Made by a program: the position numbers and the translations under genes
From: Escherichia coli
GTDB taxonomy: Bacteria > Pseudomonadota > Gammaproteobacteria > Enterobacterales > Enterobacteriaceae
NCBI RefSeq assembly: GCF_003334305.1
Contig: NZ_QOWS01000012.1
Direction: 5' to 3' (one strand)
Length of the DNA: 64,000 nt
The notes under the pieces: generated by a model
The model's database searches: none
Told to the model about the DNA's origin: nothing
What the model saw: the letters and a program-made list of their open reading frames with translations, nothing else
Shown here: positions 1-64,000 of the stretch, piece after piece
How the letters are laid out: each line of letters opens with the position of its first letter
Position numbering within the stretch: the first letter of the stretch is position 1

Positions 1-195
1 AACGCCAGCTTATTTCAAAATGGTGCGGAATTTTACTGCAATTGCTGCTGCTTTGTAAAGCACCGCGGCCTTTTTGAAAGGGACTTTTATAAGGGTGAGG
101 AGTATACACGAGGCTTTCTCCAGGGGCGAACAAAGTTTTACATCAACCCGCATTGGTCCTACACTGCGCGGTAATAAAGCGAGGTAAAACAAGTC
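1..195. promoter_or_regulatory. Non-coding leader upstream of tsaD; by synteny the divergent rpsU-operon promoter region would lie here, but no individual site was mapped
   Basis: No credible ORF; tsaD ATG at 196; synteny recollection only. Confidence 0.3.
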
Positions 196-1209
196 ATGCG
201 TGTACTGGGTATTGAAACTTCCTGCGATGAAACCGGCATCGCCATTTACGACGATGAAAAAGGTTTGTTAGCCAACCAATTGTATAGTCAGGTGAAATTG
301 CACGCTGACTACGGCGGCGTCGTGCCTGAACTGGCCTCCCGCGATCACGTGCGCAAAACCGTACCGTTGATCCAGGCGGCGCTAAAGGAGTCTGGCTTAA
401 CGGCAAAAGACATTGATGCTGTGGCCTATACCGCAGGCCCTGGATTAGTCGGCGCACTGCTGGTTGGCGCAACCGTGGGGCGTTCTCTGGCGTTTGCCTG
501 GAACGTTCCGGCAATCCCGGTACACCATATGGAAGGGCATCTGTTAGCGCCGATGCTGGAAGATAACCCGCCGGAATTTCCGTTTGTCGCGCTGCTGGTG
601 TCCGGCGGTCATACGCAGTTAATCAGCGTGACTGGCATTGGTCAGTACGAGCTGCTCGGCGAGTCTATCGATGATGCCGCCGGTGAAGCGTTTGATAAAA
701 CCGCGAAGCTGCTGGGGCTGGATTATCCTGGCGGACCGTTACTGTCGAAAATGGCGGCTCAGGGTACTGCCGGGCGCTTTGTTTTCCCGCGTCCGATGAC
801 CGACCGTCCGGGGCTGGATTTCAGCTTCTCCGGTCTGAAAACCTTCGCGGCAAATACCATTCGTGACAACGGCACCGACGACCAGACGCGTGCTGATATC
901 GCCCGCGCCTTTGAAGATGCGGTGGTCGATACGCTGATGATTAAGTGCAAGCGAGCGTTGGATCAGACTGGCTTTAAGCGACTGGTCATGGCAGGCGGCG
1001 TGAGTGCTAACCGTACGTTACGGGCGAAGCTGGCTGAAATGATGAAAAAACGCCGCGGCGAAGTGTTCTACGCGCGTCCGGAGTTTTGTACTGATAACGG
1101 CGCGATGATCGCCTATGCCGGAATGGTGCGGTTTAAAGCAGGCGCGACGGCGGATCTCGGCGTTAGCGTGCGTCCGCGCTGGCCGCTGGCGGAGTTACCG
1201 GCCGCGTAA
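196..1209 (+). CDS. tsaD: tRNA N6-adenosine threonylcarbamoyltransferase TsaD (Kae1/YgjD family)
   Basis: 337-aa ORF; N-terminus [20 protein letters not shown] and HMEGH motif typical of TsaD. Confidence 0.95.
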
Positions 1210-1217
1210 AACTATCG

Positions 1218-1243
1218 GGTGCCGGAGAGCAATTTCCGGCACC
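1218..1243 (-). terminator. Intrinsic terminator hairpin between convergent tsaD and ttdT
   Basis: Perfect 9-bp stem ggtgccgga/tccggcacc with 8-nt loop; U-rich tract follows on minus strand. Confidence 0.55.
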
Positions 1244-1251
1244 GTCCTTAC

Positions 1252-2715
1252 TTAAAGCAACACCACGGGCATCCACAGTAAGCCGGTAATCACCAGCAAT
1301 ACGAGGAATATCAGCCCAAAAATCGCCCCCAGTCGCCAGTAATCCGCCGTTGGCAGATAACCACTACCGTAGTAAATCGGACTGGGTCCGGTGGCGTATG
1401 GTGTAAGAATGCTCCCCAGACCAATTGCCGCGCCAACCATCAGGCAGAACACCGGCAGCGGGATTTCCGGCATCGCCAGCGCAGCGGCAATCATCATCGG
1501 TGCGAGGGCGGAGGTATACGCCGTGGCGCTGGCGAAAAAGTAGCGCAGCAGATAAAACACCACAATCAACGCCACCATCACCATCGTTGGCGAATAACCG
1601 CTTAAGCTGCCTGCTAACAGTTTGCCAAACCAGCTAATAAAACCGGTGTTGTTGAGTCCGGTAGCGAGGGTGATAAGCGAGGCCAGCCAGAAGAAAACGT
1701 TCCACGCCGCTTTATTACTGACAATGTCGTCCCAACTGATAATGCGCAGAAGCAGCATCAGTGCCACCACGCTGTAACCGACCATCGCGGCATCGATATA
1801 ATCACCGCCGAAAATCCACAGCACCAGCGCGCCTACCATCAGCCCCAGCATCCGTTTTTCACGCGAACAGAGCGGGCCCATTGCCTGCAGTTCCGTCTCT
1901 GCCCAGCGCGGCACCTGATCGCCAGACTTCAGTACCGGCGGGTACAGCACATAAGCCAGCCAGGGAACCAGCAGCACCAGCAAAATACTGAGCGGCAACA
2001 TCCCGAGGAACCAGTCGCCCCAACTCAGCGTGGCGTGAGATGCGCTTTTCATCAGTCCAATTAACAGCAAGTTTGGTGCCATCGCCGTCAAGAAAATGGC
2101 GCTGGTCACGCAGTCGGCAACAATCCCCATCCACATGATGTACGAGCCAATGCTGCGCGAACTGCTGTCGTTTGGTTGTGATTGATAGAGCGGTGGCAGG
2201 TTACGGATGATGGGATAGATAATCCCCGCACCACGCGCCGAGTTGGACGGTGTTACAGGTGCGAGGATCAGCTCGGAGAACATCACCGCATAGCCGAGAA
2301 ACAGCGTGCGATGTCCCATCTTTTTCACCAGAATCAGCGCAATGCGGCGTCCAAGCCCGGTTTTTTCATAGCCTGTGCCAAACATAAAGGCGGCGAAAAT
2401 CAGCCAGATAACCGAATTAGAAAAACCGGAAACCGCCCACGAGAGGGATTTTGCAGTGAATTTAAAGCCTGGCTGGGCGAGCTGTTCGGGGCTGAACAGC
2501 AGCCAGGGAGAGAGTATGGCGATGATGGAGATACCCACCATCGCCACCACGGCACCCGGCACGGGTTCGAGGATCAGTCCAACGATCACGCCAGTAAAAA
2601 CGGCAAAGTAGAGCCAGGTATGGTTCTCCAGCCCTGCGGGAACCGGAAGTAGAGCAATAATGGCGATGACCGCCAGCGGCGCAAGATATCGCCACCATTC
2701 AGTGGAAGGTTTCAT
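1252..2715 (-). CDS. ttdT: L-tartrate/succinate antiporter (DASS family)
   Basis: 487-aa polytopic membrane ORF; position next to ttdAB. Confidence 0.9.
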   Translation of the reverse strand: MKPSTEWWRYLAPLAVIAIIALLPVPAGLENHTWLYFAVFTGVIVGLILEPVPGAVVAMVGISIIAILSPWLLFSPEQLAQPGFKFTAKSLSWAVSGFSNSVIWLIFAAFMFGTGYEKTGLGRRIALILVKKMGHRTLFLGYAVMFSELILAPVTPSNSARGAGIIYPIIRNLPPLYQSQPNDSSSRSIGSYIMWMGIVADCVTSAIFLTAMAPNLLLIGLMKSASHATLSWGDWFLGMLPLSILLVLLVPWLAYVLYPPVLKSGDQVPRWAETELQAMGPLCSREKRMLGLMVGALVLWIFGGDYIDAAMVGYSVVALMLLLRIISWDDIVSNKAAWNVFFWLASLITLATGLNNTGFISWFGKLLAGSLSGYSPTMVMVALIVVFYLLRYFFASATAYTSALAPMMIAAALAMPEIPLPVFCLMVGAAIGLGSILTPYATGPSPIYYGSGYLPTADYWRLGAIFGLIFLVLLVITGLLWMPVVLL

Positions 2716-2762
2716 CGTGTTATGCCTGCGAAAAAGGAGAGGGGTGAGCCTCTCCGGGAGGG

Positions 2763-3368
2763 TTATTTGATGTAATGGACGTGCTCGCAGATCTCTTCCA
2801 CGATGGGATCGCGGCGTTCGGCGAACAGCTTTTTGTTTTCGGCTATCAGGTTGTTGCCGTGGGTATCAATAGAGACAATCAGCGGGCCGAACTCTTTGAC
2901 CCGGCAGACCCACAGTGACTCCGGCATCCCGAGTTCTGTCCAGTGCACTTCTTCAATCTCTTCTACCTGGGTTGCCGCCAGCACCGCGCAGCCTGCCGGG
3001 AAAATCACATGTAGCGCCTTGAATTTCTGGCAGCCTTCTTCGGTCAGCGGCCCCATACCACCTTTGCCAACCACCAGTTTCACGCCGGTCTGCTCAATAA
3101 ATTCACGTTCAAAACTTTCCATACGCATACTGGTTGTCGGGCCGACGGAGACCATCTCCCATTTGTCGCCGTTTTTGCGCACGATGGGGCCAGCGTGGAA
3201 AATCGCTTTGCCGTTGAGATCGTAAGGGATCGGACGTTTCAGTTCGATCAAGCGGCGGTGACAAACGTCACGGCAGGTCACCAGCGTACCGGTCAGGTAG
3301 ATCACATCGCCGACGCGAATATCTTGCAGATCTTCAGCTTTGATCGGGGTTGTCAGGATCTTTTTCAT
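2763..3368 (-). CDS. ttdB: L(+)-tartrate dehydratase beta subunit
   Basis: 201-aa ORF, fumarase class I C-terminal-like; overlaps ttdA stop. Confidence 0.9.
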
Positions 3369-4276
3369 AACGCGCTCCGGGTGTGAGACAGATTTTCAAA
3401 GGTGAGATCGGCATGAACCAGCAGCGTGCCGCGACGATGCGCCCAGCAGCCGGTAGAGACAGCAACGCCGATGGTTGACGGATGGCGGGCGGCAGATTCG
3501 ATATGTACGCCCATCACTGAACTGTTGCCGGTCAGCCCTTGTGGACCAATCCCCAGACGGTTGAGTCCTTCTTCCAGGCGTAGCTCCAGCTCTGCCGCTT
3601 TTGGATTGGGATGGCGGCTGCCAATCGGACGCAAAATGGCTTTACGCGAGAGTACGGCGGCGGTTTCCACCGAGGTGGCGATGCCCACGCCCACCAGTAC
3701 CGGTGGACAGGCGTTTACGGCGAGGGTGGAGATATTTTCGAAGACGAATTTCACCACGCCTTCGTAGCCTTCTGACGGCATTAACACTTTCGAGCGGCCA
3801 GGTAGCGTGCAGCCGCCGCCTGCCATGTAAACTTCGATTTCTGCATCGTCATTGTCGGGGATGATGTCCCAGGTGACCCACGGTACGCCGCTACCGGTAT
3901 TTTTGCCGGTGTTTACTTCGTCAAAAATTTCTACCGCATTGTGACGTAGTGGCGCTTTGACGGTTGCCTCTTCCACGGCTTGTTTGAGTATGCTTTGCAG
4001 CTCGCCAAGCAGTGGGAAGCGGGAACCGACTTTAACGAAGAACATAATCTCCCCGGTGTCCTGACAGGCAGGACGATTCAGGTCAATCGCTTTTTGCATG
4101 TTGTCGAACATCGTATGGTAGATAATTTTCCCCATCGACGACGTTTCGGCATCCTTTAGCTGTTTTAGTTTATCCACCACGTCATCAGGCATTCGGGTAG
4201 AAATCATGGCGGTAAAGTTAGCGACAATCTCTGTCAACTTATTCACTGCCTGTTGCTTATTACTTTCGCTCATCAT
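3365..4276 (-). CDS. ttdA: L(+)-tartrate dehydratase alpha subunit
   Basis: ORF track gives 321 aa from 4330; start placed at internal Met pair (MMSESNKQ...) giving 303 aa. Confidence 0.85.
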
Positions 4277-4482
4277 GGCAACTCCAGTTTTTGTATTTGT
4301 CTGGAAAAATTCACCGCCACAAACTACCACTAAAAATGTGGTTTTATATTTTTTGCCACCGTGAATATGTAATTAACAGTTCGTGAATCAACGCGAAAAT
4401 AAGAATGAATATTGCGCCAGAGCAGGGAATGGCAATGTTTTGCGAAATACACTGCGCTTATCACAACTGCGGATAATTAACG

Positions 4483-5415
4483 ATGCTGAATAGCTGGCCT
4501 TTAGCCAAAGACTTGCAGGTACTGGTAGAAATCGTCCACAGCGGGAGTTTTAGTGCTGCAGCGGCGACGCTTGGGCAGACGCCTGCATTTGTCACCAAGC
4601 GGATCCAAATCCTTGAAAATACGCTGGCAACAACGCTGCTGAACCGCTCCGCTCGCGGCGTGGCGCTGACTGAAAGTGGCCAACGTTGTTACGAACATGC
4701 GCTGGAAATCCTCACCCAATATCAGCGACTGGTCGATGACGTCACGCAAATCAAAACGCGCCCGGAGGGGATGATTCGTATTGGTTGCAGTTTTGGTTTT
4801 GGGCGCAGCCATATTGCGCCAGCCATTACCGAACTTATGCGCAATTATCCTGAGTTACAGGTGCATTTTGAATTGTTCGATCGGCAAATTGATTTAGTGC
4901 AGGATAATATTGATCTGGATATTCGTATTAATGACGAAATTCCTGATTATTATATTGCGCATCTGTTAACGAAAAATAAAAGAATATTATGCGCAGCACC
5001 TGAGTATCTGCAAAAATATCCGCAGCCACAATCATTACAGGAATTAAGTCGTCATGACTGTCTGGTGACCAAAGAGCGCGATATGACCCACGGAATATGG
5101 GAGTTGGGGAACGGTCAGGAGAAAAAATCGGTGAAGGTTAGCGGGCATCTTTCCTCCAATAGCGGCGAGATAGTGTTGCAATGGGCGCTGGAGGGCAAAG
5201 GGATTATGCTGCGTTCCGAGTGGGATGTGTTGCCGTTTCTGGAGAGTGGCAAACTGGTGCAAGTATTGCCGGAGTATGCACAAAGCGCCAATATCTGGGC
5301 TGTTTACCGGGAGCCGCTCTATCGCAGCATGAAATTACGTGTCTGCGTGGAATTTCTGGCGGCATGGTGCCAGCAACGGCTGGGCAAGCCCGATGAAGGC
5401 TATCAGGTCATGTAG
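4483..5415 (+). CDS. ttdR: LysR-family transcriptional activator of ttd operon
   Basis: 310-aa ORF with N-terminal HTH and LysR substrate domain; divergent from ttdA. Confidence 0.85.
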
Positions 5416-5427
5416 ATCCACCAGAAA

Positions 5428-6045
5428 TCACTCGGGATCCTTTTCGCGCTTTCTTTTGAATTTCGTCCAGATTTTTGTCTCCTGACGACGCCACAGACGC
5501 TGGATGTTGTCATGATGACGCAGCAGGATCAGGCAAGAGAGCATCGAAACCGGGAAGGTGAATTGTGGCTTAAACCACCATACATAAAACGGAGCAATCA
5601 GTGCACTGACAATCGCTCCCAGCGACGAGTATCCGCTCAATAGCACGGTCAGTAACCAGGTTCCCGCCATTACTCCGGTGAGATCCCAGCCAATGGGTGC
5701 GATGGCACCAAAAGCGGTAGCAACGCCTTTTCCTCCTTTAAATCCGAAGAAAACGGGCCAGATGTGTCCAAGACAGGCGGCGATGGCAATTAAGCCTAGC
5801 CAGAAGGGGCTGACACCTAATTCATACGCGCCCCAGACGGGCAACATTCCTTTCAGAACGTCGAAAATCAGTACTGCTACGGCTGCTCCCTTGCCACCGA
5901 TACGTAACACATTGGTTGCGCCTGGATTGCCGGAGCCGCTGGTTCGCGGATCGGGCAGCCCACACAAGCGGCAAACCAGAATGGCACTGGAAATGGAGCC
6001 GCAGAGGTACGCGATGAGGATCATTCCAGGCGCGATTGCACTCAT
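5428..6045 (-). CDS. plsY: Glycerol-3-phosphate acyltransferase PlsY
   Basis: 205-aa membrane ORF; N-terminus [24 protein letters not shown] typical of PlsY. Confidence 0.9.
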
Positions 6046-6149
6046 AAGCTGTTCCGTTTTGAAAATTCGTGTTCAACGATGAATCTGTGGATAATACGCA
6101 CATTTCGCCGGAAGTGGTATCCGGTTAGCCAAAAAGCAGGCAGGACGTG

Positions 6150-6518
6150 ATGGATATTGTATTTATAGAGCAACTTTCGGTAATCACCACTATTGGTGTT
6201 TACGACTGGGAACAGACCATCGAACAGAAGTTAGTGTTCGATATCGAAATGGCATGGGATAACCGTAAAGCGGCGAAAAGTGATGATGTGGCGGATTGCC
6301 TCAGTTACGCTGACATTGCAGAAACGGTGGTCAGCCACGTCGAGGGGGCGCGTTTTGCGCTGGTGGAACGCGTGGCTGAAGAGGTGGCGGAGCTGCTGTT
6401 AGAACGCTTCAACTCGCCGTGGGTGCGTATCAAACTCAGCAAGCCAGGCGCAGTGGCGCGGGCGGCGAATGTTGGCGTAATCATTGAGCGTGGCAATAAT
6501 CTGAAAGAAAATAATTAA
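6150..6518 (+). CDS. folB: Dihydroneopterin aldolase
   Basis: ORF 6147 starts GTG; ATG at 6150 gives MDIVFIEQLSVITTIGVYDWEQ (122 aa). Confidence 0.9.
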   Translation: MDIVFIEQLSVITTIGVYDWEQTIEQKLVFDIEMAWDNRKAAKSDDVADCLSYADIAETVVSHVEGARFALVERVAEEVAELLLERFNSPWVRIKLSKPGAVARAANVGVIIERGNNLKENN

Positions 6519-6607
6519 TTTTACAGCTGTTAAACCAAACGGTTATAACCTGGTCATACGCAGTAGTTCGGACAAGCGGTACATTTTAATAATTTAGGGG
6601 TTTATTG

Positions 6608-7429
6608 ATGAGCGATATGCACTCGCTGCTGATAGCGGCAATATTGGGTGTGGTCGAAGGATTGACAGAATTTCTGCCGGTATCCAGCACGGGCCATATG
6701 ATTATTGTCGGTCACTTGTTGGGGTTTGAGGGCGACACGGCGAAAACCTTTGAAGTTGTGATCCAGTTAGGATCAATTCTGGCGGTAGTAGTGATGTTCT
6801 GGCGGCGTCTGTTTGGCCTGATTGGCATCCACTTTGGCCGCCCGTTGCAGCACGAAGGTGAAAGCAAAGGTCGTTTAACGCTGATCCACATTTTGCTGGG
6901 GATGATTCCGGCGGTGGTACTGGGGCTATTGTTCCACGACACGATTAAGTCATTGTTTAACCCGATAAATGTGATGTATGCGCTGGTCGTTGGCGGTTTG
7001 TTGCTGATTGCCGCCGAATGCCTGAAGCCGAAAGAGCCGCGTGCGCCGGGTCTTGATGATATGACCTATCGTCAGGCGTTTATGATTGGCTGTTTCCAGT
7101 GTCTGGCGCTGTGGCCGGGTTTCTCCCGTTCCGGGGCCACCATTTCAGGTGGGATGCTGATGGGCGTGAGCCGTTACGCTGCTTCCGAGTTCTCGTTCCT
7201 GCTGGCGGTACCGATGATGATGGGCGCAACGGCGCTCGATCTCTACAAAAGCTGGGGCTTCCTGACAACCGGCGATATCCCGATGTTTGCCGTTGGGTTT
7301 ATCACCGCTTTTGTGGTGGCGCTGATAGCGATTAAAACCTTCCTGCAATTGATTAAGCGCATTTCGTTTATCCCGTTCGCCATTTATCGCTTTATTGTGG
7401 CGGCTGCGGTGTACGTCGTGTTCTTTTGA
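6608..7429 (+). CDS. uppP: Undecaprenyl-diphosphatase (BacA/UppP)
   Basis: ORF 6605 starts TTG; ATG at 6608 gives [30 protein letters not shown] (273 aa). Confidence 0.9.
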
Positions 7430-7454
7430 TTGAGAAAAGGTTCGGGAGCAGGCC

Positions 7455-7565
7455 TGGTTTTCTCCCTCGCTCTGTAGGGAGAGGGCCGGGATGGGGTGAT
7501 TGTTCGCACCGGTGCTGGTCTGTTCCCCTCACCCTAACCCTCTCCCCGAAGGGGCGAGGGGATGG
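7455..7565. repeat. GC-rich composite palindromic intergenic element (several nested hairpins) between convergent uppP and cca
   Basis: gggagagggccgggatggggtga (7477-7499) is an imperfect inverted copy of tcccctcaccctaaccctctccc (7524-7546); local hairpins tctccct/agggaga, gcaccggtgc, ccctctcccc-gaa-ggggcgaggg. Confidence 0.5.
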
Positions 7566-7590
7566 TTCGTGTTAACGTTTAGTTTTATAC

Positions 7591-8829
7591 TCAGTCAGGC
7601 TTTGGGCAACGTTGTTCCTTCCAACTGGCTACCGCCGCAATCCGCCGTCGGGTCAGCTCCTCGCGAATCTCCACACCTTTAAATCCCGCTTCAACGACCG
7701 CTTTTGTCGGCACTGACTGCGCCACTTCCCAGGCTTCGCGCAACCAACGGCCTTGCGGGTAGTCCGCTGATTCAAAACCGGTTCTGCCGCGTACGTCAGC
7801 CTCGCTGGTCAGCGCCAGTTGCTCGACACGCTGCGGTTTACGCCAGGCATCGATGGAATCAAATAATTTGACGATGGTTTTTGGGTTCAGCATTGGGAAG
7901 GTGTGGATGAGATCGTGAAACTCAGCCACCAGTCTGGCTAAATCGCGAATTTCATTTGGCACGCGCAGACGCTGGCATAGTTGTTCCACTAACTTAACAC
8001 CCGCCGGGCCATGCCCATGATGACGCGGCCAAAGTTCTGGCGGCGTCAGTCCTTTACCGAGATCGTGGCATAAAGTTGCGAAACGGACATCAACCTGCGG
8101 ACTCAGCATCGCCGCCATTGAGAGCGTCATTAAGGTATGAATACCCGTGTCGATTTCCGGATGCCACCTGGCAGGGGCCGGAACGCCAAACAGGGCGTCA
8201 ATTTCCGGGAATAAAACGCGAAGTGCACCGCAATCGCGCAGTACCTGGAAGAACACCTGGGGATTGCGGGTGGTGAGGGCGCTTTCCGTCTCTTTCCATA
8301 CCCGTTCAGGCGTCAGGTGTTCCAGTTCACCCGCATGGGTCATCTCGCGCATCAGCGTCAGAGTTTCATCGGCAATACGAAAACCGAGGTGGGCATAACG
8401 CGCAGCAAAACGCGCCACGCGCAGAACGCGTAACGGATCTTCGCCAAAAGCGGGGGAAACATGGCGCAACAGACGATTTTGCAGATCGCCCAGACCGTTG
8501 TACGGGTCGATAATCTCGCCGTTATCGTCCTGAGCCAGCGCATTAATGGTCAGATCGCGACGCTTAAGATCATCTTCCAGCGTGACATCCGGTGCGGCAT
8601 AGCAAGTAAAACCGGTGTAACCGGAACCGGATTTCCGTTCGGTACGTGCCAGCGCATACTCTTCATGCGTTTGCGGATGCAGAAACACAGGAAAATCGCG
8701 GCCTACCTGCTGGTAGCCCGCGTCGAGCATCTCCTGTGGCGTACTGCCGACCACCACCCAATCTCTGTCTTTGACCGGTAGCCCTAACAATGCATCCCGA
8801 ACAGCACCACCGACCAGATAAATCTTCAC
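7591..8829 (-). CDS. cca: CCA-adding tRNA nucleotidyltransferase with HD domain
   Basis: 412-aa [32 protein letters not shown]-terminus. Confidence 0.95.
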
Positions 8830-8892
8830 GCCATCATCCCTTCGTCAAATACACAATTCCTAATAATAAGACAGTGCAACGAAGAAGGCGAT

Positions 8893-9513
8893 TTAGTTCA
8901 TCCAGCGATCTTTGCGTTTGCGCGTTGGGATCAGGTGTGGCAGTACCAGACCGAGCAGCAAGCCAAGCCCCAGCACGCCACCGCCATACATAAACCATTG
9001 CATGATGATGGTGCGCTGTTTGTCATCCAACTGTACGCTGGCGGCATCGACCTTTTTCTGCGCGACAATCAGCTCGTTTTTCAATTTCTGATTTTCTTCT
9101 TTTAATCCGTTGATCACGCTGTCGCTCTGCGCCACTTTTTGCTGCATTTCTGCGGTGCGCTGATTCCAGGTGTTATCGATATTGGTGAGTTTATCGGTCA
9201 GGGTTTTGACCTGATTTTCCAGATCTGGCACACGGGAGCGCAGGCTTGGCTCAGTGCTAAGTTGTTTCAACGGGATCCAGGCGGTACGGCCAGAGCTGTC
9301 TTTCACCTGGGCATAATTGGTGTTGGCGTCAGTTTGTAATAAGGTCACTTCCTCGCCGGCGTTAACCGTGCCCACGAGGCGATAATGATCTCCCGGACCG
9401 CTACGGACCCAGGTATTCAGTTCATCAGAAACATAGCGCGTTTCTTCAGCGTGTGAGACGGCAGTGGCGCTAAGTGCGAGTAAAGTTAATCCGATCAGGC
9501 GTAATTTTGGCAT
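8893..9513 (-). CDS. ygiM: SH3-domain membrane-anchored protein
   Basis: 206-aa ORF with signal peptide, coiled-coil and C-terminal TM; synteny. Confidence 0.85.
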   Translation of the reverse strand: MPKLRLIGLTLLALSATAVSHAEETRYVSDELNTWVRSGPGDHYRLVGTVNAGEEVTLLQTDANTNYAQVKDSSGRTAWIPLKQLSTEPSLRSRVPDLENQVKTLTDKLTNIDNTWNQRTAEMQQKVAQSDSVINGLKEENQKLKNELIVAQKKVDAASVQLDDKQRTIIMQWFMYGGGVLGLGLLLGLVLPHLIPTRKRKDRWMN

Positions 9514-9754
9514 CAGGCTGTCGTTATTGTCATGGAAAGTGGAACGATAGTAGTGGCATCAGTGTCGCTACGCAAAGCATTCGACATCAATCGGAATCCT
9601 CTGTGTCAGGTCTTGCCACTGCTTCAAACTTTTACGCCCGTCAAATTGCCCGTTGCATGGCAATTTGGCGCAAAATACTATCTACTGACAAAAAAGATCG
9701 CATTAAGTTCGCCGTTCATCGTCACTTATGTGACATAACCGATAAGTAAAGGCC

Positions 9755-11056
9755 ATGGCTCAGGAAATCGAATTAAAGTTTATTGTTAATCACAGTGCCG
9801 TTGAGGCGTTGCGTGACCATCTCAATACGCTGGGCGGCGAGCACCATGACCCCGTGCAGTTGCTGAATATTTACTACGAAACGCCGGATAACTGGCTGCG
9901 TGGGCACGATATGGGCTTACGTATTCGTGGCGAAAACGGTCGCTATGAGATGACCATGAAAGTTGCAGGAAGAGTGACAGGCGGCTTACACCAGCGCCCG
10001 GAATATAACGTGGCGTTGAGCGAACCGACGCTCGACCTGGCGCAGTTACCGACGGAAGTCTGGCCGAACGGCGAATTGCCCGCCGATCTCGCTTCCCGCG
10101 TACAACCGCTGTTCAGCACCGATTTTTATCGCGAAAAATGGCTGGTGGCGGTCGATGACAGCCGAATTGAAATCGCTCTCGATCAGGGGGAGGTGAAAGC
10201 GGGGGAATTTGCTGAACCTATCTGTGAGCTGGAACTGGAACTGCTTAGCGGCGACACGCGCGCGGTGCTGAAACTGGCGAACCAACTGGTATCGCAAACC
10301 GGATTACGCCAGGGCAGCCTGAGCAAAGCGGCGCGTGGCTATCATCTGGCGCAGGGCAATCCGGCGCGTGAAATCAAACCGACCACCATTTTGCATGTTG
10401 CGGCAAAAGCCGATGTGGAACAGGGGCTGGAAGCGGCGTTCGAGCTGGCGTTAGCGCAATGGCAGTATCATGAAGAACTGTGGGTACGCGGCAACGATGC
10501 GGCGAAAGAGCAGGTGCTGGCAGCCATTGGCCTTGTTCGCCATGCACTGATGCTGTTCGGTGGCATTGTGCCGCGTAAAGCGAGCACTCACTTACGTGAT
10601 TTGCTGACCCAATGCGAAGCGACCATTGCTTCTGCGGTTTCTGCCGTGACGGCGGTCTACTCTACCGAAACGGCAATGGCGAAGCTGGCGTTGACCGAAT
10701 GGTTGGTAAGCAAAGCATGGCAGCCATTTTTAGATGCCAAAGCGCAGGGCAAAATCAGCGACTCCTTCAAACGCTTTGCCGATATCCATCTTTCCCGCCA
10801 TGCCGCTGAACTGAAAAGCGTTTTCTGCCAGCCGTTAGGCGATCGCTACCGTGACCAGTTGCCACGCCTGACGCGTGAAATTGACTCAATACTGTTGCTG
10901 GCGGGTTACTATGATCCTGTCGTCGCGCAAGCCTGGCTGGAGAACTGGCAGGGGCTGCATCACGCTATTGCGACCGGGCAACGCATCGAAATTGAACATT
11001 TCCGTAATGAGGCAAACAATCAGGAACCGTTCTGGTTGCACAGCGGAAAACGTTAA
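9755..11056 (+). CDS. ygiF: Inorganic triphosphatase (CYTH + CHAD domains)
   Basis: 433-aa ORF; EIELKF CYTH signature at N-terminus. Confidence 0.85.
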
Positions 11057-11078
11057 TCAGGCAAGGATAAAATCGCTT

Positions 11079-31469: not shown

Positions 31470-32099
31470 ATGCTTAAGCCAGACAACCTGCCCGTTACAT
31501 TTGGCAAAAACGATGTAGAAATTATTGCACGAGAAACACTTTATCGCGGCTTTTTTTCATTAGATCTTTATAGATTTCGTCATCGTTTATTCAACGGGCA
31601 AATGAGTCATGAGGTACGGAGGGAAATTTTTGAGCGCGGTCACGCCGCAGTCTTGCTACCCTTTGACCCAGTGCGTGATGAAGTTGTGCTGATTGAGCAG
31701 ATTCGGATTGCCGCATACGACACCAGTGAAACCCCCTGGCTACTGGAGATGGTTGCCGGGATGATAGAAGAGGGTGAAAGTGTGGAAGATGTTGCCCGTC
31801 GCGAAGCGATTGAAGAGGCGGGACTGATAGTCAAACGGACCAAACCGGTGTTAAGTTTCCTGGCAAGCCCGGGGGGCACCAGTGAGCGTTCGTCAATTAT
31901 GGTGGGCGAAGTGGACGCCACGACCGCAAGCGGTATTCATGGTCTGGCTGATGAAAACGAAGATATTCGCGTTCATGTGGTAAGCCGGGAACAGGCATAC
32001 CAGTGGGTAGAAGAGGGGAAAATCGACAACGCAGCGTCGGTCATCGCTTTGCAATGGCTGCAGCTGCATCATCAAGCGTTAAAAAATGAGTGGGCATAA
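31470..32099 (+). CDS. nudF: ADP-ribose pyrophosphatase (Nudix)
   Basis: 209-aa ORF with Nudix box region EAIEEAGL. Confidence 0.9.
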
Positions 32100-32522
32100 A
32101 TGAAGCGTTACACACCTGACTTTCCTGAAATGATGCGCCTGTGCGAGATGAACTTTTCACAATTGCGCCGTTTGTTACCGCGCAATGACGCACCCGGCGA
32201 AACTGTAAGCTATCAGGTGGCAAACGCACAATATCGGCTGACGATTGTGGAATCGACCCGATACACTACCCTGGTGACAATAGAACAGACTGCGCCCGCG
32301 ATCAGTTACTGGAGCCTTCCGTCAATGACGGTGCGTCTGTATCATGACGCGATGGTGGCTGAAGTGTGTTCAAGCCAGCAGATTTTTCGCTTCAAAGCGC
32401 GGTATGATTATCCTAATAAAAAGTTGCATCAACGCGACGAAAAGCATCAAATTAACCAGTTTTTAGCGGACTGGTTGCGATACTGTTTAGCACATGGAGC
32501 GATGGCGATTCCGGTTTACTAG
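32100..32522 (+). CDS. yqiB: DUF1249 protein
   Basis: 140-aa ORF starting one nucleotide after the nudF stop; synteny. Confidence 0.85.
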
Positions 32523-32546
32523 CGTCGTGAAACCTAAGGACACCAT

Positions 32547-33374
32547 TTGGAAAGCCTGTTAACCCTTCCTCTGGCTGGTGAGGCCAGAGTCAGGATTTTA
32601 CAAATTACCGATACTCACCTGTTTGCACAAAAGCACGAAGCCCTGTTAGGGGTAAACACCTGGGAAAGCTACCAGGCGGTGCTGGAGGCGATTCGTCCAC
32701 ATCAGCACGAATTCGACCTGATTGTCGCGACAGGTGATTTAGCGCAGGATCAATCCTCTGCGGCCTATCAGCATTTCGCTGAAGGCATCGCAAGTTTTCG
32801 TGCGCCCTGCGTCTGGCTGCCGGGCAACCACGATTTCCAGCCCGCGATGTACAGCGCGTTACAGGATGCGGGTATCTCCCCGGCGAAGCGCGTGTTTATT
32901 GGTGAGCAATGGCAAATCCTGTTGCTGGATAGCCAGGTGTTTGGCGTGCCGCACGGTGAGCTGAGCGAGTTTCAGCTTGAGTGGCTGGAACGTAAACTGG
33001 CCGATGCGCCAGAACGCCATACGTTGCTGCTGCTGCATCATCATCCGCTACCTGCGGGTTGTAGTTGGCTTGATCAACACAGCCTGCGTAACGCGGGCGA
33101 ACTGGATACCGTGCTGGCGAAGTTTCCGCACGTCAAATACTTGCTGTGCGGTCATATTCATCAGGAGCTGGATCTCGACTGGAACGGTCGCCGCCTGCTG
33201 GCAACGCCGTCGACCTGTGTGCAGTTTAAGCCGCACTGTTCCAACTTTACGCTGGACACCATCGCGCCCGGCTGGCGTACTCTCGAGTTACATGCTGATG
33301 GCACGCTGACCACCGAGGTGCATCGCCTGGCGGACACACGTTTCCAACCTGATACCGCTTCAGAAGGCTACTGA
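32547..33374 (+). CDS. cpdA: 3',5'-cyclic AMP phosphodiesterase
   Basis: 275-aa ORF with metallophosphoesterase motifs (GDLAQD, GNHD); only in-frame start is TTG at 32547. Confidence 0.9.
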
Positions 33375-33955
33375 TGTCTACGCTTCTTTATTTACACGGT
33401 TTCAACAGCTCGCCGCGCTCTGCAAAAGCGAGCTTGTTAAAAAACTGGCTGGCGGAACATCACCCTGACGTTGAGATGATCATTCCGCAGTTGCCGCCGT
33501 ATCCTTCCGACGCGGCAGAGCTGCTGGAATCCATTGTCCTGGAACATGGCGGCGATTCGCTGGGTATTGTCGGTTCGTCACTGGGGGGATATTACGCCAC
33601 CTGGTTGTCACAATGTTTTATGCTGCCCGCAGTGGTGGTAAACCCGGCGGTGCGCCCGTTTGAACTGCTGACGGACTATCTCGGTCAGAACGAGAACCCC
33701 TACACCGGGCAGCAATATGTGCTAGAGTCACGCCATATTTACGATCTCAAAGTCATGCAGATTGACCCGCTGGAAGCGCCGGATTTGATCTGGCTGCTGC
33801 AACAGACGGGAGATGAAGTGCTGGATTACCGCCAGGCGGTGGCGTACTACGCTTCCTGCCGCCAGACTGTCATAGAAGGCGGCAACCACGCATTCACGGG
33901 CTTCGAAGATTATTTCAACCCGATCGTCGATTTTCTTGGTCTGCACCATCTCTGA
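33374..33955 (+). CDS. yqiA: Alpha/beta-hydrolase esterase
   Basis: 193-aa ORF, start overlaps cpdA stop; GSSLGG nucleophile elbow. Confidence 0.9.
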
Positions 33956-33980
33956 CGATCAACTCGAATTGCTAACTTAA

Positions 33981-35876
<1,896 letters not shown>

Positions 35877-35885
35877 TAATCTTTA

Positions 35886-35915
35886 CCCGGCAAACATGTG
35901 TTTTGCCGGGTTGTC
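35886..35915. terminator. parE terminator hairpin at island boundary
   Basis: cccggcaaa/tttgccggg 9-bp stem immediately after parE stop. Confidence 0.6.
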
Positions 35916-35920
35916 GCTGA

Positions 35921-36790
35921 TTATTTTATTGGGCACAGTTTGTTACGATCTGGAAATAGTGTTGCCAGCGAACCAGCCAGAGTTTTCCAGTCCGTAGCCA
36001 TTTTTTCTGCTTGTGCAGTTGTTATTACTGCACCTTGTTGTTTAATAAGCTCATCCTCCACTCTGGTATAGTGAATAATGGTAAAATCCGTAGAGGACCA
36101 TTTATCCTTAGAGAACATCTTCGTCATCGCATGAATGTTTGCTTGCCCGTCATCGATAAAAACAATCGCGTCATATTTGTTCCCCATTTTATCCAGCATA
36201 TAATCGAGAATTACGCCTTTATCTTGCCCGGAAGAAAAAAATACCCCCTGGCTGTACAGCCATGACCGTTTGAGTTTCCCTTTTTCAAAGGGTGGCAAAG
36301 TATCCTCTTTCTTCCTGAGTGCGGAAGACGAAAAATCAATGCCGTTTCGCTTTAATTCCCGCAATGTCGGAAAGAGAGTATCCGGTGCACGGGATGTCAG
36401 AGCAAAAGCGGTATGCTTTTGTTGCCACTGTTTTAACATTGTCGGTAACTGTGGCTCGGTAAGCTGCATAGGGCTAAGTTCGTAAAGCATACTGATTGTA
36501 TTTTCATACAGGCAGGGAACTTTTTGCGAGTCATCCGGCTTTAAGGGCAATTTATCGGTTTACCATTGATACCAGATATCACCGCCAATGCGTGTGCCAC
36601 TCGTTAATAACGTATTATCAATGTCAAAAACCAATAATATCTTATCGGATGGATAGAGAGTTTCCTTTTCGGTGATAATTTTACTGACCGCACTATATTC
36701 GCCAGTAACTATATTTTTTACCTGTGCGTAAGATAAAGCTGGCAGAGCAGAGAGTATCATCCAGAGAATGATTTTAAATTTATTATTCAT
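35921..36790 (-). pseudogene. Secreted HAD-superfamily phosphatase-like gene interrupted by one in-frame TAA
   Basis: ORFs 36560-36790 (signal peptide, FDIDNTLL motif) and 35921-36550 (FIDDG motif) are in the same frame; TAA at 36562-36560. Confidence 0.55.
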
Positions 36791-36803
36791 TTTTTATTCC
36801 AGA

Positions 36804-37538
36804 TTAGAAAGTATAAGTCAGACCCCAGCGCCAGCGGATTTGGCGATTACTTGATGTTTTATCCACACCTTTATAATCCGCAATACTCATATAGGGTATC
36901 CACGATCCCATTTTGTACCCTACTTTAAATGATGCGGTATAGTTTTTATGGCCATCATTCCAGGTTAAATAACCATTATTGTAATAGACCAGGTTTAACT
37001 GATATTGGAAGTTGGTTTTTTGTGGTCGATAGTCGATCCACACATCGTAACGGCGGTTATTACGATCATCGTTGCCATAACCTTTGGATTTATCGGTAGC
37101 TTTATCCATGTCATAACGAAAACGACCCGAAACTTTCCATTCTTTGCTGAAATCATAACCCGCAGAAAGACCATATTCGTAAGTTGACCAATATTGCGTG
37201 GTATCAAGCCAGAACATGGGTTCTAACCAGAATTTTTTGTCATCCAGCGGCTTAAAGCGGTAAACAACAGATAATCCTGTTCCGTTATTGCCAAATTGTG
37301 AGGGGTCCCACTTATCTTTATCACCTTCATCGGTGTTATAGCGTAATTCTCCCATCAAACCGATACCATTACTAAAAAATGTACCAAATTCAACGCGGTC
37401 CGCGTGGGTGCGAGTATCATCAAGATACTCATGACGATAATCAATAAATCCATGCGGCTGTTCTGCACAGACTAGTGTAGGTGACAGGCAGGATAACATT
37501 GTTATTCCTGCAAGTGATATTTTAAGATAAGAATTCAT
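36804..37538 (-). CDS. Small outer-membrane beta-barrel porin, KdgM/NanC-like
   Basis: 244-aa ORF; signal peptide; alternating aromatic/polar strands; C-terminal TYTF with terminal Phe. Confidence 0.65.
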   Translation of the reverse strand: MNSYLKISLAGITMLSCLSPTLVCAEQPHGFIDYRHEYLDDTRTHADRVEFGTFFSNGIGLMGELRYNTDEGDKDKWDPSQFGNNGTGLSVVYRFKPLDDKKFWLEPMFWLDTTQYWSTYEYGLSAGYDFSKEWKVSGRFRYDMDKATDKSKGYGNDDRNNRRYDVWIDYRPQKTNFQYQLNLVYYNNGYLTWNDGHKNYTASFKVGYKMGSWIPYMSIADYKGVDKTSSNRQIRWRWGLTYTF

Positions 37539-37633
37539 AATATTCCCTTTCAGAATAAAATATATTTTTGGTGATCGAATACACCATCTGATGATTCCAG
37601 GTATTAGAATGTTTTTTTATCTATAGTTTGACT

Positions 37634-38758
37634 TTAAATTTTAAGTTTGTTTTCCTTATCAATGAATAGATAAAATTTCGTCTGTTGATGGGGCTGGAAA
37701 TTATTATCAGATACAAATATTAACGATGTATGCCCATCAATCAGAGGACCGAAGGTTACCCCTTCAATACAATCCGCAGAGGAAGTGTAATCAGCAAAAT
37801 CAATTAATAATTTTTTACTGACGGGTTGTAACGTGGATTTATTGGACCAATCTTGCAGACTGTCAATATCCTTGATATCGCTGGCAGCAGTTAAATCGAC
37901 CATATAAACTCTGACAGAGTAATCCCAGTCATTGAACCCAGCACTGACGTTTCTGCCGGAACGTTCGATGACCAACAATTGGTGATCATTCAGCGCCAGG
38001 ACCTCGGATACGCCATTATCATTAATACCGAACTTACTCACTTGCGGAACAGGATCAGTAATATAGAGATATTCATGCAATTGCTTTGAAGGTCGACCGT
38101 CTGCATCTATAGAAAATTGCAGTAAGCGTGATGTACCTGAATTTATTGGACTTGCAATAGGCCCATCCTGTTTAAGGCTGCTTTCAACGGCGATAAAAAG
38201 TGATTTTCCATCTGGTGTAACTGTCAGGCCCTCCCAGGCGTTGCCGCTGCGAATACCATTGCTGCTCTCTTTGTCAGAACTAATATTAAATCGAGCAGGA
38301 AATAAAGACGTAAAATCTTTCTCCATTACGCCATCGAGAGTGCTCAGACGCAGTGGAGCACCTAACTCCGAACTCCATAGTAATGACTTACCATTGTGTG
38401 TCAGGGCCAGACCTTCGGCATCCACCGTATTGGTCACGAAAGGCTGCTGTTTTGCATCAAGCAGTGGACGCTGGTTGAGAAAATTCACTTGCTCAATGCC
38501 CCTGGATGATACCTGTATTTTTAGTGTATAAAGACTGGCATCTCCTTCTTTATTATTGTTTCTGCTATCGTTAATAGCATAGAAAATATTTTTTTTTGCA
38601 TCAAATGTGATGGCTGATAGCCCCGCGATTGTAACATTGTTCTGTTTTTCTCCCGTCCGGAAGTTGAACTCACCAGCATAATGAAGAAAACTGTTTGCCT
38701 GCGCTGTTGTGCATAACAGCGGTAATGCCAGAAAAATAGCGGCATGTCTTATTTTCAT
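37634..38758 (-). CDS. Secreted protein, beta-propeller-like (phytase-like/esterase-like family guess), function unknown
   Basis: 374-aa ORF; signal peptide MKIRHAAIFLALPLLCTTAQA; repeated EGL..T.DGKSL blade-like motifs. Confidence 0.55.
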   Translation of the reverse strand: MKIRHAAIFLALPLLCTTAQANSFLHYAGEFNFRTGEKQNNVTIAGLSAITFDAKKNIFYAINDSRNNNKEGDASLYTLKIQVSSRGIEQVNFLNQRPLLDAKQQPFVTNTVDAEGLALTHNGKSLLWSSELGAPLRLSTLDGVMEKDFTSLFPARFNISSDKESSNGIRSGNAWEGLTVTPDGKSLFIAVESSLKQDGPIASPINSGTSRLLQFSIDADGRPSKQLHEYLYITDPVPQVSKFGINDNGVSEVLALNDHQLLVIERSGRNVSAGFNDWDYSVRVYMVDLTAASDIKDIDSLQDWSNKSTLQPVSKKLLIDFADYTSSADCIEGVTFGPLIDGHTSLIFVSDNNFQPHQQTKFYLFIDKENKLKI

Positions 38759-38787
38759 GATATTTACCTTTGTGTATGTATCTGATT

Positions 38788-39702
38788 TTAGTCGTGTTGT
38801 GAAAGAAAAAGATTAACTTCCGATGGTGTCGCCAGATGACCTCTGGCACCTAATGCAGTAATATTTATTGCTGCAGTGGCAGAAGCAAATTTTAGTGCTT
38901 CAATTAAGGGCATGTTTTTTATTAAGCTATAAACAAATGCACCATTAAAAGTATCTCCAGCGCCAGTGGTATCAATAATGGGAATTGTATAGCTACCTAT
39001 TTTTACTTGCTCATTGCCTTTGACTGCAATTACTCCCCTAACATCCAGCGTAACCACGACAGCCTCAAGTTGATACTCGTCTTGTATATCATGCAGAAGT
39101 GTAAAATCTGGCTCTGCTGCATAGCCACGAATAAAACCGTCATAATTAAATATCGCAATATCAGCAAGGTGTAAAATTCTGGCAAGGTGTTCAGGTGTTG
39201 CAATGATATGAGGCTCAATATCAACGACAACTTTTGTCATCTGGCTACGGGAATATTCGGCCAGCATACGAAATTTCTCGATATCTGCTGGCATCGTATA
39301 ATAATAACGGCTTTGCGCAATTGCCTGCAGGGCTTTTTCTTTATCCCACTCATGATCACTACCAGGCGAGTAAACCAACGTTTTTTCACCTAATTCATCA
39401 ATAAAGATAATCGCGGTATTGGCAATCAATTCCGGAATTACCTGAACGAAATCACAATTTACATGATATTTTTTAAATCCATCAAGAATGATCGAGGCTG
39501 AATGATCATTGCCCACACATGAAACAGATACCACATTGAGACCCAGTTGTCCCATCGCACAGGCACTGTTGGCGACTGTGCCGCCAGCTTGTTCACCCAG
39601 ACGTGTCCCGACCACTTTACCGCCACGAGTGGGGAGTGACGGGATAGATAAAAAAATATCTATATTTCCACTGCCTAAAGCGGCGACATCAAATTTCTTC
39701 AT
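38788..39702 (-). CDS. PfkB-family carbohydrate kinase (ribokinase-like)
   Basis: ORF track 322 aa; start placed at ATG 39702 (MKKFDVAALGSGNID) with AGGGAG SD; C-terminal DTTGAGDTF motif. Confidence 0.8.
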   Translation of the reverse strand: MKKFDVAALGSGNIDIFLSIPSLPTRGGKVVGTRLGEQAGGTVANSACAMGQLGLNVVSVSCVGNDHSASIILDGFKKYHVNCDFVQVIPELIANTAIIFIDELGEKTLVYSPGSDHEWDKEKALQAIAQSRYYYTMPADIEKFRMLAEYSRSQMTKVVVDIEPHIIATPEHLARILHLADIAIFNYDGFIRGYAAEPDFTLLHDIQDEYQLEAVVVTLDVRGVIAVKGNEQVKIGSYTIPIIDTTGAGDTFNGAFVYSLIKNMPLIEALKFASATAAINITALGARGHLATPSEVNLFLSQHD

Positions 39703-39706
39703 AGTC

Positions 39707-40705
39707 TTATTTCTCCCTATGGCTAACGCGTTGCCCGCCTGCGTCGACATAATCACAACTTAAATGCCAGCACATTTCATATAACCACTGCATGACCAGA
39801 AATAAATTGTTGGACTCACTGGCATCAGGTATAAAACTGATTAATTCTGCTGTCGCTCCCTGTTCAACAATTGCTTTTTGGGTTGCAATGTAAAATGGGT
39901 ACTCGCGGGATGTAGCTGGCAGTAAAAAATAATGCTGACCGACACCAGCCTGATGTAAGCGTAATGAATGATAAAATTCTTCCAGTGGAAAGGCTGTCGC
40001 ACGAATCTGTGGGCCGCAAGAAAGTAAATTGCTCCCCGATATTGCTAGTCCCCAACTTAAGCCACTCCCCAGAAACGTTATCTCTTTTTGTTGGTAAAAA
40101 TGGCGCTTCTTTTGCTGCCAGTGCTGATTAATCTGGCTAAATTTCCCTTCTAAATCCTCTTCAATTTGCAGTGGTGTTAAGCCTGGACATAAGTTTTGCG
40201 CTAAGCGCAGGAGGGTATAAAGTGTGACGCTACTACTTTGCGTTGGAATACCCTGCTTATTCGCCCATGTATAGAGCATGTTTTCTGTTATTGCGCAAAA
40301 TGGTGTTCCAGGGCAATTCGTCACACCCAGCACTTGCGCGTTTGAGCATACTGCGTGGCTAAGGGCGTCAACGGTCAGTGATGGTCTGCCACTTGCGCTG
40401 AGAATAATGATCAACGTTTCTTTCTGATAACGGGTTAAATCAGTCTGAAGAAAATCCCACGTTTGCAATGCGGAACAAAACAGATGTGTGTATTTCCCCA
40501 GCCAGGCGGCGGCACATAGTGCCACCGTCCAGGAGTCGCCCGATCCCACTATACAGACGCGTTCAACAGCACGTTTATCGAGCTGAACAGATGAAAAACA
40601 TTCACCCCAGATAGCTGCCAAATGGCGTAGCGCTGCCGCCGTTGCATTTATTTCCTCACGAGTTTGCGCTAATGGCATAACAGGAGCACGGGCTGGCATG
40701 TTCAT
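39707..40705 (-). CDS. Tandem SIS-domain phosphosugar isomerase/deglycase-like protein
   Basis: 332-aa ORF; two SIS-like segments (CIVGSGDSW, ITFLGSGLSWG); start overlaps upstream stop as TAATG. Confidence 0.7.
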   Translation of the reverse strand: MNMPARAPVMPLAQTREEINATAAALRHLAAIWGECFSSVQLDKRAVERVCIVGSGDSWTVALCAAAWLGKYTHLFCSALQTWDFLQTDLTRYQKETLIIILSASGRPSLTVDALSHAVCSNAQVLGVTNCPGTPFCAITENMLYTWANKQGIPTQSSSVTLYTLLRLAQNLCPGLTPLQIEEDLEGKFSQINQHWQQKKRHFYQQKEITFLGSGLSWGLAISGSNLLSCGPQIRATAFPLEEFYHSLRLHQAGVGQHYFLLPATSREYPFYIATQKAIVEQGATAELISFIPDASESNNLFLVMQWLYEMCWHLSCDYVDAGGQRVSHREK

Positions 40706-41781
40706 TATTTCTCCTGTGCCTGTACTGCAAGCAATGTCAGACCCGATGCGATCGCTTCAACATCGAAATCTTTATTATTTACGGCGCGGAAAAAGGCATA
40801 TTTATCTTCAGGGAGCGCATCAAAACCGCGCCATGCCCCTGCAATTGCGCCTGCCATCGTAGCGATGCTATCGGTGTCATTGCCAATATTGGCGCAGGCA
40901 TGGATGGTTTCCCAGGGTTCTCCTTTGCAGTACAGCAATAGACCGATTGCCGCAGGAATGGATTCATGGGCGGCAACAGAGTTACCAACCAAACCTTCCA
41001 TTTCTCGCAGACAAGACTCCAGATCATTGGCACGTCTGGCGATGTCCGCTGCAAGTTGGATGCGCATGGCGATAGATGGCCCTGCTACACATCGTGCATA
41101 TTGTTTGGCCAGGCGTTCGCCGTAATTCGCTCCCCAGATTGCGGCATCCAGTAATGATGTGAGCGAGGCTTCTGGTAACATAGCCTGCGATGTCGCTGCA
41201 GCGATGGCGCAAGCGCTGGCAATCGCAATATTGGTGTCATGTGAAGGTAGGCAAGTTATTAACGCCAGGCGACACGCTTTTTCTTTCTTGCCAGGCCAGA
41301 TCAATCCTGCCGGGGCTACACGCATTCCTGCGCCATTCGTGGTGCCGACATTGGGGGCCTGACGAGAAGATGTTCCAATACGCCCAATGGTGTTTGTTGG
41401 TCTACCTTCTTTTAGTGCCTTGACGATTTGTTCTGTTGTGGGGCCTTTATAATTTGCGTAGGGCTGCATATCGGCCCAACGCAGAAGACAAGCTAACCAG
41501 TCATTATTGGTGAAGTTATCAAATCCAGCCTCAATTAACCCTTCTGAAAACACATACATTTGGCTGGAATCGTCGGTGATAAGTCCTGCAACACCATTTA
41601 ATGAGCCAGCAAAGGTATCGGCAGGAGGAGAAACAAAGGCATTTAAAAAACCTCCCCATTGAGTTTTTATTTCATCAATGCTGTAGAGTTCAGTCGCTGC
41701 GCCTAATGCATCGCCCATACCTGCGCAGGCTAAAGAACCTAATATTTTGTTATAAATTACGGCTTGTTCTATTTTGTTCAC
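40705..41781 (-). CDS. ADP-ribosylglycohydrolase-family hydrolase
   Basis: 358-aa ORF (GTG start with GAGAG SD); GSLACAGMGDALGAATE near N-terminus and GNDTDSIA near C-terminus. Confidence 0.75.
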   Translation of the reverse strand: MNKIEQAVIYNKILGSLACAGMGDALGAATELYSIDEIKTQWGGFLNAFVSPPADTFAGSLNGVAGLITDDSSQMYVFSEGLIEAGFDNFTNNDWLACLLRWADMQPYANYKGPTTEQIVKALKEGRPTNTIGRIGTSSRQAPNVGTTNGAGMRVAPAGLIWPGKKEKACRLALITCLPSHDTNIAIASACAIAAATSQAMLPEASLTSLLDAAIWGANYGERLAKQYARCVAGPSIAMRIQLAADIARRANDLESCLREMEGLVGNSVAAHESIPAAIGLLLYCKGEPWETIHACANIGNDTDSIATMAGAIAGAWRGFDALPEDKYAFFRAVNNKDFDVEAIASGLTLLAVQAQEK

Positions 41782-41794
41782 AATATTCTCTCTG

Positions 41795-42547
41795 TTACAC
41801 GCTAAAACTGTCTTTTGTAATTCGTGCTTTGTAGGAGTACCGACTTGCGGGATAAACCATCTCTACATACTCCATTGGTTTACGTTCCACGGATAACGTG
41901 ACGCGGGTACAACTTAATACGACGTCATCGGCAGTCAGTTCCAGTAATTGACGCTCAAGGGGCGAGGGAAGCCGGGCAGAGATAATCTCCGTTGCTTCTA
42001 AAGGTTTAATAGCGAGTTTTTCTTCCAGTAAAATATAGAGCGAACCCGTCGCCAGCAGCTCTTCCAGAGTTATTTCTTGTCCGTCATTTAACGCAAGCCA
42101 TGATGTCTGAATACCCAGCGGCGTACTTCCCATATAGCGAATGCGTTTTATACAGAAAACGGTATGGACATGGATATCAAGTTCGAGATTTTTTCTGATA
42201 ATATCACTGAGAGGAATATAACCTATTTCAAGAATATTCTGTGCCGGTACGCCACCACGAGCCTTAATGTCATCAGTAAAACTATGTAATAAATGATTTT
42301 CCCGACTGCGAGCCGGTAATGTAAATGTTCCTTGCCCGTGGACACTATGCAGGTATCCGCGTTGTTTCAAACTTTCTATTGCTTTCCGAATTGTTGTTCT
42401 GCTGCTTAAAAAATGTTCAGCCAGTTCTCTTTCTGTTGGTATAGCTTTGCCTTCTTTCCATTCACCGTTATCAATTTTTTTCTTTATTTCATCAAAAATT
42501 TCACGATGCTTTAGCTGACCTTTACTGGCTTTATAAATTCTTATCAT
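41795..42547 (-). CDS. GntR/HutC-family transcriptional regulator with UTRA effector domain
   Basis: 250-aa ORF; winged-HTH ERELAEHFLSSRTTIRKAIESL at N-terminus; first gene of minus-strand array. Confidence 0.8.
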   Translation of the reverse strand: MIRIYKASKGQLKHREIFDEIKKKIDNGEWKEGKAIPTERELAEHFLSSRTTIRKAIESLKQRGYLHSVHGQGTFTLPARSRENHLLHSFTDDIKARGGVPAQNILEIGYIPLSDIIRKNLELDIHVHTVFCIKRIRYMGSTPLGIQTSWLALNDGQEITLEELLATGSLYILLEEKLAIKPLEATEIISARLPSPLERQLLELTADDVVLSCTRVTLSVERKPMEYVEMVYPASRYSYKARITKDSFSV

Positions 42548-42833
42548 GACAAAGCCTCATTTCAAGTGGTTGATACCAACTTTACATTCTTTTATTTTTA
42601 TTGCGCAGTATGCTTATTTGTTATCTGTGACATAAAACAGGAAAAACCACATTTATTAATAAATATCATGCGGTTAAGTGAAATTGGTTTTTATGTGATG
42701 CTGCTCAATATTAACTCAGTGGTTTGTTGTGGTATCTACCAATGCATTTATTCTCAATCGTAAAGTTATGTGCTGAATGAGTTCCGATACATTTGTTTTT
42801 AATATAATTTCATGTGATTAATGAGTGCTGTGT

Positions 42834-44165
42834 ATGAAACTGACAATAAATGAAAAGATAGGTTTTGGTGCCGGTGATATGGCCATTGCGATAGTAATGA
42901 TGTCTTTAGCCATGATCATCACTTATTTTTACACGGATGTATTTGGTCTGAAACCCGTCGACTTAGGTATTCTGTTATTTTCTGTACGTATTCTTGATGC
43001 TGTGATTGATCCAGTTGTGGGAACAATGACAGACATAACGAATACACGTTGGGGAAAATATCGGCCATGGTTGCTTTTTATGTCAATACCGTTTGGGATA
43101 AGCATTTGGTTGATGTTCACCACACCTGATACCGATTATTCAGTTAAGCTTTTATGGGCCTGGGCTACCTATGTGTTACTTACCTTGACCTATACGTTAA
43201 TCGCTATTCCTTATGTTTCATTAATCAGCGTTATCACGGATGATCCACAAGAGAGATTGAGCGCCAATGGTTATCGTTTTGTTATGACAAAAATTGCCAT
43301 GTTCGCCGTAACAATTATTGTTCCTTTATCTGCAATGTATCTTGGGAAGAATAACGTACAACTGGGTTATCAAATAGCAATGGGGACAATGGGTATTCTG
43401 GCAACGTGTTTATGCCTGTATTGTTTTTTTAGCGTGAGAGAGCGCATCTACCATCCAAAACCCAGTCTCGGTATGGCCGCGCAGTTTCGGTTACTGATCA
43501 AAAATGATCAATGGCTCATTTTGGGCGCTGTAATTGCGATCATTATGTTTGGCGGGATTATTCGTAACTCTGTCGCTGCATATTATGCAAAATATTACCT
43601 GAGTGGTGGGGATGCTTTAATTTCACCGTTTTTAACTTCAGGCGTGATCGCCTCAGTTCTGGCTATGATCGCTTGCACCTGGCTTACTCGTCTCTATGAC
43701 AAAATAAAAATATTTCGTTATACCCAATTACTGGCGTTCGTGGTGGGTGGTGCGATGTATTTCGTGCAACCAAATTCTATAGTGCTAGCTTTTACATTTT
43801 ATATTGTGGTGACTTTCCTGACGGATATCCAGCTTCCCATTTATTGGGCATCCATTGCTGAGTCCGTGGATTACGGTGAAATGAAAACGGGGCAACGTGT
43901 TTCTGGCCTGGCATTTGGCGGGATTCTCTTTTTCCAAAAGTTCGGTATGGGGCTGGCAGGGGGCTTTATCGGAATCGCTTTAGCCTATCTGGATTATCAA
44001 CCAGGCGTAGAACAAACACCACAGGCGCTGTGGGGGATCTGCCTGTTAATGACGATCATTCCCGCGATACTTAACCTGCTTACCGGACTCATCATGAGAT
44101 TTTATCTGATTAATAATGAATATTACGAACAGATAAAAGCACGGTTACAAACGGCGGAAGAGTGA
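42834..44165 (+). CDS. GPH-family (MelB-like) glycoside:cation symporter
   Basis: ORF from GTG 42825; ATG at 42834; 12-TM profile; D..G...D..TNTRWGKYRPW signature. Confidence 0.8.
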   Translation: MKLTINEKIGFGAGDMAIAIVMMSLAMIITYFYTDVFGLKPVDLGILLFSVRILDAVIDPVVGTMTDITNTRWGKYRPWLLFMSIPFGISIWLMFTTPDTDYSVKLLWAWATYVLLTLTYTLIAIPYVSLISVITDDPQERLSANGYRFVMTKIAMFAVTIIVPLSAMYLGKNNVQLGYQIAMGTMGILATCLCLYCFFSVRERIYHPKPSLGMAAQFRLLIKNDQWLILGAVIAIIMFGGIIRNSVAAYYAKYYLSGGDALISPFLTSGVIASVLAMIACTWLTRLYDKIKIFRYTQLLAFVVGGAMYFVQPNSIVLAFTFYIVVTFLTDIQLPIYWASIAESVDYGEMKTGQRVSGLAFGGILFFQKFGMGLAGGFIGIALAYLDYQPGVEQTPQALWGICLLMTIIPAILNLLTGLIMRFYLINNEYYEQIKARLQTAEE

Positions 44166-44173
44166 AAATAAAT

Positions 44174-44200
44174 GGCCGGCAAGCAGCACCGGCCTCTTTT
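44174..44200. terminator. Intrinsic terminator between island transporter and ygiN
   Basis: ggccgg/ccggcc stem followed by tctttt. Confidence 0.65.
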
Positions 44201-44208
44201 CAGAAATA

Positions 44209-44523
44209 TTAAATCCCTGGCTGCAGAATACGAATATTCATCTCCAGCACGTCGCCTTTTACGGCTTCGCTGTACGCCTTCATGTGCGGGGTTTGCAGAT
44301 GCGCTTCAAGATGCGCGATGCTTTCCCACTGCTCAATCATCACGATAGAATCCGGTGCCATAGACTGGAAACTCACGCCAGCAGCGCAATCCACCATTGG
44401 CGCATAGCCGTGGCAACCTTCTTCTTTCAGTACGGTTGGAACGATTTTAGCAAACTGATCCAATACCGCCTGACGGTGATGTTGACCAGGACGAGTACGG
44501 ATTTCTGCGATTACGGTAAGCAT
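44209..44523 (-). CDS. ygiN: Quinol monooxygenase (ABM domain)
   Basis: 104-aa ORF; synteny with mdaB. Confidence 0.9.
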   Translation of the reverse strand: MLTVIAEIRTRPGQHHRQAVLDQFAKIVPTVLKEEGCHGYAPMVDCAAGVSFQSMAPDSIVMIEQWESIAHLEAHLQTPHMKAYSEAVKGDVLEMNIRILQPGI

Positions 44524-44553
44524 GGTTAACTCCTTCTAAAGCCTGAGCTCTAG

Positions 44554-45135
44554 TTAACCAAAAATTTCCACAAGATGCTTGCGATATTCTTCAGTATAGC
44601 GGGGAACATCAGGCATTTTTATCACGTCATTAGCGATAAATGTCGGCAGCGGTTCCATACCGAGGAATTGGTTTGCTTTATGGAACGGCAGATACACACC
44701 GTCAACGCCAACGCCGTGGAAGAACTGATCTTTTTCGGTGAAGGCTTCCATTGGTGCGTTCCAGGTTAGAGAAAGCATATATTTTTTGCCCTGTACCAGG
44801 CCGCCGGAACCGTATTTTTTCGACGGATCTTTGCGGGTACGACCATCGCTGGCATACAGTGTTCCATGACCTTCGGTGAATACATCATCAATATATTTTT
44901 TCACTGTCCACGGCGCGCCCATCCACCAGCCTGGCATCTGCCAGATCACCACATCAGCCCAGAGAAAGTTTTGTACTTCCGCTTTGACAACGTAGTCGCT
45001 GTCGGCGCGAACGATGCGGACATCATGCCCGAGGTCGCGCAGTGTGCCATCCGCGACTTCGGTCAGGGTGTCGTTCAGTTGACCATTGGAGTGGGCGAAT
45101 TTTTTCGCGCCGTTGATAATCAGGATGTTGCTCAT
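44554..45135 (-). CDS. mdaB: NADPH:quinone oxidoreductase MdaB
   Basis: 193-aa flavodoxin-like ORF, MSNILIINGAKKF N-terminus. Confidence 0.9.
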   Translation of the reverse strand: MSNILIINGAKKFAHSNGQLNDTLTEVADGTLRDLGHDVRIVRADSDYVVKAEVQNFLWADVVIWQMPGWWMGAPWTVKKYIDDVFTEGHGTLYASDGRTRKDPSKKYGSGGLVQGKKYMLSLTWNAPMEAFTEKDQFFHGVGVDGVYLPFHKANQFLGMEPLPTFIANDVIKMPDVPRYTEEYRKHLVEIFG

Positions 45136-45453
45136 TTTTTAACCTCAAGGTGAGACGTTTGTCGACTATAGTACGTCACAGAGCGGTACGGTGAAATTAG
45201 CAAAATGTGCAAAGTCTTTTGCGAATTTAGCAAAAGTCTGATCTAGCTCTGACTCACCGATGCAGGATAAATATTTTCTGAAAATGACAATACTGATAGC
45301 CATTCCTCATAATTCTTACTCGCACCGGAATAATTTACACGTTTGGTTCGGTTTTTTTTGGGATTGAAAATATGGCTTTGAATAAGTAAAAGATGAAAAT
45401 ATCAACGTGTCATGTTGATAATTATAAATGGATTTTTATGAGCGTACTGATAT

Positions 45454-45786
45454 ATGTTAAAGCATAAAATTCAAACAATATTTGAAGCTCTGTTATACAT
45501 AATGCTTACTTATTGGTTAATAGATGCTTTTTTTGCTTTCAATAAGTATGACTGGATGCTTGAGTCGGGAGGCAATATTTGCAGTATACCTTCCGTTTCA
45601 GGCGAAGATCGTATATTGCAAGCAATGATTGCAGCATTTTTTCTTCTTACGCCACTTATTATTCTTATCTTAAGAAAACTCTTTATGCGGGAAATGTTCG
45701 AGTTTTGGGTATATGTATTTTCGCTCGGTATTTGTCTGGTTTGTGGTTGGTGGCTTTTTTGGGGACGGTTTATATTTTGCTATTAG
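45454..45786 (+). CDS. ygiZ: Small inner membrane protein
   Basis: 110-aa ORF with three hydrophobic segments; synteny. Confidence 0.75.
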   Translation: MLKHKIQTIFEALLYIMLTYWLIDAFFAFNKYDWMLESGGNICSIPSVSGEDRILQAMIAAFFLLTPLIILILRKLFMREMFEFWVYVFSLGICLVCGWWLFWGRFIFCY

Positions 45787-45831
45787 TAAAATCTATGAGA
45801 GTCGTTTTAACGGCTCTCATAGACAGAGAAG

Positions 45832-47181
45832 TTACCAGCTTACCTTCGCCTCAAATCCACCTTGTTCCGCATTCCCAAATTCAACATTCATGCCATGCAA
45901 TTTGGCGATTCGCTGGACAATCGATAGCCCAAGCCCGCTGCCGGTAGCGGTTTGTCCGGGTGGGCGATAGAAGCGTTCGCCAATTCGCGCCAGAGCCTCT
46001 GGCGTCACACCGGGGCCGTTATCCCTCACGATGAAATTATCAGCATTCAGCGTGACGTCTATCACGCTGCCCTGTGGACTGTAGCGCACGGCGTTATCCA
46101 GCAAATTTCGCACCAACAAACTTAGCAATAGCGGTTGTCCGGTGCGTTTGATGCCGTGGGCATTGAGTGTCAGTCGCACGTCAATTTTCGCCTGCTGCGC
46201 CGTGTGGTAAATATCCATCACCGACGATTGGAGGAGATCTTCAAGCGGGATCTCCGCGACGTCCTGAAGGTTATCCAGTGAGTCCAGCCGCGATAGAGTG
46301 AGCAGTTGATCAACCAGACGAGTAGCGCGATCGATCCCGTAATGTAATTGAAGCAGCGCTTTTTTCCGCGCTTGCGGATCATCGTCAGAAAGCTGCGCAA
46401 CTTCGGTTTGCACTTTCAGCGCCGTTAACGGGCTACGTAGTTCGTGAGCTGCGTCGGAGGTAAAGCGTCGTTCACGAACCATCATCGCATGTGTGCGGGC
46501 GAACAGTTGATTTAGCGACTCAACCAACGGACGCACTTCGCTGGGTACGCCAGTCGCGTTTAGTGGTTTTTCCGAGTCAGGGTCACGCATACGCAGCGCC
46601 AGCGCCAGTTTGTTCAGCGGCGCGAGTTCACGACCCAATAGTACCATCATGATGATTAACATAATCGGCAGTGCGACCAGCCACGGGATCAATTGCCCGG
46701 CAACAATCGCCAGCGCCATGTCTTCACGGTATTCCCATTCCTGACCAACAACGATGCGATATTTGCCATCAGGTGAGGTCATCCAGACAAAACGCCATTG
46801 ATCTTTATCGCCCACCAGTTGCCCGTCAGCAAAACCTTCCCGTTGATAGCTATAAGGAATATCTTCTCCGTTATCGCCATCGTTAAGGACCATTCTGCCG
46901 TCGTGGGTAAAGATGGCAAAGGTCAGCGCATCGTCATCAACATGACCGTGTTTTAATTTATTTGGCGTCTGTGCCATGCGATCCGCCGCGTTGATTTCGT
47001 TGAGATCGAGCGTACTTAACCGCTTGGCAAACAGCATCAGTTGGGTGTCGAACAATTCATCGACGTTATCCGTTGTTTGTTTCCAGGCGACAAAGCTGGA
47101 AAGCAGCCAGGTCACCGAGGCCAGAATTAAAAAGATTAGCGTCAGCCTGACGCGCAGACTAAGACGTTGGGTAAATTTCAT
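45832..47181 (-). CDS. qseC: Sensor histidine kinase QseC
   Basis: 449-aa ORF; two TMs, H-box AAHELRSPL, HATPase domain. Confidence 0.9.
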
Positions 47182-47837
47182 TTCTCACCTAATGTGTAGC
47201 CAATACCATGCACGGTACGAATAAAATCACTACCGAGTTTGCGTCGCAGATGATGCACATGCACTTCAACGGCATTACTGGTGACCTCTTCGTCCCAGGT
47301 ATACAGTTTCTCTTCAATCAGTTTGCGCGGCAGTACCCGACCAGCGTTACGCATCAGTAATTCCAGCAGGGCAAATTCTTTTGGTTTCAGTGTTAAGGGT
47401 TCGCCAGCCAGCGTGGCGATACGTTTGCCGGGGTCGAGCATGACGTTACCGTGGCGCAGCTCGTTGCTGGCCTGGCCGTTGGTTCGGCGCATCAGAGCTT
47501 CCAGCCTGGCGGCGACTTCTATCAACGCAAAAGGTTTACACAGATAATCGTCAGCTCCCAGACGCAGCCCTTCTACACGTTCCTCCAGCGCATCGCGCGC
47601 GGTCAGGATCAGTACCGGCTCACACTGACCTTTTTCTCGCCATTCGCGCAAAATATCGCGACCATCCATGCCTGGTAAGGTTAAATCCAGGATCACCGCA
47701 TCATAAGGCGCGCTATAAAGCGCCTCTTTTCCCTGACGACCTTGTGTAAACCAGTCGACGCTAAAACCCATTTTACTAAGGCCCGTTTTGATGCCGTCGC
47801 CAATCAGCATGTCATCTTCTATCAGTAAAATTCGCAT
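47178..47837 (-). CDS. qseB: OmpR-family response regulator QseB
   Basis: 219-aa [12 protein letters not shown] receiver plus winged-helix; overlaps qseC start by 4 nt. Confidence 0.95.
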
Positions 47838-47988
47838 TTTTTCATCCCTGCGATAACCGTATTTGCTGCCAGTAAACCGTGTTGTAACGCGCTCTGTACA
47901 GCACTAAATTTTATTTTTTTCCCTTAAGAAGTTGTTAAGGACTATCTTGTTAAATGCTCGGAAACAGACATTAAAGGGAGTAATAAAC

Positions 47989-48381
47989 ATGAAAAAATTC
48001 GCAGCAGTAATCGCAGTAATGGCCCTGTGCAGCGCACCGGTGATGGCAGCAGAGCAGGGCGGTTTTTCTGGCCCATCGGCAACGCAAAGTCAGGCCGGAG
48101 GATTCCAGGGGCCGAACGGCAGCGTAACGACCGTAGAAAGCGCAAAATCCCTGCGTGACGACACCTGGGTAACCCTGCGCGGCAATATCGTTGAACGCAT
48201 CTCTGACGATCTCTACGTGTTTAAAGATGCCAGCGGTACTATCAATGTTGATATCGACCACAAACGCTGGAACGGTGTGACGGTGACGCCGAAAGATACG
48301 GTTGAGATTCAGGGTGAAGTCGATAAAGACTGGAATTCTGTTGAAATTGACGTCAAACAGATCCGCAAAGTAAATCCGTAA
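47989..48381 (+). CDS. ygiW: BOF/YgiW-family periplasmic OB-fold protein (VisP)
   Basis: ORF track starts TTG 47932; ATG at 47989 gives MKKFAAVIAVMALCSAPVMA signal peptide (130 aa). Confidence 0.85.
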   Translation: MKKFAAVIAVMALCSAPVMAAEQGGFSGPSATQSQAGGFQGPNGSVTTVESAKSLRDDTWVTLRGNIVERISDDLYVFKDASGTINVDIDHKRWNGVTVTPKDTVEIQGEVDKDWNSVEIDVKQIRKVNP

Positions 48382-48391
48382 TTGTTACCGC

Positions 48392-48412
48392 TCCCGGGAC
48401 GCGTTCCCGGGA
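48392..48412 (+). terminator. ygiW terminator hairpin
   Basis: tcccggga-cgcgt-tcccggga palindrome stem after stop. Confidence 0.5.
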
Positions 48413-48433
48413 ATAATTTCGCAGGGAGGCAAA

Positions 48434-48916
48434 ATGACAAACCTGACACTGGATGTAAACATTATCGATTTCCCATCAATCCCTGTGGCGATGTTGCCGC
48501 ACCGCTGTAGCCCTGAGTTGCTCAACTACAGTGTGGCGAAATTTATCATGTGGCGTAAAGAGACGAGGCTTTCTCCTGTTAACCAAAGCCAGACTTTTGG
48601 CGTCGCCTGGGACGACCCTGCCACCACCGCACCGGAAGCGTTTCGCTTTGATATCTGCGGCAGCGTTAGCGAACCGATTCCCGATAATCGTTATGGTGTG
48701 AGCAATGGTGAACTTACCGGTGGACGTTATGCCGTGGCCCGCCACGTTGGCGAGCTGGACGATATTTCACACACGATATGGGGCATTATTCGCCACTGGC
48801 TGCCTGCAAGCGGCGAGAAAATGCGTAAAGCACCGATTCTGTTTCACTACACCAATCTTGCCGAAGGGGTGACAGAGCAGCGACTGGAAACGGATGTTTA
48901 TGTGCCGTTGGCGTGA
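48434..48916 (+). CDS. ygiV: GyrI-like domain transcription factor
   Basis: 160-aa ORF; synteny after ygiW. Confidence 0.8.
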   Translation: MTNLTLDVNIIDFPSIPVAMLPHRCSPELLNYSVAKFIMWRKETRLSPVNQSQTFGVAWDDPATTAPEAFRFDICGSVSEPIPDNRYGVSNGELTGGRYAVARHVGELDDISHTIWGIIRHWLPASGEKMRKAPILFHYTNLAEGVTEQRLETDVYVPLA

Positions 48917-49461
48917 TGGGGAATCTTTACCGGAGTGTGAGCCAAATCACTCGCGATAAGTTTGAGCGAACAATGCCACAGGCGTATTGTTGTTGGGCTT
49001 ATAATTTCTCCGGTAAGGAATACCATGTATACGCGAAATTTATTATCCGGTGCGCCGTAAGCCGTCTCGGGGGTATCCATGAGCAAGCCGCACTTATGGC
49101 AGGAGGCGCGGGGCACTGGTGGAGACACAGCTAAACTGGGCTGAACCGTATACTTACAGTCGACTACTTTGATGCTTTAGGCTTCCCTGGACTCGCATAA
49201 CCTCAACTTCTCGAATCGCCCGGAGCGGACCCCCATGCCGAGTGGTGTGGCATGGGCGCAACCTTGTGCTGCCCTCTATGCCGATCAAGTCTACAGCAAA
49301 GAGTTGTATATCAAGGCACATTGATGCCTTTATCGCCGTCGGAGCACGTCCGGCGGCGCTATTCACGCTGATCTCCTGTGACTCGACGCGGCAGATAATG
49401 TAGTATCTCCGGCAATATTGCCCCTTTGAAGGCTGGCGAATAAGTTGAGGAATCAGAATTA

Positions 49462-51720
49462 ATGAGCGATATGGCAGAGCGCCTTGCGCTACATGAATTT
49501 ACGGAAAACGCCTACTTAAACTACTCCATGTACGTGATCATGGACCGTGCGTTGCCGTTTATTGGCGATGGTCTTAAACCTGTTCAGCGCCGCATTGTGT
49601 ATGCGATGTCTGAACTGGGCCTGAATGCCAGCGCCAAATTTAAAAAATCGGCCCGTACCGTCGGTGACGTACTGGGTAAATACCATCCGCACGGCGATAG
49701 CGCCTGTTATGAAGCGATGGTCCTGATGGCGCAGCCGTTCTCTTACCGTTATCCGCTGGTTGATGGTCAGGGGAACTGGGGCGCGCCGGACGATCCGAAA
49801 TCGTTCGCGGCAATGCGTTACACCGAATCCCGGTTGTCGAAATATTCCGAGCTGCTATTGAGCGAGCTGGGGCAGGGGACGGCTGACTGGGTGCCAAACT
49901 TCGACGGCACTTTGCAGGAGCCGAAAATGCTGCCTGCTCGTCTGCCAAACATTTTGCTTAACGGCACCACCGGTATTGCCGTCGGCATGGCGACCGATAT
50001 TCCACCGCATAACCTGCGTGAAGTAGCTCAGGCGGCAATCGCATTAATCGACCAGCCGAAAACCACGCTCGATCAGCTGCTGGATATCGTGCAGGGGCCG
50101 GATTATCCGACTGAAGCGGAAATTATCACTTCGCGCGCCGAGATCCGTAAAATCTACGAGAACGGACGTGGTTCAGTGCGTATGCGCGCGGTGTGGAAGA
50201 AAGAAGATGGCGCGGTGGTTATCAGCGCATTACCGCATCAGGTTTCAGGTGCGCGCGTACTGGAGCAAATTGCTGCGCAAATGCGCAATAAAAAGCTGCC
50301 GATGGTTGACGATCTGCGCGATGAATCTGACCACGAGAACCCGACCCGTCTGGTGATTGTGCCGCGTTCCAACCGCGTGGATATGGATCAGGTGATGAAC
50401 CACCTCTTCGCTACCACCGATCTGGAAAAGAGCTATCGCATTAACCTCAATATGATCGGTCTGGATGGTCGTCCGGCGGTGAAAAACCTGCTGGAAATCC
50501 TCTCCGAATGGCTGGTGTTCCGTCGCGATACCGTGCGCCGCCGACTGAACTATCGTCTGGAGAAAGTCCTCAAGCGCCTGCATATCCTGGAAGGTTTGCT
50601 GGTGGCGTTTCTCAACATCGACGAAGTGATTGAGATCATTCGTAACGAAGATGAACCGAAACCGGCGCTGATGTCGCGGTTTGGCCTTACGGAAACCCAG
50701 GCGGAAGCGATCCTCGAACTGAAACTGCGTCATCTTGCCAAACTGGAAGAGATGAAGATTCGCGGTGAGCAGAGTGAGCTGGAAAAAGAGCGCGACCAGT
50801 TGCAGGGCATTTTGGCTTCCGAGCGTAAAATGAATAACCTGCTGAAGAAAGAACTGCAGGCAGACGCGCAAGCCTACGGTGACGATCGTCGTTCGCCGTT
50901 GCAGGAACGCGAAGAAGCGAAAGCGATGAGCGAGCACGACATGCTGCCGTCTGAACCTGTCACCATTGTGCTGTCGCAGATGGGTTGGGTACGCAGCGCT
51001 AAAGGCCATGATATCGACGCGCCGGGCCTGAATTATAAAGCGGGTGATAGCTTCAAAGCGGCGGTGAAAGGTAAGAGCAACCAACCGGTAGTGTTTGTTG
51101 ATTCCACCGGTCGTAGCTATGCCATCGACCCGATTACGCTGCCGTCGGCGCGTGGTCAGGGCGAGCCGCTCACCGGCAAATTAACGTTGCCGCCTGGGGC
51201 GACCGTTGACCATATGCTGATGGAAAGCGACGATCAGAAACTGCTGATGGCTTCCGATGCGGGTTACGGTTTCGTCTGCACCTTTAACGATCTGGTGGCG
51301 CGTAACCGTGCAGGTAAGGCTTTGATCACCTTACCGGAAAATGCCCATGTTATGCCGCCGGTGGTGATTGAAGATGCTTCCGATATGCTGCTGGCAATCA
51401 CTCAGGCAGGCCGTATGTTGATGTTCCCGGTAAGCGATCTGCCGCAGCTGTCGAAGGGCAAAGGCAACAAGATTATCAACATTCCATCGGCAGAAGCCGC
51501 GCGTGGAGAAGATGGTCTGGCGCAATTGTACGTTCTGCCGCCGCAAAGCACGCTGACCATTCATGTTGGGAAACGCAAAATTAAACTGCGCCCGGAAGAG
51601 TTACAGAAAGTCACTGGCGAACGTGGACGCCGCGGTACGTTGATGCGCGGTTTGCAGCGTATCGATCGTGTTGAGATCGACTCTCCTCGCCGTGCCAGCA
51701 GCGGTGATAGCGAAGAGTAA
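49462..51720 (+). CDS. parC: DNA topoisomerase IV subunit A
   Basis: 752-aa ORF; active-site region AAMRYTE. Confidence 0.95.
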
Positions 51721-51760
51721 TATGCCGGGGAGGGCCTGTTTCCTCCCGCTTGCAAGGAAC

Positions 51761-51790
51761 GCCGGATGAAACGTTAAGTCGTCATCCGGC
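51761..51790. repeat. REP-like palindromic unit
   Basis: gccggatga ... tcatccggc perfect 9-bp arms around a 12-nt spacer. Confidence 0.5.
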
Positions 51791-51952
51791 AGCGTATTCA
51801 ACCCCCGGAAACGATAAAAATTCCCTTGAAACCGTTGTTTATTCATGCGTTGCGATTAACAATACGCTTTTCCAGAGAGCGGCTTTTAACAATGCCCTAA
51901 CCTGATTTCAGGTGACGTACAATGCCAGTCTCTCAGACCTTCAGAGGGTGTT

Positions 51953-52690
51953 ATGCTATATATCTTTCGTCTTATTATTACCGTGATTTACAGCATCTTA
52001 GTCTGTGTATTCGGCTCCATTTACTGCCTTTTCAGCCCGCGTAACCCGAAACATGTGGCCACCTTTGGGCATATGTTTGGCCGTCTTGCGCCGCTGTTCG
52101 GCCTGAAAGTTGAGTGCCGCAAACCTGCAGATGCTGAAAGCTACGGCAATGCTATCTATATCGCTAACCACCAGAACAACTATGACATGGTGACAGCATC
52201 GAACATTGTGCAACCGCCGACGGTGACGGTAGGTAAAAAGAGCTTGCTGTGGATCCCCTTCTTCGGGCAGTTGTACTGGTTAACCGGCAACTTATTGATC
52301 GACAGAAACAATCGCACTAAAGCTCACGGCACCATTGCGGAAGTCGTGAATCATTTCAAAAAACGCCGTATTTCCATCTGGATGTTCCCGGAAGGAACCC
52401 GCAGCCGTGGTCGCGGCCTGCTACCGTTCAAGACTGGAGCATTTCACGCGGCAATTGCGGCGAGCGTCCCGATTATTCCCGTGTGCGTCTCTACAACTTC
52501 GAATAAGATTAATCTTAATCGACTGCACAACGGTCTGGTGATTGTCGAAATGCTGCCGCCAATTGACGTCAGTCAGTATGGCAAAGATCAGGTTCGTGAG
52601 CTGGCTGCCCATTGTCGTTCGATAATGGAACAAAAAATCGCCGAGCTCGATAAAGAAGTCGCAGAACGCGAAGCCGCCGGAAAAGTTTAA
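51953..52690 (+). CDS. plsC: 1-acyl-sn-glycerol-3-phosphate acyltransferase
   Basis: 245-aa ORF with NHQNNYD (HX4D) and FPEGTR acyltransferase motifs. Confidence 0.9.
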   Translation: MLYIFRLIITVIYSILVCVFGSIYCLFSPRNPKHVATFGHMFGRLAPLFGLKVECRKPADAESYGNAIYIANHQNNYDMVTASNIVQPPTVTVGKKSLLWIPFFGQLYWLTGNLLIDRNNRTKAHGTIAEVVNHFKKRRISIWMFPEGTRSRGRGLLPFKTGAFHAAIAASVPIIPVCVSTTSNKINLNRLHNGLVIVEMLPPIDVSQYGKDQVRELAAHCRSIMEQKIAELDKEVAEREAAGKV

Positions 52691-52764
52691 GTCGGCAATC
52701 TGTATTTTTGCGGGGAACACTTTCCTGCACGGTATTACTTTAGCCAGTTTTACATGGAGCAAAT

Positions 52765-54177
52765 ATGTCACTCAGTCGGCGTCAGTTCATTCAGGCATCG
52801 GGGATTGCACTTTGTGCAGGCGCTGTTCCCCTGAAGGCCAGCGCAGCCGGGCAACAGCAACCGCTACCCGTTCCGCCGCTACTTGAATCTCGCCGTGGGC
52901 AACCGCTGTTTATGACTGTACAACGTGCGCACTGGTCATTTACGCCAGGGACACGCGCGTCGGTCTGGGGAATCAATGGTCGTTACCTGGGGCCGACTAT
53001 CCGCGTCTGGAAGGGCGACGATGTTAAGCTTATTTACAGCAACCGCCTGACAGAAAATGTCTCAATGACGGTGGCCGGGCTACAGGTACCAGGCCCGCTG
53101 ATGGGCGGTCCGGCACGGATGATGTCGCCAAACGCTGACTGGGCACCCGTACTGCCCATTCGCCAGAACGCAGCTACTCTGTGGTATCACGCCAATACTC
53201 CCAACCGCACGGCTCAGCAGGTCTATAACGGCCTTGCCGGAATGTGGCTGGTGGAAGATGAAGTCAGCAAGTCGCTGCCTATCCCCAACCATTATGGTGT
53301 GGATGATTTTCCGGTCATTATCCAGGATAAACGGCTGGATAACTTTGGTACGCCAGAATACAACGAACCGGGAAGCGGCGGCTTTGTTGGTGATACGCTG
53401 CTGGTTAACGGTGTACAAAGCCCGTACGTTGAAGTCTCGCGTGGCTGGGTGCGCTTGCGACTGCTGAACGCGTCGAACTCTCGTCGCTATCAACTACAGA
53501 TGAGCGATGGTCGCCCGTTACATGTGATTTCTGGCGATCAGGGATTCCTGCCTGCTCCTGTATCGGTGAAGCAACTTTCGCTGGCACCGGGCGAGCGCCG
53601 CGAGATTCTGGTGGATATGAGCAACGGCGATGAAGTGTCGATCACCTGTGGCGAAGCGGCGAGCATTGTTGATCGTATTCGCGGCTTCTTTGAGCCATCC
53701 AGTATTCTGGTTTCTACCCTGGTGCTAACGCTGCGCCCAACCGGCCTTCTGCCGCTGGTCACAGACAGTCTTCCGATGCGCTTGCTGCCAACTGAAATCA
53801 TGGCTGGTTCGCCAATTCGCAGTCGCGATATCAGTCTGGGTGATGACCCGGGTATTAATGGACAGCTGTGGGACGTCAACCGTATTGATGTCACCGCGCA
53901 GCAAGGAACGTGGGAACGCTGGACGGTACGCGCGGACGAGCCGCAAGCGTTCCATATTGAAGGCGTAATGTTCCAGATCCGTAACGTGAATGGCGCGATG
54001 CCGTTCCCGGAAGACAGAGGCTGGAAAGATACCGTTTGGGTTGACGGACAAGTGGAGCTGCTTGTTTATTTCGGTCAGCCTTCCTGGGCGCACTTCCCGT
54101 TCTACTTCAACAGTCAGACGCTGGAAATGGCGGACCGTGGCTCGATAGGGCAACTTTTGGTCAATCCGGTACCGTAA
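52765..54177 (+). CDS. ftsP: Cell division protein FtsP (SufI), multicopper-oxidase fold, Tat substrate
   Basis: 470-aa ORF; twin-arginine signal MSLSRRQFIQASGIALCAGA. Confidence 0.9.
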   Translation: MSLSRRQFIQASGIALCAGAVPLKASAAGQQQPLPVPPLLESRRGQPLFMTVQRAHWSFTPGTRASVWGINGRYLGPTIRVWKGDDVKLIYSNRLTENVSMTVAGLQVPGPLMGGPARMMSPNADWAPVLPIRQNAATLWYHANTPNRTAQQVYNGLAGMWLVEDEVSKSLPIPNHYGVDDFPVIIQDKRLDNFGTPEYNEPGSGGFVGDTLLVNGVQSPYVEVSRGWVRLRLLNASNSRRYQLQMSDGRPLHVISGDQGFLPAPVSVKQLSLAPGERREILVDMSNGDEVSITCGEAASIVDRIRGFFEPSSILVSTLVLTLRPTGLLPLVTDSLPMRLLPTEIMAGSPIRSRDISLGDDPGINGQLWDVNRIDVTAQQGTWERWTVRADEPQAFHIEGVMFQIRNVNGAMPFPEDRGWKDTVWVDGQVELLVYFGQPSWAHFPFYFNSQTLEMADRGSIGQLLVNPVP

Positions 54178-54181
54178 TCTT

Positions 54182-54208
54182 CATACTCGCCCGAGGAGGG
54201 CGAGTATG
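54182..54208 (+). terminator. ftsP terminator hairpin
   Basis: catactcgcc/ggcgagtatg perfect 10-bp stem, 7-nt loop. Confidence 0.6.
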
Positions 54209-54287
54209 GAATACCTTTCGATTTCTCTTTCGTTCCGGCTTATAATCCCCGGCCTTTGATTATTTTTTTATCATTTCTGGAAGCAAA

Positions 54288-64000: not shown

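What the first reader, a model, noticed from the sequence alone, without database searches (positions are those of the whole stretch)
7455..7565. GC-rich nested palindromic element in the uppP-cca intergenic gap
The 160-bp gap between convergent uppP and cca is dominated by runs such as gggagaggg, ccctctccc, ggggtgagg and ccctcaccc. They form at least three local hairpins and a longer imperfect inverted repeat (7477-7499 versus 7524-7546). This is not a classic REP (no GCCGGATG core) and looks like one of the GC-rich mosaic intergenic repeats of enterobacteria. It probably acts as a bidirectional terminator or mRNA 3' stabiliser but could also bind a protein.
Basis: seen in the sequence. Interest (0 to 1): 0.3.

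Follow-up and report, generated by a model that had tools for sequence, protein, structure and literature searches.

The report
BoxC triplex-motif repeat pair, already catalogued
The GC-rich palindrome between uppP and cca is an ordinary, already catalogued copy of the E. coli BoxC (PIT/TMECO) intergenic repeat, present at this site in only about a quarter of E. coli strains and not shown to regulate anything.

Summary
The 161-bp uppP-cca gap holds nested inverted repeats, is 64% G+C against 50% for the window, and belongs to a multi-copy family (median 16 places per E. coli genome).

It is a known repeat: BoxC, also called PIT or TMECO. The published consensus CCCTCNCCC-N3-6-GGGNGAGGG-N3-GGGNGAGGG matches once in the 64-kb window, at 7526-7560 on the minus strand. 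That copy is a 'type A mm' unit. Facing it at 7464-7499 on the plus strand is a decayed 'type B' unit. The two are separated by a 24-nt spacer that is conserved among paralogous pairs. This is the inverted A+B pair architecture described at five K-12 loci.

The orthologous copy in strain IAI1 is entry 211 of Holder et al. 2015, Supplementary Table S8.

The site is polymorphic. About 23% of 5,426 complete genomes carry this cassette. K-12 has three REP units there instead, and shorter alleles also exist.

There is no canonical terminator on either strand. According to Holder et al., published tests of PIT elements found no promoter or terminator activity. The best reading is a structure-prone, unstable intergenic repeat whose RNA hairpin sits in both 3' UTRs only incidentally.

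Novelty: already known. Interest is low.

The parts
6608..7429 (+). uppP/bacA (undecaprenyl-diphosphate phosphatase), left flanking gene; stop codon at 7427-7429
   Evidence: ORF list. RefSeq matches are annotated bacA.
7591..8829 (-). cca (CCA tRNA nucleotidyltransferase), right flanking gene; stop codon at 7591-7593
   Evidence: ORF list. RefSeq matches are annotated cca.
7438..7586 (.). Allele-specific cassette. This is the whole interior of the gap. It has no homology to the K-12, NCTC86, AH21F008 or clone D i14 alleles. Homology stops 8 nt after the uppP stop codon and resumes 4 nt before the cca stop codon.
   Evidence: Alignments A1 and A3. Span classes 287/297/365/371/388/395 come from the flank-only query.
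7457..7571 (.). Composite BoxC inverted-pair unit as conserved among paralogous loci: GTTTTCTCCCTC ... GAGGGGATGGTTCGTG
   Evidence: Alignment A4 of six loci, 79% mean column identity. blastn paralogue matches cover 7448-7569 and 7457-7562 at 83-87% identity.
7464..7499 (+). Decayed type B unit (CCG second loop): CCCTCGCTC-TGTA-GGGAGAGGG-CCG-GGATGGGGT. It has one mismatch in the C block. The third block is damaged by a G>A change and a 1-nt deletion relative to IAI1.
   Evidence: Sequence. The G blocks match the consensus only with 3 mismatches. Comparison with IAI1 and paralogues.
7500..7523 (.). Central spacer TTGTTCGCACCGGTGCTGGTCTGT, containing the perfect palindrome GCACCGGTGC (7506-7515). 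It is conserved among paralogous pairs.
7525..7560 (-). Intact type A mm unit: CCCTCGCCCC-TTC-GGGGAGAGGG-TTA-GGGTGAGGGG. It is identical to Holder 2015 Table S8 no. 211 (IAI1).
   Evidence: Exact match to the published consensus at 7526-7560, with 0 expected by chance. Table 1 and Table S8.

Best explanation
This is a copy of the BoxC repeat of E. coli. The same repeat is also called a PIT element (potential intrastrand triplex) or the TMECO triplex motif. Here it is in the 'tandem inverted' pair configuration.

Anatomy:
- An intact type A unit lies on the minus strand (7525-7560).
- It faces a mutationally decayed type B unit on the plus strand (7464-7499).
- A conserved 24-nt spacer separates them.
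- Together they form a composite of about 115-125 bp that recurs as a whole at other loci.

At the uppP-cca site the composite fills nearly the whole gap between the two stop codons. It does so in only about 23% of E. coli genomes. Other lineages carry REP/BIME units or a short allele there.

Shown here: family membership, copy number, the architecture, the allelic replacement, and the clustering of within-lineage differences in the G/C runs.

Inferred:
- The element has no dedicated regulatory job at this locus.
- It persists as a structure-prone, recombination- and slippage-prone intergenic repeat.
- Because both convergent genes lack a canonical terminator before it, it is probably transcribed into both 3' UTRs. 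There its long hairpin may incidentally hinder 3' exonucleases, as REP hairpins do.
For: Family membership:
- The published consensus matches exactly at 7526-7560 (-), with 0 expected.
- The sequence equals K-12 'type A mm' units apart from one loop base.
- The IAI1 orthologue, NC_011741 3284648-3284683, is catalogued as TMECO 211. It lies inside the 98.8%-identical full-length match H2.

Architecture and copy number:
- The A+B inverted pairing is as published for five K-12 loci.
- The composite, including spacer and short flanks, is conserved at alx-sstT, ygfF-gcvP, fepB-entC, hrpB-mrcB and gldA-yijF.
- The family is multi-copy: 78,151 places in 5,408 genomes, median 16 per genome, nearly all chromosomal.

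Polymorphism:
- 1,260 of 5,426 genomes have the full cassette.
- The flank-only query gives spans of 371, 388, 287, 297, 395 and 365 bp.
- K-12 has three REP units at this site, and K-12 Table 1 lists no TMECO there.
- Differences within the BoxC-allele strains sit in the left G-run and in a 6-nt CCCTCA deletion.

Function and context:
- There is no terminator-like site within the units.
- As reported by Holder et al., PIT elements showed no promoter or terminator activity in Hoyne & Maher 2002, and TMECO loci are more variable than control intergenic sites.
Against: - Function was not measured here. Absence of a regulatory role is inferred from family-wide negative results, which I read only as summarised in Holder 2015. 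Those tests may have used isolated units rather than the composite.
- Predicted hairpins are significantly more stable than shuffles, so an RNA-level role cannot be excluded.
- The left unit fails the strict consensus, so 'pair' rests on alignment to paralogues.
- The mechanism of spread is unknown. No target-site duplication or cognate enzyme was found.
- Holder's 'instability' may partly reflect repeats simply sitting in already variable spacers.
Confidence: 0.85

Rival explanations
1. The element is a bidirectional intrinsic terminator and/or a selected 3'-end mRNA stabiliser for the convergent uppP and cca transcripts.
For: - It sits exactly between two convergent stop codons.
- RNA folds are strong: -71.6 kcal/mol (z = -3.0) and -56.8 kcal/mol (z = -2.3).
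- The consensus 33-bp hairpin is kept in all six paralogues.
- REP hairpins are known to stabilise upstream mRNA (established knowledge; cited).
- The alx-sstT paralogue's right end gives a terminator-like hit.
Against: - No U-tract follows any of the element's hairpins on either strand in the window. The single weak hit, 7442-7457, lies outside the repeat units and is no more than shuffles give.
- PIT elements had no terminator or promoter activity and no effect on RNA polymerase (Hoyne & Maher 2002, as summarised).
- The family has no orientation bias and lies more often upstream of ORFs.
- About 77% of genomes have other cassettes here.
- There are 0 compensatory pairs among the paralogues.
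Confidence: 0.15
2. The element acts at the DNA level. The G-rich strand of each unit folds into an intrastrand purine-motif triplex, or the pair extrudes a cruciform, when the DNA is single-stranded or supercoiled. This stalls replication and promotes slippage and recombination, so the element behaves as a local mutagenic hotspot.
For: - TMECO type A mm oligonucleotides form stable triplexes in vitro (Tm about 74 C), and TMECO loci are more variable than controls (Holder 2015).
- This locus has at least six length alleles.
- Changes within the lineage cluster in the G/C runs.
- DNA folds of the 99-nt core are -22.7 and -23.6 kcal/mol (z = -2.1 and -2.6).
Against: - In vivo DMS footprinting and double-stranded CD/NMR did not support triplex formation in duplex context.
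- The left unit here is degenerate and would make a weaker triplex.
- REP-carrying alleles at the same site are also length-variable, so the variability may belong to the spacer rather than to BoxC.
Confidence: 0.3
3. The element is a non-autonomous mobile element (MITE-like). The two units act as terminal inverted repeats, and the element inserted into the uppP-cca spacer in one E. coli lineage.
For: - The terminal arms are inverted repeats.
- The whole composite recurs at unrelated loci at 83-87% identity.
- There is presence/absence polymorphism.
- Copy number per strain ranges from 1 to 30.
- In Mitsuaria, inverted units flank variable inserts as TIRs would.
Against: - No empty site differing only by the element was found. 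The other alleles are replacements.
- No target-site duplication is evident.
- No cognate transposase is known.
- Holder et al. found no link to transposons, phages or plasmids in E. coli, and only 43 of 78,151 places are on plasmids.
Confidence: 0.2
4. The element is a specific protein-binding site, for example for a nucleoid protein or a regulator.
For: The stems are highly conserved while the loops vary, across very distant taxa. That pattern could reflect recognition by a conserved factor.
Against: No binding protein is reported in the literature found. The flanking genes show no functional coherence. Nothing here tests binding.
Confidence: 0.05

Closest known systems
BoxC / PIT element / TMECO triplex motif of E. 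coli (Bachellier et al. 1990s; Hoyne et al. 2000, J Mol Biol 302:797; Hoyne & Maher 2002, J Mol Biol 318:373; Holder et al. 2015, NAR 43:10126, PMC4666352)
   Same: - The three-block consensus matches exactly for the minus-strand unit.
- The TTA loop (type A mm) and CCG loop (type B) are as published.
- The inverted A+B pairing with a spacer of about 27 nt is as published.
- The location is intergenic, and the family is dispersed and multi-copy.
- The locus is strain-variable.
- The IAI1 orthologue is listed as TMECO 211.
   Different: - This copy is absent from K-12, which has REPs at the site.
- The type B partner is decayed below the strict consensus, so Holder's catalogue lists this locus as a single unit.
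- The first loop is TTC rather than the K-12 variants TTT, CTT, TCT and others.
REP / PU / BIME elements
   Same: Both are GC-rich palindromic intergenic repeats that often lie just after stop codons. REP units occupy this same spacer in K-12 and most other E. coli. The REP RNA hairpin is known to protect upstream mRNA from 3' exonucleases.
   Different: The window's gap has no GCC(G/T)GATG core and no sequence similarity to the K-12 allele. REPs have cognate RAYT transposases and known IHF, gyrase and Pol I interactions. None of these is known for BoxC.
MITEs such as ERIC/IRU (127 bp) and Correia elements
   Same: The size class is similar (about 110-125 bp). Both have terminal inverted repeats, a long hairpin, dispersed intergenic copies, and presence/absence differences between strains.
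   Different: No TA target duplication was seen, no parent IS or transposase is known, and the termini are themselves three-block triplex motifs. Similarity to the ERIC consensus was not tested here.
RU-3 of Delihas 2007 (103 bp, E. coli/Shigella)
   Same: It is an E. coli intergenic repeat of about 100 bp with a long stem-loop.
   Different: The published RU-3 sequence is a pair of REPs (gccggatgcggcg...) and is unrelated to this element.

Membership tests
BoxC / PIT / TMECO | Three-block motif CCCTCNCCC-N3-6-GGGNGAGGG-N3-GGGNGAGGG (Holder 2015 consensus) | tested here: met
   Exact match at 7526-7560 (-), the only one in 64 kb, with 0.00 expected. The facing unit at 7464-7499 (+) fails the strict pattern: 3 mismatches in the G blocks and 1 in the C block.
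BoxC / PIT / TMECO | Type A (TTA) or type B (CCG) second loop; inverted pairs always combine A with B | tested here: met
   The minus-strand unit has TTA and the plus-strand unit has CCG. The rule is stated. Paralogous pairs are aligned.
BoxC / PIT / TMECO | Dispersed, multi-copy and intergenic in E. coli chromosomes | tested here: met
   78,151 places in 5,408 of 5,426 genomes, median 16 per genome, with 43 on plasmids. The copy is intergenic here and at all six aligned loci.
BoxC / PIT / TMECO | Already listed in the family's catalogue | tested here: met
   Holder 2015 Table S8 no. 211: NC_011741 3284648-3284683, with identical sequence. It lies within the orthologous match H2.
BoxC / PIT / TMECO | The G-rich strand forms an intrastrand purine-motif triplex in vitro | not testable with these tools
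   Published for consensus oligonucleotides by CD and NMR, with Tm 70-82 C. ViennaRNA models hairpins only.
REP / BIME | GCC(G/T)GATG core within a 35-40-nt imperfect palindrome | tested here: not met
   There is no core in 7430-7590, against 15 cores elsewhere in the window. The K-12 allele of this gap does carry three such units.
Rho-independent terminator | GC-rich hairpin immediately followed by a U-tract on the transcribed strand | tested here: not met
   There is one weak 5-bp candidate at 7442-7457 (+), upstream of the repeat units. None was found on the minus strand. The count is not above shuffles.
MITE | Terminal inverted repeats | tested here: met
   Arms 7464-7479 / 7545-7560 (75%) and 7477-7499 / 7524-7546 (74%).
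MITE | Target-site duplication, and an empty site differing only by the element | tested here: not met
   The other alleles are replacements with unrelated sequence, and no flanking direct repeat is shared with an empty site.
MITE | Cognate autonomous element or transposase | not tested
   None is known from the literature read. No search was made.
Any Rfam RNA family | Match at or above the gathering score | tested here: not met
   Only sub-threshold miRNA-like hairpin hits were found, at most 21 bits against thresholds of 40-110 bits. Nothing in the gap reached the gathering score.

The most novel reading that the evidence does not exclude
The BoxC inverted pair would be a mobile cassette that competes with REP/BIME units for the same stop-codon-proximal 'landing pads'. 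It would be moved or copied by a still unknown, structure-specific mechanism or enzyme that recognises the three-block motif.

Observations that leave this open:
- Motifs with identical stems but free loops are found in Methylomirabilota, Burkholderiales (Mitsuaria) and Ca. Contendobacter.
- More than 120 IMG/VR contigs also hold the motif.
- This spacer has been swapped wholesale between E. coli lineages.
Probability: 0.1. Interest if true: 0.55.

Novelty: already known. Interest (0 to 1): 0.12.

Why it matters
For annotation, this gap should be labelled BoxC/TMECO (inverted pair, type A plus a decayed type B). It should not be treated as a candidate terminator, sRNA or new repeat family. Nothing here changes what is known.

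The one mildly useful point is that the uppP-cca spacer is a clean natural allele series: a BoxC pair, three or more REPs, one REP, or a short allele, all between two essential-pathway genes. That series could serve to test whether BoxC and REP cassettes are functionally interchangeable at 3' ends. It could also test whether BoxC raises local rearrangement rates, which Holder et al. left open.

Tried and rejected
1. Rfam. There was no family match. The miRNA-like and antizyme-FSE hits (at most 21 bits, E 0.2-8) are generic GC hairpin matches. The whole-window gathering scan found nothing in the gap.

2. RU-3 of Delihas 2007 looked promising as a 103-bp E. coli repeat. Its published sequence is a REP pair, so it was rejected.

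3. First literature searches with 'box C' mostly returned DnaA or rRNA boxC papers. The family was identified through Petrillo 2008 and Holder 2015.

4. I searched Holder's supplement for bacA, cca and uppP and found nothing. The locus was found through IAI1 coordinates instead.

5. I looked for an empty site or a target duplication by comparing six alleles. There was none, only replacements.

6. I looked for covariation supporting an RNA structure among six paralogues. There were 0 compensatory pairs, and the sequences are too similar to be informative.

7. I checked for orientation consistency of a T-run on the right flank of the composite. It is present in the alx-sstT and gldA-yijF copies. 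It is not consistent with gene direction at ygfF-gcvP or fepB-entC, and it has diverged in the window copy. So a built-in terminator is rejected.

They show breadth but not a representative taxonomic distribution.

Full report
OBSERVATION

The window around the finding is E. coli. The gene uppP/bacA ends at 7429 on the plus strand and cca ends at 7591 on the minus strand, leaving a 161-bp gap between two convergent stop codons. RefSeq matches annotate the flanks as bacA and cca.

The quoted runs were checked against the sequence:
- GGGAGAGGG (7477), CCCTCTCCC (7538) and CCCTCACCC (7526) are present.
- 'ggggtgagg' is not exact. The plus strand has GGGGTGATT at 7493, and the minus strand has GGGTGAGGGG.

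It also reports three more arm pairs. A perfect palindrome, GCACCGGTGC, sits at 7506-7515. No GCCGGATG core lies in the gap. G+C is 0.64 against 0.50 for the window. Predicted RNA folds beat dinucleotide shuffles on both strands, at -71.6 kcal/mol (z = -3.0) and -56.8 kcal/mol (z = -2.3).

WHAT IT IS

blastn of the gap against 5,426 complete E. coli genomes finds 78,151 places in 5,408 genomes. The median is 16 per genome and the maximum is 28. Almost all are chromosomal. The element is therefore a dispersed repeat. Rfam has nothing for it.

The literature identifies it. Petrillo et al. 2008 list BoxC among the known E. coli stem-loop repeat families. Holder et al. [quoted passage not shown] Their consensus is CCCTCNCCC-N3-6-GGGNGAGGG-N3-GGGNGAGGG.

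That consensus matches exactly once in the 64-kb window, at 7526-7560 on the minus strand, with 0.00 matches in 100 shuffles. The unit reads CCCTCGCCCC-TTC-GGGGAGAGGG-TTA-GGGTGAGGGG. This is Holder's 'type A mm' class and differs from K-12 entries only in one loop base.

Facing it on the plus strand, 7464-7499 reads CCCTCGCTC-TGTA-GGGAGAGGG-CCG-GGATGGGGT. This is a type B unit (CCG loop) that has decayed. It has one mismatch in the C block, and its G blocks match the consensus only with three mismatches.

Holder et al. report that at five K-12 loci two units sit in inverted orientation, and that such pairs always combine a type A with a type B unit. The element here has that architecture.

Aligning the window copy with four K-12 pairs (alx-sstT, ygfF-gcvP, fepB-entC, hrpB-mrcB) and a gldA-yijF copy from strain JCH8249 shows several things (matches):
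- The whole composite is one conserved unit of about 115-125 nt.
- That unit includes the spacer, with consensus TAAATGTTCGCACCGGTGCTGGCCTGTT.
- It also includes a few bases outside each repeat unit.
- Mean column identity is 79%.

ALREADY CATALOGUED

Strain IAI1 carries this cassette at 98.8% identity (H2; alignment). Holder's Supplementary Table S8 lists entry 211 as NC_011741 3284648-3284683, CCCTCGCCCCTTCGGGGAGAGGGTTAGGGTGAGGGG. That is the orthologue of window 7525-7560. Only one unit is listed there, which agrees with the left unit falling below the strict consensus.

THE LOCUS IS POLYMORPHIC

Only 1,260 of 5,426 genomes hold at least 80% of the 161-bp gap. A query made from the two flanks alone matches all 5,426 genomes. 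In a spread sample of 60 genomes it gives several span classes:
- 371 bp, this allele;
- 388 bp, the K-12 and O157:H7 class;
- 287-288 bp, for example clone D i14;
- rarer spans of 297, 395 and 365 bp.

Alignment shows that homology stops 8 nt after the uppP stop codon and resumes 4 nt before the cca stop codon. Everything in between is allele-specific:
- K-12 has three REP units.
- AH21F008 has a longer REP array.
- NCTC86 has one REP.
- clone D i14 has one short REP-like palindrome.

K-12's TMECO list has no entry at this site. No allele is an 'empty site' that differs only by the BoxC element, and I see no target-site duplication.

Among strains with the BoxC allele, the few differences are concentrated in two places:
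- The left G-run (7488-7497). The window differs from IAI1 by a G>A change and a 1-nt deletion.
- A 6-nt CCCTCA deletion in strain UTAK-13.

This pattern fits slippage in the G/C runs. Carriers of the allele include IAI1 and O104:H4. From my own knowledge these belong to phylogroup B1, so I infer, without having tested it, that the allele marks a B1-like lineage.

HOW IT LIKELY WORKS

Terminator reading. The consensus scan finds no hairpin followed by a T-run within the repeat units on either strand. The only hit is a 5-bp stem at 7442-7457, and that is no more than shuffles give. Holder et al. summarise Hoyne & Maher 2002 as follows: PIT elements block DNA polymerase in vitro but had no effect in vivo. 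They showed no promoter or terminator activity and no effect on RNA polymerase, reverse transcriptase or conjugation. The family shows no strand bias and lies more often upstream than downstream of ORFs. Some paralogues have a T-run after the right end, and the alx-sstT copy gives a terminator-like hit. However, that feature is not oriented consistently with transcription at other loci, and it has diverged in the window copy.

RNA-structure reading. RNAalifold on six paralogues gives a 33-bp hairpin with no compensatory changes. This is uninformative, because the sequences are nearly identical.

DNA-structure reading. Single-stranded TMECO oligonucleotides form very stable purine-motif triplexes in vitro. 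In vivo DMS footprinting and duplex CD/NMR did not show triplex formation. TMECO loci are significantly more variable between strains than control intergenic sites. The allele series and the changes in the G-runs seen here are consistent with that, although the REP alleles at this site vary too.

Conclusion. My best-supported reading has three parts:
- This is a structure-prone, unstable intergenic repeat with no dedicated function at this locus.
- It is probably co-transcribed into both 3' UTRs.
- There its hairpin may incidentally slow 3' exonucleases.
The identification is shown. The functional statement is inferred.

COMPARISON AND NOVELTY

- The element is a member of BoxC/PIT/TMECO. The consensus, loop types, pairing rule, copy number, intergenic location and catalogue entry are all met. 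Triplex formation cannot be tested with these tools.
- It is not a REP/BIME, because the core is absent.
- It is not RU-3, whose published sequence is a REP pair.
- It resembles MITEs in size, terminal inverted repeats and patchy presence. It lacks a target duplication, a simple empty site and a known transposase.
- Novelty is 'already known', and interest is low.

SEEN IN PASSING

- a Methylomirabilota MAG, with +/- pairs and 29-31-nt spacers, as in E. coli;
- about a hundred loci in Mitsuaria chitosanitabida, where -/+ pairs flank variable 46-116-nt inserts as terminal inverted repeats would;
- Ca. Contendobacter.

Those contigs hold 116 distinct variants, with G+C from 0.32 to 0.74. The stems are conserved and the loops vary.

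Holder et al. already report the motif in more than 260 genomes. They also state that they found no link to phages or plasmids in E. coli. IMG/VR contigs may include host flanks of proviruses, so I do not read the viral hits as evidence of phage carriage.

The most novel reading left open is a mobile cassette that competes with REPs for spacers next to stop codons and is moved by an unknown structure-specific mechanism. I put its probability at about 0.1.

Noticed in passing
window 7438-7586 versus L002 (K-12), L004, L005, L006, L007: The uppP-cca spacer is swapped wholesale between E. coli lineages, giving at least six length alleles. They are the BoxC pair, three REPs (K-12 and O157:H7), a longer REP array, one REP, a short REP-like allele, and a BoxC allele with a 6-nt deletion. 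Homology breaks within 4-8 nt of both stop codons.
   Followed up: yes
window 7488-7497 and 7526-7531; L132, L133, L007: Among strains with the BoxC allele, the only differences are in the left G-run (GGGAT-GGGGT, GGGGTGGGGGT or GGGGTGGGGGG) and a 6-nt CCCTCA deletion in UTAK-13. This suggests slippage within the G/C blocks. The window's exact variant is rare: 26 records at 99% identity or more, against 1,330 at 95-99%.
   Followed up: partly
L012-L019 (Methylomirabilota MAG), L020-L131 (mostly Mitsuaria chitosanitabida), L027-L029 (Ca. Contendobacter): The E. coli TMECO/BoxC consensus matches exactly in very distant bacteria. Methylomirabilota has +/- pairs with 29-31-nt spacers, as in E. coli. 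Mitsuaria has about 150 motifs, often as -/+ pairs flanking variable 46-116-nt inserts (some with internal tandem repeats), with termini GAAGACCCTCACCCC / GGGGTGAGGGTCTTC. That arrangement is MITE-like.
   Followed up: partly
L134-L253 (IMG/VR contigs): At least 120 IMG/VR viral contigs hold the motif: 149 motifs, 116 distinct, G+C 0.32-0.74. Fifteen carry the exact E. coli type A core GGGAGAGGGTTAGGGTGAGGG. Holder et al. reported no link to phages. These contigs may be provirus flanks or misbinned host DNA.
   Followed up: no
L001 2603-2625 (K-12-type alx-sstT copy); window 7557-7586: In several paralogues the right end of the composite is followed by GAGCAC/GAGTCC and a T-run, and the alx-sstT copy scores as terminator-like (GAGGGGACTGACCGAGTCCTTTT). 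The window copy has diverged there (GATGGTTCGTGTTAACGTTTAG), and the feature is not consistently oriented with transcription at other loci.
   Followed up: partly
window 15445-15594 and 15821-15970: Two tandem Sib antitoxin RNAs (RF00113) at 142 and 148 bits. This is the sibD/sibE-type pair of type I toxin-antitoxin loci.
   Followed up: no
window 24663-24811 (+) and 58888-58951 (-): An FMN riboswitch (RF00050, 121 bits) and the ES173 sRNA (RF02753, 99 bits) were found by the gathering-threshold Rfam scan.
   Followed up: no
window, 15 positions (for example 27783, 34487, 36532, 51761/51783, 55409, 62699): The pattern GCC(G/T)GATG or its complement (the REP core motif) occurs 15 times elsewhere in the window. 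The window has this one BoxC locus and no other match to the BoxC consensus.
   Followed up: no
window 7426-7575 (+) and 7500-7682 (+): Two short ORFs (49 and 60 aa) run through the repeat and translate it into P/G/E-rich peptides (...HPNPLPEGARGW...). They are almost certainly spurious, but are the kind of ORF that gets called as a hypothetical protein over BoxC copies.
   Followed up: no

What the first reader, a model, noticed from the sequence alone, without database searches (positions are those of the whole stretch)
35877..44208. ~8.3 kb AT-rich accessory locus between parE and ygiN: candidate uptake/catabolic module
parE (+, ends 35876) and ygiN (-, ends 44209) are adjacent convergent genes in K-12 as I recall. 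Here they are separated by eight extra ORFs that look AT-richer by eye than the flanks. Seven are tightly stacked on the minus strand (gaps 1-30 nt, one TAATG overlap), consistent with one operon: GntR/UTRA regulator; ADP-ribosylglycohydrolase-family enzyme (GDALG and NDTDS metal motifs); tandem-SIS protein; PfkB kinase (GAGD); signal-peptide beta-propeller-like protein; KdgM/NanC-like porin (C-terminal Phe); and a periplasmic HAD-like gene (DIDNT) cut by a TAA. A GPH-family symporter is divergent across a 280-bp AT-rich control region. Porin, symporter, hydrolase, kinase and SIS isomerase/deglycase under a GntR repressor is the logic of glycoside or Amadori-compound operons (compare frlABCDR), but the ARH-family enzyme and secreted propeller are unusual. 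The substrate may be a ribosylated or otherwise N-/O-glycosylated compound; I cannot name it. No integrase, transposase or repeats mark how it arrived.
Basis: partly seen in the sequence, partly recalled or inferred. Interest (0 to 1): 0.85.

Follow-up and report, generated by a model that had tools for sequence, protein, structure and literature searches.

The report
Uncharacterised riboside-scavenging island in E. coli
Some E. coli strains carry an 8.3-kb foreign gene cluster between parE and ygiN that most likely takes up and breaks down a nucleoside-like (ribosylated) nutrient; the same core genes occur across several bacterial phyla, but I found no report of its substrate.

Summary
An 8.3-kb island (42.5% GC, flanks about 52%) lies between parE and ygiN, which are 47 bp apart in K-12. 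All eight domain assignments are confirmed. It occurs in 408 of 5,426 complete E. coli genomes and is under purifying selection (dN/dS 0-0.34).

Comparison of 65+ related loci refines the interpretation. The core GntR-ARH-(SIS)-PfkB set travels with nucleoside-related genes: Bmp-type ABC importers, Tsx, inosine-uridine nucleoside hydrolases, adenosine-deaminase-like genes and UshA-type 5'-nucleotidases. In proteobacteria it also travels with the secreted phytase-like propeller and an outer-membrane channel. A TGGT-N4-ACCA operator pair in the divergent region recurs upstream of the regulator in all 18 orthologous loci checked.

The kinase is a distinct ARH-partner subfamily, not a canonical ribokinase. 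The ARH keeps the ARH3 catalytic and metal residues, but the adenine-stacking residues have no match.

Best reading: a repressor-controlled pathway that dephosphorylates a nucleotide-like precursor in the periplasm, imports the riboside, and cleaves it with the kinase, ARH and SIS enzymes. The substrate is unknown. The closest relative, K-12 yegTUV-yegW, is also unsolved, and I found no paper on this locus. I rate it a new variant of a known kind, of moderate interest.

The parts
35885..35911 (.). GC-rich hairpin (ACCCGGCAAA...TTTGCCGGGT) between the parE stop and the DUF2608 stop. It is a likely two-way terminator and marks the left junction of the island.
   Evidence: Read directly from the sequence. 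It replaces the K-12 spacer hairpin GCCCGGTCAGGATGGCCGGGC.
35921..36790 (-). DUF2608 (PF11019) periplasmic HAD-type phosphatase-like gene. It is a pseudogene in this strain: Gln77 CAA>TAA at 36560-36562.
   Evidence: RefSeq marks an 'internal stop'. A single C>T difference separates it from the intact 289-aa alleles in L002, L003 and L005-L007. The signal peptide and the DIDNT and FIDDG HAD motifs are read from the translation. There are weak HAD-IIIC hits, and homologues often also hit PF03767 acid phosphatase B.
36804..37538 (-). KdgM-family outer-membrane porin (244 aa, signal peptide, C-terminal Phe).
   Evidence: PF06178. RefSeq annotates it as 'porin'. It co-occurs with the phytase-like gene in 7 gamma-proteobacterial loci plus L085 and L087.
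37634..38758 (-). Secreted 'phytase-like' (PF13449) 5-bladed beta-propeller with many invariant Asp/Glu. It is a presumed periplasmic metal-dependent phosphoesterase.
38788..39702 (-). PfkB-family kinase of the subfamily that partners with the ARH gene. It is ribokinase-like but not a canonical ribokinase.
   Evidence: PF00294. It scores 142 bits on TIGR02152 against a cut-off of 299.65. It is orthologous to the ARH-adjacent PfkB in other phyla, whereas the second PfkB in those loci scores 232-237 bits as ribokinase.
39707..40705 (-). Double-SIS phosphosugar enzyme of the GlmS-isomerase / NagB-II / AgaS / FrlB fold class.
40705..41781 (-). ADP-ribosylglycohydrolase-family (PF03747) enzyme, cytoplasmic. 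It is the signature gene of the locus.
   Evidence: PF03747. The best PDB sequence matches are MJ1187 and ARH3. The catalytic Glu and metal motifs are conserved. It is 31% identical to K-12 YegU.
41795..42547 (-). GntR/HutC-subfamily regulator (wHTH + UTRA). It is the first gene of the 7-gene minus-strand block.
   Evidence: PF00392 + PF07702. The best NCBIfam matches are HutC, PhnF and TreR, all below cut-off.
42548..42833 (.). 286-bp divergent control region at 31% GC.
42567..42578 (.). Candidate operator 1, TGGTTGATACCA, about 20 bp upstream of the gntR start.
   Evidence: TGGT-N4-ACCA sites lie next to the regulator gene in all 18 orthologous loci checked.
42730..42741 (.). Candidate operator 2, TGGTATCTACCA, about 90 bp upstream of the symporter start.
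42834..44165 (+). GPH-family (MFS_2) cation symporter, the inner-membrane importer.
   Evidence: TIGR00792 scores 346 bits against a cut-off of 231. PF13347.
44174..44194 (.). Hairpin GGCCGG...CCGGCC between the symporter stop and the ygiN stop. It marks the right junction and is shared with strains that carry the fit-like iron locus instead.
   Evidence: Terminator scan. Junction comparison with O157.

Best explanation
This is a self-contained regulon, controlled by a HutC-type repressor, for scavenging a ribosylated, nucleoside-like compound. The compound probably reaches the cell as a phosphorylated or phosphodiester-linked precursor.

Proposed steps:
1. The anionic precursor crosses the outer membrane through the KdgM-family porin.
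2. In the periplasm, the secreted 5-bladed phytase-like propeller (a presumed metal-dependent phosphoesterase) and a phosphatase strip the phosphate groups. The phosphatase is DUF2608/HAD here and a UshA-type 5'-nucleotidase in other species.
3. The GPH symporter imports the neutral riboside. Other lineages use a Bmp-type nucleoside ABC importer instead.
4. In the cytoplasm, the dedicated non-canonical PfkB kinase and the ARH-family metal-dependent glycohydrolase cleave the ribosyl linkage. The order may be kinase first, as in PsuK/PsuG, releasing ribose-5-phosphate plus aglycone.
5. The GlmS/NagB-II-like double-SIS enzyme converts the resulting phosphosugar into a central-metabolism intermediate.
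6. The GntR/UTRA repressor binds two TGGT-N4-ACCA operators in the divergent region, and a pathway intermediate releases it.

Shown: gene content, folds, conserved catalytic motifs, conserved synteny, the conserved operator, purifying selection and the strain distribution. Inferred: every enzymatic step, the order of kinase and hydrolase, and the nature of the substrate. Adenosine-deaminase-like genes recur next to the core, which hints at an adenine-containing riboside. In this strain the periplasmic phosphatase carries a nonsense mutation, so that step would need a housekeeping enzyme.
For: - Domain assignments are confirmed.
- Among 67 ARH-centred loci, partner genes occur as follows: PfkB in 57, inosine-uridine nucleoside hydrolase in 38, GntR in 37, Bmp ABC components in 31-36, phytase-like in 24, TonB receptor in 22, SIS in 20, MFS_2 in 9, KdgM in 7 and adenosine-deaminase-like in 7.
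- Pfam-labelled examples: Providencia has KdgM, MFS_2, ADA | GntR, ARH, SIS, PfkB, phytase-like, UshA. Vibrio has 5'-nucleotidase, phytase-like, KdgM | Tsx, GntR, Bmp-ABC, ARH, SIS, PfkB. Herbaspirillum and Pseudoduganella have TonB receptor, Bmp-ABC, ARH, PfkB(x2), IUNH, phytase-like. A marine locus has 6 IUNH, ARH, 2 SIS, 4 complete PfkB genes plus a fifth cut at the locus end, and a nucleoside:H+ symporter. A Yersinia plasmid has UshA, phytase-like, PfkB, SIS, ARH, GntR | KdgM, MFS, XapX.
- The KdgM, phytase-like and DUF2608 trio recurs in Vibrio mediterranei.
- The ARH keeps the ARH3 catalytic and metal residues, but ARH3's adenine-stacking residues have no counterpart.
- The kinase is the ARH-adjacent subfamily, not the ribokinase-like paralogue.
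- The operator is conserved in all 18 loci checked.
- dN/dS is 0-0.34 for all eight genes between divergent E. coli alleles.
- There are no PADLOC hits.
Against: - No enzyme activity, inducer or growth phenotype is known for any member of this locus.
- GPH symporters usually carry glycosides rather than nucleosides.
- SIS is absent from most related loci and the GlmS catalytic Glu488 position is not conserved by my reading of the alignment, so its role is unclear.
- If the product were plain ribose-5-phosphate, no SIS enzyme would be needed.
- Gene neighbourhood associations do not name a substrate.
- The DUF2608 gene is dead here, and IS elements disrupt the island in a few strains, so the pathway may be dispensable.
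Confidence: 0.55

Rival explanations
1. The module catabolises a ribofuranosyl or other glycoside that has no nucleobase. Candidates are fragments of ribose- or ribitol-phosphate polymers (capsules, teichoic acids) or plant and microbial glycosides. The propeller and phosphatase would depolymerise and dephosphorylate the polymer, GPH would import a disaccharide-like glycoside, ARH would act as a ribofuranosidase, and PfkB and SIS would feed the sugar into metabolism.
For: GPH/MFS_2 transporters typically carry glycosides; YagG, YicJ and MelB are the nearest NCBIfam models. KdgM porins typically pass acidic oligosaccharides (my knowledge). The combination of porin, GPH, hydrolase, isomerase and PfkB resembles the E. 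coli sulfoquinovose yih cluster (my knowledge). Bacteroides ribose-utilisation loci with ARH genes are proposed to target varied ribose sources, including capsules.
Against: In most lineages the importer is a Bmp-type ABC system. Tsx, IU-nucleoside hydrolases, adenosine-deaminase-like genes, UshA-type 5'-nucleotidases and XapX are recurrent neighbours. All of these point to nucleosides.
Confidence: 0.15
2. The module is an frl-like pathway for Amadori or glycated-amine compounds. The kinase would phosphorylate a ketosamine and the SIS protein would act as a deglycase, as in frlABCDR or fraBD.
Confidence: 0.08
3. The module scavenges organic phosphate. The phytase-like enzyme and the phosphatase would release phosphate from phytate or other esters, and the rest of the locus would be incidental.
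For: The family is named phytase-like. HAD and UshA phosphatases sit next to it. The literature mentions PF13449 genes mostly in phosphate-solubilising or P-limited bacteria.
Confidence: 0.07
4. The ARH enzyme reverses ADP-ribosylation of a protein or nucleic acid, with a regulatory, antitoxin or anti-defence role, and merely sits next to sugar genes.
For: All biochemically characterised ARH-family members that matched in the PDB searches (DraG, ARH3, and Tri1 in NCBIfam) remove ADP-ribose from macromolecules or act on ADP-ribose derivatives. The catalytic residues are intact.
Against: It is translationally coupled to SIS and PfkB in one operon. There is no ADP-ribosyltransferase partner in any locus and no PADLOC hit. 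The pairing with kinases, nucleoside hydrolases and importers is constant across phyla. ARH3's adenine-stacking residues are not matched.
Confidence: 0.04

Closest known systems
E. coli K-12 yegTUV-yegW (GgaR) locus
   Same: The architecture matches: importer, ARH-family hydrolase, PfkB kinase and GntR/UTRA repressor. YegU aligns with the island ARH over its full length at 31% identity.
   Different: The two are paralogous, not orthologous: kinases are 22% identical and regulators 25%. yegT is an NHS-family nucleoside transporter rather than GPH. yegTUV has no SIS, porin, propeller or periplasmic phosphatase. Its biochemical function is also unknown; it has been linked to ADP-glucose and glycogen only through regulator studies (PMC10819704).
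Pseudouridine catabolism psuT-psuK-psuG (yeiM-yeiC-yeiN) of E. coli
   Same: The logic I propose is the same: a nucleoside transporter, a PfkB kinase that phosphorylates the nucleoside, and then a glycosidase that acts on the 5'-phosphate to give ribose-5-phosphate plus base (my knowledge; PMC9247573 was listed).
   Different: The glycosidase family is unrelated (PsuG against ARH). The pseudouridine kinase model scores only E = 1e-4. The kinase-first order is unproven here.
Bacteroides ribose-utilisation systems (Rus loci) that contain ADP-ribosylglycohydrolases
   Same: These are ribose or nucleoside scavenging loci that combine ribokinases, nucleoside-cleaving enzymes (including ARH homologues in some species), transporters and outer-membrane uptake (10.1101/574913).
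   Different: They have a SusC/D-type PUL architecture and different regulators. The ARH-containing variants were catalogued, not characterised.
Haemophilus influenzae periplasmic NAD processing (NadN plus e(P4), then PnuC)
   Same: It has the same front-end logic: a porin, a periplasmic 5'-nucleotidase/pyrophosphatase (UshA/NadN family) and a HAD acid phosphatase convert a nucleotide to a riboside for import (my knowledge). UshA-type genes or DUF2608/PF03767-like genes occupy this position here.
   Different: That system serves salvage rather than catabolism. It has no ARH, PfkB or SIS, and the phytase-like propeller has no counterpart.
frlABCDR fructoselysine operon
   Same: It also has a GntR regulator, a PfkB kinase and a double-SIS enzyme.
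   Different: See the membership tests. The kinase and SIS are not FrlD or FrlB equivalogues, the transporter class differs, and frl has no ARH, porin or propeller.

Membership tests
ADP-ribosylglycohydrolase family (PF03747; ARH1/ARH3/DraG) | Significant match to the family profile over the whole domain | tested here: met
   PF03747 is precomputed for this exact protein. The profile of 25 orthologues hits MJ1187 at 5.5e-36 and ARH3 at 1e-16 over residues 10-329.
ADP-ribosylglycohydrolase family (PF03747; ARH1/ARH3/DraG) | Catalytic Glu and the two metal-binding acidic motifs (ARH3 E41; T76-D77-D78; D314-x-D316-T317) | tested here: met
   E31, T69-D70-D71 and D302-T303-D304-S305 align to these positions and are invariant in 25 orthologues. 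ARH3 residue numbering is from memory.
ADP-ribosylglycohydrolase family (PF03747; ARH1/ARH3/DraG) | Binding site for the adenosine part of ADP-ribose (ARH3 F143 and Y149 stacking) | tested here: not met
   In the profile alignment Y149 falls in an insertion relative to this clade, and F143 aligns to a non-aromatic column. This is alignment-level evidence only.
ADP-ribosylglycohydrolase family (PF03747; ARH1/ARH3/DraG) | Hydrolysis of an ADP-ribosyl linkage | not testable with these tools
   This needs an enzyme assay. The DraG and Tri1 equivalogue models score far below cut-off: 41.9 against 337 and 22.2 against 490.
GntR family, HutC subfamily | N-terminal winged HTH plus C-terminal UTRA effector domain | tested here: met
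   PF00392 + PF07702. Full-length alignments to the HutC, PhnF and TreR models are below their equivalogue cut-offs.
GntR family, HutC subfamily | Palindromic operator near the regulated promoters | tested here: met
   Two TGGT-N4-ACCA sites lie in the 286-bp divergent region. The window has 4 such sites in 64 kb, and 2 of them are here. The same motif lies next to the regulator gene in all 18 orthologous loci checked. Binding itself was not tested.
Ribokinase RbsK (equivalogue) | Score at or above the curated cut-off of TIGR02152 / NF008353 | tested here: not met
   142.2 against 299.65 and 129.5 against 341. In loci with two PfkB genes, the non-orthologous copy is the ribokinase-like one at 232-237 bits. 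PfkB superfamily membership is met (PF00294).
Double-SIS phosphosugar enzymes (GlmS isomerase domain / NagB-II / AgaS / FrlB) | Two SIS subdomains, phosphate-binding loops and the ExxH motif | tested here: met
frlABCDR-type Amadori catabolic operon | FrlD-type ketosamine 6-kinase | tested here: not met
   NF007321 scores 44.2 bits against a cut-off of 247, over the C-terminal third only.
frlABCDR-type Amadori catabolic operon | FrlB-type deglycase | tested here: inconclusive
   BLASTP identity is 19% over 166 aa and hhalign probability is 98%. Structurally the protein is nearer to GlmS and NagB-II than to FrlB.
frlABCDR-type Amadori catabolic operon | APC-type amino-acid-like transporter (FrlA) and epimerase (FrlC) | tested here: not met
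   The transporter is GPH/MFS_2 and no epimerase gene is present.
GPH (glycoside-pentoside-hexuronide:cation symporter) family | Score above the TIGR00792 cut-off | tested here: met
   346.2 bits against 231.35. No substrate-specific equivalogue is reached: YagG 360 against 610, UidB-type 212 against 528, MelB 196 against 456.
KdgM/NanC outer-membrane porin family | PF06178 match, signal peptide and C-terminal aromatic residue | tested here: met
   PF06178. The N-terminal signal-like sequence and the terminal ...LTYTF are read.
Phytase-like (PF13449) beta-propellers | Family profile match and propeller fold | tested here: met
   PF13449. The model is a 5-bladed propeller, pLDDT 90.
Phytase-like (PF13449) beta-propellers | Phosphoesterase or phytase activity | not testable with these tools
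   No characterised close relative exists: there is no PDB sequence hit, and only generic propeller neighbours appear by fold.
HAD-superfamily phosphatase (DUF2608 / acid phosphatase B-like) | DxDxT nucleophile motif and an intact reading frame | tested here: not met
   The motifs are present (DIDNT, FIDDG), but the frame is broken by Q77* in this window. The gene is intact in all five other E. coli copies compared.
Classical integrative genomic island | Integrase, tRNA target or flanking direct repeats | tested here: not met
   The window has no tRNA, no integrase or transposase ORF lies in the island, and the junctions carry no repeats. The locus looks like a flank-recombined hotspot cassette.

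The most novel reading that the evidence does not exclude
The ARH-family protein is not a de-ADP-ribosylase. It would be the glycosidase of an undescribed, phylogenetically widespread catabolic pathway for a non-canonical riboside, working with its own dedicated PfkB kinase in a kinase-then-glycosidase sequence like that of pseudouridine. One candidate substrate is an alpha-linked or O-ribosylated adenosine, such as the ribosyl-adenosine core released from poly(ADP-ribose) or NAD-derived material. The phytase-like propeller would be the first assigned periplasmic phosphodiesterase of family PF13449. Solving this locus would also explain K-12 yegTUV.
Probability: 0.3. Interest if true: 0.7.

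Novelty: new variant of a known kind. Interest (0 to 1): 0.5.

Why it matters
Repressor-controlled nutrient-scavenging islands are common. This one stands out because it is built around an enzyme family known so far only for removing ADP-ribose from macromolecules or acting on ADP-ribose derivatives.

The same ARH and partner-kinase core, with the same operator, recurs with nucleoside importers and nucleoside hydrolases in gamma-, beta- and alpha-proteobacteria. Without the GntR regulator, the core also occurs in Chloroflexi. That suggests an unrecognised branch of nucleoside or ribose-conjugate catabolism in gut, soil and marine bacteria.

E. coli provides a tractable host. There are natural presence and absence strains, a small divergent promoter suited to reporter screens, and a paralogous orphan operon (yegTUV) in K-12. 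Identifying the substrate would assign functions to three poorly understood families: this ARH clade, PF13449 and DUF2608. It could also reveal a niche nutrient that distinguishes about 7.5% of E. coli strains.

Tried and rejected
- **Literature.** Seven full-text searches found no paper that characterises this locus or its enzymes. The terms covered parE/ygiN with ARH; yegTUVW; ARH with ribokinase, nucleoside and SIS; the phytase-like family name; ARH with phylogroup; and ARH with modified nucleosides. A DUF2608 search failed for lack of capacity and was not repeated.
- **Sequence search of the PDB.** The phytase-like protein had no hit. The SIS protein had only weak GlmS-type hits.
- **Defence-system reading.** There were no PADLOC hits, so I rejected it.
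- **Mobile-element reading in E. coli.** The island has no tRNA, Rfam element, integrase or junction repeats. It does sit on an IS-flanked segment of a Yersinia plasmid and beside a Tn7-like element in Vibrio.
- **DUF2608 in Alteromonas-type genomes.** One context look-up failed. The other showed a stand-alone gene, which was uninformative.
- **Substrate candidates.** I considered ADP-heptose, cobalamin/alpha-ribazole, NAD/nicotinamide riboside and teichoic-acid fragments. None explains all the parts, and none can be tested with these tools.
- **Distinguishing a nucleoside kinase from a sugar kinase by residues.** I did not attempt this, because the diagnostic residues are shared.

Full report
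**1. Observation**

RefSeq annotates an identical strain, A7, the same way:
- DUF2608 pseudogene with an internal stop
- porin
- 'esterase-like activity of phytase' protein
- carbohydrate kinase
- SIS protein
- ADP-ribosylglycohydrolase-family protein
- GntR regulator
- a divergent MFS transporter

Precomputed Pfam hits for these exact proteins give PF11019, PF06178, PF13449, PF00294, PF01380, PF03747, PF00392+PF07702 and PF13347. NCBIfam places the transporter in the GPH family above its cut-off. No enzyme reaches a substrate-specific equivalogue.

The island is 42.5% GC against about 52% in the flanks. Its GC3 is 0.32-0.43 against 0.55-0.59 for parE, mdaB and qseC. The DUF2608 frame is broken by one CAA>TAA change at codon 77 (36560-36562). 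All five other E. coli copies compared have the intact 289-aa gene.

**2. Distribution in E. coli**

The interior of the island is found in 408 of 5,426 complete E. coli genomes. It is always chromosomal. It is single copy in all but two of these genomes (410 places in 408 genomes). Identities to the window cluster near 100%, 98% and 97.1%. The parE-ygiN spacer exists in at least four states:
- empty: 47 bp with one hairpin, as in K-12
- this island alone (the window)
- a TonB-receptor/FecCD iron-uptake locus alone, as in O157:H7
- both, side by side, as in strain 317

The right-hand hairpin of the window matches the one that follows the iron locus in O157, with a few loop and tail substitutions. 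The left hairpin is the one seen in strain 317. The states therefore look like differential loss or flank-mediated exchange at a hotspot, not site-specific integration. There is no integrase, transposase, tRNA or junction repeat.

Between the window and strain 317, all eight genes have dN/dS of 0-0.34. Their dS is mosaic, from 0.02 for the porin to 0.30 for gntR, against 0.16 for parE. The genes are under purifying selection and have a recombinant history. A few genomes carry IS insertions in the island.

**3. Comparative context**

ARH orthologues of 65-85% identity occur in Enterobacter, Leclercia, Providencia, Klebsiella, Kosakonia, Trabulsiella, Yersinia and Vibrio. Orthologues of about 50% identity occur in many Burkholderiales, in Rhizobiales and Azospirillaceae, and in Chloroflexi.

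I clustered ORFs from 67 ARH-centred loci without using annotation. The partner genes were:

| Partner | Loci (of 67) |
|---|---|
| PfkB | 57 |
| inosine-uridine nucleoside hydrolase (often several copies) | 38 |
| GntR | 37 |
| Bmp-type ABC importer components | 31-36 |
| phytase-like | 24 |
| TonB receptor | 22 |
| SIS | 20 |
| MFS_2 | 9 |
| KdgM | 7 |
| adenosine-deaminase-like | 7 |

Pfam-labelled examples confirm this picture:
- **Enterics and Vibrio:** GntR-ARH-SIS-PfkB in that order, with KdgM and the phytase-like gene nearby. The importer is either MFS_2 or a Bmp-ABC system, and Vibrio adds Tsx.
- **Burkholderiales:** TonB receptor, Bmp-ABC, ARH, PfkB (sometimes two), IUNH, phytase-like.
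- **Marine Chloroflexi-type loci:** ARH sits among 3-6 IUNH genes, several PfkB genes, 1-2 SIS genes and a nucleoside:H+ symporter.

The periplasmic phosphatase slot is filled by a UshA-type 5'-nucleotidase in Providencia, Vibrio and a Yersinia frederiksenii plasmid. It is filled by DUF2608 in E. coli and Vibrio mediterranei. DUF2608 homologues often also hit acid phosphatase B, PF03767.

On the 254-kb mobilisable Yersinia plasmid the whole module lies between IS6 and IS3 transposases and includes XapX. In one Vibrio it abuts a Tn7-like transposon. The module therefore moves horizontally, even though the E. coli copy shows no mobility genes.

**4. Regulation**

The 286-bp divergent region holds TGGTTGATACCA (42567-42578) and TGGTATCTACCA (42730-42741). 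The general pattern TGGT-N4-ACCA occurs only four times in the 64-kb window, and two of those are here. I defined the narrower pattern after seeing the sites, so its shuffle statistic is inflated. The independent test is conservation. One to three TGGT-N4-ACCA sites (consensus TGGTACGTACCA) lie directly next to the regulator gene in 17 of 17 orthologous loci from gamma-, beta- and alpha-proteobacteria, and also in the Yersinia plasmid locus. This fits the palindromic operators typical of HutC-subfamily regulators such as DasR and NagR (my knowledge). It argues for one conserved regulon.

**5. The enzymes**

*ARH.* The profile of 25 orthologues aligns end to end with human ARH3. The ARH3 catalytic Glu41, the T76-D77-D78 motif, His182 and the D314-x-D316-T317 motif correspond to invariant E31, T69-D70-D71, H181 and D302-x-D304-S305. 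The adenine-stacking residues F143 and Y149 have no counterpart (ARH3 numbering from memory). The closest solved relative is MJ1187, of unknown function. K-12 YegU is 31% identical over the full length. The yegTUV-yegW locus has the same architecture but remains functionally unresolved.

*Kinase.* It scores 142 bits on the ribokinase model, against a cut-off of 300. It is the orthologue of the PfkB gene that directly abuts ARH in beta- and alpha-proteobacteria. Where a second PfkB is present, that copy is the ribokinase-like one, at 232-237 bits. The ARH partner kinase is therefore a distinct subfamily. This argues against simple 'hydrolyse, then phosphorylate free ribose' logic. It is compatible with phosphorylation of the riboside before cleavage, as in PsuK/PsuG.

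*Phytase-like protein.* A confident 5-bladed propeller (pLDDT 90) with many invariant acidic residues. The fold search gives only generic propeller neighbours.

**6. Interpretation**

The constant features are:
- a repressor with a conserved operator
- an importer of nucleoside or glycoside type
- the ARH and partner-kinase pair
- in proteobacteria, an outer-membrane channel plus periplasmic phosphoester-processing enzymes

The variable neighbours are all nucleoside-related: IUNH, ribokinase, adenosine-deaminase-like genes, Tsx, XapX and UshA.

The most economical reading is a scavenging pathway for a ribosylated, nucleoside-like compound that reaches the cell as a phosphorylated precursor. 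The steps would be periplasmic dephosphorylation, import, kinase- and ARH-mediated cleavage of the ribosyl bond, and SIS-mediated conversion of the phosphosugar. I put about 0.55 on this class of function. The substrate is not identified. The recurrent adenosine-deaminase-like neighbour hints at an adenine-containing riboside. A ribosyl-adenosine derived from poly(ADP-ribose) or NAD would use every part except SIS, but that is speculation.

The rivals are less well supported by the neighbourhood data: a base-free ribofuranoside or other glycoside, an frl-like Amadori pathway, phosphate scavenging, or true de-ADP-ribosylation. The reasons are given under each rival.

**7. Comparison and novelty**

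The nearest known system is K-12 yegTUV-yegW, which is paralogous and itself unsolved. The nearest mechanistic analogue is psuTKG. The nearest ecological analogue is the set of Bacteroides Rus loci that include ARH genes, which were catalogued but not characterised. The periplasmic front end resembles Haemophilus NadN/e(P4) processing (my knowledge).

No paper in the searchable library characterises this locus. It is already annotated in RefSeq at family level, so the genes are not new. What is new is the reading of the locus as one conserved, cross-phylum regulon centred on an ARH-family catabolic enzyme. I class it as a new variant of a known kind, a repressor-controlled nutrient-scavenging cluster, and give it an interest score of 0.5. 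It is not very surprising to a specialist. It is a well-defined, tractable orphan pathway that would also resolve yegTUV.

Noticed in passing
window 35877-35920 and 44166-44208; loci L002, L012, L013: The parE-ygiN spacer is a multi-state hotspot. It can be empty (K-12), hold this island, hold a fit-like TonB-receptor/FecCD/RpiR iron-uptake locus (O157:H7), or hold both side by side (strain 317). The terminator hairpins at the junctions are shared between states, apart from a few substitutions.
   Followed up: partly
L087 (Yersinia frederiksenii plasmid NZ_MT039225.1, locus 3362-15781): The whole module lies between IS6 and IS3 transposases on a 254-kb mobilisable plasmid. It consists of UshA, phytase-like, PfkB, SIS, ARH, GntR | KdgM, MFS and XapX.
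   Followed up: partly
L010 12485-19062 (Vibrio bivalvicida): A Tn7-like transposition module (TnsA, B, C, D and E) starts about 400 bp after the PfkB gene of the orthologous locus.
   Followed up: no
window 36804-42547 compared with L002: Synonymous divergence between two E. coli alleles of the island is strongly mosaic: dS is 0.02 for the porin, 0.30 for gntR and 0.16 for parE. This suggests recombination inside the island.
   Followed up: partly
hits H57, H62, H82: IS4, IS903B and ISVsa5 insertions interrupt the island in a few E. coli genomes. Together with the Q77* allele in this window, they show occasional decay.
   Followed up: no
window 48916-49462: Only about 545 bp separate ygiV (48434-48916) from parC (49462-51720). 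From memory, K-12 carries mqsR-mqsA-ygiS there, and O157 has ygiS after ygiV. This strain therefore appears to lack ygiS and the MqsRA toxin-antitoxin pair.
   Followed up: no
window 15445-15594 and 15821-15970: Two tandem Sib antitoxin sRNA genes (RF00113, 142 and 148 bits).
   Followed up: no
window 24663-24811 and 58888-58951: An FMN riboswitch (upstream of ribB by comparison) and an ES173 sRNA match.
   Followed up: no
PLSDB record NZ_OL790696.1 (hit H91): A 4.8-Mb E. coli record filed among plasmids carries the island at 100% identity. It is almost certainly a chromosome mislabelled as a plasmid.
   Followed up: no
L083 1066-3054 (marine metagenome contig): In a large nucleoside-hydrolase-rich ARH locus, a BtpA-family gene and a PRAI gene sit nearby. 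PRAI is phosphoribosylanthranilate isomerase, an Amadori-rearrangement enzyme for N-ribosylamines. This may be a hint about ribosylamine chemistry.
   Followed up: no

What the first reader, a model, noticed from the sequence alone, without database searches (positions are those of the whole stretch)
36548..36562. In-frame TAA splits the island's secreted HAD-like gene
ORFs 36560-36790 and 35921-36550 are in the same reading frame on the minus strand and separated only by TAA at 36562-36560 (...GDIWYQW-TAA-TDKLPLKPDD...). Together they encode a ~289-aa signal-peptide HAD-like protein (DIDNT motif I upstream of the stop, FIDDG downstream). This is either a nonsense pseudogene, a single-base sequencing error, or a site needing suppression; it is TAA, not TGA, so selenocysteine is unlikely. 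A 76-aa signal-peptide fragment may still be made.
Basis: seen in the sequence. Interest (0 to 1): 0.45.

Follow-up and report, generated by a model that had tools for sequence, protein, structure and literature searches.

The report
Recent nonsense mutation in DUF2608 gene
One C-to-T change has turned an invariant glutamine codon into a TAA stop in an accessory E. coli gene for an exported HAD-type phosphatase, making an ordinary strain-specific pseudogene that the public annotation already flags.

Summary
On the minus strand, TAA at 36562-36560 interrupts an otherwise intact 289-codon frame (36790-35921). With that codon repaired, the protein is a full-length Pfam DUF2608 protein (E 5.8e-60) with a Sec signal peptide and all four HAD motifs.

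The window is 100% identical over 12.9 kb to E. coli strain A7 (NZ_CP028767.1). There, PGAP already calls this gene a pseudogene with an internal stop.

The ancestral codon is CAA (Gln77):
- The nearest intact allele differs from A7 only at this base.
- Only 1 of the 408 complete E. coli genomes matched by a 61-nt stretch around the stop has the window's version of it.
- Gln77 is invariant in 30 homologues of 39-86% identity.

The same TAA appears in assemblies made from two other read sets, so an assembly error is unlikely. No complete E. coli genome carries a classical ochre-suppressor tRNA allele. Intact alleles show purifying selection (dN/dS about 0.04-0.18). A7 has no second lesion in the gene, so the loss is recent. 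Other strains inactivated the gene independently, through frameshifts, foreign tails or an IS1 deletion.

Verdict: an ordinary, recent loss-of-function nonsense pseudogene. It is not recoding and not two genes. Interest is low.

The parts
35921..36790 (-). Whole disrupted coding frame of the DUF2608 / HAD-like exported protein: 289 codons plus the terminal TAA at 35923-35921. It is the last gene of the ygiN-parE island and converges on parE.
   Evidence: Translation; Pfam DUF2608 E 5.8e-60 on the repaired protein; annotated as a pseudogene with 'internal stop' in the identical strain A7 record and as intact 289-aa WP_001060171.1 in strain WAT.
36560..36562 (-). Premature TAA at codon 77. The ancestral codon is CAA (Gln77), changed by a C-to-T transition at the first codon base (window position 36562, A on the + strand versus G in strain WAT).
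   Evidence: Only 1 of 408 genomes has the window's version of the surrounding 61 nt. Gln77 is invariant in 30 homologues.
36563..36790 (-). 5' fragment of 76 codons: the signal peptide, then the start of the HAD core as far as ...GGDIWYQW.
   Evidence: Gene callers predict exactly this 76-aa product in other assemblies.
36725..36790 (-). Predicted Sec (signal peptidase I type) signal peptide, codons 1-22: MNNKFKIILWMILSALPALSYA, cleaved before QVKN.
   Evidence: Read from the sequence: Lys4 and Lys6, a hydrophobic core, then S-Y-A. The model has low pLDDT and an isolated helix at residues 5-14. Every homologue has an N-terminal hydrophobic leader, and several marine ones have a lipobox-like ...[AG]C. 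No signal-peptide predictor was run.
36611..36625 (-). HAD motif I, DIDNT (codons 56-60; Asp56 is the nucleophile and Asp58 the general acid/base), upstream of the stop.
   Evidence: D56, I57, D58, N59 and T60 are invariant in alignment A1.
35921..36559 (-). 3' part (codons 78-289 plus stop), untranslated unless ribosomes restart. It holds HAD motif II (ALTSR, T132/S133), motif III (K191), motif IV (D213/D214) and the invariant Cys93 and Cys286. Possible restart codons are TTG at 36550 (209 aa) and ATG at codon 101 (189 aa).
   Evidence: Gene callers predict the 189-aa ORF in L003 and L004. Neither possible start has a Shine-Dalgarno-like sequence upstream (read).
36146..36160 (-). HAD motif IV, FIDDG (codons 211-215), downstream of the stop.
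   Evidence: F211, D213 and D214 are invariant; coordinates read.
35885..35911 (.). 10-bp G+C-rich hairpin (CCCGGCAAAA/UUUGCCGGG region) in the 44-nt spacer between the gene's stop and the parE stop. Probably a shared terminator for the two convergent genes.
   Evidence: Fold gives -16.6 kcal/mol, z -4.4, with 0 of 200 shuffles folding as well. The simple terminator scan did not flag it because it lacks a long T run.
36804..37538 (-). Upstream neighbour in the same orientation: a KdgM-family outer-membrane porin, intact in this window.
   Evidence: PGAP calls it 'porin' (WP_001317336.1). Pfam KdgM hits the product in L003.
37634..38758 (-). Next gene upstream: a signal-peptide 'phytase-like esterase' family protein, intact.
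   Evidence: PGAP annotation; Pfam Phytase-like PF13449.

Best explanation
This is a recent loss-of-function nonsense mutation confined to one strain or clone. A single C-to-T transition changed codon 77 of an accessory E. coli gene from CAA (Gln) to TAA. The intact gene encodes a Sec-exported, roughly 267-aa mature HAD-superfamily hydrolase of the uncharacterised DUF2608 family. By fold it is closest to class C / HAD-IIIB acid phosphatases, so it is most likely a periplasmic phosphomonoesterase. It is the last gene of an eight-gene island between ygiN and parE: MFS transporter, GntR regulator, ADP-ribosylglycohydrolase-family protein, SIS protein, PfkB kinase, phytase-like esterase, KdgM porin and DUF2608. 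In this strain ribosomes terminate after Trp76. The product is a signal peptide plus about 54 residues that contain motif I but none of motifs II-IV, so it cannot fold into a HAD core and is presumably exported and degraded. Any restart product (209 or 189 aa) would lack both the signal peptide and the Asp56/Asp58 catalytic pair, and so would be cytoplasmic and inactive. Nothing lies downstream in the operon, so no polar effect is expected. Shown here: the mutation, its direction, its rarity, the conservation of Gln77, the family and fold, and the presence of the TAA in other read sets. Inferred: phosphatase activity, periplasmic location, the fate of the fragments, and the role within the island.
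For: - The TAA is in frame inside a 289-codon frame.
- The window is 100% identical to strain A7 over 12,921 bp, and PGAP marks the gene there as a pseudogene with an internal stop.
- Intact allele WP_001060171.1 in strain WAT differs in the gene only by C instead of T at codon 77.
- Of the 408 complete genomes that matched the 61-nt query around the stop, only A7 has the window's version of it. All 59 other listed rows show a single mismatch.
- 225 homologues were found. The 120 listed are single proteins, nearly all of about 285-315 aa. Gln77 is invariant within a GGDIWYQWQ motif in 30 of them at 39-86% identity.
- Intact E. coli alleles differ from WAT at 3-7 synonymous but only 1-2 non-synonymous codons, over 186 synonymous and 681 non-synonymous sites. 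That gives dN/dS of about 0.04-0.18, so the gene is normally under purifying selection. A7 has no additional change, so the lesion is young.
- The TAA is present in Logan assemblies of runs SRR10357279 (6.2 kb, 100% identical) and SRR3951615 (3.5 kb, 100% identical). The 76-aa product is also on record from an NCBI contig of 139,848 bp.
- No tRNA-Gln, tRNA-Lys or tRNA-Tyr allele with a UUA anticodon exists in any of 5426 complete E. coli genomes, A7 included.
- The KdgM / DUF2608 / phytase-like / PfkB / SIS / GntR module is conserved in Klebsiella oxytoca.
Against: - I could not inspect reads directly. The two Logan runs might come from the same strain, or even be the reads behind the A7 assembly, so they rule out an assembly or consensus error more firmly than a mutation that arose in a laboratory stock.
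- Whether any full-length protein is made by low-level readthrough was not measured.
- No DUF2608 protein has been characterised: no paper in the searched library mentions the name and sequence search found no solved structure. The phosphatase activity and periplasmic role therefore rest on motifs and fold.
- The suppressor test covers only the classical Gln, Lys and Tyr alleles in the K-12 tRNA backbones. A suppressor in tyrU or another backbone would look like a wild-type hit.
Confidence: 0.9

Rival explanations
1. Sequencing or assembly error: the real genome has CAA, and the T is a consensus artefact in the deposited assembly.
For: The difference is one base. Only one of the 408 matched complete genomes shows it. 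PGAP 'internal stop' pseudogenes are sometimes assembly errors (general knowledge).
Against: The identical TAA, in identical flanks, appears in assemblies built independently from the raw reads of two SRA runs (L003, L004). The 76-aa product is also recorded from an NCBI contig of 139,848 bp, which is not the 4.8-Mb finished chromosome. The change is a substitution outside any homopolymer, whereas long-read consensus errors are mostly homopolymer indels (general knowledge).
Confidence: 0.04
2. The TAA is decoded, either by a suppressor tRNA or by programmed readthrough, so a functional full-length enzyme is still made.
For: The stop is followed by A (TAA-A), which is not the strongest termination context (general knowledge). 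A tRNA-Gln ochre suppressor would restore the wild-type residue.
Against: No Gln, Lys or Tyr tRNA allele with a UUA anticodon is present in any of 5426 complete E. coli genomes, and the window has no tRNA gene. The stop is absent from the 407 other matched E. coli genomes and from all aligned homologues, so nothing suggests a selected recoding site. UAA is read by both release factors and is the least leaky stop in E. coli (general knowledge). Rfam found no RNA element near the site.
Confidence: 0.02
3. The lesion yields two working products: a small secreted 54-residue peptide and a cytoplasmic 189-209-aa protein made by restarting translation, either or both with a new function.
For: A TTG lies 12 nt after the stop, and an ATG at codon 101 opens a 189-aa ORF that gene callers predict.
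Against: Homologues are never split. The C-terminal piece lacks the signal peptide and the invariant Asp56/Asp58 of motif I. The N-terminal piece lacks motifs II-IV. Neither restart codon has a Shine-Dalgarno-like sequence upstream. The allele is confined to one lineage and shows no sign of subsequent adaptation, with zero further changes.
Confidence: 0.02
4. The loss is adaptive rather than neutral: inactivating the exported enzyme is favoured in some hosts, and A7 is one of several convergent knock-outs.
For: Other E. coli carry independent lesions in the same gene. These include a frameshift after residue 110 (P0132, P0135), foreign tails after residues 100 and 101 (P0127, P0122) and a C-terminal frameshift (P0149), all with Gln77. 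Strain MB06173 lost nearly the whole island through an IS1-associated deletion. The island is present in only 409 of 5426 genomes.
Against: The intact alleles examined are under purifying selection, and 407 other matched genomes do not have this stop. Scattered lesions in an accessory gene are what drift alone produces. No phenotype data are available.
Confidence: 0.1

Closest known systems
Ordinary bacterial nonsense pseudogene (PGAP category 'internal stop')
   Same: A single premature stop in an otherwise full-length orthologue of intact genes in sister strains. It is already flagged as such in NZ_CP028767.1 (locus AOY58_RS19435).
   Different: Nothing differs in kind. It is unusually young: no second lesion, and only one nucleotide away from the intact allele.
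Pfam DUF2608 (PF11019), an uncharacterised family placed by motifs and fold in the HAD superfamily
   Same: The repaired protein matches 231 of 244 model positions at E 5.8e-60. It shares all invariant residues with 29 homologues from Klebsiella, Leclercia, Vibrio, Alteromonas, Paraglaciecola and others.
   Different: In this window the gene is interrupted at codon 77. The enterobacterial copies lie in a catabolic-looking island, whereas the marine homologues examined stand alone.
Class C acid phosphatases / HAD subfamily IIIB (H. influenzae e(P4), Pasteurella multocida and Bacillus anthracis class C enzymes; plant vegetative storage protein)
   Different: Sequence identity is only 12-17% and TM-scores are 0.36-0.45. 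The E. coli protein does not reach significance for PF03767 (E 1.6). Motif I is DIDNT rather than the class B/C DxDET signature (from memory of Thaller et al. 1998). The GGDIWYQWQ segment and the invariant Cys93/Cys286 pair are specific to this family. The comparison says what it probably works like; it does not establish membership.
Programmed stop-codon readthrough or suppression (ochre suppressors supB, supC, supG/L)
   Same: Only that there is an in-frame UAA inside a conserved coding frame.
   Different: The stop is not conserved in any relative. No classical suppressor tRNA allele exists in any complete E. coli genome searched. No associated RNA element was found.

Membership tests
Nonsense pseudogene | A premature in-frame stop relative to intact orthologues, with an otherwise collinear sequence | tested here: met
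   One substitution, CAA to TAA at codon 77, against the intact 289-aa allele of strain WAT, with no indels. PGAP labels it 'internal stop'.
Nonsense pseudogene | The stop is derived rather than ancestral, and is not shared by relatives | tested here: met
   Only 1 of 408 complete genomes has the window's version of the 61 nt around the stop. Gln is invariant in 30 homologues.
Nonsense pseudogene | The stop is real in the organism, not an artefact | tested here: inconclusive
   TAA is present in Logan assemblies of SRR10357279 and SRR3951615 and in an NCBI draft contig. Read pile-ups could not be inspected, and the identity of those samples is unknown (one search found no paper).
Pfam DUF2608 (PF11019) | A significant full-length match to the family HMM | tested here: met
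   E 5.8e-60, score 203.3, residues 35-275 against model positions 8-238 of 244.
HAD superfamily phosphohydrolase | Motif I DxDx[TV], with a nucleophile Asp and an acid/base Asp two residues later | tested here: met
   D56-I-D58-N-T60, all invariant.
HAD superfamily phosphohydrolase | Motif II Ser/Thr, motif III Lys/Arg, and motif IV acidic pair (DD or GDxxxD) | tested here: met
   T132/S133 (ALTSR), K191 and D213/D214 are invariant or nearly invariant. Assigning them to the motifs is by position and model, not by experiment.
HAD superfamily phosphohydrolase | Rossmann-like HAD core fold | tested here: met
HAD superfamily phosphohydrolase | Mg2+-dependent phosphoryl-transfer activity | not testable with these tools
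   No biochemical data exist for any DUF2608 protein.
Class C acid phosphatase / HAD-IIIB (PF03767) | A significant match to the family profile and its DxDET...GDxxxD signature | tested here: not met
   PF03767 E 1.6 over residues 32-64 only. The motifs here are DIDNT and FIDDG. The resemblance is structural only.
Programmed readthrough / recoding site | The stop codon is conserved at the same position among relatives | tested here: not met
   None of the 407 other matched E. coli genomes has the window's version of the site, and 0 of 30 diverse homologues has a stop there.
Programmed readthrough / recoding site | A cognate suppressor tRNA or a stimulatory RNA element | tested here: not met
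   No Gln, Lys or Tyr allele with a UUA anticodon in 5426 genomes. No tRNA in the window. No Rfam element at the site. Only the classical suppressor backbones were tested.
Selenocysteine / pyrrolysine site | A UGA (Sec) or UAG (Pyl) codon | tested here: not met
   The codon is UAA.

The most novel reading that the evidence does not exclude
Disruption of the DUF2608 gene is recurrent and selected for in E. coli. On this reading, the A7 nonsense allele, the independent frameshift and insertion alleles, and the IS1-associated island deletion are convergent losses of an exported phosphatase that is costly in some hosts. Strain A7 would then be a clean natural single-base knock-out, with every other island gene intact, for finding the substrate of an uncharacterised enterobacterial island (KdgM porin, DUF2608, phytase-like esterase, PfkB kinase, SIS protein, ADP-ribosylglycohydrolase-family protein). 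A still more exotic reading, functional readthrough of the TAA, is not strictly excluded, but I put it at no more than 0.02.
Probability: 0.1. Interest if true: 0.3.

Novelty: already known. Interest (0 to 1): 0.07.

Why it matters
As a genome feature it matters little. It is one of many young pseudogenes in natural E. coli isolates, and the public RefSeq record already flags it.

It has two small practical uses:
- It gives an annotated example where the ancestral codon, the direction of the mutation and its independence from the finished assembly can all be shown. The gene should be treated as non-functional in this strain and should not be split into two 'hypothetical proteins'.
- DUF2608 is wholly uncharacterised, and this allele differs from the nearest intact allele (strain WAT) by one base while the rest of the island is intact. 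Strain A7 and a CAA revertant would therefore make a ready isogenic pair for finding what this exported HAD enzyme and its island act on.

Tried and rejected
- **Literature.** A search for 'PF11019' returned only Plasmodium gene identifiers. 'DUF2608' returned no paper. A first attempt at that search failed on a queue time-out.
- **Provenance of the read sets.** A search for SRR10357279, SRR3951615, CP028767 or GCF_022493755 returned no paper, so the read sets could not be traced.
- **Solved structures.** A sequence search of the PDB found nothing at E up to 1.
- **Protein families.** NCBIfam gave only sub-threshold HAD-IIIC and HAD-IA hits for the protein and nothing for the porin or the phytase-like neighbour.
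- **C-terminal fragment.** The exact look-up of the 209-aa TTG-start fragment found nothing. Gene callers use the ATG at codon 101 instead (189 aa).
- **Marine context.** The exact look-up of the Alteromonas homologue P0042 found nothing. Neighbourhoods of two other marine homologues showed no conserved context.
- **Contigs L005 and L006.** Their 76-aa 'hits' are contig-end truncations, not TAA alleles. L006 actually reads CA at the codon. I do not count them as support.
- **Terminator scan.** The simple promoter/terminator scan found fewer sites than its shuffled controls and missed the hairpin after the gene. I folded that hairpin separately.
- **Two separate genes.** Rejected because every homologue is a single protein.
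- **Selenocysteine or pyrrolysine.** Rejected because of the codon.
- **Classical ochre suppression.** Rejected.
- **One script failed.** One search stopped on a missing file and was rerun.

Full report
**1. The observation**

On the minus strand the window reads ...GGT GAT ATC TGG TAT CAA TGG TAA ACC GAT AAA TTG CCC TTA AAG CCG GAT GAC... The TAA occupies 36562-36560. ORF 36790-36560 (76 aa) and ORF 36550-35921 (209 aa from a TTG) share one frame. Translating 36790-35921 gives 289 codons with this single internal stop.

**2. Source of the sequence and existing annotation**

The 921 bp around the gene match 409 of 5426 complete E. coli genomes, always on the chromosome, and every listed full-length hit lies over a 'DUF2608 domain-containing protein'. 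One record, strain A7 (NZ_CP028767.1; orangutan faeces, USA), is 100% identical. Window 29880-42800 is identical to A7 at all 12,921 positions. Strain WAT differs from the window at only four positions in those 12.9 kb, and there the gene is an intact 289-aa protein, WP_001060171.1.

**3. The ancestral codon**

Within the gene, the only difference between the window and WAT is T versus C at the first base of codon 77. This is CAA (Gln) changed to TAA.

A 61-nt query centred on the stop matched 408 complete genomes. Only A7 was identical. The other 407 fell in the 95-99% identity band, and all 59 other listed rows showed exactly one mismatch.

Outside E. coli, a search of the large protein collection returned 225 homologues. 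The 120 listed are single proteins, nearly all of about 285-315 aa. In an alignment of 30 of them (39-86% identity to the E. coli protein), Gln77 is invariant and lies in a conserved GGDIWYQWQ segment just after HAD motif I.

The stop is derived.

**4. Is the stop real?**

I could not see reads. However, an exact-sequence look-up of the 76-aa fragment found it in assemblies built directly from the raw reads of other sequencing runs:
- L003 (SRR10357279, 6.2 kb) and L004 (SRR3951615, 3.5 kb) are 100% identical to the window and read TGG TAA ACC at the site.
- The cluster look-up also records the 76-aa product from an NCBI contig of 139,848 bp, which is not the finished A7 chromosome.
- Two other 'hits', L005 and L006, are contigs that simply end at the site. 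L006 reads CA there. They give no support.

The change is a substitution outside any homopolymer. An assembly or consensus error is therefore unlikely. What I cannot say is whether these read sets come from one strain stock or from several isolates, because no paper mentions the accessions.

**5. Suppression or recoding?**

The window has no tRNA gene. I took glnU, lysT and tyrT from K-12, changed each anticodon to TTA, and searched all complete E. coli genomes. No record reached 99% identity for any of the three. So no complete genome, A7 included, carries a classical supB, supG/L or supC-type allele. The limit of this test is that a suppressor in a different backbone, such as tyrU, would not stand out.

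The stop is not conserved in any relative, and Rfam finds nothing near it. From general knowledge, UAA is read by both release factors and is the least leaky stop codon in E. coli. Functional decoding is very unlikely.

**6. What the gene is when intact**

Sequence evidence:
- The repaired protein matches Pfam DUF2608 over residues 35-275 (E 5.8e-60). It has only marginal hits to generic HAD profiles and sub-threshold NCBIfam HAD-IIIC and HAD-IA hits.
- The invariant residues include D56, D58 and T60 (motif I), S133 and R134, with T132 nearly invariant (motif II region), K191 (motif III) and D213/D214 (motif IV). Two cysteines, C93 and C286, are also invariant and suggest a disulphide.
- The N-terminus, MNNKFKIILWMILSALPALSYA followed by Q, has the form of a signal peptidase I leader. 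Several marine homologues instead have a lipobox-like ...[AG]C.

Structural evidence:
- An AlphaFold2 model built on the alignment is confident (pLDDT 87.5, pTM 0.83).

No solved structure is detectable by sequence, and no paper in the library mentions DUF2608. I therefore read the intact protein as an exported, probably periplasmic, HAD-type phosphomonoesterase. It works like a class C / IIIB acid phosphatase, but it does not meet that family's profile (PF03767 E 1.6).

**7. Genomic context**

The gene is the last of an island inserted between ygiN and parE. In window coordinates the island is:

| Gene | Coordinates | Strand |
|---|---|---|
| MFS transporter | 42834-44165 | + |
| GntR regulator | 41795-42547 | - |
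| ADP-ribosylglycohydrolase-family protein | 40705-41781 | - |
| SIS-domain protein | 39707-40705 | - |
| PfkB kinase | 38788-39702 | - |
| Phytase-like esterase | 37634-38758 | - |
| KdgM-family porin | 36804-37538 | - |
| DUF2608 gene | 35921-36790 | - |

A 10-bp hairpin (35885-35911; -16.6 kcal/mol, z -4.4) sits between the gene's stop and the convergent parE stop. No gene lies downstream that polarity could affect. In A7 all other island genes are intact, and several encode the same protein accessions as in WAT.

In Klebsiella oxytoca the homologue (53% identity) lies in the same module, SIS, PfkB, phytase-like, GntR, KdgM and DUF2608, with an adenosine-deaminase-family gene in place of the ADP-ribosylglycohydrolase. 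In the two marine neighbourhoods examined, a metagenomic contig and Vibrio splendidus, the gene stands alone.

My inference, which is untested, is that the porin admits a phosphorylated substrate, the two exported hydrolases process it in the periplasm, and the MFS transporter, kinase, SIS protein and glycohydrolase deal with the product in the cytoplasm.

**8. Selection and age**

Three further intact alleles (strains Combat2C1, cq9 and APEC O2-211) differ from WAT at 3-7 synonymous and only 1-2 non-synonymous codons. With 186 synonymous and 681 non-synonymous sites, this gives dN/dS of roughly 0.04-0.18. The gene is therefore maintained by selection where it is present. The A7 allele carries no change other than the stop, so the inactivation is recent. 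A nonsense outcome is not surprising: 118 of 2601 possible single-base changes (4.5%) would create a stop.

**9. Consequences in this strain**

These consequences are inferred. Translation ends after Trp76. The product is a signal peptide plus about 54 residues. It carries motif I but none of motifs II-IV, so it cannot form the HAD core. It is presumably exported and degraded.

A restart at the TTG 12 nt downstream (209 aa) or at the ATG of codon 101 (189 aa) is conceivable. Neither codon has a Shine-Dalgarno-like sequence upstream. Either product would lack both the signal peptide and the Asp56/Asp58 catalytic pair. The strain should therefore be a functional null for this enzyme.

**10. Other lesions in the species**

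The protein clusters contain other truncated E. coli forms that are not contig-end partials:
- a frameshift after residue 110 (P0132, P0135);
- foreign tails after residues 100 and 101 (P0127, P0122);
- a C-terminal frameshift (P0149).

All of these keep Gln77. In strain MB06173, an IS1 element sits where GntR through most of the DUF2608 gene should be. Only a truncated MFS gene and the last 60-odd bases of this gene remain. The gene and the island thus decay repeatedly and by different routes, as expected for accessory DNA. Whether any of this is adaptive is open.

**11. Verdict**

This is a genuine, recent nonsense pseudogene (CAA to TAA at Gln77) of an accessory, exported DUF2608/HAD hydrolase gene, confined to one strain or clone. 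The RefSeq annotation of the identical genome already flags it. It is not two genes and not a recoding site, and it is very probably not an assembly error. Interest as a genomic finding is low. The only mildly useful point is that the strain offers a clean natural knock-out of an uncharacterised enzyme family.

Noticed in passing
window 35921-44165: An eight-gene accessory island lies between parE and ygiN: MFS transporter, GntR, ADP-ribosylglycohydrolase family, SIS, PfkB kinase, phytase-like esterase, KdgM porin and DUF2608. Its last gene, the DUF2608 gene, was found in only 409 of 5426 complete E. coli genomes. Its core (SIS, PfkB, phytase-like, GntR, KdgM, DUF2608) is conserved in Klebsiella oxytoca, where an adenosine-deaminase-family gene replaces the ADP-ribosylglycohydrolase (L011). 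The substrate is unknown.
   Followed up: partly
L020 (NZ_CM129884.1, strain MB06173) 1156-3105: In this seawater isolate an IS1A element sits between a 5'-truncated MFS gene and the last 60-odd bases of the DUF2608 gene. An IS1-associated deletion has evidently removed the rest of the island.
   Followed up: partly
proteins P0122, P0127, P0132, P0135, P0149 (other E. coli strains): These are independent disruptions of the same gene elsewhere in the species: a frameshift after residue 110, foreign tails after residues 100 and 101 (possibly insertions), and a C-terminal frameshift. All retain Gln77.
   Followed up: partly
L005 3226-3228 and L006 1059-1063 (Logan contigs from ERR7738272 and ERR10140813): Two assembled contigs end exactly at, or 2 nt past, the polymorphic base of codon 77. 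This may mean the samples hold both alleles, so that the assembly graph branches there, or it may be coincidence. L006 reads CA (the intact allele).
   Followed up: no
window 36761-36790 (L001 6011-6041): PGAP starts the A7 pseudogene at Met11 (locus 6041) but starts the intact WAT gene at Met1 (locus 6011). The start annotation is inconsistent for the same sequence. Met1 gives the more typical signal peptide, with Lys4 and Lys6 in the n-region.
   Followed up: no
alignment A1 (homologues of the protein): Cys93 and Cys286 are invariant across the family, suggesting a disulphide that ties the C-terminus to the cap region. Enterobacterial and Vibrio members have signal peptidase I type leaders. 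Many Alteromonas and Paraglaciecola members have lipobox-like ...[AG]C leaders, as class C acid phosphatase lipoproteins do.
   Followed up: no
window 35885-35911: A 10-bp G+C-rich hairpin (-16.6 kcal/mol, z -4.4) lies in the 44-nt spacer between the convergent DUF2608 gene and parE. It is probably a shared terminator, although the simple terminator scan did not call it.
   Followed up: partly
window 15445-15594 and 15821-15970 (+): Two tandem Sib antitoxin sRNA genes (Rfam RF00113, 142 and 148 bits). These would be type I toxin-antitoxin (ibs/sib) loci.
   Followed up: no
window 24663-24811 (+) and 58888-58951 (-): An FMN riboswitch (RF00050, 121 bits) and the ES173 sRNA (RF02753, 99 bits). 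Both are ordinary E. coli features.
   Followed up: no

What the first reader, a model, noticed from the sequence alone, without database searches (positions are those of the whole stretch)
42548..42833. Divergent control region of the accessory locus with a 14-bp AT palindrome
The 280-bp gap between the GntR-led operon (-) and the GPH symporter (+) is AT-rich and contains the perfect palindrome atttattaataaat (42651-42664), about 100 bp upstream of the regulator start. GntR/HutC repressors bind short palindromes, so this is a candidate operator for auto- and transporter regulation.
Basis: inference. Interest (0 to 1): 0.3.

Follow-up and report, generated by a model that had tools for sequence, protein, structure and literature searches.

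The report
Incidental AT palindrome; real operators are nearby
The 14-bp AT palindrome is really there but is a strain-specific accident in an AT-rich spacer; this ordinary sugar-operon switch is more likely run by two conserved GTGGT-N4-ACCAA boxes and two CRP sites beside it.

Summary
The window is E. coli chromosome. The 286-bp gap (42548-42833) separates a GntR/HutC-led operon (-) from a GPH symporter (+) in an accessory island found in 408 of 5426 complete genomes.

It is not a credible operator:
- A perfect palindrome of at least 14 bp arises in 3-4% of shuffles of this 69% AT gap.
- It is absent from the two other E. coli alleles of the island and from all 11 orthologous regions examined.
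- It has no G/C, yet the regulator keeps both arginines that read a GG step in NagR/DasR-type operators.

What is conserved:
- Two GTGGT-N4-ACCAA boxes: O1 (42566-42579), 19 bp before the GntR ATG, and O2 (42729-42742).
- Two CRP-like sites at fixed offsets: CRP-2 is 61-63 bp from O1, and CRP-1 is 33-34 bp from O2.
- A 52-54 bp AT-rich spacer with an IHF-like core in the nine closer regions (67-68 bp in two distant ones). The palindrome lies inside this spacer.

TGGT-N4-ACCA occurs in 11 of 11 orthologous upstream regions, against a maximum of 5 in shuffles.

Verdict: a routine divergent, CRP-activated, HutC-repressed control region. No protein binding or transcript start was measured here.

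The parts
42548..42833 (.). Divergent intergenic control region, 286 bp and 69% A+T, between the GntR-led operon (-) and the GPH symporter (+).
42651..42664 (.). It is allele-specific and lies in the AT-rich spacer between the two CRP-like sites.
   Evidence: Present. Absent in L007, L019, L008, L020, L021 and all orthologues. Conservation rank 116 of 279. Shuffle probability 0.03-0.04.
42566..42579 (.). O1, GTGGTTGATACCAA (core TGGT-N4-ACCA at 42567-42578). Inferred HutC-type operator, 19 bp upstream of the GntR ATG and centred on the inferred start of the GntR-operon promoter.
   Evidence: The flanking bases GTGGT and ACCAA are invariant in 8 aligned sequences, and the inner four differ only in L010. 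Conservation rank 1 of 279. An equivalent box lies 13-23 bp before the GntR start in every enterobacterial orthologue.
42729..42742 (.). O2, GTGGTATCTACCAA (core 42730-42741). Inferred second operator, overlapping the -35 and spacer of the inferred symporter promoter.
   Evidence: TTGTGGT and ACCA are invariant. Rank 10 of 279. O1 to O2 spacing is 163-167 bp in 9 regions and 177-179 bp in two distant ones. These are the only two intergenic exact matches to the core in the 64-kb window.
42694..42709 (.). CRP-1, TGTGAtgctgcTCAAT (8 of 10 consensus bases), centre 42701.5. Inferred class I activator site for the symporter promoter, at about -60.
   Evidence: GTGA and TCAA are invariant in 8 sequences. 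The centre is 33-34 bp from the O2 centre in 11 of 11 orthologous regions.
42626..42641 (.). CRP-2, TGTGAcataaaACAGG (7 of 10), centre 42633.5. Inferred class I site at -61.5 for the GntR-operon promoter.
   Evidence: A match of at least 7 of 10 lies 61-63 bp from the O1 centre in 11 of 11 regions, reaching 9 of 10 in L010, L013 and L016.
42664..42676 (+). IHF-like core TATCATGCGGTTA (WATCAANNNNTTR with 1 mismatch). The palindrome forms the A/T-rich arm on its 5' side. Low confidence.
   Evidence: The same position and strand carry a match with at most 1 mismatch in 7 of the 8 closer regions and in L013. The CA and TTA columns are invariant. Chance at a fixed position is 0.8%, and anywhere in the spacer 20%.
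42642..42649 (.). AAAAACCA, the inner flank of CRP-2. It forms an inverted repeat with 42685-42692. Role unknown.
   Evidence: repeat I15. AAAACC is invariant.
42685..42692 (.). TGGTTTTT, the inner flank of CRP-1 and partner of 42642-42649. It falls in the third most conserved 14-nt window.
42579..42584 (-). Inferred -10 hexamer TAAAGT of the GntR-operon promoter, with an inferred start near 42572.
   Evidence: My reading of the sequences printed: a TAnnnT-like hexamer lies 0-4 nt upstream of O1 in most orthologues. Not mapped experimentally.
42727..42754 (+). Inferred symporter promoter: -35 TTGTGG (42727-42732), 16-nt spacer, -10 TATTCT (42749-42754), start near 42761.
   Evidence: My reading: a TATnnT-type hexamer lies 7-9 nt after O2 in most orthologues. 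The consensus promoter scan did not report it.
41795..42547 (-). GntR/HutC-subfamily regulator, 250 aa, with Arg40, Arg50 and Gly71 matching the NagR base contacts.
42834..44165 (+). GPH-family (MFS_2) cation symporter.
35921..41781 (-). The rest of the likely operon: ADP-ribosylglycohydrolase-family protein, SIS protein, PfkB kinase, phytase-like esterase, KdgM porin and DUF2608 protein.
   Evidence: The same gene order occurs in L009.

Best explanation
The gap is a back-to-back pair of CRP-dependent promoters, each gated by one operator of the locus's own HutC-type repressor.

The dimeric GntR protein binds O1 (GTGGTTGATACCAA, 42566-42579) and O2 (GTGGTATCTACCAA, 42729-42742) in the way NagR and DasR bind their sites, with Arg40 and Arg50 reading the GG step of each TGGT half-site.
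- O1 sits on the inferred start of the GntR-ARH-SIS-PfkB operon. Its -10 is TAAAGT, CRP-2 is at -61.5, and binding there gives autorepression.
- O2 covers the -35 and spacer of the symporter promoter, with CRP-1 at about -60.

An intermediate of the pathway, probably a phosphorylated product of the PfkB kinase, would bind the UTRA domain and release the repressor. cAMP-CRP would then activate both promoters.

The AT palindrome lies in the 52-bp A+T-rich spacer between the two CRP sites. In the nine closer regions that spacer is conserved in length (52-54 bp), and in all twelve it is 72-90% A+T, but its sequence is not conserved. It may carry an IHF-type bend site. The perfect palindrome itself is an accident of one E. 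coli allele.

Shown directly: the sequence features, their conservation, their geometry and the conserved residues. Inferred: protein binding, transcription starts, the roles of CRP and IHF, and the effector.
For: - Only 4 exact TGGT-N4-ACCA matches occur in 64 kb, with 0.8 expected and no shuffle of 100 reaching 4. Two are in this gap and the other two lie inside long ORFs.
- In 12 orthologous loci whose GntR is 47-85% identical (Enterobacter, Providencia, Leclercia, Kosakonia, Trabulsiella, Vibrio and metagenomes), there are 26 exact matches in 15.3 kb of intergenic DNA and 4 in 111 kb of coding DNA. All 26 lie in intergenic regions next to locus genes (GntR, MFS, KdgM, ARH, Tsx).
- An unbiased count of all 4+4 inverted repeats with gaps of 0-8 ranks TGGT-N4-ACCA first, in 11 of 11 upstream regions. 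The best pattern in 200 shuffles reached 5.
- O1, O2 and TGGTTTTTaTGTGA are the most conserved 14-mers, at ranks 1, 10 and 3 of 279.
- The closest solved relatives are DasR and NagR. NagR reads GTGG half-sites of GTGGTCTAGACCAC through Arg38, Arg48 and Gly69 (PMC4333415). These align with Arg40, Arg50 and Gly71 here. Both arginines are invariant in 12 orthologues. PMC4918961 ties the presence of both arginines to a GG step in the operator.
- Most HutC-subfamily sites have GT and AC separated by 4 nt (PMC4494728).
- CRP-like sites keep fixed distances from the operators in 11 of 11 regions, including the distant L013-L017 regions that I did not align with the window.
Against: - No binding, transcript-start or expression data exist for this locus. 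Everything about occupancy is inferred.
- The CRP-like sites are individually weak (8 of 10 and 7 of 10). Matches of this quality are not enriched in the window, 23 found against 25 expected.
- The consensus sigma-70 scan did not report my proposed promoters and found no excess of promoter-like sites.
- The closer orthologues are alignable, so part of the conservation is shared ancestry rather than independent evidence.
- Another HutC paralogue of E. coli could in principle use the same boxes.
Confidence: 0.8

Rival explanations
1. One reading: the AT palindrome 42651-42664 is the operator of the GntR/HutC repressor for both divergent units.
For: It is a perfect 14-bp palindrome in the right intergenic region. 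GntR-family proteins bind palindromes, and their sites are often A/T-rich around the GT/AC core.
Against: - It is lost in about half of the E. coli genomes that carry the island and in all orthologues.
- It has no GT-N4-AC core and no guanine for Arg40 and Arg50.
- Patterns derived from the palindrome occur in only 1-2 of 11 orthologous regions.
- It lies upstream of both CRP-like sites.
Confidence: 0.03
2. The palindrome tract is the A/T-rich arm of an IHF site, or another nucleoid-protein site such as H-NS or Fis. The protein would bend the spacer between the two CRP-bound promoters. The function would need A/T richness and the WATCAA-N4-TTR core, not the palindrome.
For: - TATCATGCGGTTA (42664-42676) matches WATCAANNNNTTR with 1 mismatch.
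- The same position and strand match in 7 of the 8 closer regions, perfectly in L010, and in L013.
- The CA and TTA columns are invariant within a variable tract.
- The spacer is 52-54 bp in 10 regions and 72-90% A+T in all 12.
- Chance of a match at a fixed position is 0.8%.
Against: - The motif is weak. 20% of shuffled spacers carry one somewhere.
- It is absent at that position in L012, L014, L016 and L017.
- The closer orthologues are not independent of one another.
- No IHF weight matrix or binding data were available.
Confidence: 0.3
3. The palindrome has no function of its own. It arose by chance from a few substitutions in one allele of an AT-rich spacer. This is compatible with the best explanation.
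For: - Other alleles differ by 2 or more substitutions within it.
- The longest palindromes in orthologous spacers are 4-10 bp, which matches the shuffle expectation with a mode of 6.
- Shuffle probability is 1-4%.
Against: A 14-bp perfect palindrome is still in the upper tail of the shuffle distribution. Short AT palindromes lie at a similar offset in several orthologues.
Confidence: 0.6
4. The TGGT-N4-ACCA boxes are bound by a different HutC-family regulator of the host, not by the adjacent GntR.
For: The core resembles sites of several HutC-family proteins such as the NagR and DasR dre sites. E. coli has several paralogues, for example GgaR/YegW.
Against: - The boxes travel with this GntR gene across Enterobacterales and Vibrio. 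They lie in intergenic regions next to locus genes even where the gene order is rearranged (L015, L018, L003).
- GgaR was reported by ChIP-chip to have a single target, yegTUV, although that was in K-12, which I believe lacks the island.
Confidence: 0.07

Closest known systems
NagR (YvoA) of Bacillus subtilis and DasR of Streptomyces, with their dre operators
   Same: - Same subfamily, with a GntR winged helix plus a UTRA domain, and the closest solved relatives.
- The operator core matches the crystallised GTGGTCTAGACCAC: GTGGT-N4-ACCA(A/C).
- Arg38, Arg48 and Gly69 are conserved here as Arg40, Arg50 and Gly71.
- As in natural dre sites, the two half-sites are not identical.
   Different: - The protein is a different orthologous group. 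All NCBIfam matches are far below cut-off.
- The central 4 nt differ: TGAT and ATCT rather than CTAG.
- The regulon is an uncharacterised ARH/SIS/PfkB island, not GlcNAc catabolism.
- The effector is unknown.
GgaR (YegW) and the yegTUV operon of E. coli K-12 (PMC10819704)
   Same: A HutC-type local repressor next to an operon that encodes an ADP-ribosylglycohydrolase-family protein, a PfkB kinase and a transporter, with two nearby binding sites.
   Different: - It is a different locus and protein.
- GgaR's sites were mapped by ChIP and EMSA.
- There the regulator is convergent and downstream, whereas here it leads the operon.
- This island adds SIS, phytase-like, KdgM and DUF2608 genes.
Divergons with two separate sites, as described for FadR and HutC regulons (PMC4494728)
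   Same: Two sites in a divergent region, each close to its own operon, one of which contains the regulator gene.
   Different: That paper gives a general statistical pattern and does not describe this regulon. I did not search its supplementary tables for this orthologous group.
frl (FrlR) and fra (FraR) Amadori-compound operons of E. coli and Salmonella (from my own knowledge, not checked here)
   Same: A HutC repressor with a PfkB kinase, a SIS-domain deglycase or isomerase and a transporter. In those systems the effector is thought to be the substrate or its phosphorylated form.
   Different: This island adds an ARH-family hydrolase. In other taxa the locus is joined by nucleoside-related genes (Tsx, adenosine deaminase, 5'-nucleotidase), which points to a different substrate class.

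Membership tests
HutC-subfamily GntR operator, tested on the AT palindrome 42651-42664 | An inverted repeat with conserved GT and AC separated by 4 nt (NyGTMTAKACNy; PMC4494728) | tested here: not met
   The palindrome contains only A and T. The consensus is quoted.
HutC-subfamily GntR operator, tested on the AT palindrome 42651-42664 | Conserved in orthologous control regions that carry the same regulator | tested here: not met
   Absent from the two other E. coli allele classes and from all orthologues. Conservation rank 116 of 279.
HutC-subfamily GntR operator, tested on O1 and O2 | GT-N4-AC inverted-repeat core | tested here: met
   O1 is TGGTTGATACCA and O2 is TGGTATCTACCA. They match the NagR crystal DNA GTGGTCTAGACCAC outside the central 4 nt.
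HutC-subfamily GntR operator, tested on O1 and O2 | A GG step in the half-sites, matched by Arg38- and Arg48-equivalent residues in the regulator | tested here: met
   Arg40 and Arg50 align with NagR Arg38 and Arg48 and are invariant in 12 orthologues. The rule is stated in PMC4918961.
HutC-subfamily GntR operator, tested on O1 and O2 | Co-occurs with the regulator gene across genomes, in the promoters of the regulon | tested here: met
   26 intergenic against 4 coding exact matches in 12 loci. Found in 11 of 11 regions against a shuffle maximum of 5.
HutC-subfamily GntR operator, tested on O1 and O2 | Direct, effector-sensitive binding by the purified regulator | not testable with these tools
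   Requires EMSA, footprinting or ChIP.
GntR family, HutC subfamily (the regulator protein) | An N-terminal GntR winged helix (PF00392) and a C-terminal UTRA domain (PF07702) | tested here: met
   Precomputed Pfam domains. Full-length alignments to HutC, PhnF and TreR models, below their equivalog cut-offs. DasR and NagR are the top PDB hits.
CRP (cAMP receptor protein) class I activator site | Match to TGTGA-N6-TCACA | tested here: inconclusive
   8 of 10 (42694-42709) and 7 of 10 (42626-42641). Sites of this quality are not enriched in the window.
CRP (cAMP receptor protein) class I activator site | Conserved position relative to the core promoter, near -61.5 | tested here: inconclusive
   The offsets from the operators are fixed in 11 of 11 regions, 33-34 bp and 61-63 bp. 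The -61.5 assignment depends on inferred, unmapped transcript starts.
IHF binding site | A WATCAANNNNTTR core with an A/T-rich tract on its 5' side | tested here: inconclusive
   1 mismatch in the window. Positionally conserved in most of the closer orthologues, but 20% of shuffled spacers also contain one.
GPH (glycoside-pentoside-hexuronide) cation symporter (the gene at 42834-44165) | Score above the TIGR00792 cut-off | tested here: met
   346.2 bits against a cut-off of 231.35.

The most novel reading that the evidence does not exclude
The control region may be the switch of an undescribed catabolic pathway for a glycosylated or ribosylated adenosine-type nucleoside. Candidates are ribosyl-adenosine released from poly(ADP-ribose), or an ADP-sugar. 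The HutC repressor would sense a phosphorylated intermediate. The length-conserved AT spacer with its IHF-like core would fold two CRP-bound divergent promoters into one nucleoprotein complex. The palindrome itself would still be incidental.
Probability: 0.15. Interest if true: 0.5.

Novelty: new member of a known kind. Interest (0 to 1): 0.2.

Why it matters
The analysis replaces a wrong operator guess with a testable regulatory map for an uncharacterised accessory island carried by about 7.5% of complete E. coli genomes and by several other Enterobacterales and Vibrio. The map consists of two operators, two CRP-like sites and a spacer.

The predicted operator motif can be used in two ways. 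It can delimit the regulon in other genomes, where Tsx, KdgM, the MFS transporter and the ARH operon all carry it. It can also support reporter constructs for finding the unknown inducer and substrate.

As a regulatory mechanism it is textbook. A specialist would not be surprised.

Tried and rejected
- **Sigma-70 and terminator scan of 42400-42950.** It found 2 promoter-like hits against 3.1 expected. One runs into the GntR coding sequence. This was not informative.
- **CRP consensus scan of the whole window.** It showed no enrichment, so the CRP assignment rests on conserved geometry alone.
- **The 65-aa ORF at 42566-42763.** It has a stop codon in the MDR56 allele and is broken in L009. I treat it as spurious.
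- **LexA-box-like CTGT-N8-ACAG at 42625-42640.** It occurs only in the E. coli alleles and is not kept in L009 or L010. I rejected it in favour of CRP-2.
- **DNA looping between O1 and O2.** The spacing is 163-167 bp in most lineages but 177-179 bp in L016 and L017. There is therefore no strict helical phasing, and I do not claim looping.
- **AAAAACCA / TGGTTTTT as extra GntR half-sites.** They are too far from O1 and O2, compared with the 7-12 nt reported for accessory boxes. This remains unexplained.
- **Genome-contig scan with the single protein.** It gave only 2 useful loci. The orthologues came instead from the protein search plus contig look-ups.
- **Literature searches for the island's gene set.** No paper describing it was found.
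- **Search for the M. smegmatis PhnF operator paper.** It is not in the library, so I do not cite that comparison.

Full report
**Where we are.** The window matches E. coli chromosomes at 100% identity. The finding lies in an accessory island of about 8.3 kb inserted between parE and ygiN. The island is present in 408 of 5426 complete genomes and is always chromosomal.

On the minus strand the genes run in this order:
- GntR-family regulator (41795-42547)
- ADP-ribosylglycohydrolase-family (ARH) protein
- SIS protein
- PfkB kinase
- phytase-like esterase
- KdgM porin
- DUF2608 protein

On the plus strand a GPH/MFS_2 symporter starts at 42834. The gaps within the minus-strand set are 0-29 bp, except for 95 bp before the KdgM gene. 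A regulator-led operon is therefore plausible.

**The observation.** ATTTATTAATAAAT occupies 42651-42664 and is a perfect palindrome. The gap is 286 bp and 69% A+T. The palindrome lies 104-117 bp upstream of the GntR ATG.

Its statistical weight is small:
- 3.4-4.3% of shuffles of the gap contain a perfect palindrome of at least 14 bp.
- The window holds seven such palindromes.
- Within the 52-bp AT spacer alone the figure is about 1.3%.

**Conservation test.** E. coli carries three allele classes of this region, at 99% or more, about 96.5% and about 91.6% identity to the window. They comprise 208, 77 and 123 genomes. Two representatives of the second class and three of the third were read. 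All lack the palindrome, showing ATTTATTATTAAAA and AATTAAATATATAA instead. All keep every other element described below.

I collected 12 orthologous loci whose regulator is 47-85% identical to the window's. In the 8-sequence alignment, the palindrome's 14-nt window ranks 116 of 279 for conservation. The boxes described next rank 1 and 10. Orthologous spacers contain only 4-10 bp palindromes of unrelated sequence, as shuffles predict.

**What is conserved instead.** Two copies of GTGGT-N4-ACCAA stand out: O1 at 42566-42579 and O2 at 42729-42742.
- The core TGGT-N4-ACCA occurs four times in 64 kb, with 0.8 expected and no shuffle of 100 reaching four. The two copies outside this gap lie inside long ORFs.
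- Across the 12 orthologous loci there are 26 exact matches in 15.3 kb of intergenic DNA and 4 in 111 kb of coding DNA.
- Every enterobacterial regulator gene has one box 13-23 bp before its start codon. In the two Vibrio loci the distance is 55-72 bp.
- A second box lies 163-179 bp further upstream, next to the divergent MFS or KdgM gene.
- Where the gene order is rearranged, the boxes follow the genes. Leclercia (L015) has two in the ARH/MFS divergent region and one before the regulator. Vibrio artabrorum (L018) has two before tsx. Vibrio europaeus (L003) has boxes before both porin genes and the regulator.
- An unbiased count of all 4+4 inverted repeats with gaps of 0-8 puts TGGT-N4-ACCA first, in 11 of 11 upstream regions. 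The best pattern in any of 200 shuffles reached 5. Patterns derived from the palindrome reach 1-2 of 11.

**Why these boxes fit this protein.** The regulator has the GntR winged helix plus a UTRA domain, and its closest solved relatives are DasR and NagR.

In the NagR-DNA crystal the DNA is GTGGTCTAGACCAC. G-5 and G-4 of each half-site are read by Arg38 and Arg48, and G-7 by the wing at Gly69 (PMC4333415). The HMMER alignment places Arg40, Arg50 and Gly71 of the window protein at those positions. Both arginines are invariant in 12 orthologues. Gly71 is present in 10 of them.

PMC4918961 notes that HutC proteins retaining both arginines are expected to need both guanines. PMC4494728 gives 4 nt between GT and AC as the rule for most HutC-subfamily sites. 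An all-A/T palindrome offers none of these contacts.

**Promoter architecture (inferred).** Two CRP-like sites flank the AT spacer: CRP-1 (TGTGAtgctgcTCAAT, 42694-42709) and CRP-2 (TGTGAcataaaACAGG, 42626-42641). Each is weak on its own, and such matches are not enriched in the window. Their geometry, however, is fixed.
- In 11 of 11 orthologous regions, a match of at least 7 of 10 lies 33-34 bp from the O2 centre.
- Another lies 61-63 bp from the O1 centre.
- This holds even in the more distant L013-L017 regions, which I did not align with the window and where the O1 to O2 distance changes.

A TAnnnT hexamer abuts O1 (TAAAGT, 42579-42584, minus strand). If it is the -10, the transcript start falls at about 42572. 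That is the centre of O1, and it puts CRP-2 at -61.5, the classic class I position.

For the symporter promoter, TTGTGG (42727-42732), a 16-nt spacer and TATTCT (42749-42754) give a start near 42761. O2 then lies in the -35 and spacer, and CRP-1 lies near -60. TATnnT-type hexamers lie 7-9 nt after O2 in most orthologues (my reading).

These starts have not been mapped, and the consensus scan did not report these promoters.

**Where that leaves the palindrome.** It sits in the spacer between the two CRP-like sites, roughly -80 to -110 from either inferred start.
- The spacer is 52-54 bp in the nine closer regions plus L013 and L014, and 67-68 bp in L016 and L017.
- It is 72-90% A+T in all of them, but its sequence varies.
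- Immediately 3' of the palindrome, TATCATGCGGTTA (42664-42676) matches the IHF core WATCAANNNNTTR with one mismatch.
- The same position and strand match in 7 of the 8 closer regions, perfectly in L010, and in L013.
- The CA and TTA columns are invariant.
- Chance at a fixed position is 0.8%, though 20% of shuffled spacers have such a match somewhere.

I rate an IHF-type bend site as possible, at about 0.3. In that reading the A/T richness would matter, not the palindrome. The conserved inverted repeat AAAAACCA (42642-42649) / TGGTTTTT (42685-42692), on the inner flanks of the CRP sites, remains unexplained.

**Comparison with known systems.**
- The operators are dre-like, as for NagR and DasR.
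- The two-site divergent layout, with one site near each operon, is a pattern described for HutC regulons.
- The nearest E. coli functional analogue is GgaR/YegW. It is a single-target HutC repressor with two sites at yegTUV, an operon that also encodes an ARH-family protein, a PfkB kinase and a transporter (PMC10819704).
- The regulator here is not an orthologue of any curated NCBIfam model. All hits are far below cut-off.
- No paper on this island turned up.

**Verdict.** The region is a control region as proposed, but the operator assignment should move to O1 and O2. The architecture is a conventional CRP-activated, HutC-repressed divergent pair. This is a new member of a known kind, of low interest as a regulatory mechanism. 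The uncharacterised, probably nucleoside-related substrate of the island is the more interesting open question.

Noticed in passing
window 35921-44165; loci L009-L018, L002, L003: The island (ARH, SIS, PfkB, phytase-like esterase, KdgM, DUF2608, GPH symporter) is joined in other taxa by a Tsx nucleoside channel, adenosine deaminase, a UshA-like 5'-nucleotidase or a Bmp-type nucleoside ABC transporter. The ARH protein's nearest solved relatives are MJ1187 and the poly(ADP-ribose) glycohydrolase ARH3. This suggests catabolism of a glycosylated or ribosylated adenosine-type compound. No paper on it was found.
   Followed up: partly
window 42642-42649 and 42685-42692: The inverted repeat AAAAACCA / TGGTTTTT, with 35 nt between its arms, brackets the AT spacer on the inner flanks of the two CRP-like sites. 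It is nearly invariant in eight sequences. TGGTTTTTaTGTGA is the third most conserved 14-mer. Its function is unknown.
   Followed up: partly
window 42625-42640: CTGTGACATAAAACAG fits the LexA-box skeleton CTGT-N8-ACAG and overlaps CRP-2. It is kept only in the E. coli alleles, not in L009 or L010, so it is probably fortuitous.
   Followed up: partly
window 42761-42782 and 42805-42826: A 22-nt direct repeat, 77% identical and spaced 44 bp apart, lies in the inferred 5' untranslated region of the symporter. The second copy abuts the start codon.
   Followed up: no
window 42566-42763 (+): A 65-aa GTG-initiated ORF spans most of the intergenic region. It has a stop codon in the MDR56 allele and is broken in L009, so it is spurious.
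   Followed up: yes
L023 (E. coli Z142-3, NZ_CP159694.1) and L019 (DSM 103263): The island decays in some strains. Z142-3 has three IS1 copies replacing most of the operon and a frameshifted transporter. DSM 103263 has an internal stop in the transporter.
   Followed up: no
L016 and L017 (Kosakonia, Trabulsiella) compared with the window: In these two orthologues the wing residue equivalent to NagR Gly69 is Lys instead of Gly. Their operators have C or T in place of the outer G (CTGGT / TTGGT instead of GTGGT). This may be protein-DNA co-variation at the G-7 contact.
   Followed up: no
L018 2005-3876 (Vibrio artabrorum): Two divergent HutC-type GntR genes lie side by side, with TGGT-N4-ACCA-like boxes between them and before tsx. 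This suggests duplication of the regulator in that lineage.
   Followed up: no

What the first reader, a model, noticed from the sequence alone, without database searches (positions are those of the whole stretch)
45190..45240. Direct TTAGCAAAA repeats in the mdaB-ygiZ divergent region
attagcaaaatgtgcaaagtcttttgcgaatttagcaaaagtc contains two TTAGCAAAA copies about 30 bp apart and a GCAAA-rich core, in the 318-bp gap between divergent mdaB and ygiZ. This could be a paired binding site (for example a mar/sox/rob-type box); this is a weak observation.
Basis: inference. Interest (0 to 1): 0.15.

Follow-up and report, generated by a model that had tools for sequence, protein, structure and literature searches.

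The report
mdaB promoter: marbox plus YafC-type operator
The two TTAGCAAAA copies upstream of the E. coli quinone-reductase gene mdaB belong to two different regulator sites, a mar/sox/rob box of the known kind and, next to it, a deeply conserved palindrome that is most likely the operator of the uncharacterised LysR-type regulator YafC.

Summary
The repeat is real: TTAGCAAAA lies at 45197-45205 and 45227-45235, 30 bp apart. On its own it is no more than chance.

Conservation shows that the two copies are different things. The proximal copy is the A-rich half of a forward-oriented marbox (TTTGCACATTTTGCTAATTT, 45194-45213, minus strand). It ranks 4th of 127,972 positions with a MarA ChIP-seq matrix. 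It lies 20 bp upstream of a conserved -10 (TACTAT), a class II position. mdaB is a published mar/sox/rob/RamA regulon gene, so this part is known.

The distal copy is the left arm of a dyad, CTTTTGC-N7-GCAAAAG (45216-45236), centred at about -65. The arms are near-invariant in 84 Enterobacterales and the spacer varies.
- The dyad persists where the marbox is absent.
- In the same orientation, and at the same distance from the mdaB start codon, it matches the DNase-footprinted site of the LysR regulator CrgA upstream of Neisseria meningitidis mdaB.
- E. coli YafC is the CrgA equivalog (60% identity).
- The same dyad sits in front of yafC itself, and at -65 of its neighbour dkgB.

Verdict: a known marbox plus a probable, apparently undescribed YafC operator. 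No binding was tested.

The parts
45197..45205 (+). Proximal TTAGCAAAA copy. Its reverse complement TTTTGCTAA is the RE2 (A-rich) half of the mdaB marbox.
45227..45235 (+). Distal TTAGCAAAA copy. Its reverse complement TTTTGCTAA is the left arm of the dyad plus three bases of the spacer.
   Evidence: Outside Escherichia this arm reads ATTATTGC.
45194..45213 (-). 20-bp marbox TTTGCACATTTTGCTAATTT, with the 15-bp core GCACATTTTGCTAAT at 45196-45210. It is in forward orientation and its centre is about -42 from the predicted TSS. It may double as the activation-site half of the LysR-type operator (TTTGC-N7-GCTAAT).
   Evidence: It has 2 mismatches to AYNGCACNNWNNRYYAAAYN. It scores 13.8 bits with the MarA ChIP-seq matrix, rank 4 of 127,972. 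It is listed as a predicted marbox in PMC12052159 Table S2. It is near-invariant in 80 Enterobacteriaceae.
45216..45236 (.). Dyad CTTTTGC-TAAATTC-GCAAAAG (mdaB strand), containing T-N11-A, with its centre at 45226, about -65. It is the proposed recognition site of YafC, a CrgA-type LysR regulator.
   Evidence: Arms conserved and spacer variable in 80 + 4 Enterobacterales. Matches the CrgA footprint in Neisseria. The same dyad lies at yafC and dkgB.
45168..45173 (-). Predicted -10 hexamer TACTAT of the main mdaB promoter. The -35 (TTTCAC) is poor. The predicted TSS is about 45161.
   Evidence: TAnAAT is conserved in register, 20 nt after the marbox and 42 nt after the dyad arm, across genera. 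dkgB has the same 42-nt spacing. The TSS itself is inferred and not measured.
45194..45202 (-). Possible extended -10 (TGCTAATTT) of a second, E. coli-specific start site at about 45187, embedded in the marbox.
   Evidence: A TSS at 3170500 (U00096.2) is listed in PMC12052159 Table S2. The mapping to the window is my calculation, +/-2 nt. The element is not conserved in Klebsiella or Enterobacter, which have TCATTT.
44209..45135 (-). The mdaB (44554-45135) and ygiN (44209-44523) operon controlled by these sites.
   Evidence: Co-transcription was shown in Salmonella (PMC2653508).
45240..45831 (.). Variable segment carrying ygiZ (45454-45786, +), lying between the dyad and the end of qseC. It is not part of the conserved promoter.
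   Evidence: Homology with O157:H7 stops at about 45239, and there the qseC stop codon lies 6 nt from the dyad. Another strain has an Hcp/T6SS insert here.

Best explanation
About 45 bp upstream of mdaB-ygiN carry two adjacent operators for two different regulators, on one promoter.

1. Marbox (shown by motif and conservation; regulation taken from the literature). The 20-bp forward-oriented marbox at 45194-45213 overlaps a weak -35 and lies 20 bp upstream of the -10 TACTAT. A monomer of MarA, SoxS or Rob (RamA in Salmonella) bound there would activate transcription as at class II mar/sox/rob promoters.

2. Dyad (inferred). The dyad CTTTTGC-N7-GCAAAAG at 45216-45236, centred near -65, is the recognition site of the LysR-type regulator YafC, the E. 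coli equivalog of Neisseria CrgA. As is usual for LysR-type regulators, the oligomer would hold the -65 dyad and also reach a weaker second site near -44. That second site is TTTGC-N7-GCTAAT, which is the marbox DNA. YafC and the MarA-type activators would therefore share DNA and either compete or act under different signals, such as quinones or electrophiles for YafC.

3. Origin of the repeat.

4. History (inferred). The CrgA-mdaB divergent pair seen in Neisseria was split in Enterobacterales. mdaB kept its operator, yafC kept a copy in its own leader, and a marbox was later overlaid on the activation-site region in core Enterobacteriaceae.
For: Marbox:
- Consensus hit with 2 mismatches.
- A matrix built from 32 MarA ChIP-seq sites gives 13.8 bits, rank 4 of 127,972. 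This exceeds the tolC marbox in the same window, 13.2 bits.
- 12 of 15 bases are identical to the marRAB marbox ccacgttttgctaaa.
- Papers state that mdaB is in the mar regulon and MarA-activated. A ramA knockout lowers Salmonella mdaB 3.2-fold.
- The -10 is conserved in register.

Dyad:
- The arms are near-invariant and the 7-bp spacer is free in 80 Enterobacteriaceae.
- It is retained at 89-92 nt from the ATG in Entomohabitans, Shimwellia, Tenebrionibacter and Neisseria, where the best downstream marbox score is 2.4 bits or less.
- The published 63-bp CrgA footprint, read toward mdaB in a Neisseria contig, is GATTATTTC-N7-GCAAAAGTG. The enterobacterial consensus is GATTATTGC-N7-GCAAAAGAC.
- YafC and CrgA are 60% identical without gaps and have a near-identical wHTH. 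CrgA passes the NCBIfam YafC equivalog cut-off.
- TTTTGC-N7-GCAA(A/C)A sits 17 nt before the yafC ATG in 5 of 6 genera.
- TTATTGC-N7-GCAA(A/T)AA lies upstream of yafC's neighbour dkgB in E. coli, Citrobacter, Dickeya and Franconibacter. In E. coli the 42-nt spacing to the -10 equals that at mdaB; the other three are within about 1 nt by eye.
- The exact 12-base dyad occurs nowhere else in the 411 kb held.
Against: - No binding or expression experiment for YafC was available, so the link is comparative only.
- mdaB is not among the 33 MarA ChIP-seq peaks and is not in the EcoCyc high-quality MarA list quoted in PMC12052159.
- The paper that originally defined the mdaB marbox (Martin & Rosner 2002) could not be read. 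The exact published box is therefore not confirmed.
- The TSS is predicted. The only TSSs I could find listed map to about 45187 and about 45235, not 45161.
- The Salmonella yafC locus I fetched lacks the dyad, although Salmonella mdaB keeps it.
- The distal site also scores 9.3 bits as a marbox, so some MarA, SoxS or Rob binding there is not excluded.
- YafC ChIP-exo data exist (PMC6237786), but the target lists were not readable. They could confirm this idea, contradict it, or show that it is already known.
Confidence: 0.62

Rival explanations
1. Both copies are marboxes. Two MarA, SoxS or Rob monomers would bind 21 bp apart on the same face of the DNA, one in a class II position and one in a class I-like position. 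This is the paired site the first reader proposed.
For: The distal 15-mer GCTAAATTCGCAAAA scores 9.3 bits, rank 53 of 127,972. The + strand versions score 9.4 and 10.1 bits. Both boxes are listed as predicted marboxes in PMC12052159 Table S2. The GC-N7-GC architecture is shared. The mean forward score of the distal box across genera, 9.1, is similar to that of the proximal box, 10.1.
Against: The distal score comes only from the arms. Marbox positions 3-9 are unconstrained, position 3 is A in 4 of 80, and the spacer scores no better than its own shuffles (-1.37 against -1.87 +/- 0.37). The dyad is kept in taxa with no marbox next to it, and in Neisseria, where it is a CrgA footprint. The same dyad lies in front of yafC and dkgB, and nothing I retrieved links either gene to the mar regulon.
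Confidence: 0.15
2. The distal palindrome is an RNA hairpin that terminates qseBC transcription just before mdaB.
For: In most genera the qseC stop codon lies 5-10 nt upstream. In Salmonella preB (qseC) and mdaB are not co-transcribed despite a 106-bp gap. Escherichia and Salmonella can form a 7-bp stem of -7 to -11 kcal/mol.
Against: Across 80 genera the mean MFE is -5.1 kcal/mol and the mean z is -1.0, and many fold differently. There is no proper U-tract, and the terminator scan found none. The arms are invariant rather than covarying. The dyad is retained where parC or another gene, not qseC, lies upstream, and in the window itself behind the ygiZ insert. The same dyad occurs at yafC and dkgB.
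Confidence: 0.06
3. The dyad is the binding site of QseB (PreA), which activates mdaB-ygiN together with its neighbouring operons.
For: PreA over-expression raises Salmonella mdaB 7-fold on arrays and 32-fold by qRT-PCR, and the authors propose direct binding.
Against: From general knowledge, OmpR-family regulators normally bind direct repeats, not dyads. The dyad is conserved where qseBC is not adjacent and upstream of yafC and dkgB. The PreA effect could be indirect, since the AraC-family gene STM3175 is induced 605-fold in the same experiment.
Confidence: 0.05
4. The repeat is a chance coincidence in AT-rich promoter DNA with no function beyond the single known marbox.
For: 9-mer repeats at this spacing are common: 13 observed against 7.4 expected. 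The 9-mer count is within shuffles.
Against: The arms of the distal element are near-invariant across 84 Enterobacterales and recognisable in Neisseria, while the spacer and flanks drift. All 5,426 E. coli genomes keep the 81-bp block at 95% identity or more.
Confidence: 0.05

Closest known systems
Class II mar/sox/rob (marbox) promoters of E. coli, with the marRAB marbox as the closest sequence relative
   Same: A 20-bp asymmetric box matching AYNGCACNNWNNRYYAAAYN. It is in forward orientation, overlaps a poor -35, and is centred at about -42. The gene is reported as MarA-, SoxS- and RamA-responsive. The TTAGCAAAA half is identical to that of the marRAB marbox.
   Different: It was not recovered by MarA ChIP-seq. 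The box is far more conserved than marbox degeneracy requires. It abuts, and probably overlaps, a second regulator's site.
CrgA operator in the crgA-mdaB intergenic region of Neisseria meningitidis (LysR-type regulator; 63-bp DNase footprint; PDB 3HHG)
   Same: The target gene (mdaB) is the same and the regulator is orthologous (YafC equivalog, 60% identity). The dyad sequence and orientation are the same: GATTATT(T/G)C-N7-GCAAAAG. The distance to the mdaB ATG is the same, 89 against 91 nt. A T-N11-A motif is present.
   Different: In Neisseria the regulator gene is divergent from mdaB and one intergenic region serves both genes. In Enterobacterales yafC lies elsewhere (next to dkgB at 0.23 Mb in K-12), and the dyad exists in separate copies at mdaB, yafC and dkgB. 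Neisseria has no marbox. The TTTGCAC element of its site 1 is displaced by about 9 bp.
Canonical LysR-type promoter layout (recognition site near -65 with T-N11-A, activation site near -35)
   Same: The dyad is centred at about -65 at both mdaB and dkgB, with identical 42-nt spacing to the -10. A weaker dyad-like repeat lies 21 bp downstream.
   Different: The activation-site region is occupied by a functional-looking marbox. The regulator acts in trans at mdaB. CrgA-type proteins are reported to be octamers rather than tetramers (PMC2724274).
marRAB promoter with its accessory Fis site next to the marbox (from my own knowledge: Martin & Rosner 1997)
   Same: A marbox with a second protein's site immediately upstream.
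   Different: The upstream site here does not fit the Fis consensus, by my inspection. It is a specific dyad shared with yafC and dkgB.

Membership tests
marbox (MarA/SoxS/Rob binding site), class II | Sequence match to the marbox consensus or matrix | tested here: met
   2 mismatches to the 20-bp consensus. 13.8 bits, rank 4 of 127,972 with the ChIP-seq matrix, above the median leave-one-out score of the training sites.
marbox (MarA/SoxS/Rob binding site), class II | Forward orientation, overlapping the -35, centred between -36 and -55 from the TSS | tested here: inconclusive
   The orientation is forward, and the box centre is about -42 relative to a TSS predicted from the conserved -10. The criteria are those of PMC12052159. 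The TSS is not measured, and the listed TSSs differ.
marbox (MarA/SoxS/Rob binding site), class II | The gene is activated by MarA, SoxS, Rob or RamA | not testable with these tools
   Literature only. The primary paper is not held.
marbox (MarA/SoxS/Rob binding site), class II | Activator binding to the box in vitro or in vivo | not testable with these tools
   Absent from the 33 MarA ChIP-seq peaks. No footprint could be found.
marbox, distal copy (45217-45231) | Conservation pattern that follows marbox information content (GCA at positions 1-3, T/G at positions 9-10) | tested here: not met
   Position 3 is A in 4 of 80. The spacer scores like its own shuffles.
LysR-type operator of the CrgA/YafC equivalog group | Dyad symmetry containing T-N11-A | tested here: met
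   TGC-N7-GCA lies within CTTTTGC-N7-GCAAAAG.
LysR-type operator of the CrgA/YafC equivalog group | Recognition site near -65 of the regulated promoter | tested here: met
   The centre, 45226, is 65 nt from the predicted TSS. At both mdaB and dkgB 42 nt separate the dyad arm from the conserved -10. This depends on the predicted TSS.
LysR-type operator of the CrgA/YafC equivalog group | Sequence match to an experimentally footprinted site of an orthologous regulator | tested here: met
   16 of 18 specified bases match CrgA site 2, in the same orientation toward mdaB.
LysR-type operator of the CrgA/YafC equivalog group | The genome encodes the cognate regulator | tested here: met
   YafC (b0208) is 60% identical to CrgA. 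Both pass NCBIfam NF040888. yafC itself lies outside the window, and I did not check it in the window's strain.
LysR-type operator of the CrgA/YafC equivalog group | The same motif at the regulator's own gene (autoregulation) and at adjacent genes | tested here: met
   The yafC leader has it in 5 of 6 genera, and dkgB has it in 4 of 4.
LysR-type operator of the CrgA/YafC equivalog group | Binding of YafC to the site and YafC-dependent expression | not testable with these tools
   The ChIP-exo and RNA-seq data of PMC6237786 are not held as text.
intrinsic terminator (of qseBC) | A stable GC-rich hairpin followed by a U-tract, maintained by covariation | tested here: not met

The most novel reading that the evidence does not exclude
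YafC, an orphan LysR-type regulator of E. coli, has a small conserved regulon that can be read from one dyad, TT(A/T)TTGC-N7-GCAA(A/T)A. The regulon would be mdaB-ygiN (quinone reductase and quinol monooxygenase), dkgB (aldo-keto/methylglyoxal reductase) and yafC itself. It would be the enterobacterial descendant of the Neisseria CrgA-mdaB module. In core Enterobacteriaceae a marbox evolved on top of the LysR activation site, so that two stress circuits share the same 45 bp.
Probability: 0.4. Interest if true: 0.55.

Novelty: new member of a known kind. Interest (0 to 1): 0.4.

Why it matters
The marbox part only re-finds known biology.

The dyad part would give a first sequence-based target set and a plausible role (quinone, electrophile and aldehyde detoxification) to YafC. 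A 2025 paper still calls YafC uncharacterised. A yafC allele is named, in the title of a paper listed, as raising resistance to side products of acid-treated sugarcane bagasse.

It would also explain why the mdaB control region is far more conserved than a degenerate marbox requires. It offers a simple case for studying how a MarA-type monomer and a LysR-type oligomer share one promoter. Both predictions can be tested with standard gel shifts and reporter fusions.

Tried and rejected
Literature
- Martin & Rosner 2002, Chen 2006, Martin 2008 and Shi 2016 are not held.
- A full-text search for the box sequence itself found nothing.
- Within the searchable library, no paper links YafC and mdaB beyond the CrgA structure paper and one reference list.
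- The YafC ChIP-exo supplements are not held.

Terminator idea
- The scan found no terminator, and the hairpin is weak and inconsistent across genera. Rejected.

Second-marbox idea
- Tested with a matrix and spacer shuffles. Not excluded as weak binding, but rejected as the explanation of the conservation.

Other known factors
- I compared the dyad by eye, from memory, with the motifs of many E. coli factors, including CRP/FNR, Fis, IHF, PurR, MarR, SlyA, NsrR, PmrA/QseB, sigma-54 and DnaA. None fitted in both half-site and spacing. These are recollections, not tests.

Other copies of the dyad
- A degenerate version gives 3 hits in the 64-kb window at up to 2 mismatches: the mdaB dyad itself and two divergent matches, about the number expected by chance.
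- With the exact pattern at up to 1 mismatch only the mdaB site is found, and one such hit in 64 kb is itself within chance.

More distant mdaB loci
- Acinetobacter (L089) and a Neisseriaceae bacterium (L091) show neither the dyad nor an adjacent LysR gene.

Promoter scan
- The sigma-70 scan does not report the mdaB promoter, because its -35 is poor.

Full report
**What is there**

The window is E. coli DNA. It is 100% identical to strain M8 over the queried 401-bp stretch, and that stretch is found in all 5,426 complete genomes. mdaB is at 44554-45135 (minus strand) and ygiN at 44209-44523 (minus). ygiZ is at 45454-45786 (plus) and qseC at 45832-47181 (minus).

TTAGCAAAA occurs at 45197-45205 and 45227-45235, 30 bp apart, and extends to a 13-mer with one mismatch.

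The repeat alone is not beyond chance. There are three copies of the 9-mer in 64 kb against about one expected, and 9 of 100 shuffles reach three. The window holds 13 exact 9-mer repeats at 9-40 bp spacing, against 7.4 +/- 2.7 simulated.

**Reading the mdaB strand**

On the mdaB strand the region reads AGA-CTTTTGC-TAAATTC-GCAAAAG-AC-TTTGCACATTTTGCTAATTT-CACCGTACCGCTCTGTGACG-TACTAT-AGTCGAC...ATG.

**The proximal copy is part of a marbox**

- The classical consensus AYNGCACNNWNNRYYAAAYN hits 45195-45213 (minus) with two mismatches.
- I built a matrix from the 32 MarA ChIP-seq sites of Sharma et al. 2017 that bound MarA in vitro (PMC5684230). The core GCACATTTTGCTAAT (45196-45210) scores 13.8 bits and ranks 4th of 127,972 positions in the window. 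That is above the validated tolC marbox, which also lies in this window at 31351-31365 and scores 13.2 bits.
- The core shares 12 of 15 bases with the marRAB marbox ccacgttttgctaaa.
- Trigg et al. 2025 list this sequence, and also the distal GCTAAATTCGCAAAA, as predicted marboxes at mdaB. These are pattern matches only (PMC12052159 Table S2).
- Several papers treat mdaB as a mar regulon or MarA-activated gene. A ramA knockout lowers Salmonella mdaB 3.2-fold.
- I could not read the primary paper. mdaB is not among the MarA ChIP-seq peaks, nor in the EcoCyc high-quality list quoted.

**Phylogenetic footprint**

I compared the mdaB upstream regions of 80 Enterobacteriaceae species, anchored without gaps. 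The consensus is ATTaTTGC-N7-GCAAAAGACTTTGCACATTTTGCt.ATTT-(20 nt)-TA.aAT. Four things follow.

- A -10 hexamer (TACTAT in E. coli, 45168-45173) is conserved in register. This predicts a start near 45161 and puts the marbox centre at about -42, in forward orientation and overlapping a poor -35 (TTTCAC). That is a class II geometry by the criteria. The TSS is predicted, not measured.
- The only TSSs I found listed, 3170500 and 3170452 in U00096.2, map by my arithmetic to about 45187 and about 45235. The first fits an extended -10, TGCTAATTT, inside the marbox. That element is not conserved in Klebsiella or Enterobacter.
- The distal TTAGCAAAA is not conserved as such. What is conserved is a dyad: (A)TTATTGC, then seven free bases, then GCAAAAG. 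In E. coli it lies at 45216-45236, with its centre at 45226, about -65.
- The block is much more conserved than a degenerate marbox needs. All 5,426 E. coli genomes keep 45160-45240 at 95% identity or more, and no feature is annotated there.

**Is the distal element a second marbox?**

It scores 9.3 bits, but the score comes only from the arms. Marbox position 3 is A in 4 of 80 genera. The spacer scores no better than its own shuffles. I keep this reading as a minor rival.

**Is it the qseC terminator?**

In most enterics qseC ends 5-10 nt upstream of the dyad. ygiZ is absent from O157:H7 and from the other genera examined, so it looks like an insertion within Escherichia. Salmonella preB and mdaB are not co-transcribed.

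Against this, the hairpin is weak and inconsistent, with a mean of -5 kcal/mol and z of -1. No terminator is detected. The dyad is also kept where qseC is not the upstream gene (see below).

**What the dyad most likely is**

- *Distant Enterobacterales.* In Shimwellia, the Tenebrionibacter group and Entomohabitans, mdaB-ygiN sits between parC and parE in the first two. The dyad is intact at 89-92 nt from the ATG, but the best marbox score downstream is 0.9 bits or less. The dyad is therefore independent of the marbox and more widely distributed.
- *A LysR precedent in Neisseria.* A literature search for mdaB promoters returned the Neisseria meningitidis LysR regulator CrgA. It activates the divergent mdaB gene, and its 63-bp DNase footprint is printed in PMC2724274. 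I fetched a Neisseria contig with that footprint. Read toward mdaB it is GATTATTTC-ATTTGAC-GCAAAAGTG..., against GATTATTGC-N7-GCAAAAGAC in enterics. The orientation is the same, and the distance to the ATG is 89 nt against 91 nt.
- *YafC is the CrgA equivalog.* The same paper names E. coli YafC as a 59% identical homologue. I confirmed 60% identity without gaps, a near-identical DNA-binding domain, and an E-value of 4e-113 to structure 3HHG. CrgA passes the NCBIfam equivalog model for YafC.
- *The dyad at yafC.* In E. coli K-12 the yafC leader reads TTTTGC-aacagga-GCAAAA-ATG. The same dyad sits at the same place in Citrobacter, Lelliottia, Dickeya and Franconibacter. It is missing from the one Salmonella locus I fetched.
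- *The dyad at dkgB.* A third copy, TTATTGC-N7-GCAAAAA, lies upstream of dkgB, the conserved neighbour of yafC. In E. coli 42 nt separate its arm from the -10 (CATAAT), the same as at mdaB. The Citrobacter, Dickeya and Franconibacter copies are within about 1 nt of that by eye.

**Model**

The dyad has T-N11-A, lies at -65, occurs at the regulator's own gene and its neighbour, and matches an orthologue's footprint. It therefore meets every sequence-level criterion for a LysR-type recognition site of YafC.

A weaker dyad-like repeat, TTTGC-N7-GCTAAT, lies 21 bp downstream and coincides with the marbox. dkgB and Neisseria show a related TGCA...TTTT element at about the same offset. This suggests that the marbox was built on the LysR activation site.

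How the two regulators interact is inference. They could compete, take turns, or cooperate.

**Novelty**

The marbox is known biology. I found no paper that links YafC to mdaB in E. coli, and YafC was still described as uncharacterised in 2025. ChIP-exo target lists for YafC exist that I could not read, so the link may already be recorded there.

I rate the finding as a new member of a known kind, of moderate interest. It is a good lead for assigning a function to an orphan regulator, and no new mechanism is involved.

Noticed in passing
window 31351-31365 (minus), between tolC (29784-31304, minus) and nudF (31470-32099, plus): GCACGTAACGCCAAC is the validated tolC marbox, listed as nudF<>tolC in the MarA ChIP-seq table. 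It scores 13.2 bits with the matrix. It served as an internal positive control.
   Followed up: partly
window 45240-45831; loci L002, L003, L004: ygiZ is a presence/absence polymorphism. O157:H7 has qseC ending 6 nt from the mdaB dyad and no ygiZ. Strain 0H23 carries an extra Hcp-family T6SS effector gene and a hypothetical gene between mdaB and ygiZ. About 2,100 of 5,426 E. coli genomes match less than 80% of the 401-bp query that spans this intergenic region.
   Followed up: partly
L090 560-580 (NC_000913.3 229059-229079), upstream of dkgB: A conserved dyad, TTATTGC-N7-GCAAAAA, lies 42 nt upstream of a CATAAT -10. It predicts that dkgB (methylglyoxal/aldo-keto reductase) is co-regulated with mdaB by YafC.
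   Followed up: partly
L093 (Salmonella enterica yafC locus), 1160-1203: The yafC leader dyad found in five other genera is degraded here, and the called start codon is TTG. Salmonella mdaB still keeps its dyad. Autoregulation may have been lost, or the gene start may be mis-called.
   Followed up: no
PMC2653508 (Salmonella); corresponds to the ygiV-ygiW side of qseBC, beyond window 47181: PreA (QseB) over-expression induces mdaB 7- to 32-fold and the neighbouring AraC-family gene STM3175 605-fold. If STM3175 is MarA- or Rob-like it could act on the mdaB marbox, which would make the QseB effect indirect. This was not examined.
   Followed up: no
window 45365-45373 / 45394-45402, and 45397-45423: In the ygiZ-proximal part of the gap there is a second exact 9-mer direct repeat (TGAAAATAT, spacing 29). 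There is also a 13-bp inverted repeat (AAATATCAACGTG / CATGTTGATAATT) next to a promoter-like site for ygiZ. These were not studied.
   Followed up: no
window 42825-44165 (plus) and beyond ygiN: In this strain ygiN is followed by a 446-aa transporter-like ORF rather than by parE as in K-12. O157:H7 and a soil isolate have a MurR/RpiR regulator gene there. This indicates a strain-variable island between ygiN and parE.
   Followed up: no
window 19572-19590: The third TTAGCAAAA in the window lies in two overlapping marbox-like matches (13.6 and 12.5 bits). It is inside a 354-aa ORF (19023-20087, minus), so it is probably not a regulatory site.
   Followed up: partly

What the first reader, a model, noticed from the sequence alone, without database searches (positions are those of the whole stretch)
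48917..49461. ygiV abuts parC: mqsR-mqsA-ygiS interval absent, replaced by 545 bp of non-coding-looking DNA
In K-12 (from memory) the mqsRA toxin-antitoxin pair and ygiS lie between ygiV and parC. Here parC starts 545 bp after the ygiV stop. That interval has only short overlapping ORFs of 70-76 aa on both strands with no convincing start signals or recognisable domains, plus a single TAACCT half-site (49199-49204) without the palindromic partner of the MqsA operator. This is a strain-variable junction whose content I cannot assign; it could hold a small RNA or a deletion scar.
Basis: partly seen in the sequence, partly recalled or inferred. Interest (0 to 1): 0.45.

Follow-up and report, generated by a model that had tools for sequence, protein, structure and literature searches.

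The report
Dead transposon-intron relic replacing ygiS
The 545 bp between ygiV and parC is not a hidden gene: it holds the two stumps of the ygiS gene around a 242-bp dead remnant of an insertion sequence with a group II intron inside it, and this ordinary, already catalogued arrangement is shared by about a quarter of E. coli genomes.

Summary
ygiV ends at 48916, parC starts at 49462, and K-12 has mqsR-mqsA-ygiS in between (2775 bp).

The interval resolves fully into known pieces:
- 48917-49024: the normal ygiV-ygiS intergenic region.
- 49025-49046: the first 22 nt of ygiS, ending in TTAT.
- 49047-49060: 14 nt identical to the left end of an IS609-like (IS200/IS605-family) element.
- 49061-49285: the 3' end of a class C group II intron. 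It holds the last 44 maturase codons with an in-frame stop, then decayed domains V and VI.
- 49286-49288: CAA, the last 3 nt of the IS right end.
- 49289-49324: the last 36 nt of ygiS.
- 49325-49461: the normal 137-bp parC upstream region.

mqsRA was not deleted. The same empty junction occurs in ygiS-intact E. coli (O157:H7 and two lineages about 2% divergent) and in a 90%-identical Escherichia lineage, so mqsRA is an insertion in K-12-like strains. ygiS is the gene that was lost. Both breakpoints lie just 3' of TTAT, the IS target.

Among 5426 complete genomes, about 25% share this haplotype, 42% carry mqsRA and 75% keep ygiS. The intron piece is already catalogued as E.c.F12 (Leclercq & Cordaux 2012). 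I found no support for a small RNA. Low interest.

The parts
48434..48916 (+). ygiV (160 aa), left boundary of the interval
   Evidence: ORF. 98.8% identical to K-12 ygiV. Annotated as ygiV in the identical genome E2865.
48917..49024 (+). Ancestral ygiV-ygiS intergenic region. It contains the mqsRA-empty site (GGGAAT, 48919-48924) and a ygiS leader bounded by a 17-nt inverted repeat.
   Evidence: Identical junction in the ygiS-intact, mqsRA-free genomes L009, L010 and L011. 48924-49046 is 100% identical to the K-12 mqsA-ygiS spacer plus the ygiS start. Inverted repeat 48919-48935 / 49008-49024. RNA fold -40.8 kcal/mol, z = -4.4, pairs the ygiS Shine-Dalgarno.
49025..49046 (+). 5' stump of ygiS: ATG plus 19 nt, ending in TTAT. 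Reads MYTRNLLSGAP* into the insert.
   Evidence: Identical to ygiS nt 1-22 of K-12 and O157:H7.
49047..49060 (+). First 14 nt (CCGGTGCGCCGTAA) of the left end of an IS609-like IS200/IS605-family element, abutting the TTAT target
   Evidence: 14/14 identity to the left ends of two complete copies at unrelated sites (L016 near gltX/yfeD, L017 near yedK). Both of those are also preceded by TTAT. The junction query matched exactly 60 nt (46 + 14) in relic genomes.
49061..49285 (+). 3'-terminal about 225 nt of a class C group II intron (catalogued as fragment E.c.F12), decayed
   Evidence: 91% identical to the 3' end of the full-length intron in pHum4b (L007) and 84% to an S. meliloti intron. L007 has Rfam group-II D1-D4 hits. 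In the 98.4%-identical copy L013 the intron ORF is annotated ltrA and matches TIGR04416 at 326.8 bits. E.c.F12 in IAI1, 3251207-3251324(-), maps to window 49168-49285.
49066..49200 (+). Last 44 codons of the intron-encoded maturase, with an in-frame stop (TAA 49132-49134, where L013 encodes Glu) and the native stop TAA at 49198-49200
   Evidence: tblastn with the L013 maturase C-terminus: 39/44 identical, E = 3e-28. Coordinates checked.
49215..49246 (+). Intron domain V remnant (CGC triad with central G-U, 2-nt bulge, 4-nt loop), 3 pairs broken in this copy
   Evidence: Consensus fold of 7 copies. Full-length copy folds at -22.4 kcal/mol, window copy at -10.4.
49248..49285 (+). Intron domain VI remnant with a bulged A eighth from the intron end (7 nt upstream of the last nucleotide); the intron ends ...GCCGAT
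   Evidence: The 3' boundary is defined by comparing copies in five different flanks.
49286..49288 (+). CAA: the last 3 nt of the IS609-like right end (...GGATGT|intron|CAA). With the intron's final T it reads TCAA.
   Evidence: The IS right end is ...GGAGGATGTCAA followed by unrelated flanks in L014, L016 and L017. The intron in L007/L013 begins right after GGATGT. CAA is not ygiS sequence: K-12 has TAT there.
49289..49324 (+). 3' stump of ygiS: last 36 nt (VYSKELYIKAH*). In intact ygiS these follow a TTAT at nt 1569-1572.
49325..49461 (+). Normal ygiS-parC intergenic region (137 bp), presumably holding the parC promoter
   Evidence: The 173-bp tail-plus-intergenic segment 49289-49461 is 99.4-100% identical to K-12, O157:H7 and the two divergent ygiS-intact genomes.
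49462..51720 (+). parC (752 aa), right boundary

Best explanation
The interval is an inert composite scar, not a gene or a regulatory element.

Shown:
- The ygiV-ygiS spacer is the ancestral, never-occupied site into which K-12-like lineages later received the mqsRA module.
- ygiS survives only as its first 22 nt and last 36 nt.
- Between the two stumps lie 242 bp of mobile-element debris: 14 nt of the left end of an IS609-like IS200/IS605-family element, about 225 nt of the 3' end of a class C group II intron (tail of the maturase ORF, domain V, domain VI), and the terminal CAA of the IS right end.
- Both ygiS breakpoints lie immediately 3' of a TTAT. The two complete copies of this IS examined here also insert after TTAT.

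Inferred history:
1. An IS609-like element inserted 3' of TTAT in ygiS.
2. The 1550 bp of ygiS between TTAT(19-22) and TTAT(1569-1572) was lost. Either two IS copies, one at each TTAT, recombined, or the single-strand transposase TnpA cut both at the IS right end and at the downstream TTAT target.
3. A class C intron, which homes to sites just downstream of DNA hairpins, retrohomed 6 nt after the IS right-end hairpin, as it did in other copies of this IS on plasmids.
4. A later internal deletion removed everything from IS nt 15 to the end of the intron ORF.
The order of steps 2 and 3 is not determined.

What remains has no transposase, no IS hairpins, no intron domains I-IV, a stop codon in the ORF tail and a broken domain V. 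It can neither transpose nor splice. parC keeps its own 137-bp upstream region. The event is old: a lineage whose flanks are 1.3-1.7% divergent carries the same junctions with 4.5% divergence in the relic. It is now fixed in about 25% of sequenced E. coli; the 2012 catalogue lists phylogroup B1 strains and Shigella as hosts.
For: Anatomy:
- BLAST against K-12 splits the interval into a K-12-homologous left part, a foreign core and a K-12-homologous right part.
- The core is 91% identical to the 3' end of a full-length intron. L007 has Rfam group-II D1-D4 hits, and the ORF of the 98.4%-identical copy L013 is a TIGR04416 group II RT/maturase.
- The maturase tail matches at 39/44 residues, E = 3e-28, with an internal stop.
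- Domains V and VI are recovered by a consensus fold of 7 copies. Four pairs show compensatory changes, there is a CGC triad, and a bulged A lies eighth from the intron end. The window copy is destabilised.

IS ends:
- CCGGTGCGCCGTAA is the exact start of two complete IS copies at unrelated loci, each preceded by TTAT. The right end GGATGTCAA is followed by unrelated flanks at three loci.
- The intron in L007/L013 sits between GGATGT and CAA.
- Five intron copies in different flanks all carry CAA or CGA after the intron end.
- TTAT occurs at 0.53% of positions, so two junctions both falling after TTAT has a chance of about 3e-5.

mqsRA direction:
- The empty junction is identical in ygiS-intact genomes of several lineages.
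- A 90.4%-identical Escherichia lineage also has an empty site.
- mqsRA is >=99% identical in all carriers.

Population: 1354 genomes carry the whole interval, 1357 the relic, 2283 mqsRA and 4053 ygiS, out of 5426.

Age: RM14516 has the same junctions with a relic 95.5% identical, against 98.3-98.7% in the flanking genes.

Prior record: E.c.F12, class C, in B1 strains and Shigella, at exactly these coordinates in IAI1 (PMC3522654 Tables S2 and S3).
Against: - Rfam gives no group II hit in the window. The same D5-D6 model also misses the full-length relatives L007 and L008, whose D1-D4 regions are detected, so this is a model blind spot and not evidence of absence.
- No intermediate survives. 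None of 5426 genomes has a full IS left end at ygiS nt 22 or an intron-free IS right end at nt 1572. The order of events and the deletion mechanism are therefore inferred only.
- The IS assignment of the left edge rests on 14 nt, and that of the right edge on 3 nt.
- The name IS609 and the TnpA cleavage rules (left target tetranucleotide, right TCAA) come from my knowledge of IS608/IS609. They were not tested here.
- Transcription of the region was not measured.
Confidence: 0.88

Rival explanations
1. A single deletion removed mqsR-mqsA-ygiS from a K-12-like ancestor, and the 545 bp is the resulting scar.
For: K-12 has all three genes here, and both ends of ygiS are still present.
Against: - The mqsRA-free junction is identical in genomes with intact ygiS and is also empty in a 90%-identical Escherichia lineage.
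- The 123 bp between mqsA and ygiS is retained intact, so two separate breaks would be needed.
- 242 bp of foreign DNA sits inside ygiS.
Confidence: 0.03
2. A 5'-truncated group II intron retrohomed directly into ygiS and caused a target deletion. No insertion sequence was involved.
For: Intron copies elsewhere share a 3' end with variable 5' truncation. GTGCGCC at 49050-49056 resembles an intron 5' end (L007 starts GTGCGCCCAGC).
Against: - The left edge matches the IS left end at 14/14 nt, against 7/7 for the intron start.
- CAA after the intron is IS sequence, not ygiS.
- Both junctions follow TTAT, the IS target.
- Class C introns insert after hairpins (PMC1702495), and neither ygiS site has one.
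Confidence: 0.04
3. The relic, or the ygiS leader now fused to it, has been co-opted as a small RNA or as a cis-regulator of parC, for example through read-through from the ygiS promoter.
For: - It is retained at >=99% identity in 1208 genomes.
- The ygiS leader forms a very stable hairpin.
- No terminator-like site lies between the relic and parC.
Against: - No Rfam family and no promoter-like site.
- The 3' 90 nt fold no better than shuffles (z = -0.68).
- Domain V has lost pairs and the ORF has a stop.
- The relic diverges faster (4.5%) than the flanking genes (1.3-1.7%), as expected for neutral DNA.
- The high identity mostly reflects close relatedness of the carrier strains.
Confidence: 0.06

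Closest known systems
E.c.F12, a group II intron fragment catalogued by Leclercq & Cordaux 2012 (PLoS One 7:e52268, PMC3522654, Tables S2 and S3)
   Same: It is the same locus and the same DNA. It is listed for E. coli IAI1, SE11, E24377A and 55989 and for several Shigella. IAI1 coordinates 3251207-3251324(-) fall between parC and ygiV and map to window 49168-49285. It is assigned to class C.
   Different: The catalogue records only 118 bp, at 79% identity to P.s.I1, and the table rows I read give no context for it. Here the intron-derived stretch extends to about 225 nt. It is shown to be nested in an IS609-like remnant inside the two stumps of ygiS, and a 91%-identical full-length relative is identified.
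Bacterial class C (IIC) group II introns, e.g. B.h.I1 (Toor et al. 2006, PMC1702495)
   Same: - The full-length relatives sit a few nt downstream of a DNA hairpin: the IS right-end hairpin in L007/L013 and a terminator-like hairpin in S. meliloti L008.
- Domain V has a CGC triad and domain VI a bulged A.
- The intron is about 1.8 kb with an RT/maturase ORF.
   Different: The window copy is only the last about 12% of an intron. It has no domains I-IV, no 5' GUGYG and no functional ORF. It is a fragment, not a functional member.
IS609 / IS608-type IS200/IS605-family insertion sequences (tnpA plus tnpB/insQ; single-strand 'peel and paste' transposition)
   Same: - Exact left-end terminus.
- Insertion 3' of a fixed tetranucleotide (TTAT) without target duplication.
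- Right end terminating in TCAA. The cleavage rules are from my knowledge of IS608.
   Different: Only 14 + 3 nt of the IS remain. There are no subterminal hairpins and no tnpA or tnpB. The two junctions lie at two different TTAT sites 1550 bp apart, so a deletion accompanied or followed the insertion.
K-12 ygiV-mqsR-mqsA-ygiS-parC locus (MqsRA type II toxin-antitoxin; YgiS deoxycholate-binding protein)
   Same: Same chromosomal position and the same flanking genes. The ygiS promoter region, ygiS start, ygiS end and parC upstream region are 99-100% identical.
   Different: There is no mqsR, no mqsA and no operator palindromes. ygiS is reduced to 58 nt.
IStrons and the transposon-encoded introns of IS605-family elements (bioRxiv 10.1101/2023.11.20.567912)
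   Same: An intron is nested at the end of an IS200/IS605-family element, next to the region that gives rise to the TnpB guide RNA.
   Different: Those are group I introns that are an integral part of the transposon. Here a group II class C intron secondarily invaded the IS right end, and in the window everything is dead.

Membership tests
Group II intron (class C) | Sequence homology to a bona fide full-length intron (ribozyme plus RT/maturase ORF) | tested here: met
   91% identity over 222 nt to the 3' end of the L007 intron, and homology to the 3' end of the L013 intron. L007 has Rfam D1-D4 hits. The L013 ORF matches TIGR04416 at 326.8 bits, above the 300-bit cut-off.
Group II intron (class C) | Domain V (catalytic triad, 2-nt bulge, capping loop) and domain VI with a bulged branch-point A near the 3' end | tested here: met
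   The consensus fold of 7 copies gives both helices, with compensatory changes in 4 pairs, a CGC triad with central G-U, and a bulged A eighth from the end. The window copy has 3 broken domain V pairs. Rfam RF00029 gives no hit but also misses the full-length relatives.
Group II intron (class C) | Domains I-IV and the 5' GUGYG boundary | tested here: not met
   Absent from the window; only the last about 225 nt remain. The GTGCG at 49050 belongs to the IS left end.
Group II intron (class C) | Intact intron-encoded RT/maturase | tested here: not met
   Only the last 44 codons remain, with an in-frame TAA at 49132-49134.
Group II intron (class C) | Class C hallmark: insertion shortly downstream of a hairpin or terminator motif | tested here: met
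   In the full-length relatives the intron lies 6 nt after the IS right-end hairpin in L007/L013, and 7 nt after a terminator-like hairpin in L008. The feature is as described in PMC1702495. Class C was also assigned in PMC3522654. In the window copy the upstream hairpin has been deleted.
IS200/IS605-family insertion sequence (IS609-like) | Characteristic left-end terminus abutting a fixed target tetranucleotide, with no target duplication | tested here: met
   TTAT|CCGGTGCGCCGTAA is identical to two complete copies at unrelated loci. The 60-nt junction match is confirmed.
IS200/IS605-family insertion sequence (IS609-like) | Right end terminating in ...TCAA | tested here: met
   CAA at 49286-49288 follows the intron exactly as in L007/L013. 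Intact right ends read GGATGTCAA|flank at 3 loci. Only 3 nt of evidence in the window itself.
IS200/IS605-family insertion sequence (IS609-like) | Subterminal hairpins and the tnpA/tnpB genes | tested here: not met
   Absent. The insert is 242 bp, with no such ORFs or hairpins.
MqsRA type II toxin-antitoxin locus | mqsR and mqsA genes and the palindromic MqsA operator | tested here: not met
   No similarity to the K-12 mqsRA module in the interval. There is one TAACCT with no partner.
Known small RNA or cis-regulatory RNA | Match to a curated RNA family, or structure beyond chance | tested here: not met
   No Rfam match at E <= 1, at E <= 10 for the 3' part, or at gathering score. z = -0.68 for 49196-49285.

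The most novel reading that the evidence does not exclude
The loss of ygiS was a one-step adjacent deletion catalysed by the IS200/IS605 single-strand transposase. TnpA would cut at the IS right end (TCAA) and at a downstream TTAT target 1.55 kb away, then join them. I am not aware that this activity has been documented in natural genomes. The loss may then have been kept in phylogroup B1 and Shigella because removing the deoxycholate-importing YgiS helps in bile. In addition, the right-end hairpin of this TnpB-carrying IS would be a dedicated homing site for a class C group II intron, placing an intron inside the 3' end of the TnpB guide-RNA gene.
Probability: 0.2. Interest if true: 0.4.

Novelty: already known. 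Interest (0 to 1): 0.14.

Why it matters
Mostly as a clean-up: it shows that this 'unassignable' intergenic DNA needs no new biology.

- It corrects the direction of the polymorphism. mqsRA is an insertion present in 42% of complete genomes, and its absence is not a deletion.
- Only the strains that carry both genes, at most 42% of complete genomes, can have the MqsR-YgiS deoxycholate link described in K-12. About 33% by subtraction have ygiS without mqsRA, and 25% have neither. This is relevant to the disputed physiological role of MqsRA (PMC6918082).
- For annotation, the 242 bp could be labelled as an IS200/IS605 and group II intron remnant, and the flanking 22 + 36 nt as a ygiS pseudogene.
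- The nested arrangement (intron in IS in gene) and the TTAT-to-TTAT deletion are a small natural example of how IS200/IS605 elements and class C introns interact and erode genes.

Tried and rejected
1. Rfam scans of the region at E <= 1 and E <= 10 and of the whole window at gathering score found nothing in the interval. A control showed that the D5-D6 model also misses the full-length relatives.

2. I first took the intron for a class D, RmInt1-like element because it matched S. meliloti plasmids. I rejected this for three reasons: the S. meliloti copy sits after a terminator-like hairpin, domain V has a CGC triad, and the 2012 catalogue assigns class C.

3. The first BLAST breakpoints (foreign core 49047-49282, ygiS tail 42 nt) were 6 nt off, because GATCAA fortuitously resembles the GATTAT of ygiS. 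I corrected them to 49047-49288 and 36 nt.

4. An exact 26-mer scan of one genome per species, meant to find outgroups, returned a single locus with only 66 nt on the ygiS side. That was enough to show an mqsRA-empty site in a 90%-identical lineage, but not to see ygiS there.

5. A concatenated four-junction query for intermediates was uninformative, because the repeated IS ends were joined into artefactual places. Two single-junction queries then found no genome with a full IS at either ygiS TTAT.

6. tblastn of YgiS against the interval found only the two stumps. The core is therefore not degenerate ygiS.

7. Literature searches for 'group II intron' with IS609 found nothing.

Full report
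**Observation**

ygiV (48434-48916) and parC (49462-51720) are separated by 545 bp. In K-12 MG1655 the same two genes are separated by 2775 bp holding mqsR, mqsA and ygiS. The interval contains only mechanical ORFs of 70-76 aa, and RefSeq annotates nothing there in identical genomes.

**Dissection against K-12**

BLAST of 48400-49600 against the K-12 locus gave three homologous blocks:
- ygiV up to 2 nt past its stop.
- 48924-49046, 100% identical to the K-12 mqsA-ygiS spacer plus the first 22 nt of ygiS.
- The end of ygiS, the 137-bp ygiS-parC spacer and parC.

Inspecting the junctions places the foreign core at 49047-49288 (242 bp), between ygiS nt 22 and the last 36 nt of ygiS. The 6 nt that BLAST added to the right block are a chance resemblance of GATCAA to GATTAT. 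tblastn with YgiS finds only the two stumps, so the core is not decayed ygiS.

**mqsRA was never here**

Genomes that keep ygiS but lack mqsRA have ygiV, then 108 bp, then ygiS. These are O157:H7 F8492, isolate 127 and APEC 16-1068; the last two are about 2% divergent in the flanks. Their junction TGATGGGGAATCTTTACCGG is identical to the window's. An Escherichia genome only 90.4% identical over 2.2 kb also runs from the ygiV stop straight into CTTTACCGGAGTG. The K-12 mqsRA module is >=99% identical in all 2299 genomes that carry it. The simplest reading is that the empty site is ancestral and mqsRA is a single, fairly recent insertion. This agrees with published views that chromosomal toxin-antitoxin modules are horizontally moving accessory genes, unevenly spread over phylogroups (PMC7167474 and PMC5120126).

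**The core is the 3' end of a group II intron**

The core has weaker (83-84%) partial matches on many E. coli plasmids. The copies are truncated at different 5' points but share one 3' end. One such copy follows a group II RT pseudogene.

A 91%-identical match lies at the 3' end of a full-length element of about 1.8 kb in plasmid pHum4b (L007); a 98.4%-identical copy of that element is in a chromosome (L013). L007 has Rfam group-II D1-D4 hits, and the L013 ORF matches TIGR04416 at 326.8 bits.

Window 49066-49197 encodes the last 44 residues of that protein (39/44 identical, E = 3e-28). It has an in-frame TAA at 49132-49134, and the native stop is at 49198-49200.

A consensus fold of seven copies recovers two domains:
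- A domain V-like helix (49215-49246) with a CGC triad, a central G-U, a 2-nt bulge and a 4-nt loop.
- A domain VI-like helix (49248-49283) with a bulged A eighth from the intron end.

The window's domain V has three broken pairs (-10.4 against -22.4 kcal/mol). Rfam's D5-D6 model finds nothing here, but it also misses the full-length relatives.

I first thought of class D. Three things point to class C instead: the hairpin-adjacent insertion sites, the CGC triad, and the published assignment. Class C introns are known to sit downstream of terminator-like or other inverted repeats (PMC1702495).

**The intron is nested in an IS609-like element**

In L007 and L013 the intron starts right after ...CCACGT-loop-ACGTGGAGGATGT. 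That is the right-end hairpin region of an insQ/tnpB-carrying IS200/IS605-family element.

Three intact copies of this IS at unrelated loci end ...GGATGTCAA and then diverge. Two of them begin TTAT|CCGGTGCGCCGTAAAACCCC....

The window core begins TTAT|CCGGTGCGCCGTAA, a 14/14 match, and ends ...GCCGAT|CAA|GTCTAC. CAA is not ygiS sequence. In intact ygiS the right breakpoint is also preceded by TTAT (nt 1569-1572). TTAT occupies 0.53% of positions, so two junctions both falling after TTAT by chance has a probability of about 3e-5.

The other intron copies (L003, L004, L005, L007) are likewise followed by CAA or CGA and then by unrelated DNA. This intron therefore repeatedly homed into the right end of this IS.

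**History (inferred)**

1. The IS inserted after a TTAT in ygiS.
2. The 1550 bp between the two TTAT sites was lost, either by recombination between two IS copies or by TnpA cutting at the right end and at the downstream target.
3. The intron invaded the IS right end.
4. An internal deletion ran from IS nt 15 into the end of the intron ORF.

No intermediate survives among 5426 complete genomes, so the order and mechanism remain open.

A second lineage (RM14516) has identical junctions. Its relic is 95.5% identical, while the flanking genes are 98.3-98.7% identical. The event is therefore old and the relic drifts like neutral DNA.

**Population and prior knowledge**

| Feature | Genomes of 5426 | Share |
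|---|---|---|
| Whole 545-bp interval | 1354 | 25% |
| Relic | 1357 | 25% |
| Intact ygiS | 4053 | 75% |
| mqsRA | 2283 | 42% |

Leclercq & Cordaux (2012) list a class C fragment, E.c.F12, of 118 bp. Its hosts are the B1 strains IAI1, SE11, E24377A and 55989 and several Shigella. Its IAI1 coordinates fall between parC and ygiV and map to window 49168-49285, ending exactly at my intron 3' boundary. The intron fragment is therefore already catalogued. The IS ends, the ygiS stumps and the TTAT-bounded deletion are added detail.

**Function**

Nothing suggests one.
- There is no promoter-like site. The only terminator-like hit lies in the ancestral ygiS leader.
- There is no RNA family match.
- There is no excess structure in the 3' 90 nt of the relic.
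- parC retains its normal upstream region.

The one biologically relevant consequence is that these strains lack YgiS as well as MqsRA. The proposed, and disputed, MqsR-ygiS-deoxycholate link (PMC6918082) cannot operate in them.

**Verdict**

This is an ordinary, old and already catalogued mobile-element scar. Interest is low.

Noticed in passing
window 48919-49024: The ygiV-ygiS spacer is bounded by a 17-nt inverted repeat (48919-48935 / 49008-49024). As RNA it forms a long hairpin (-40.8 kcal/mol, z = -4.4) that pairs the ygiS Shine-Dalgarno AAGGA, so it could be a translational control element of ygiS. In K-12 the mqsRA module is inserted exactly at the outer edge of the left arm, replacing GGGAAT.
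   Followed up: partly
L007 2024-3827; L013 about 1675-3510; L003, L004 and L005 around 4000-4190: A class C group II intron lineage repeatedly occupies the right end of an IS609-like, TnpB-carrying IS, between GGATGT and the terminal CAA and 6 nt after the right-end hairpin. That is also where the TnpB guide RNA should end. Only 3 of 5426 genomes have a near-full-length copy, and the copies examined (L007, L013) have a disrupted ORF. Relics occur at 196 places on plasmids.
   Followed up: partly
L007 3741-3830; L008 2984-3085; window 49196-49288: Rfam RF00029 (group II intron domains V-VI) does not detect this intron lineage even in full-length copies whose D1-D4 regions score well. This is a blind spot of the model for these class C-type domain V sequences.
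   Followed up: yes
L015 (NZ_JAATUR010000001.1): A genome labelled Escherichia coli SCPM-O-B-8794 is only 90.4% identical to the window over 2.2 kb of qseB-ygiW-ygiV. This looks like a cryptic Escherichia clade and not E. coli proper.
   Followed up: no
K-12 module L001:4821-5747 across E. coli genomes: The mqsRA module is >=99% identical in all 2299 carrier genomes and never occurs on plasmids in this set. One strain (203740, hit H111) has an IS1 inserted in mqsR.
   Followed up: no
window 15445-15594, 15821-15970, 24663-24811, 58888-58951: The expected RNA genes of this chromosomal region are present: two Sib antitoxin RNAs, an FMN riboswitch and the ES173 sRNA. Nothing unusual.
   Followed up: no
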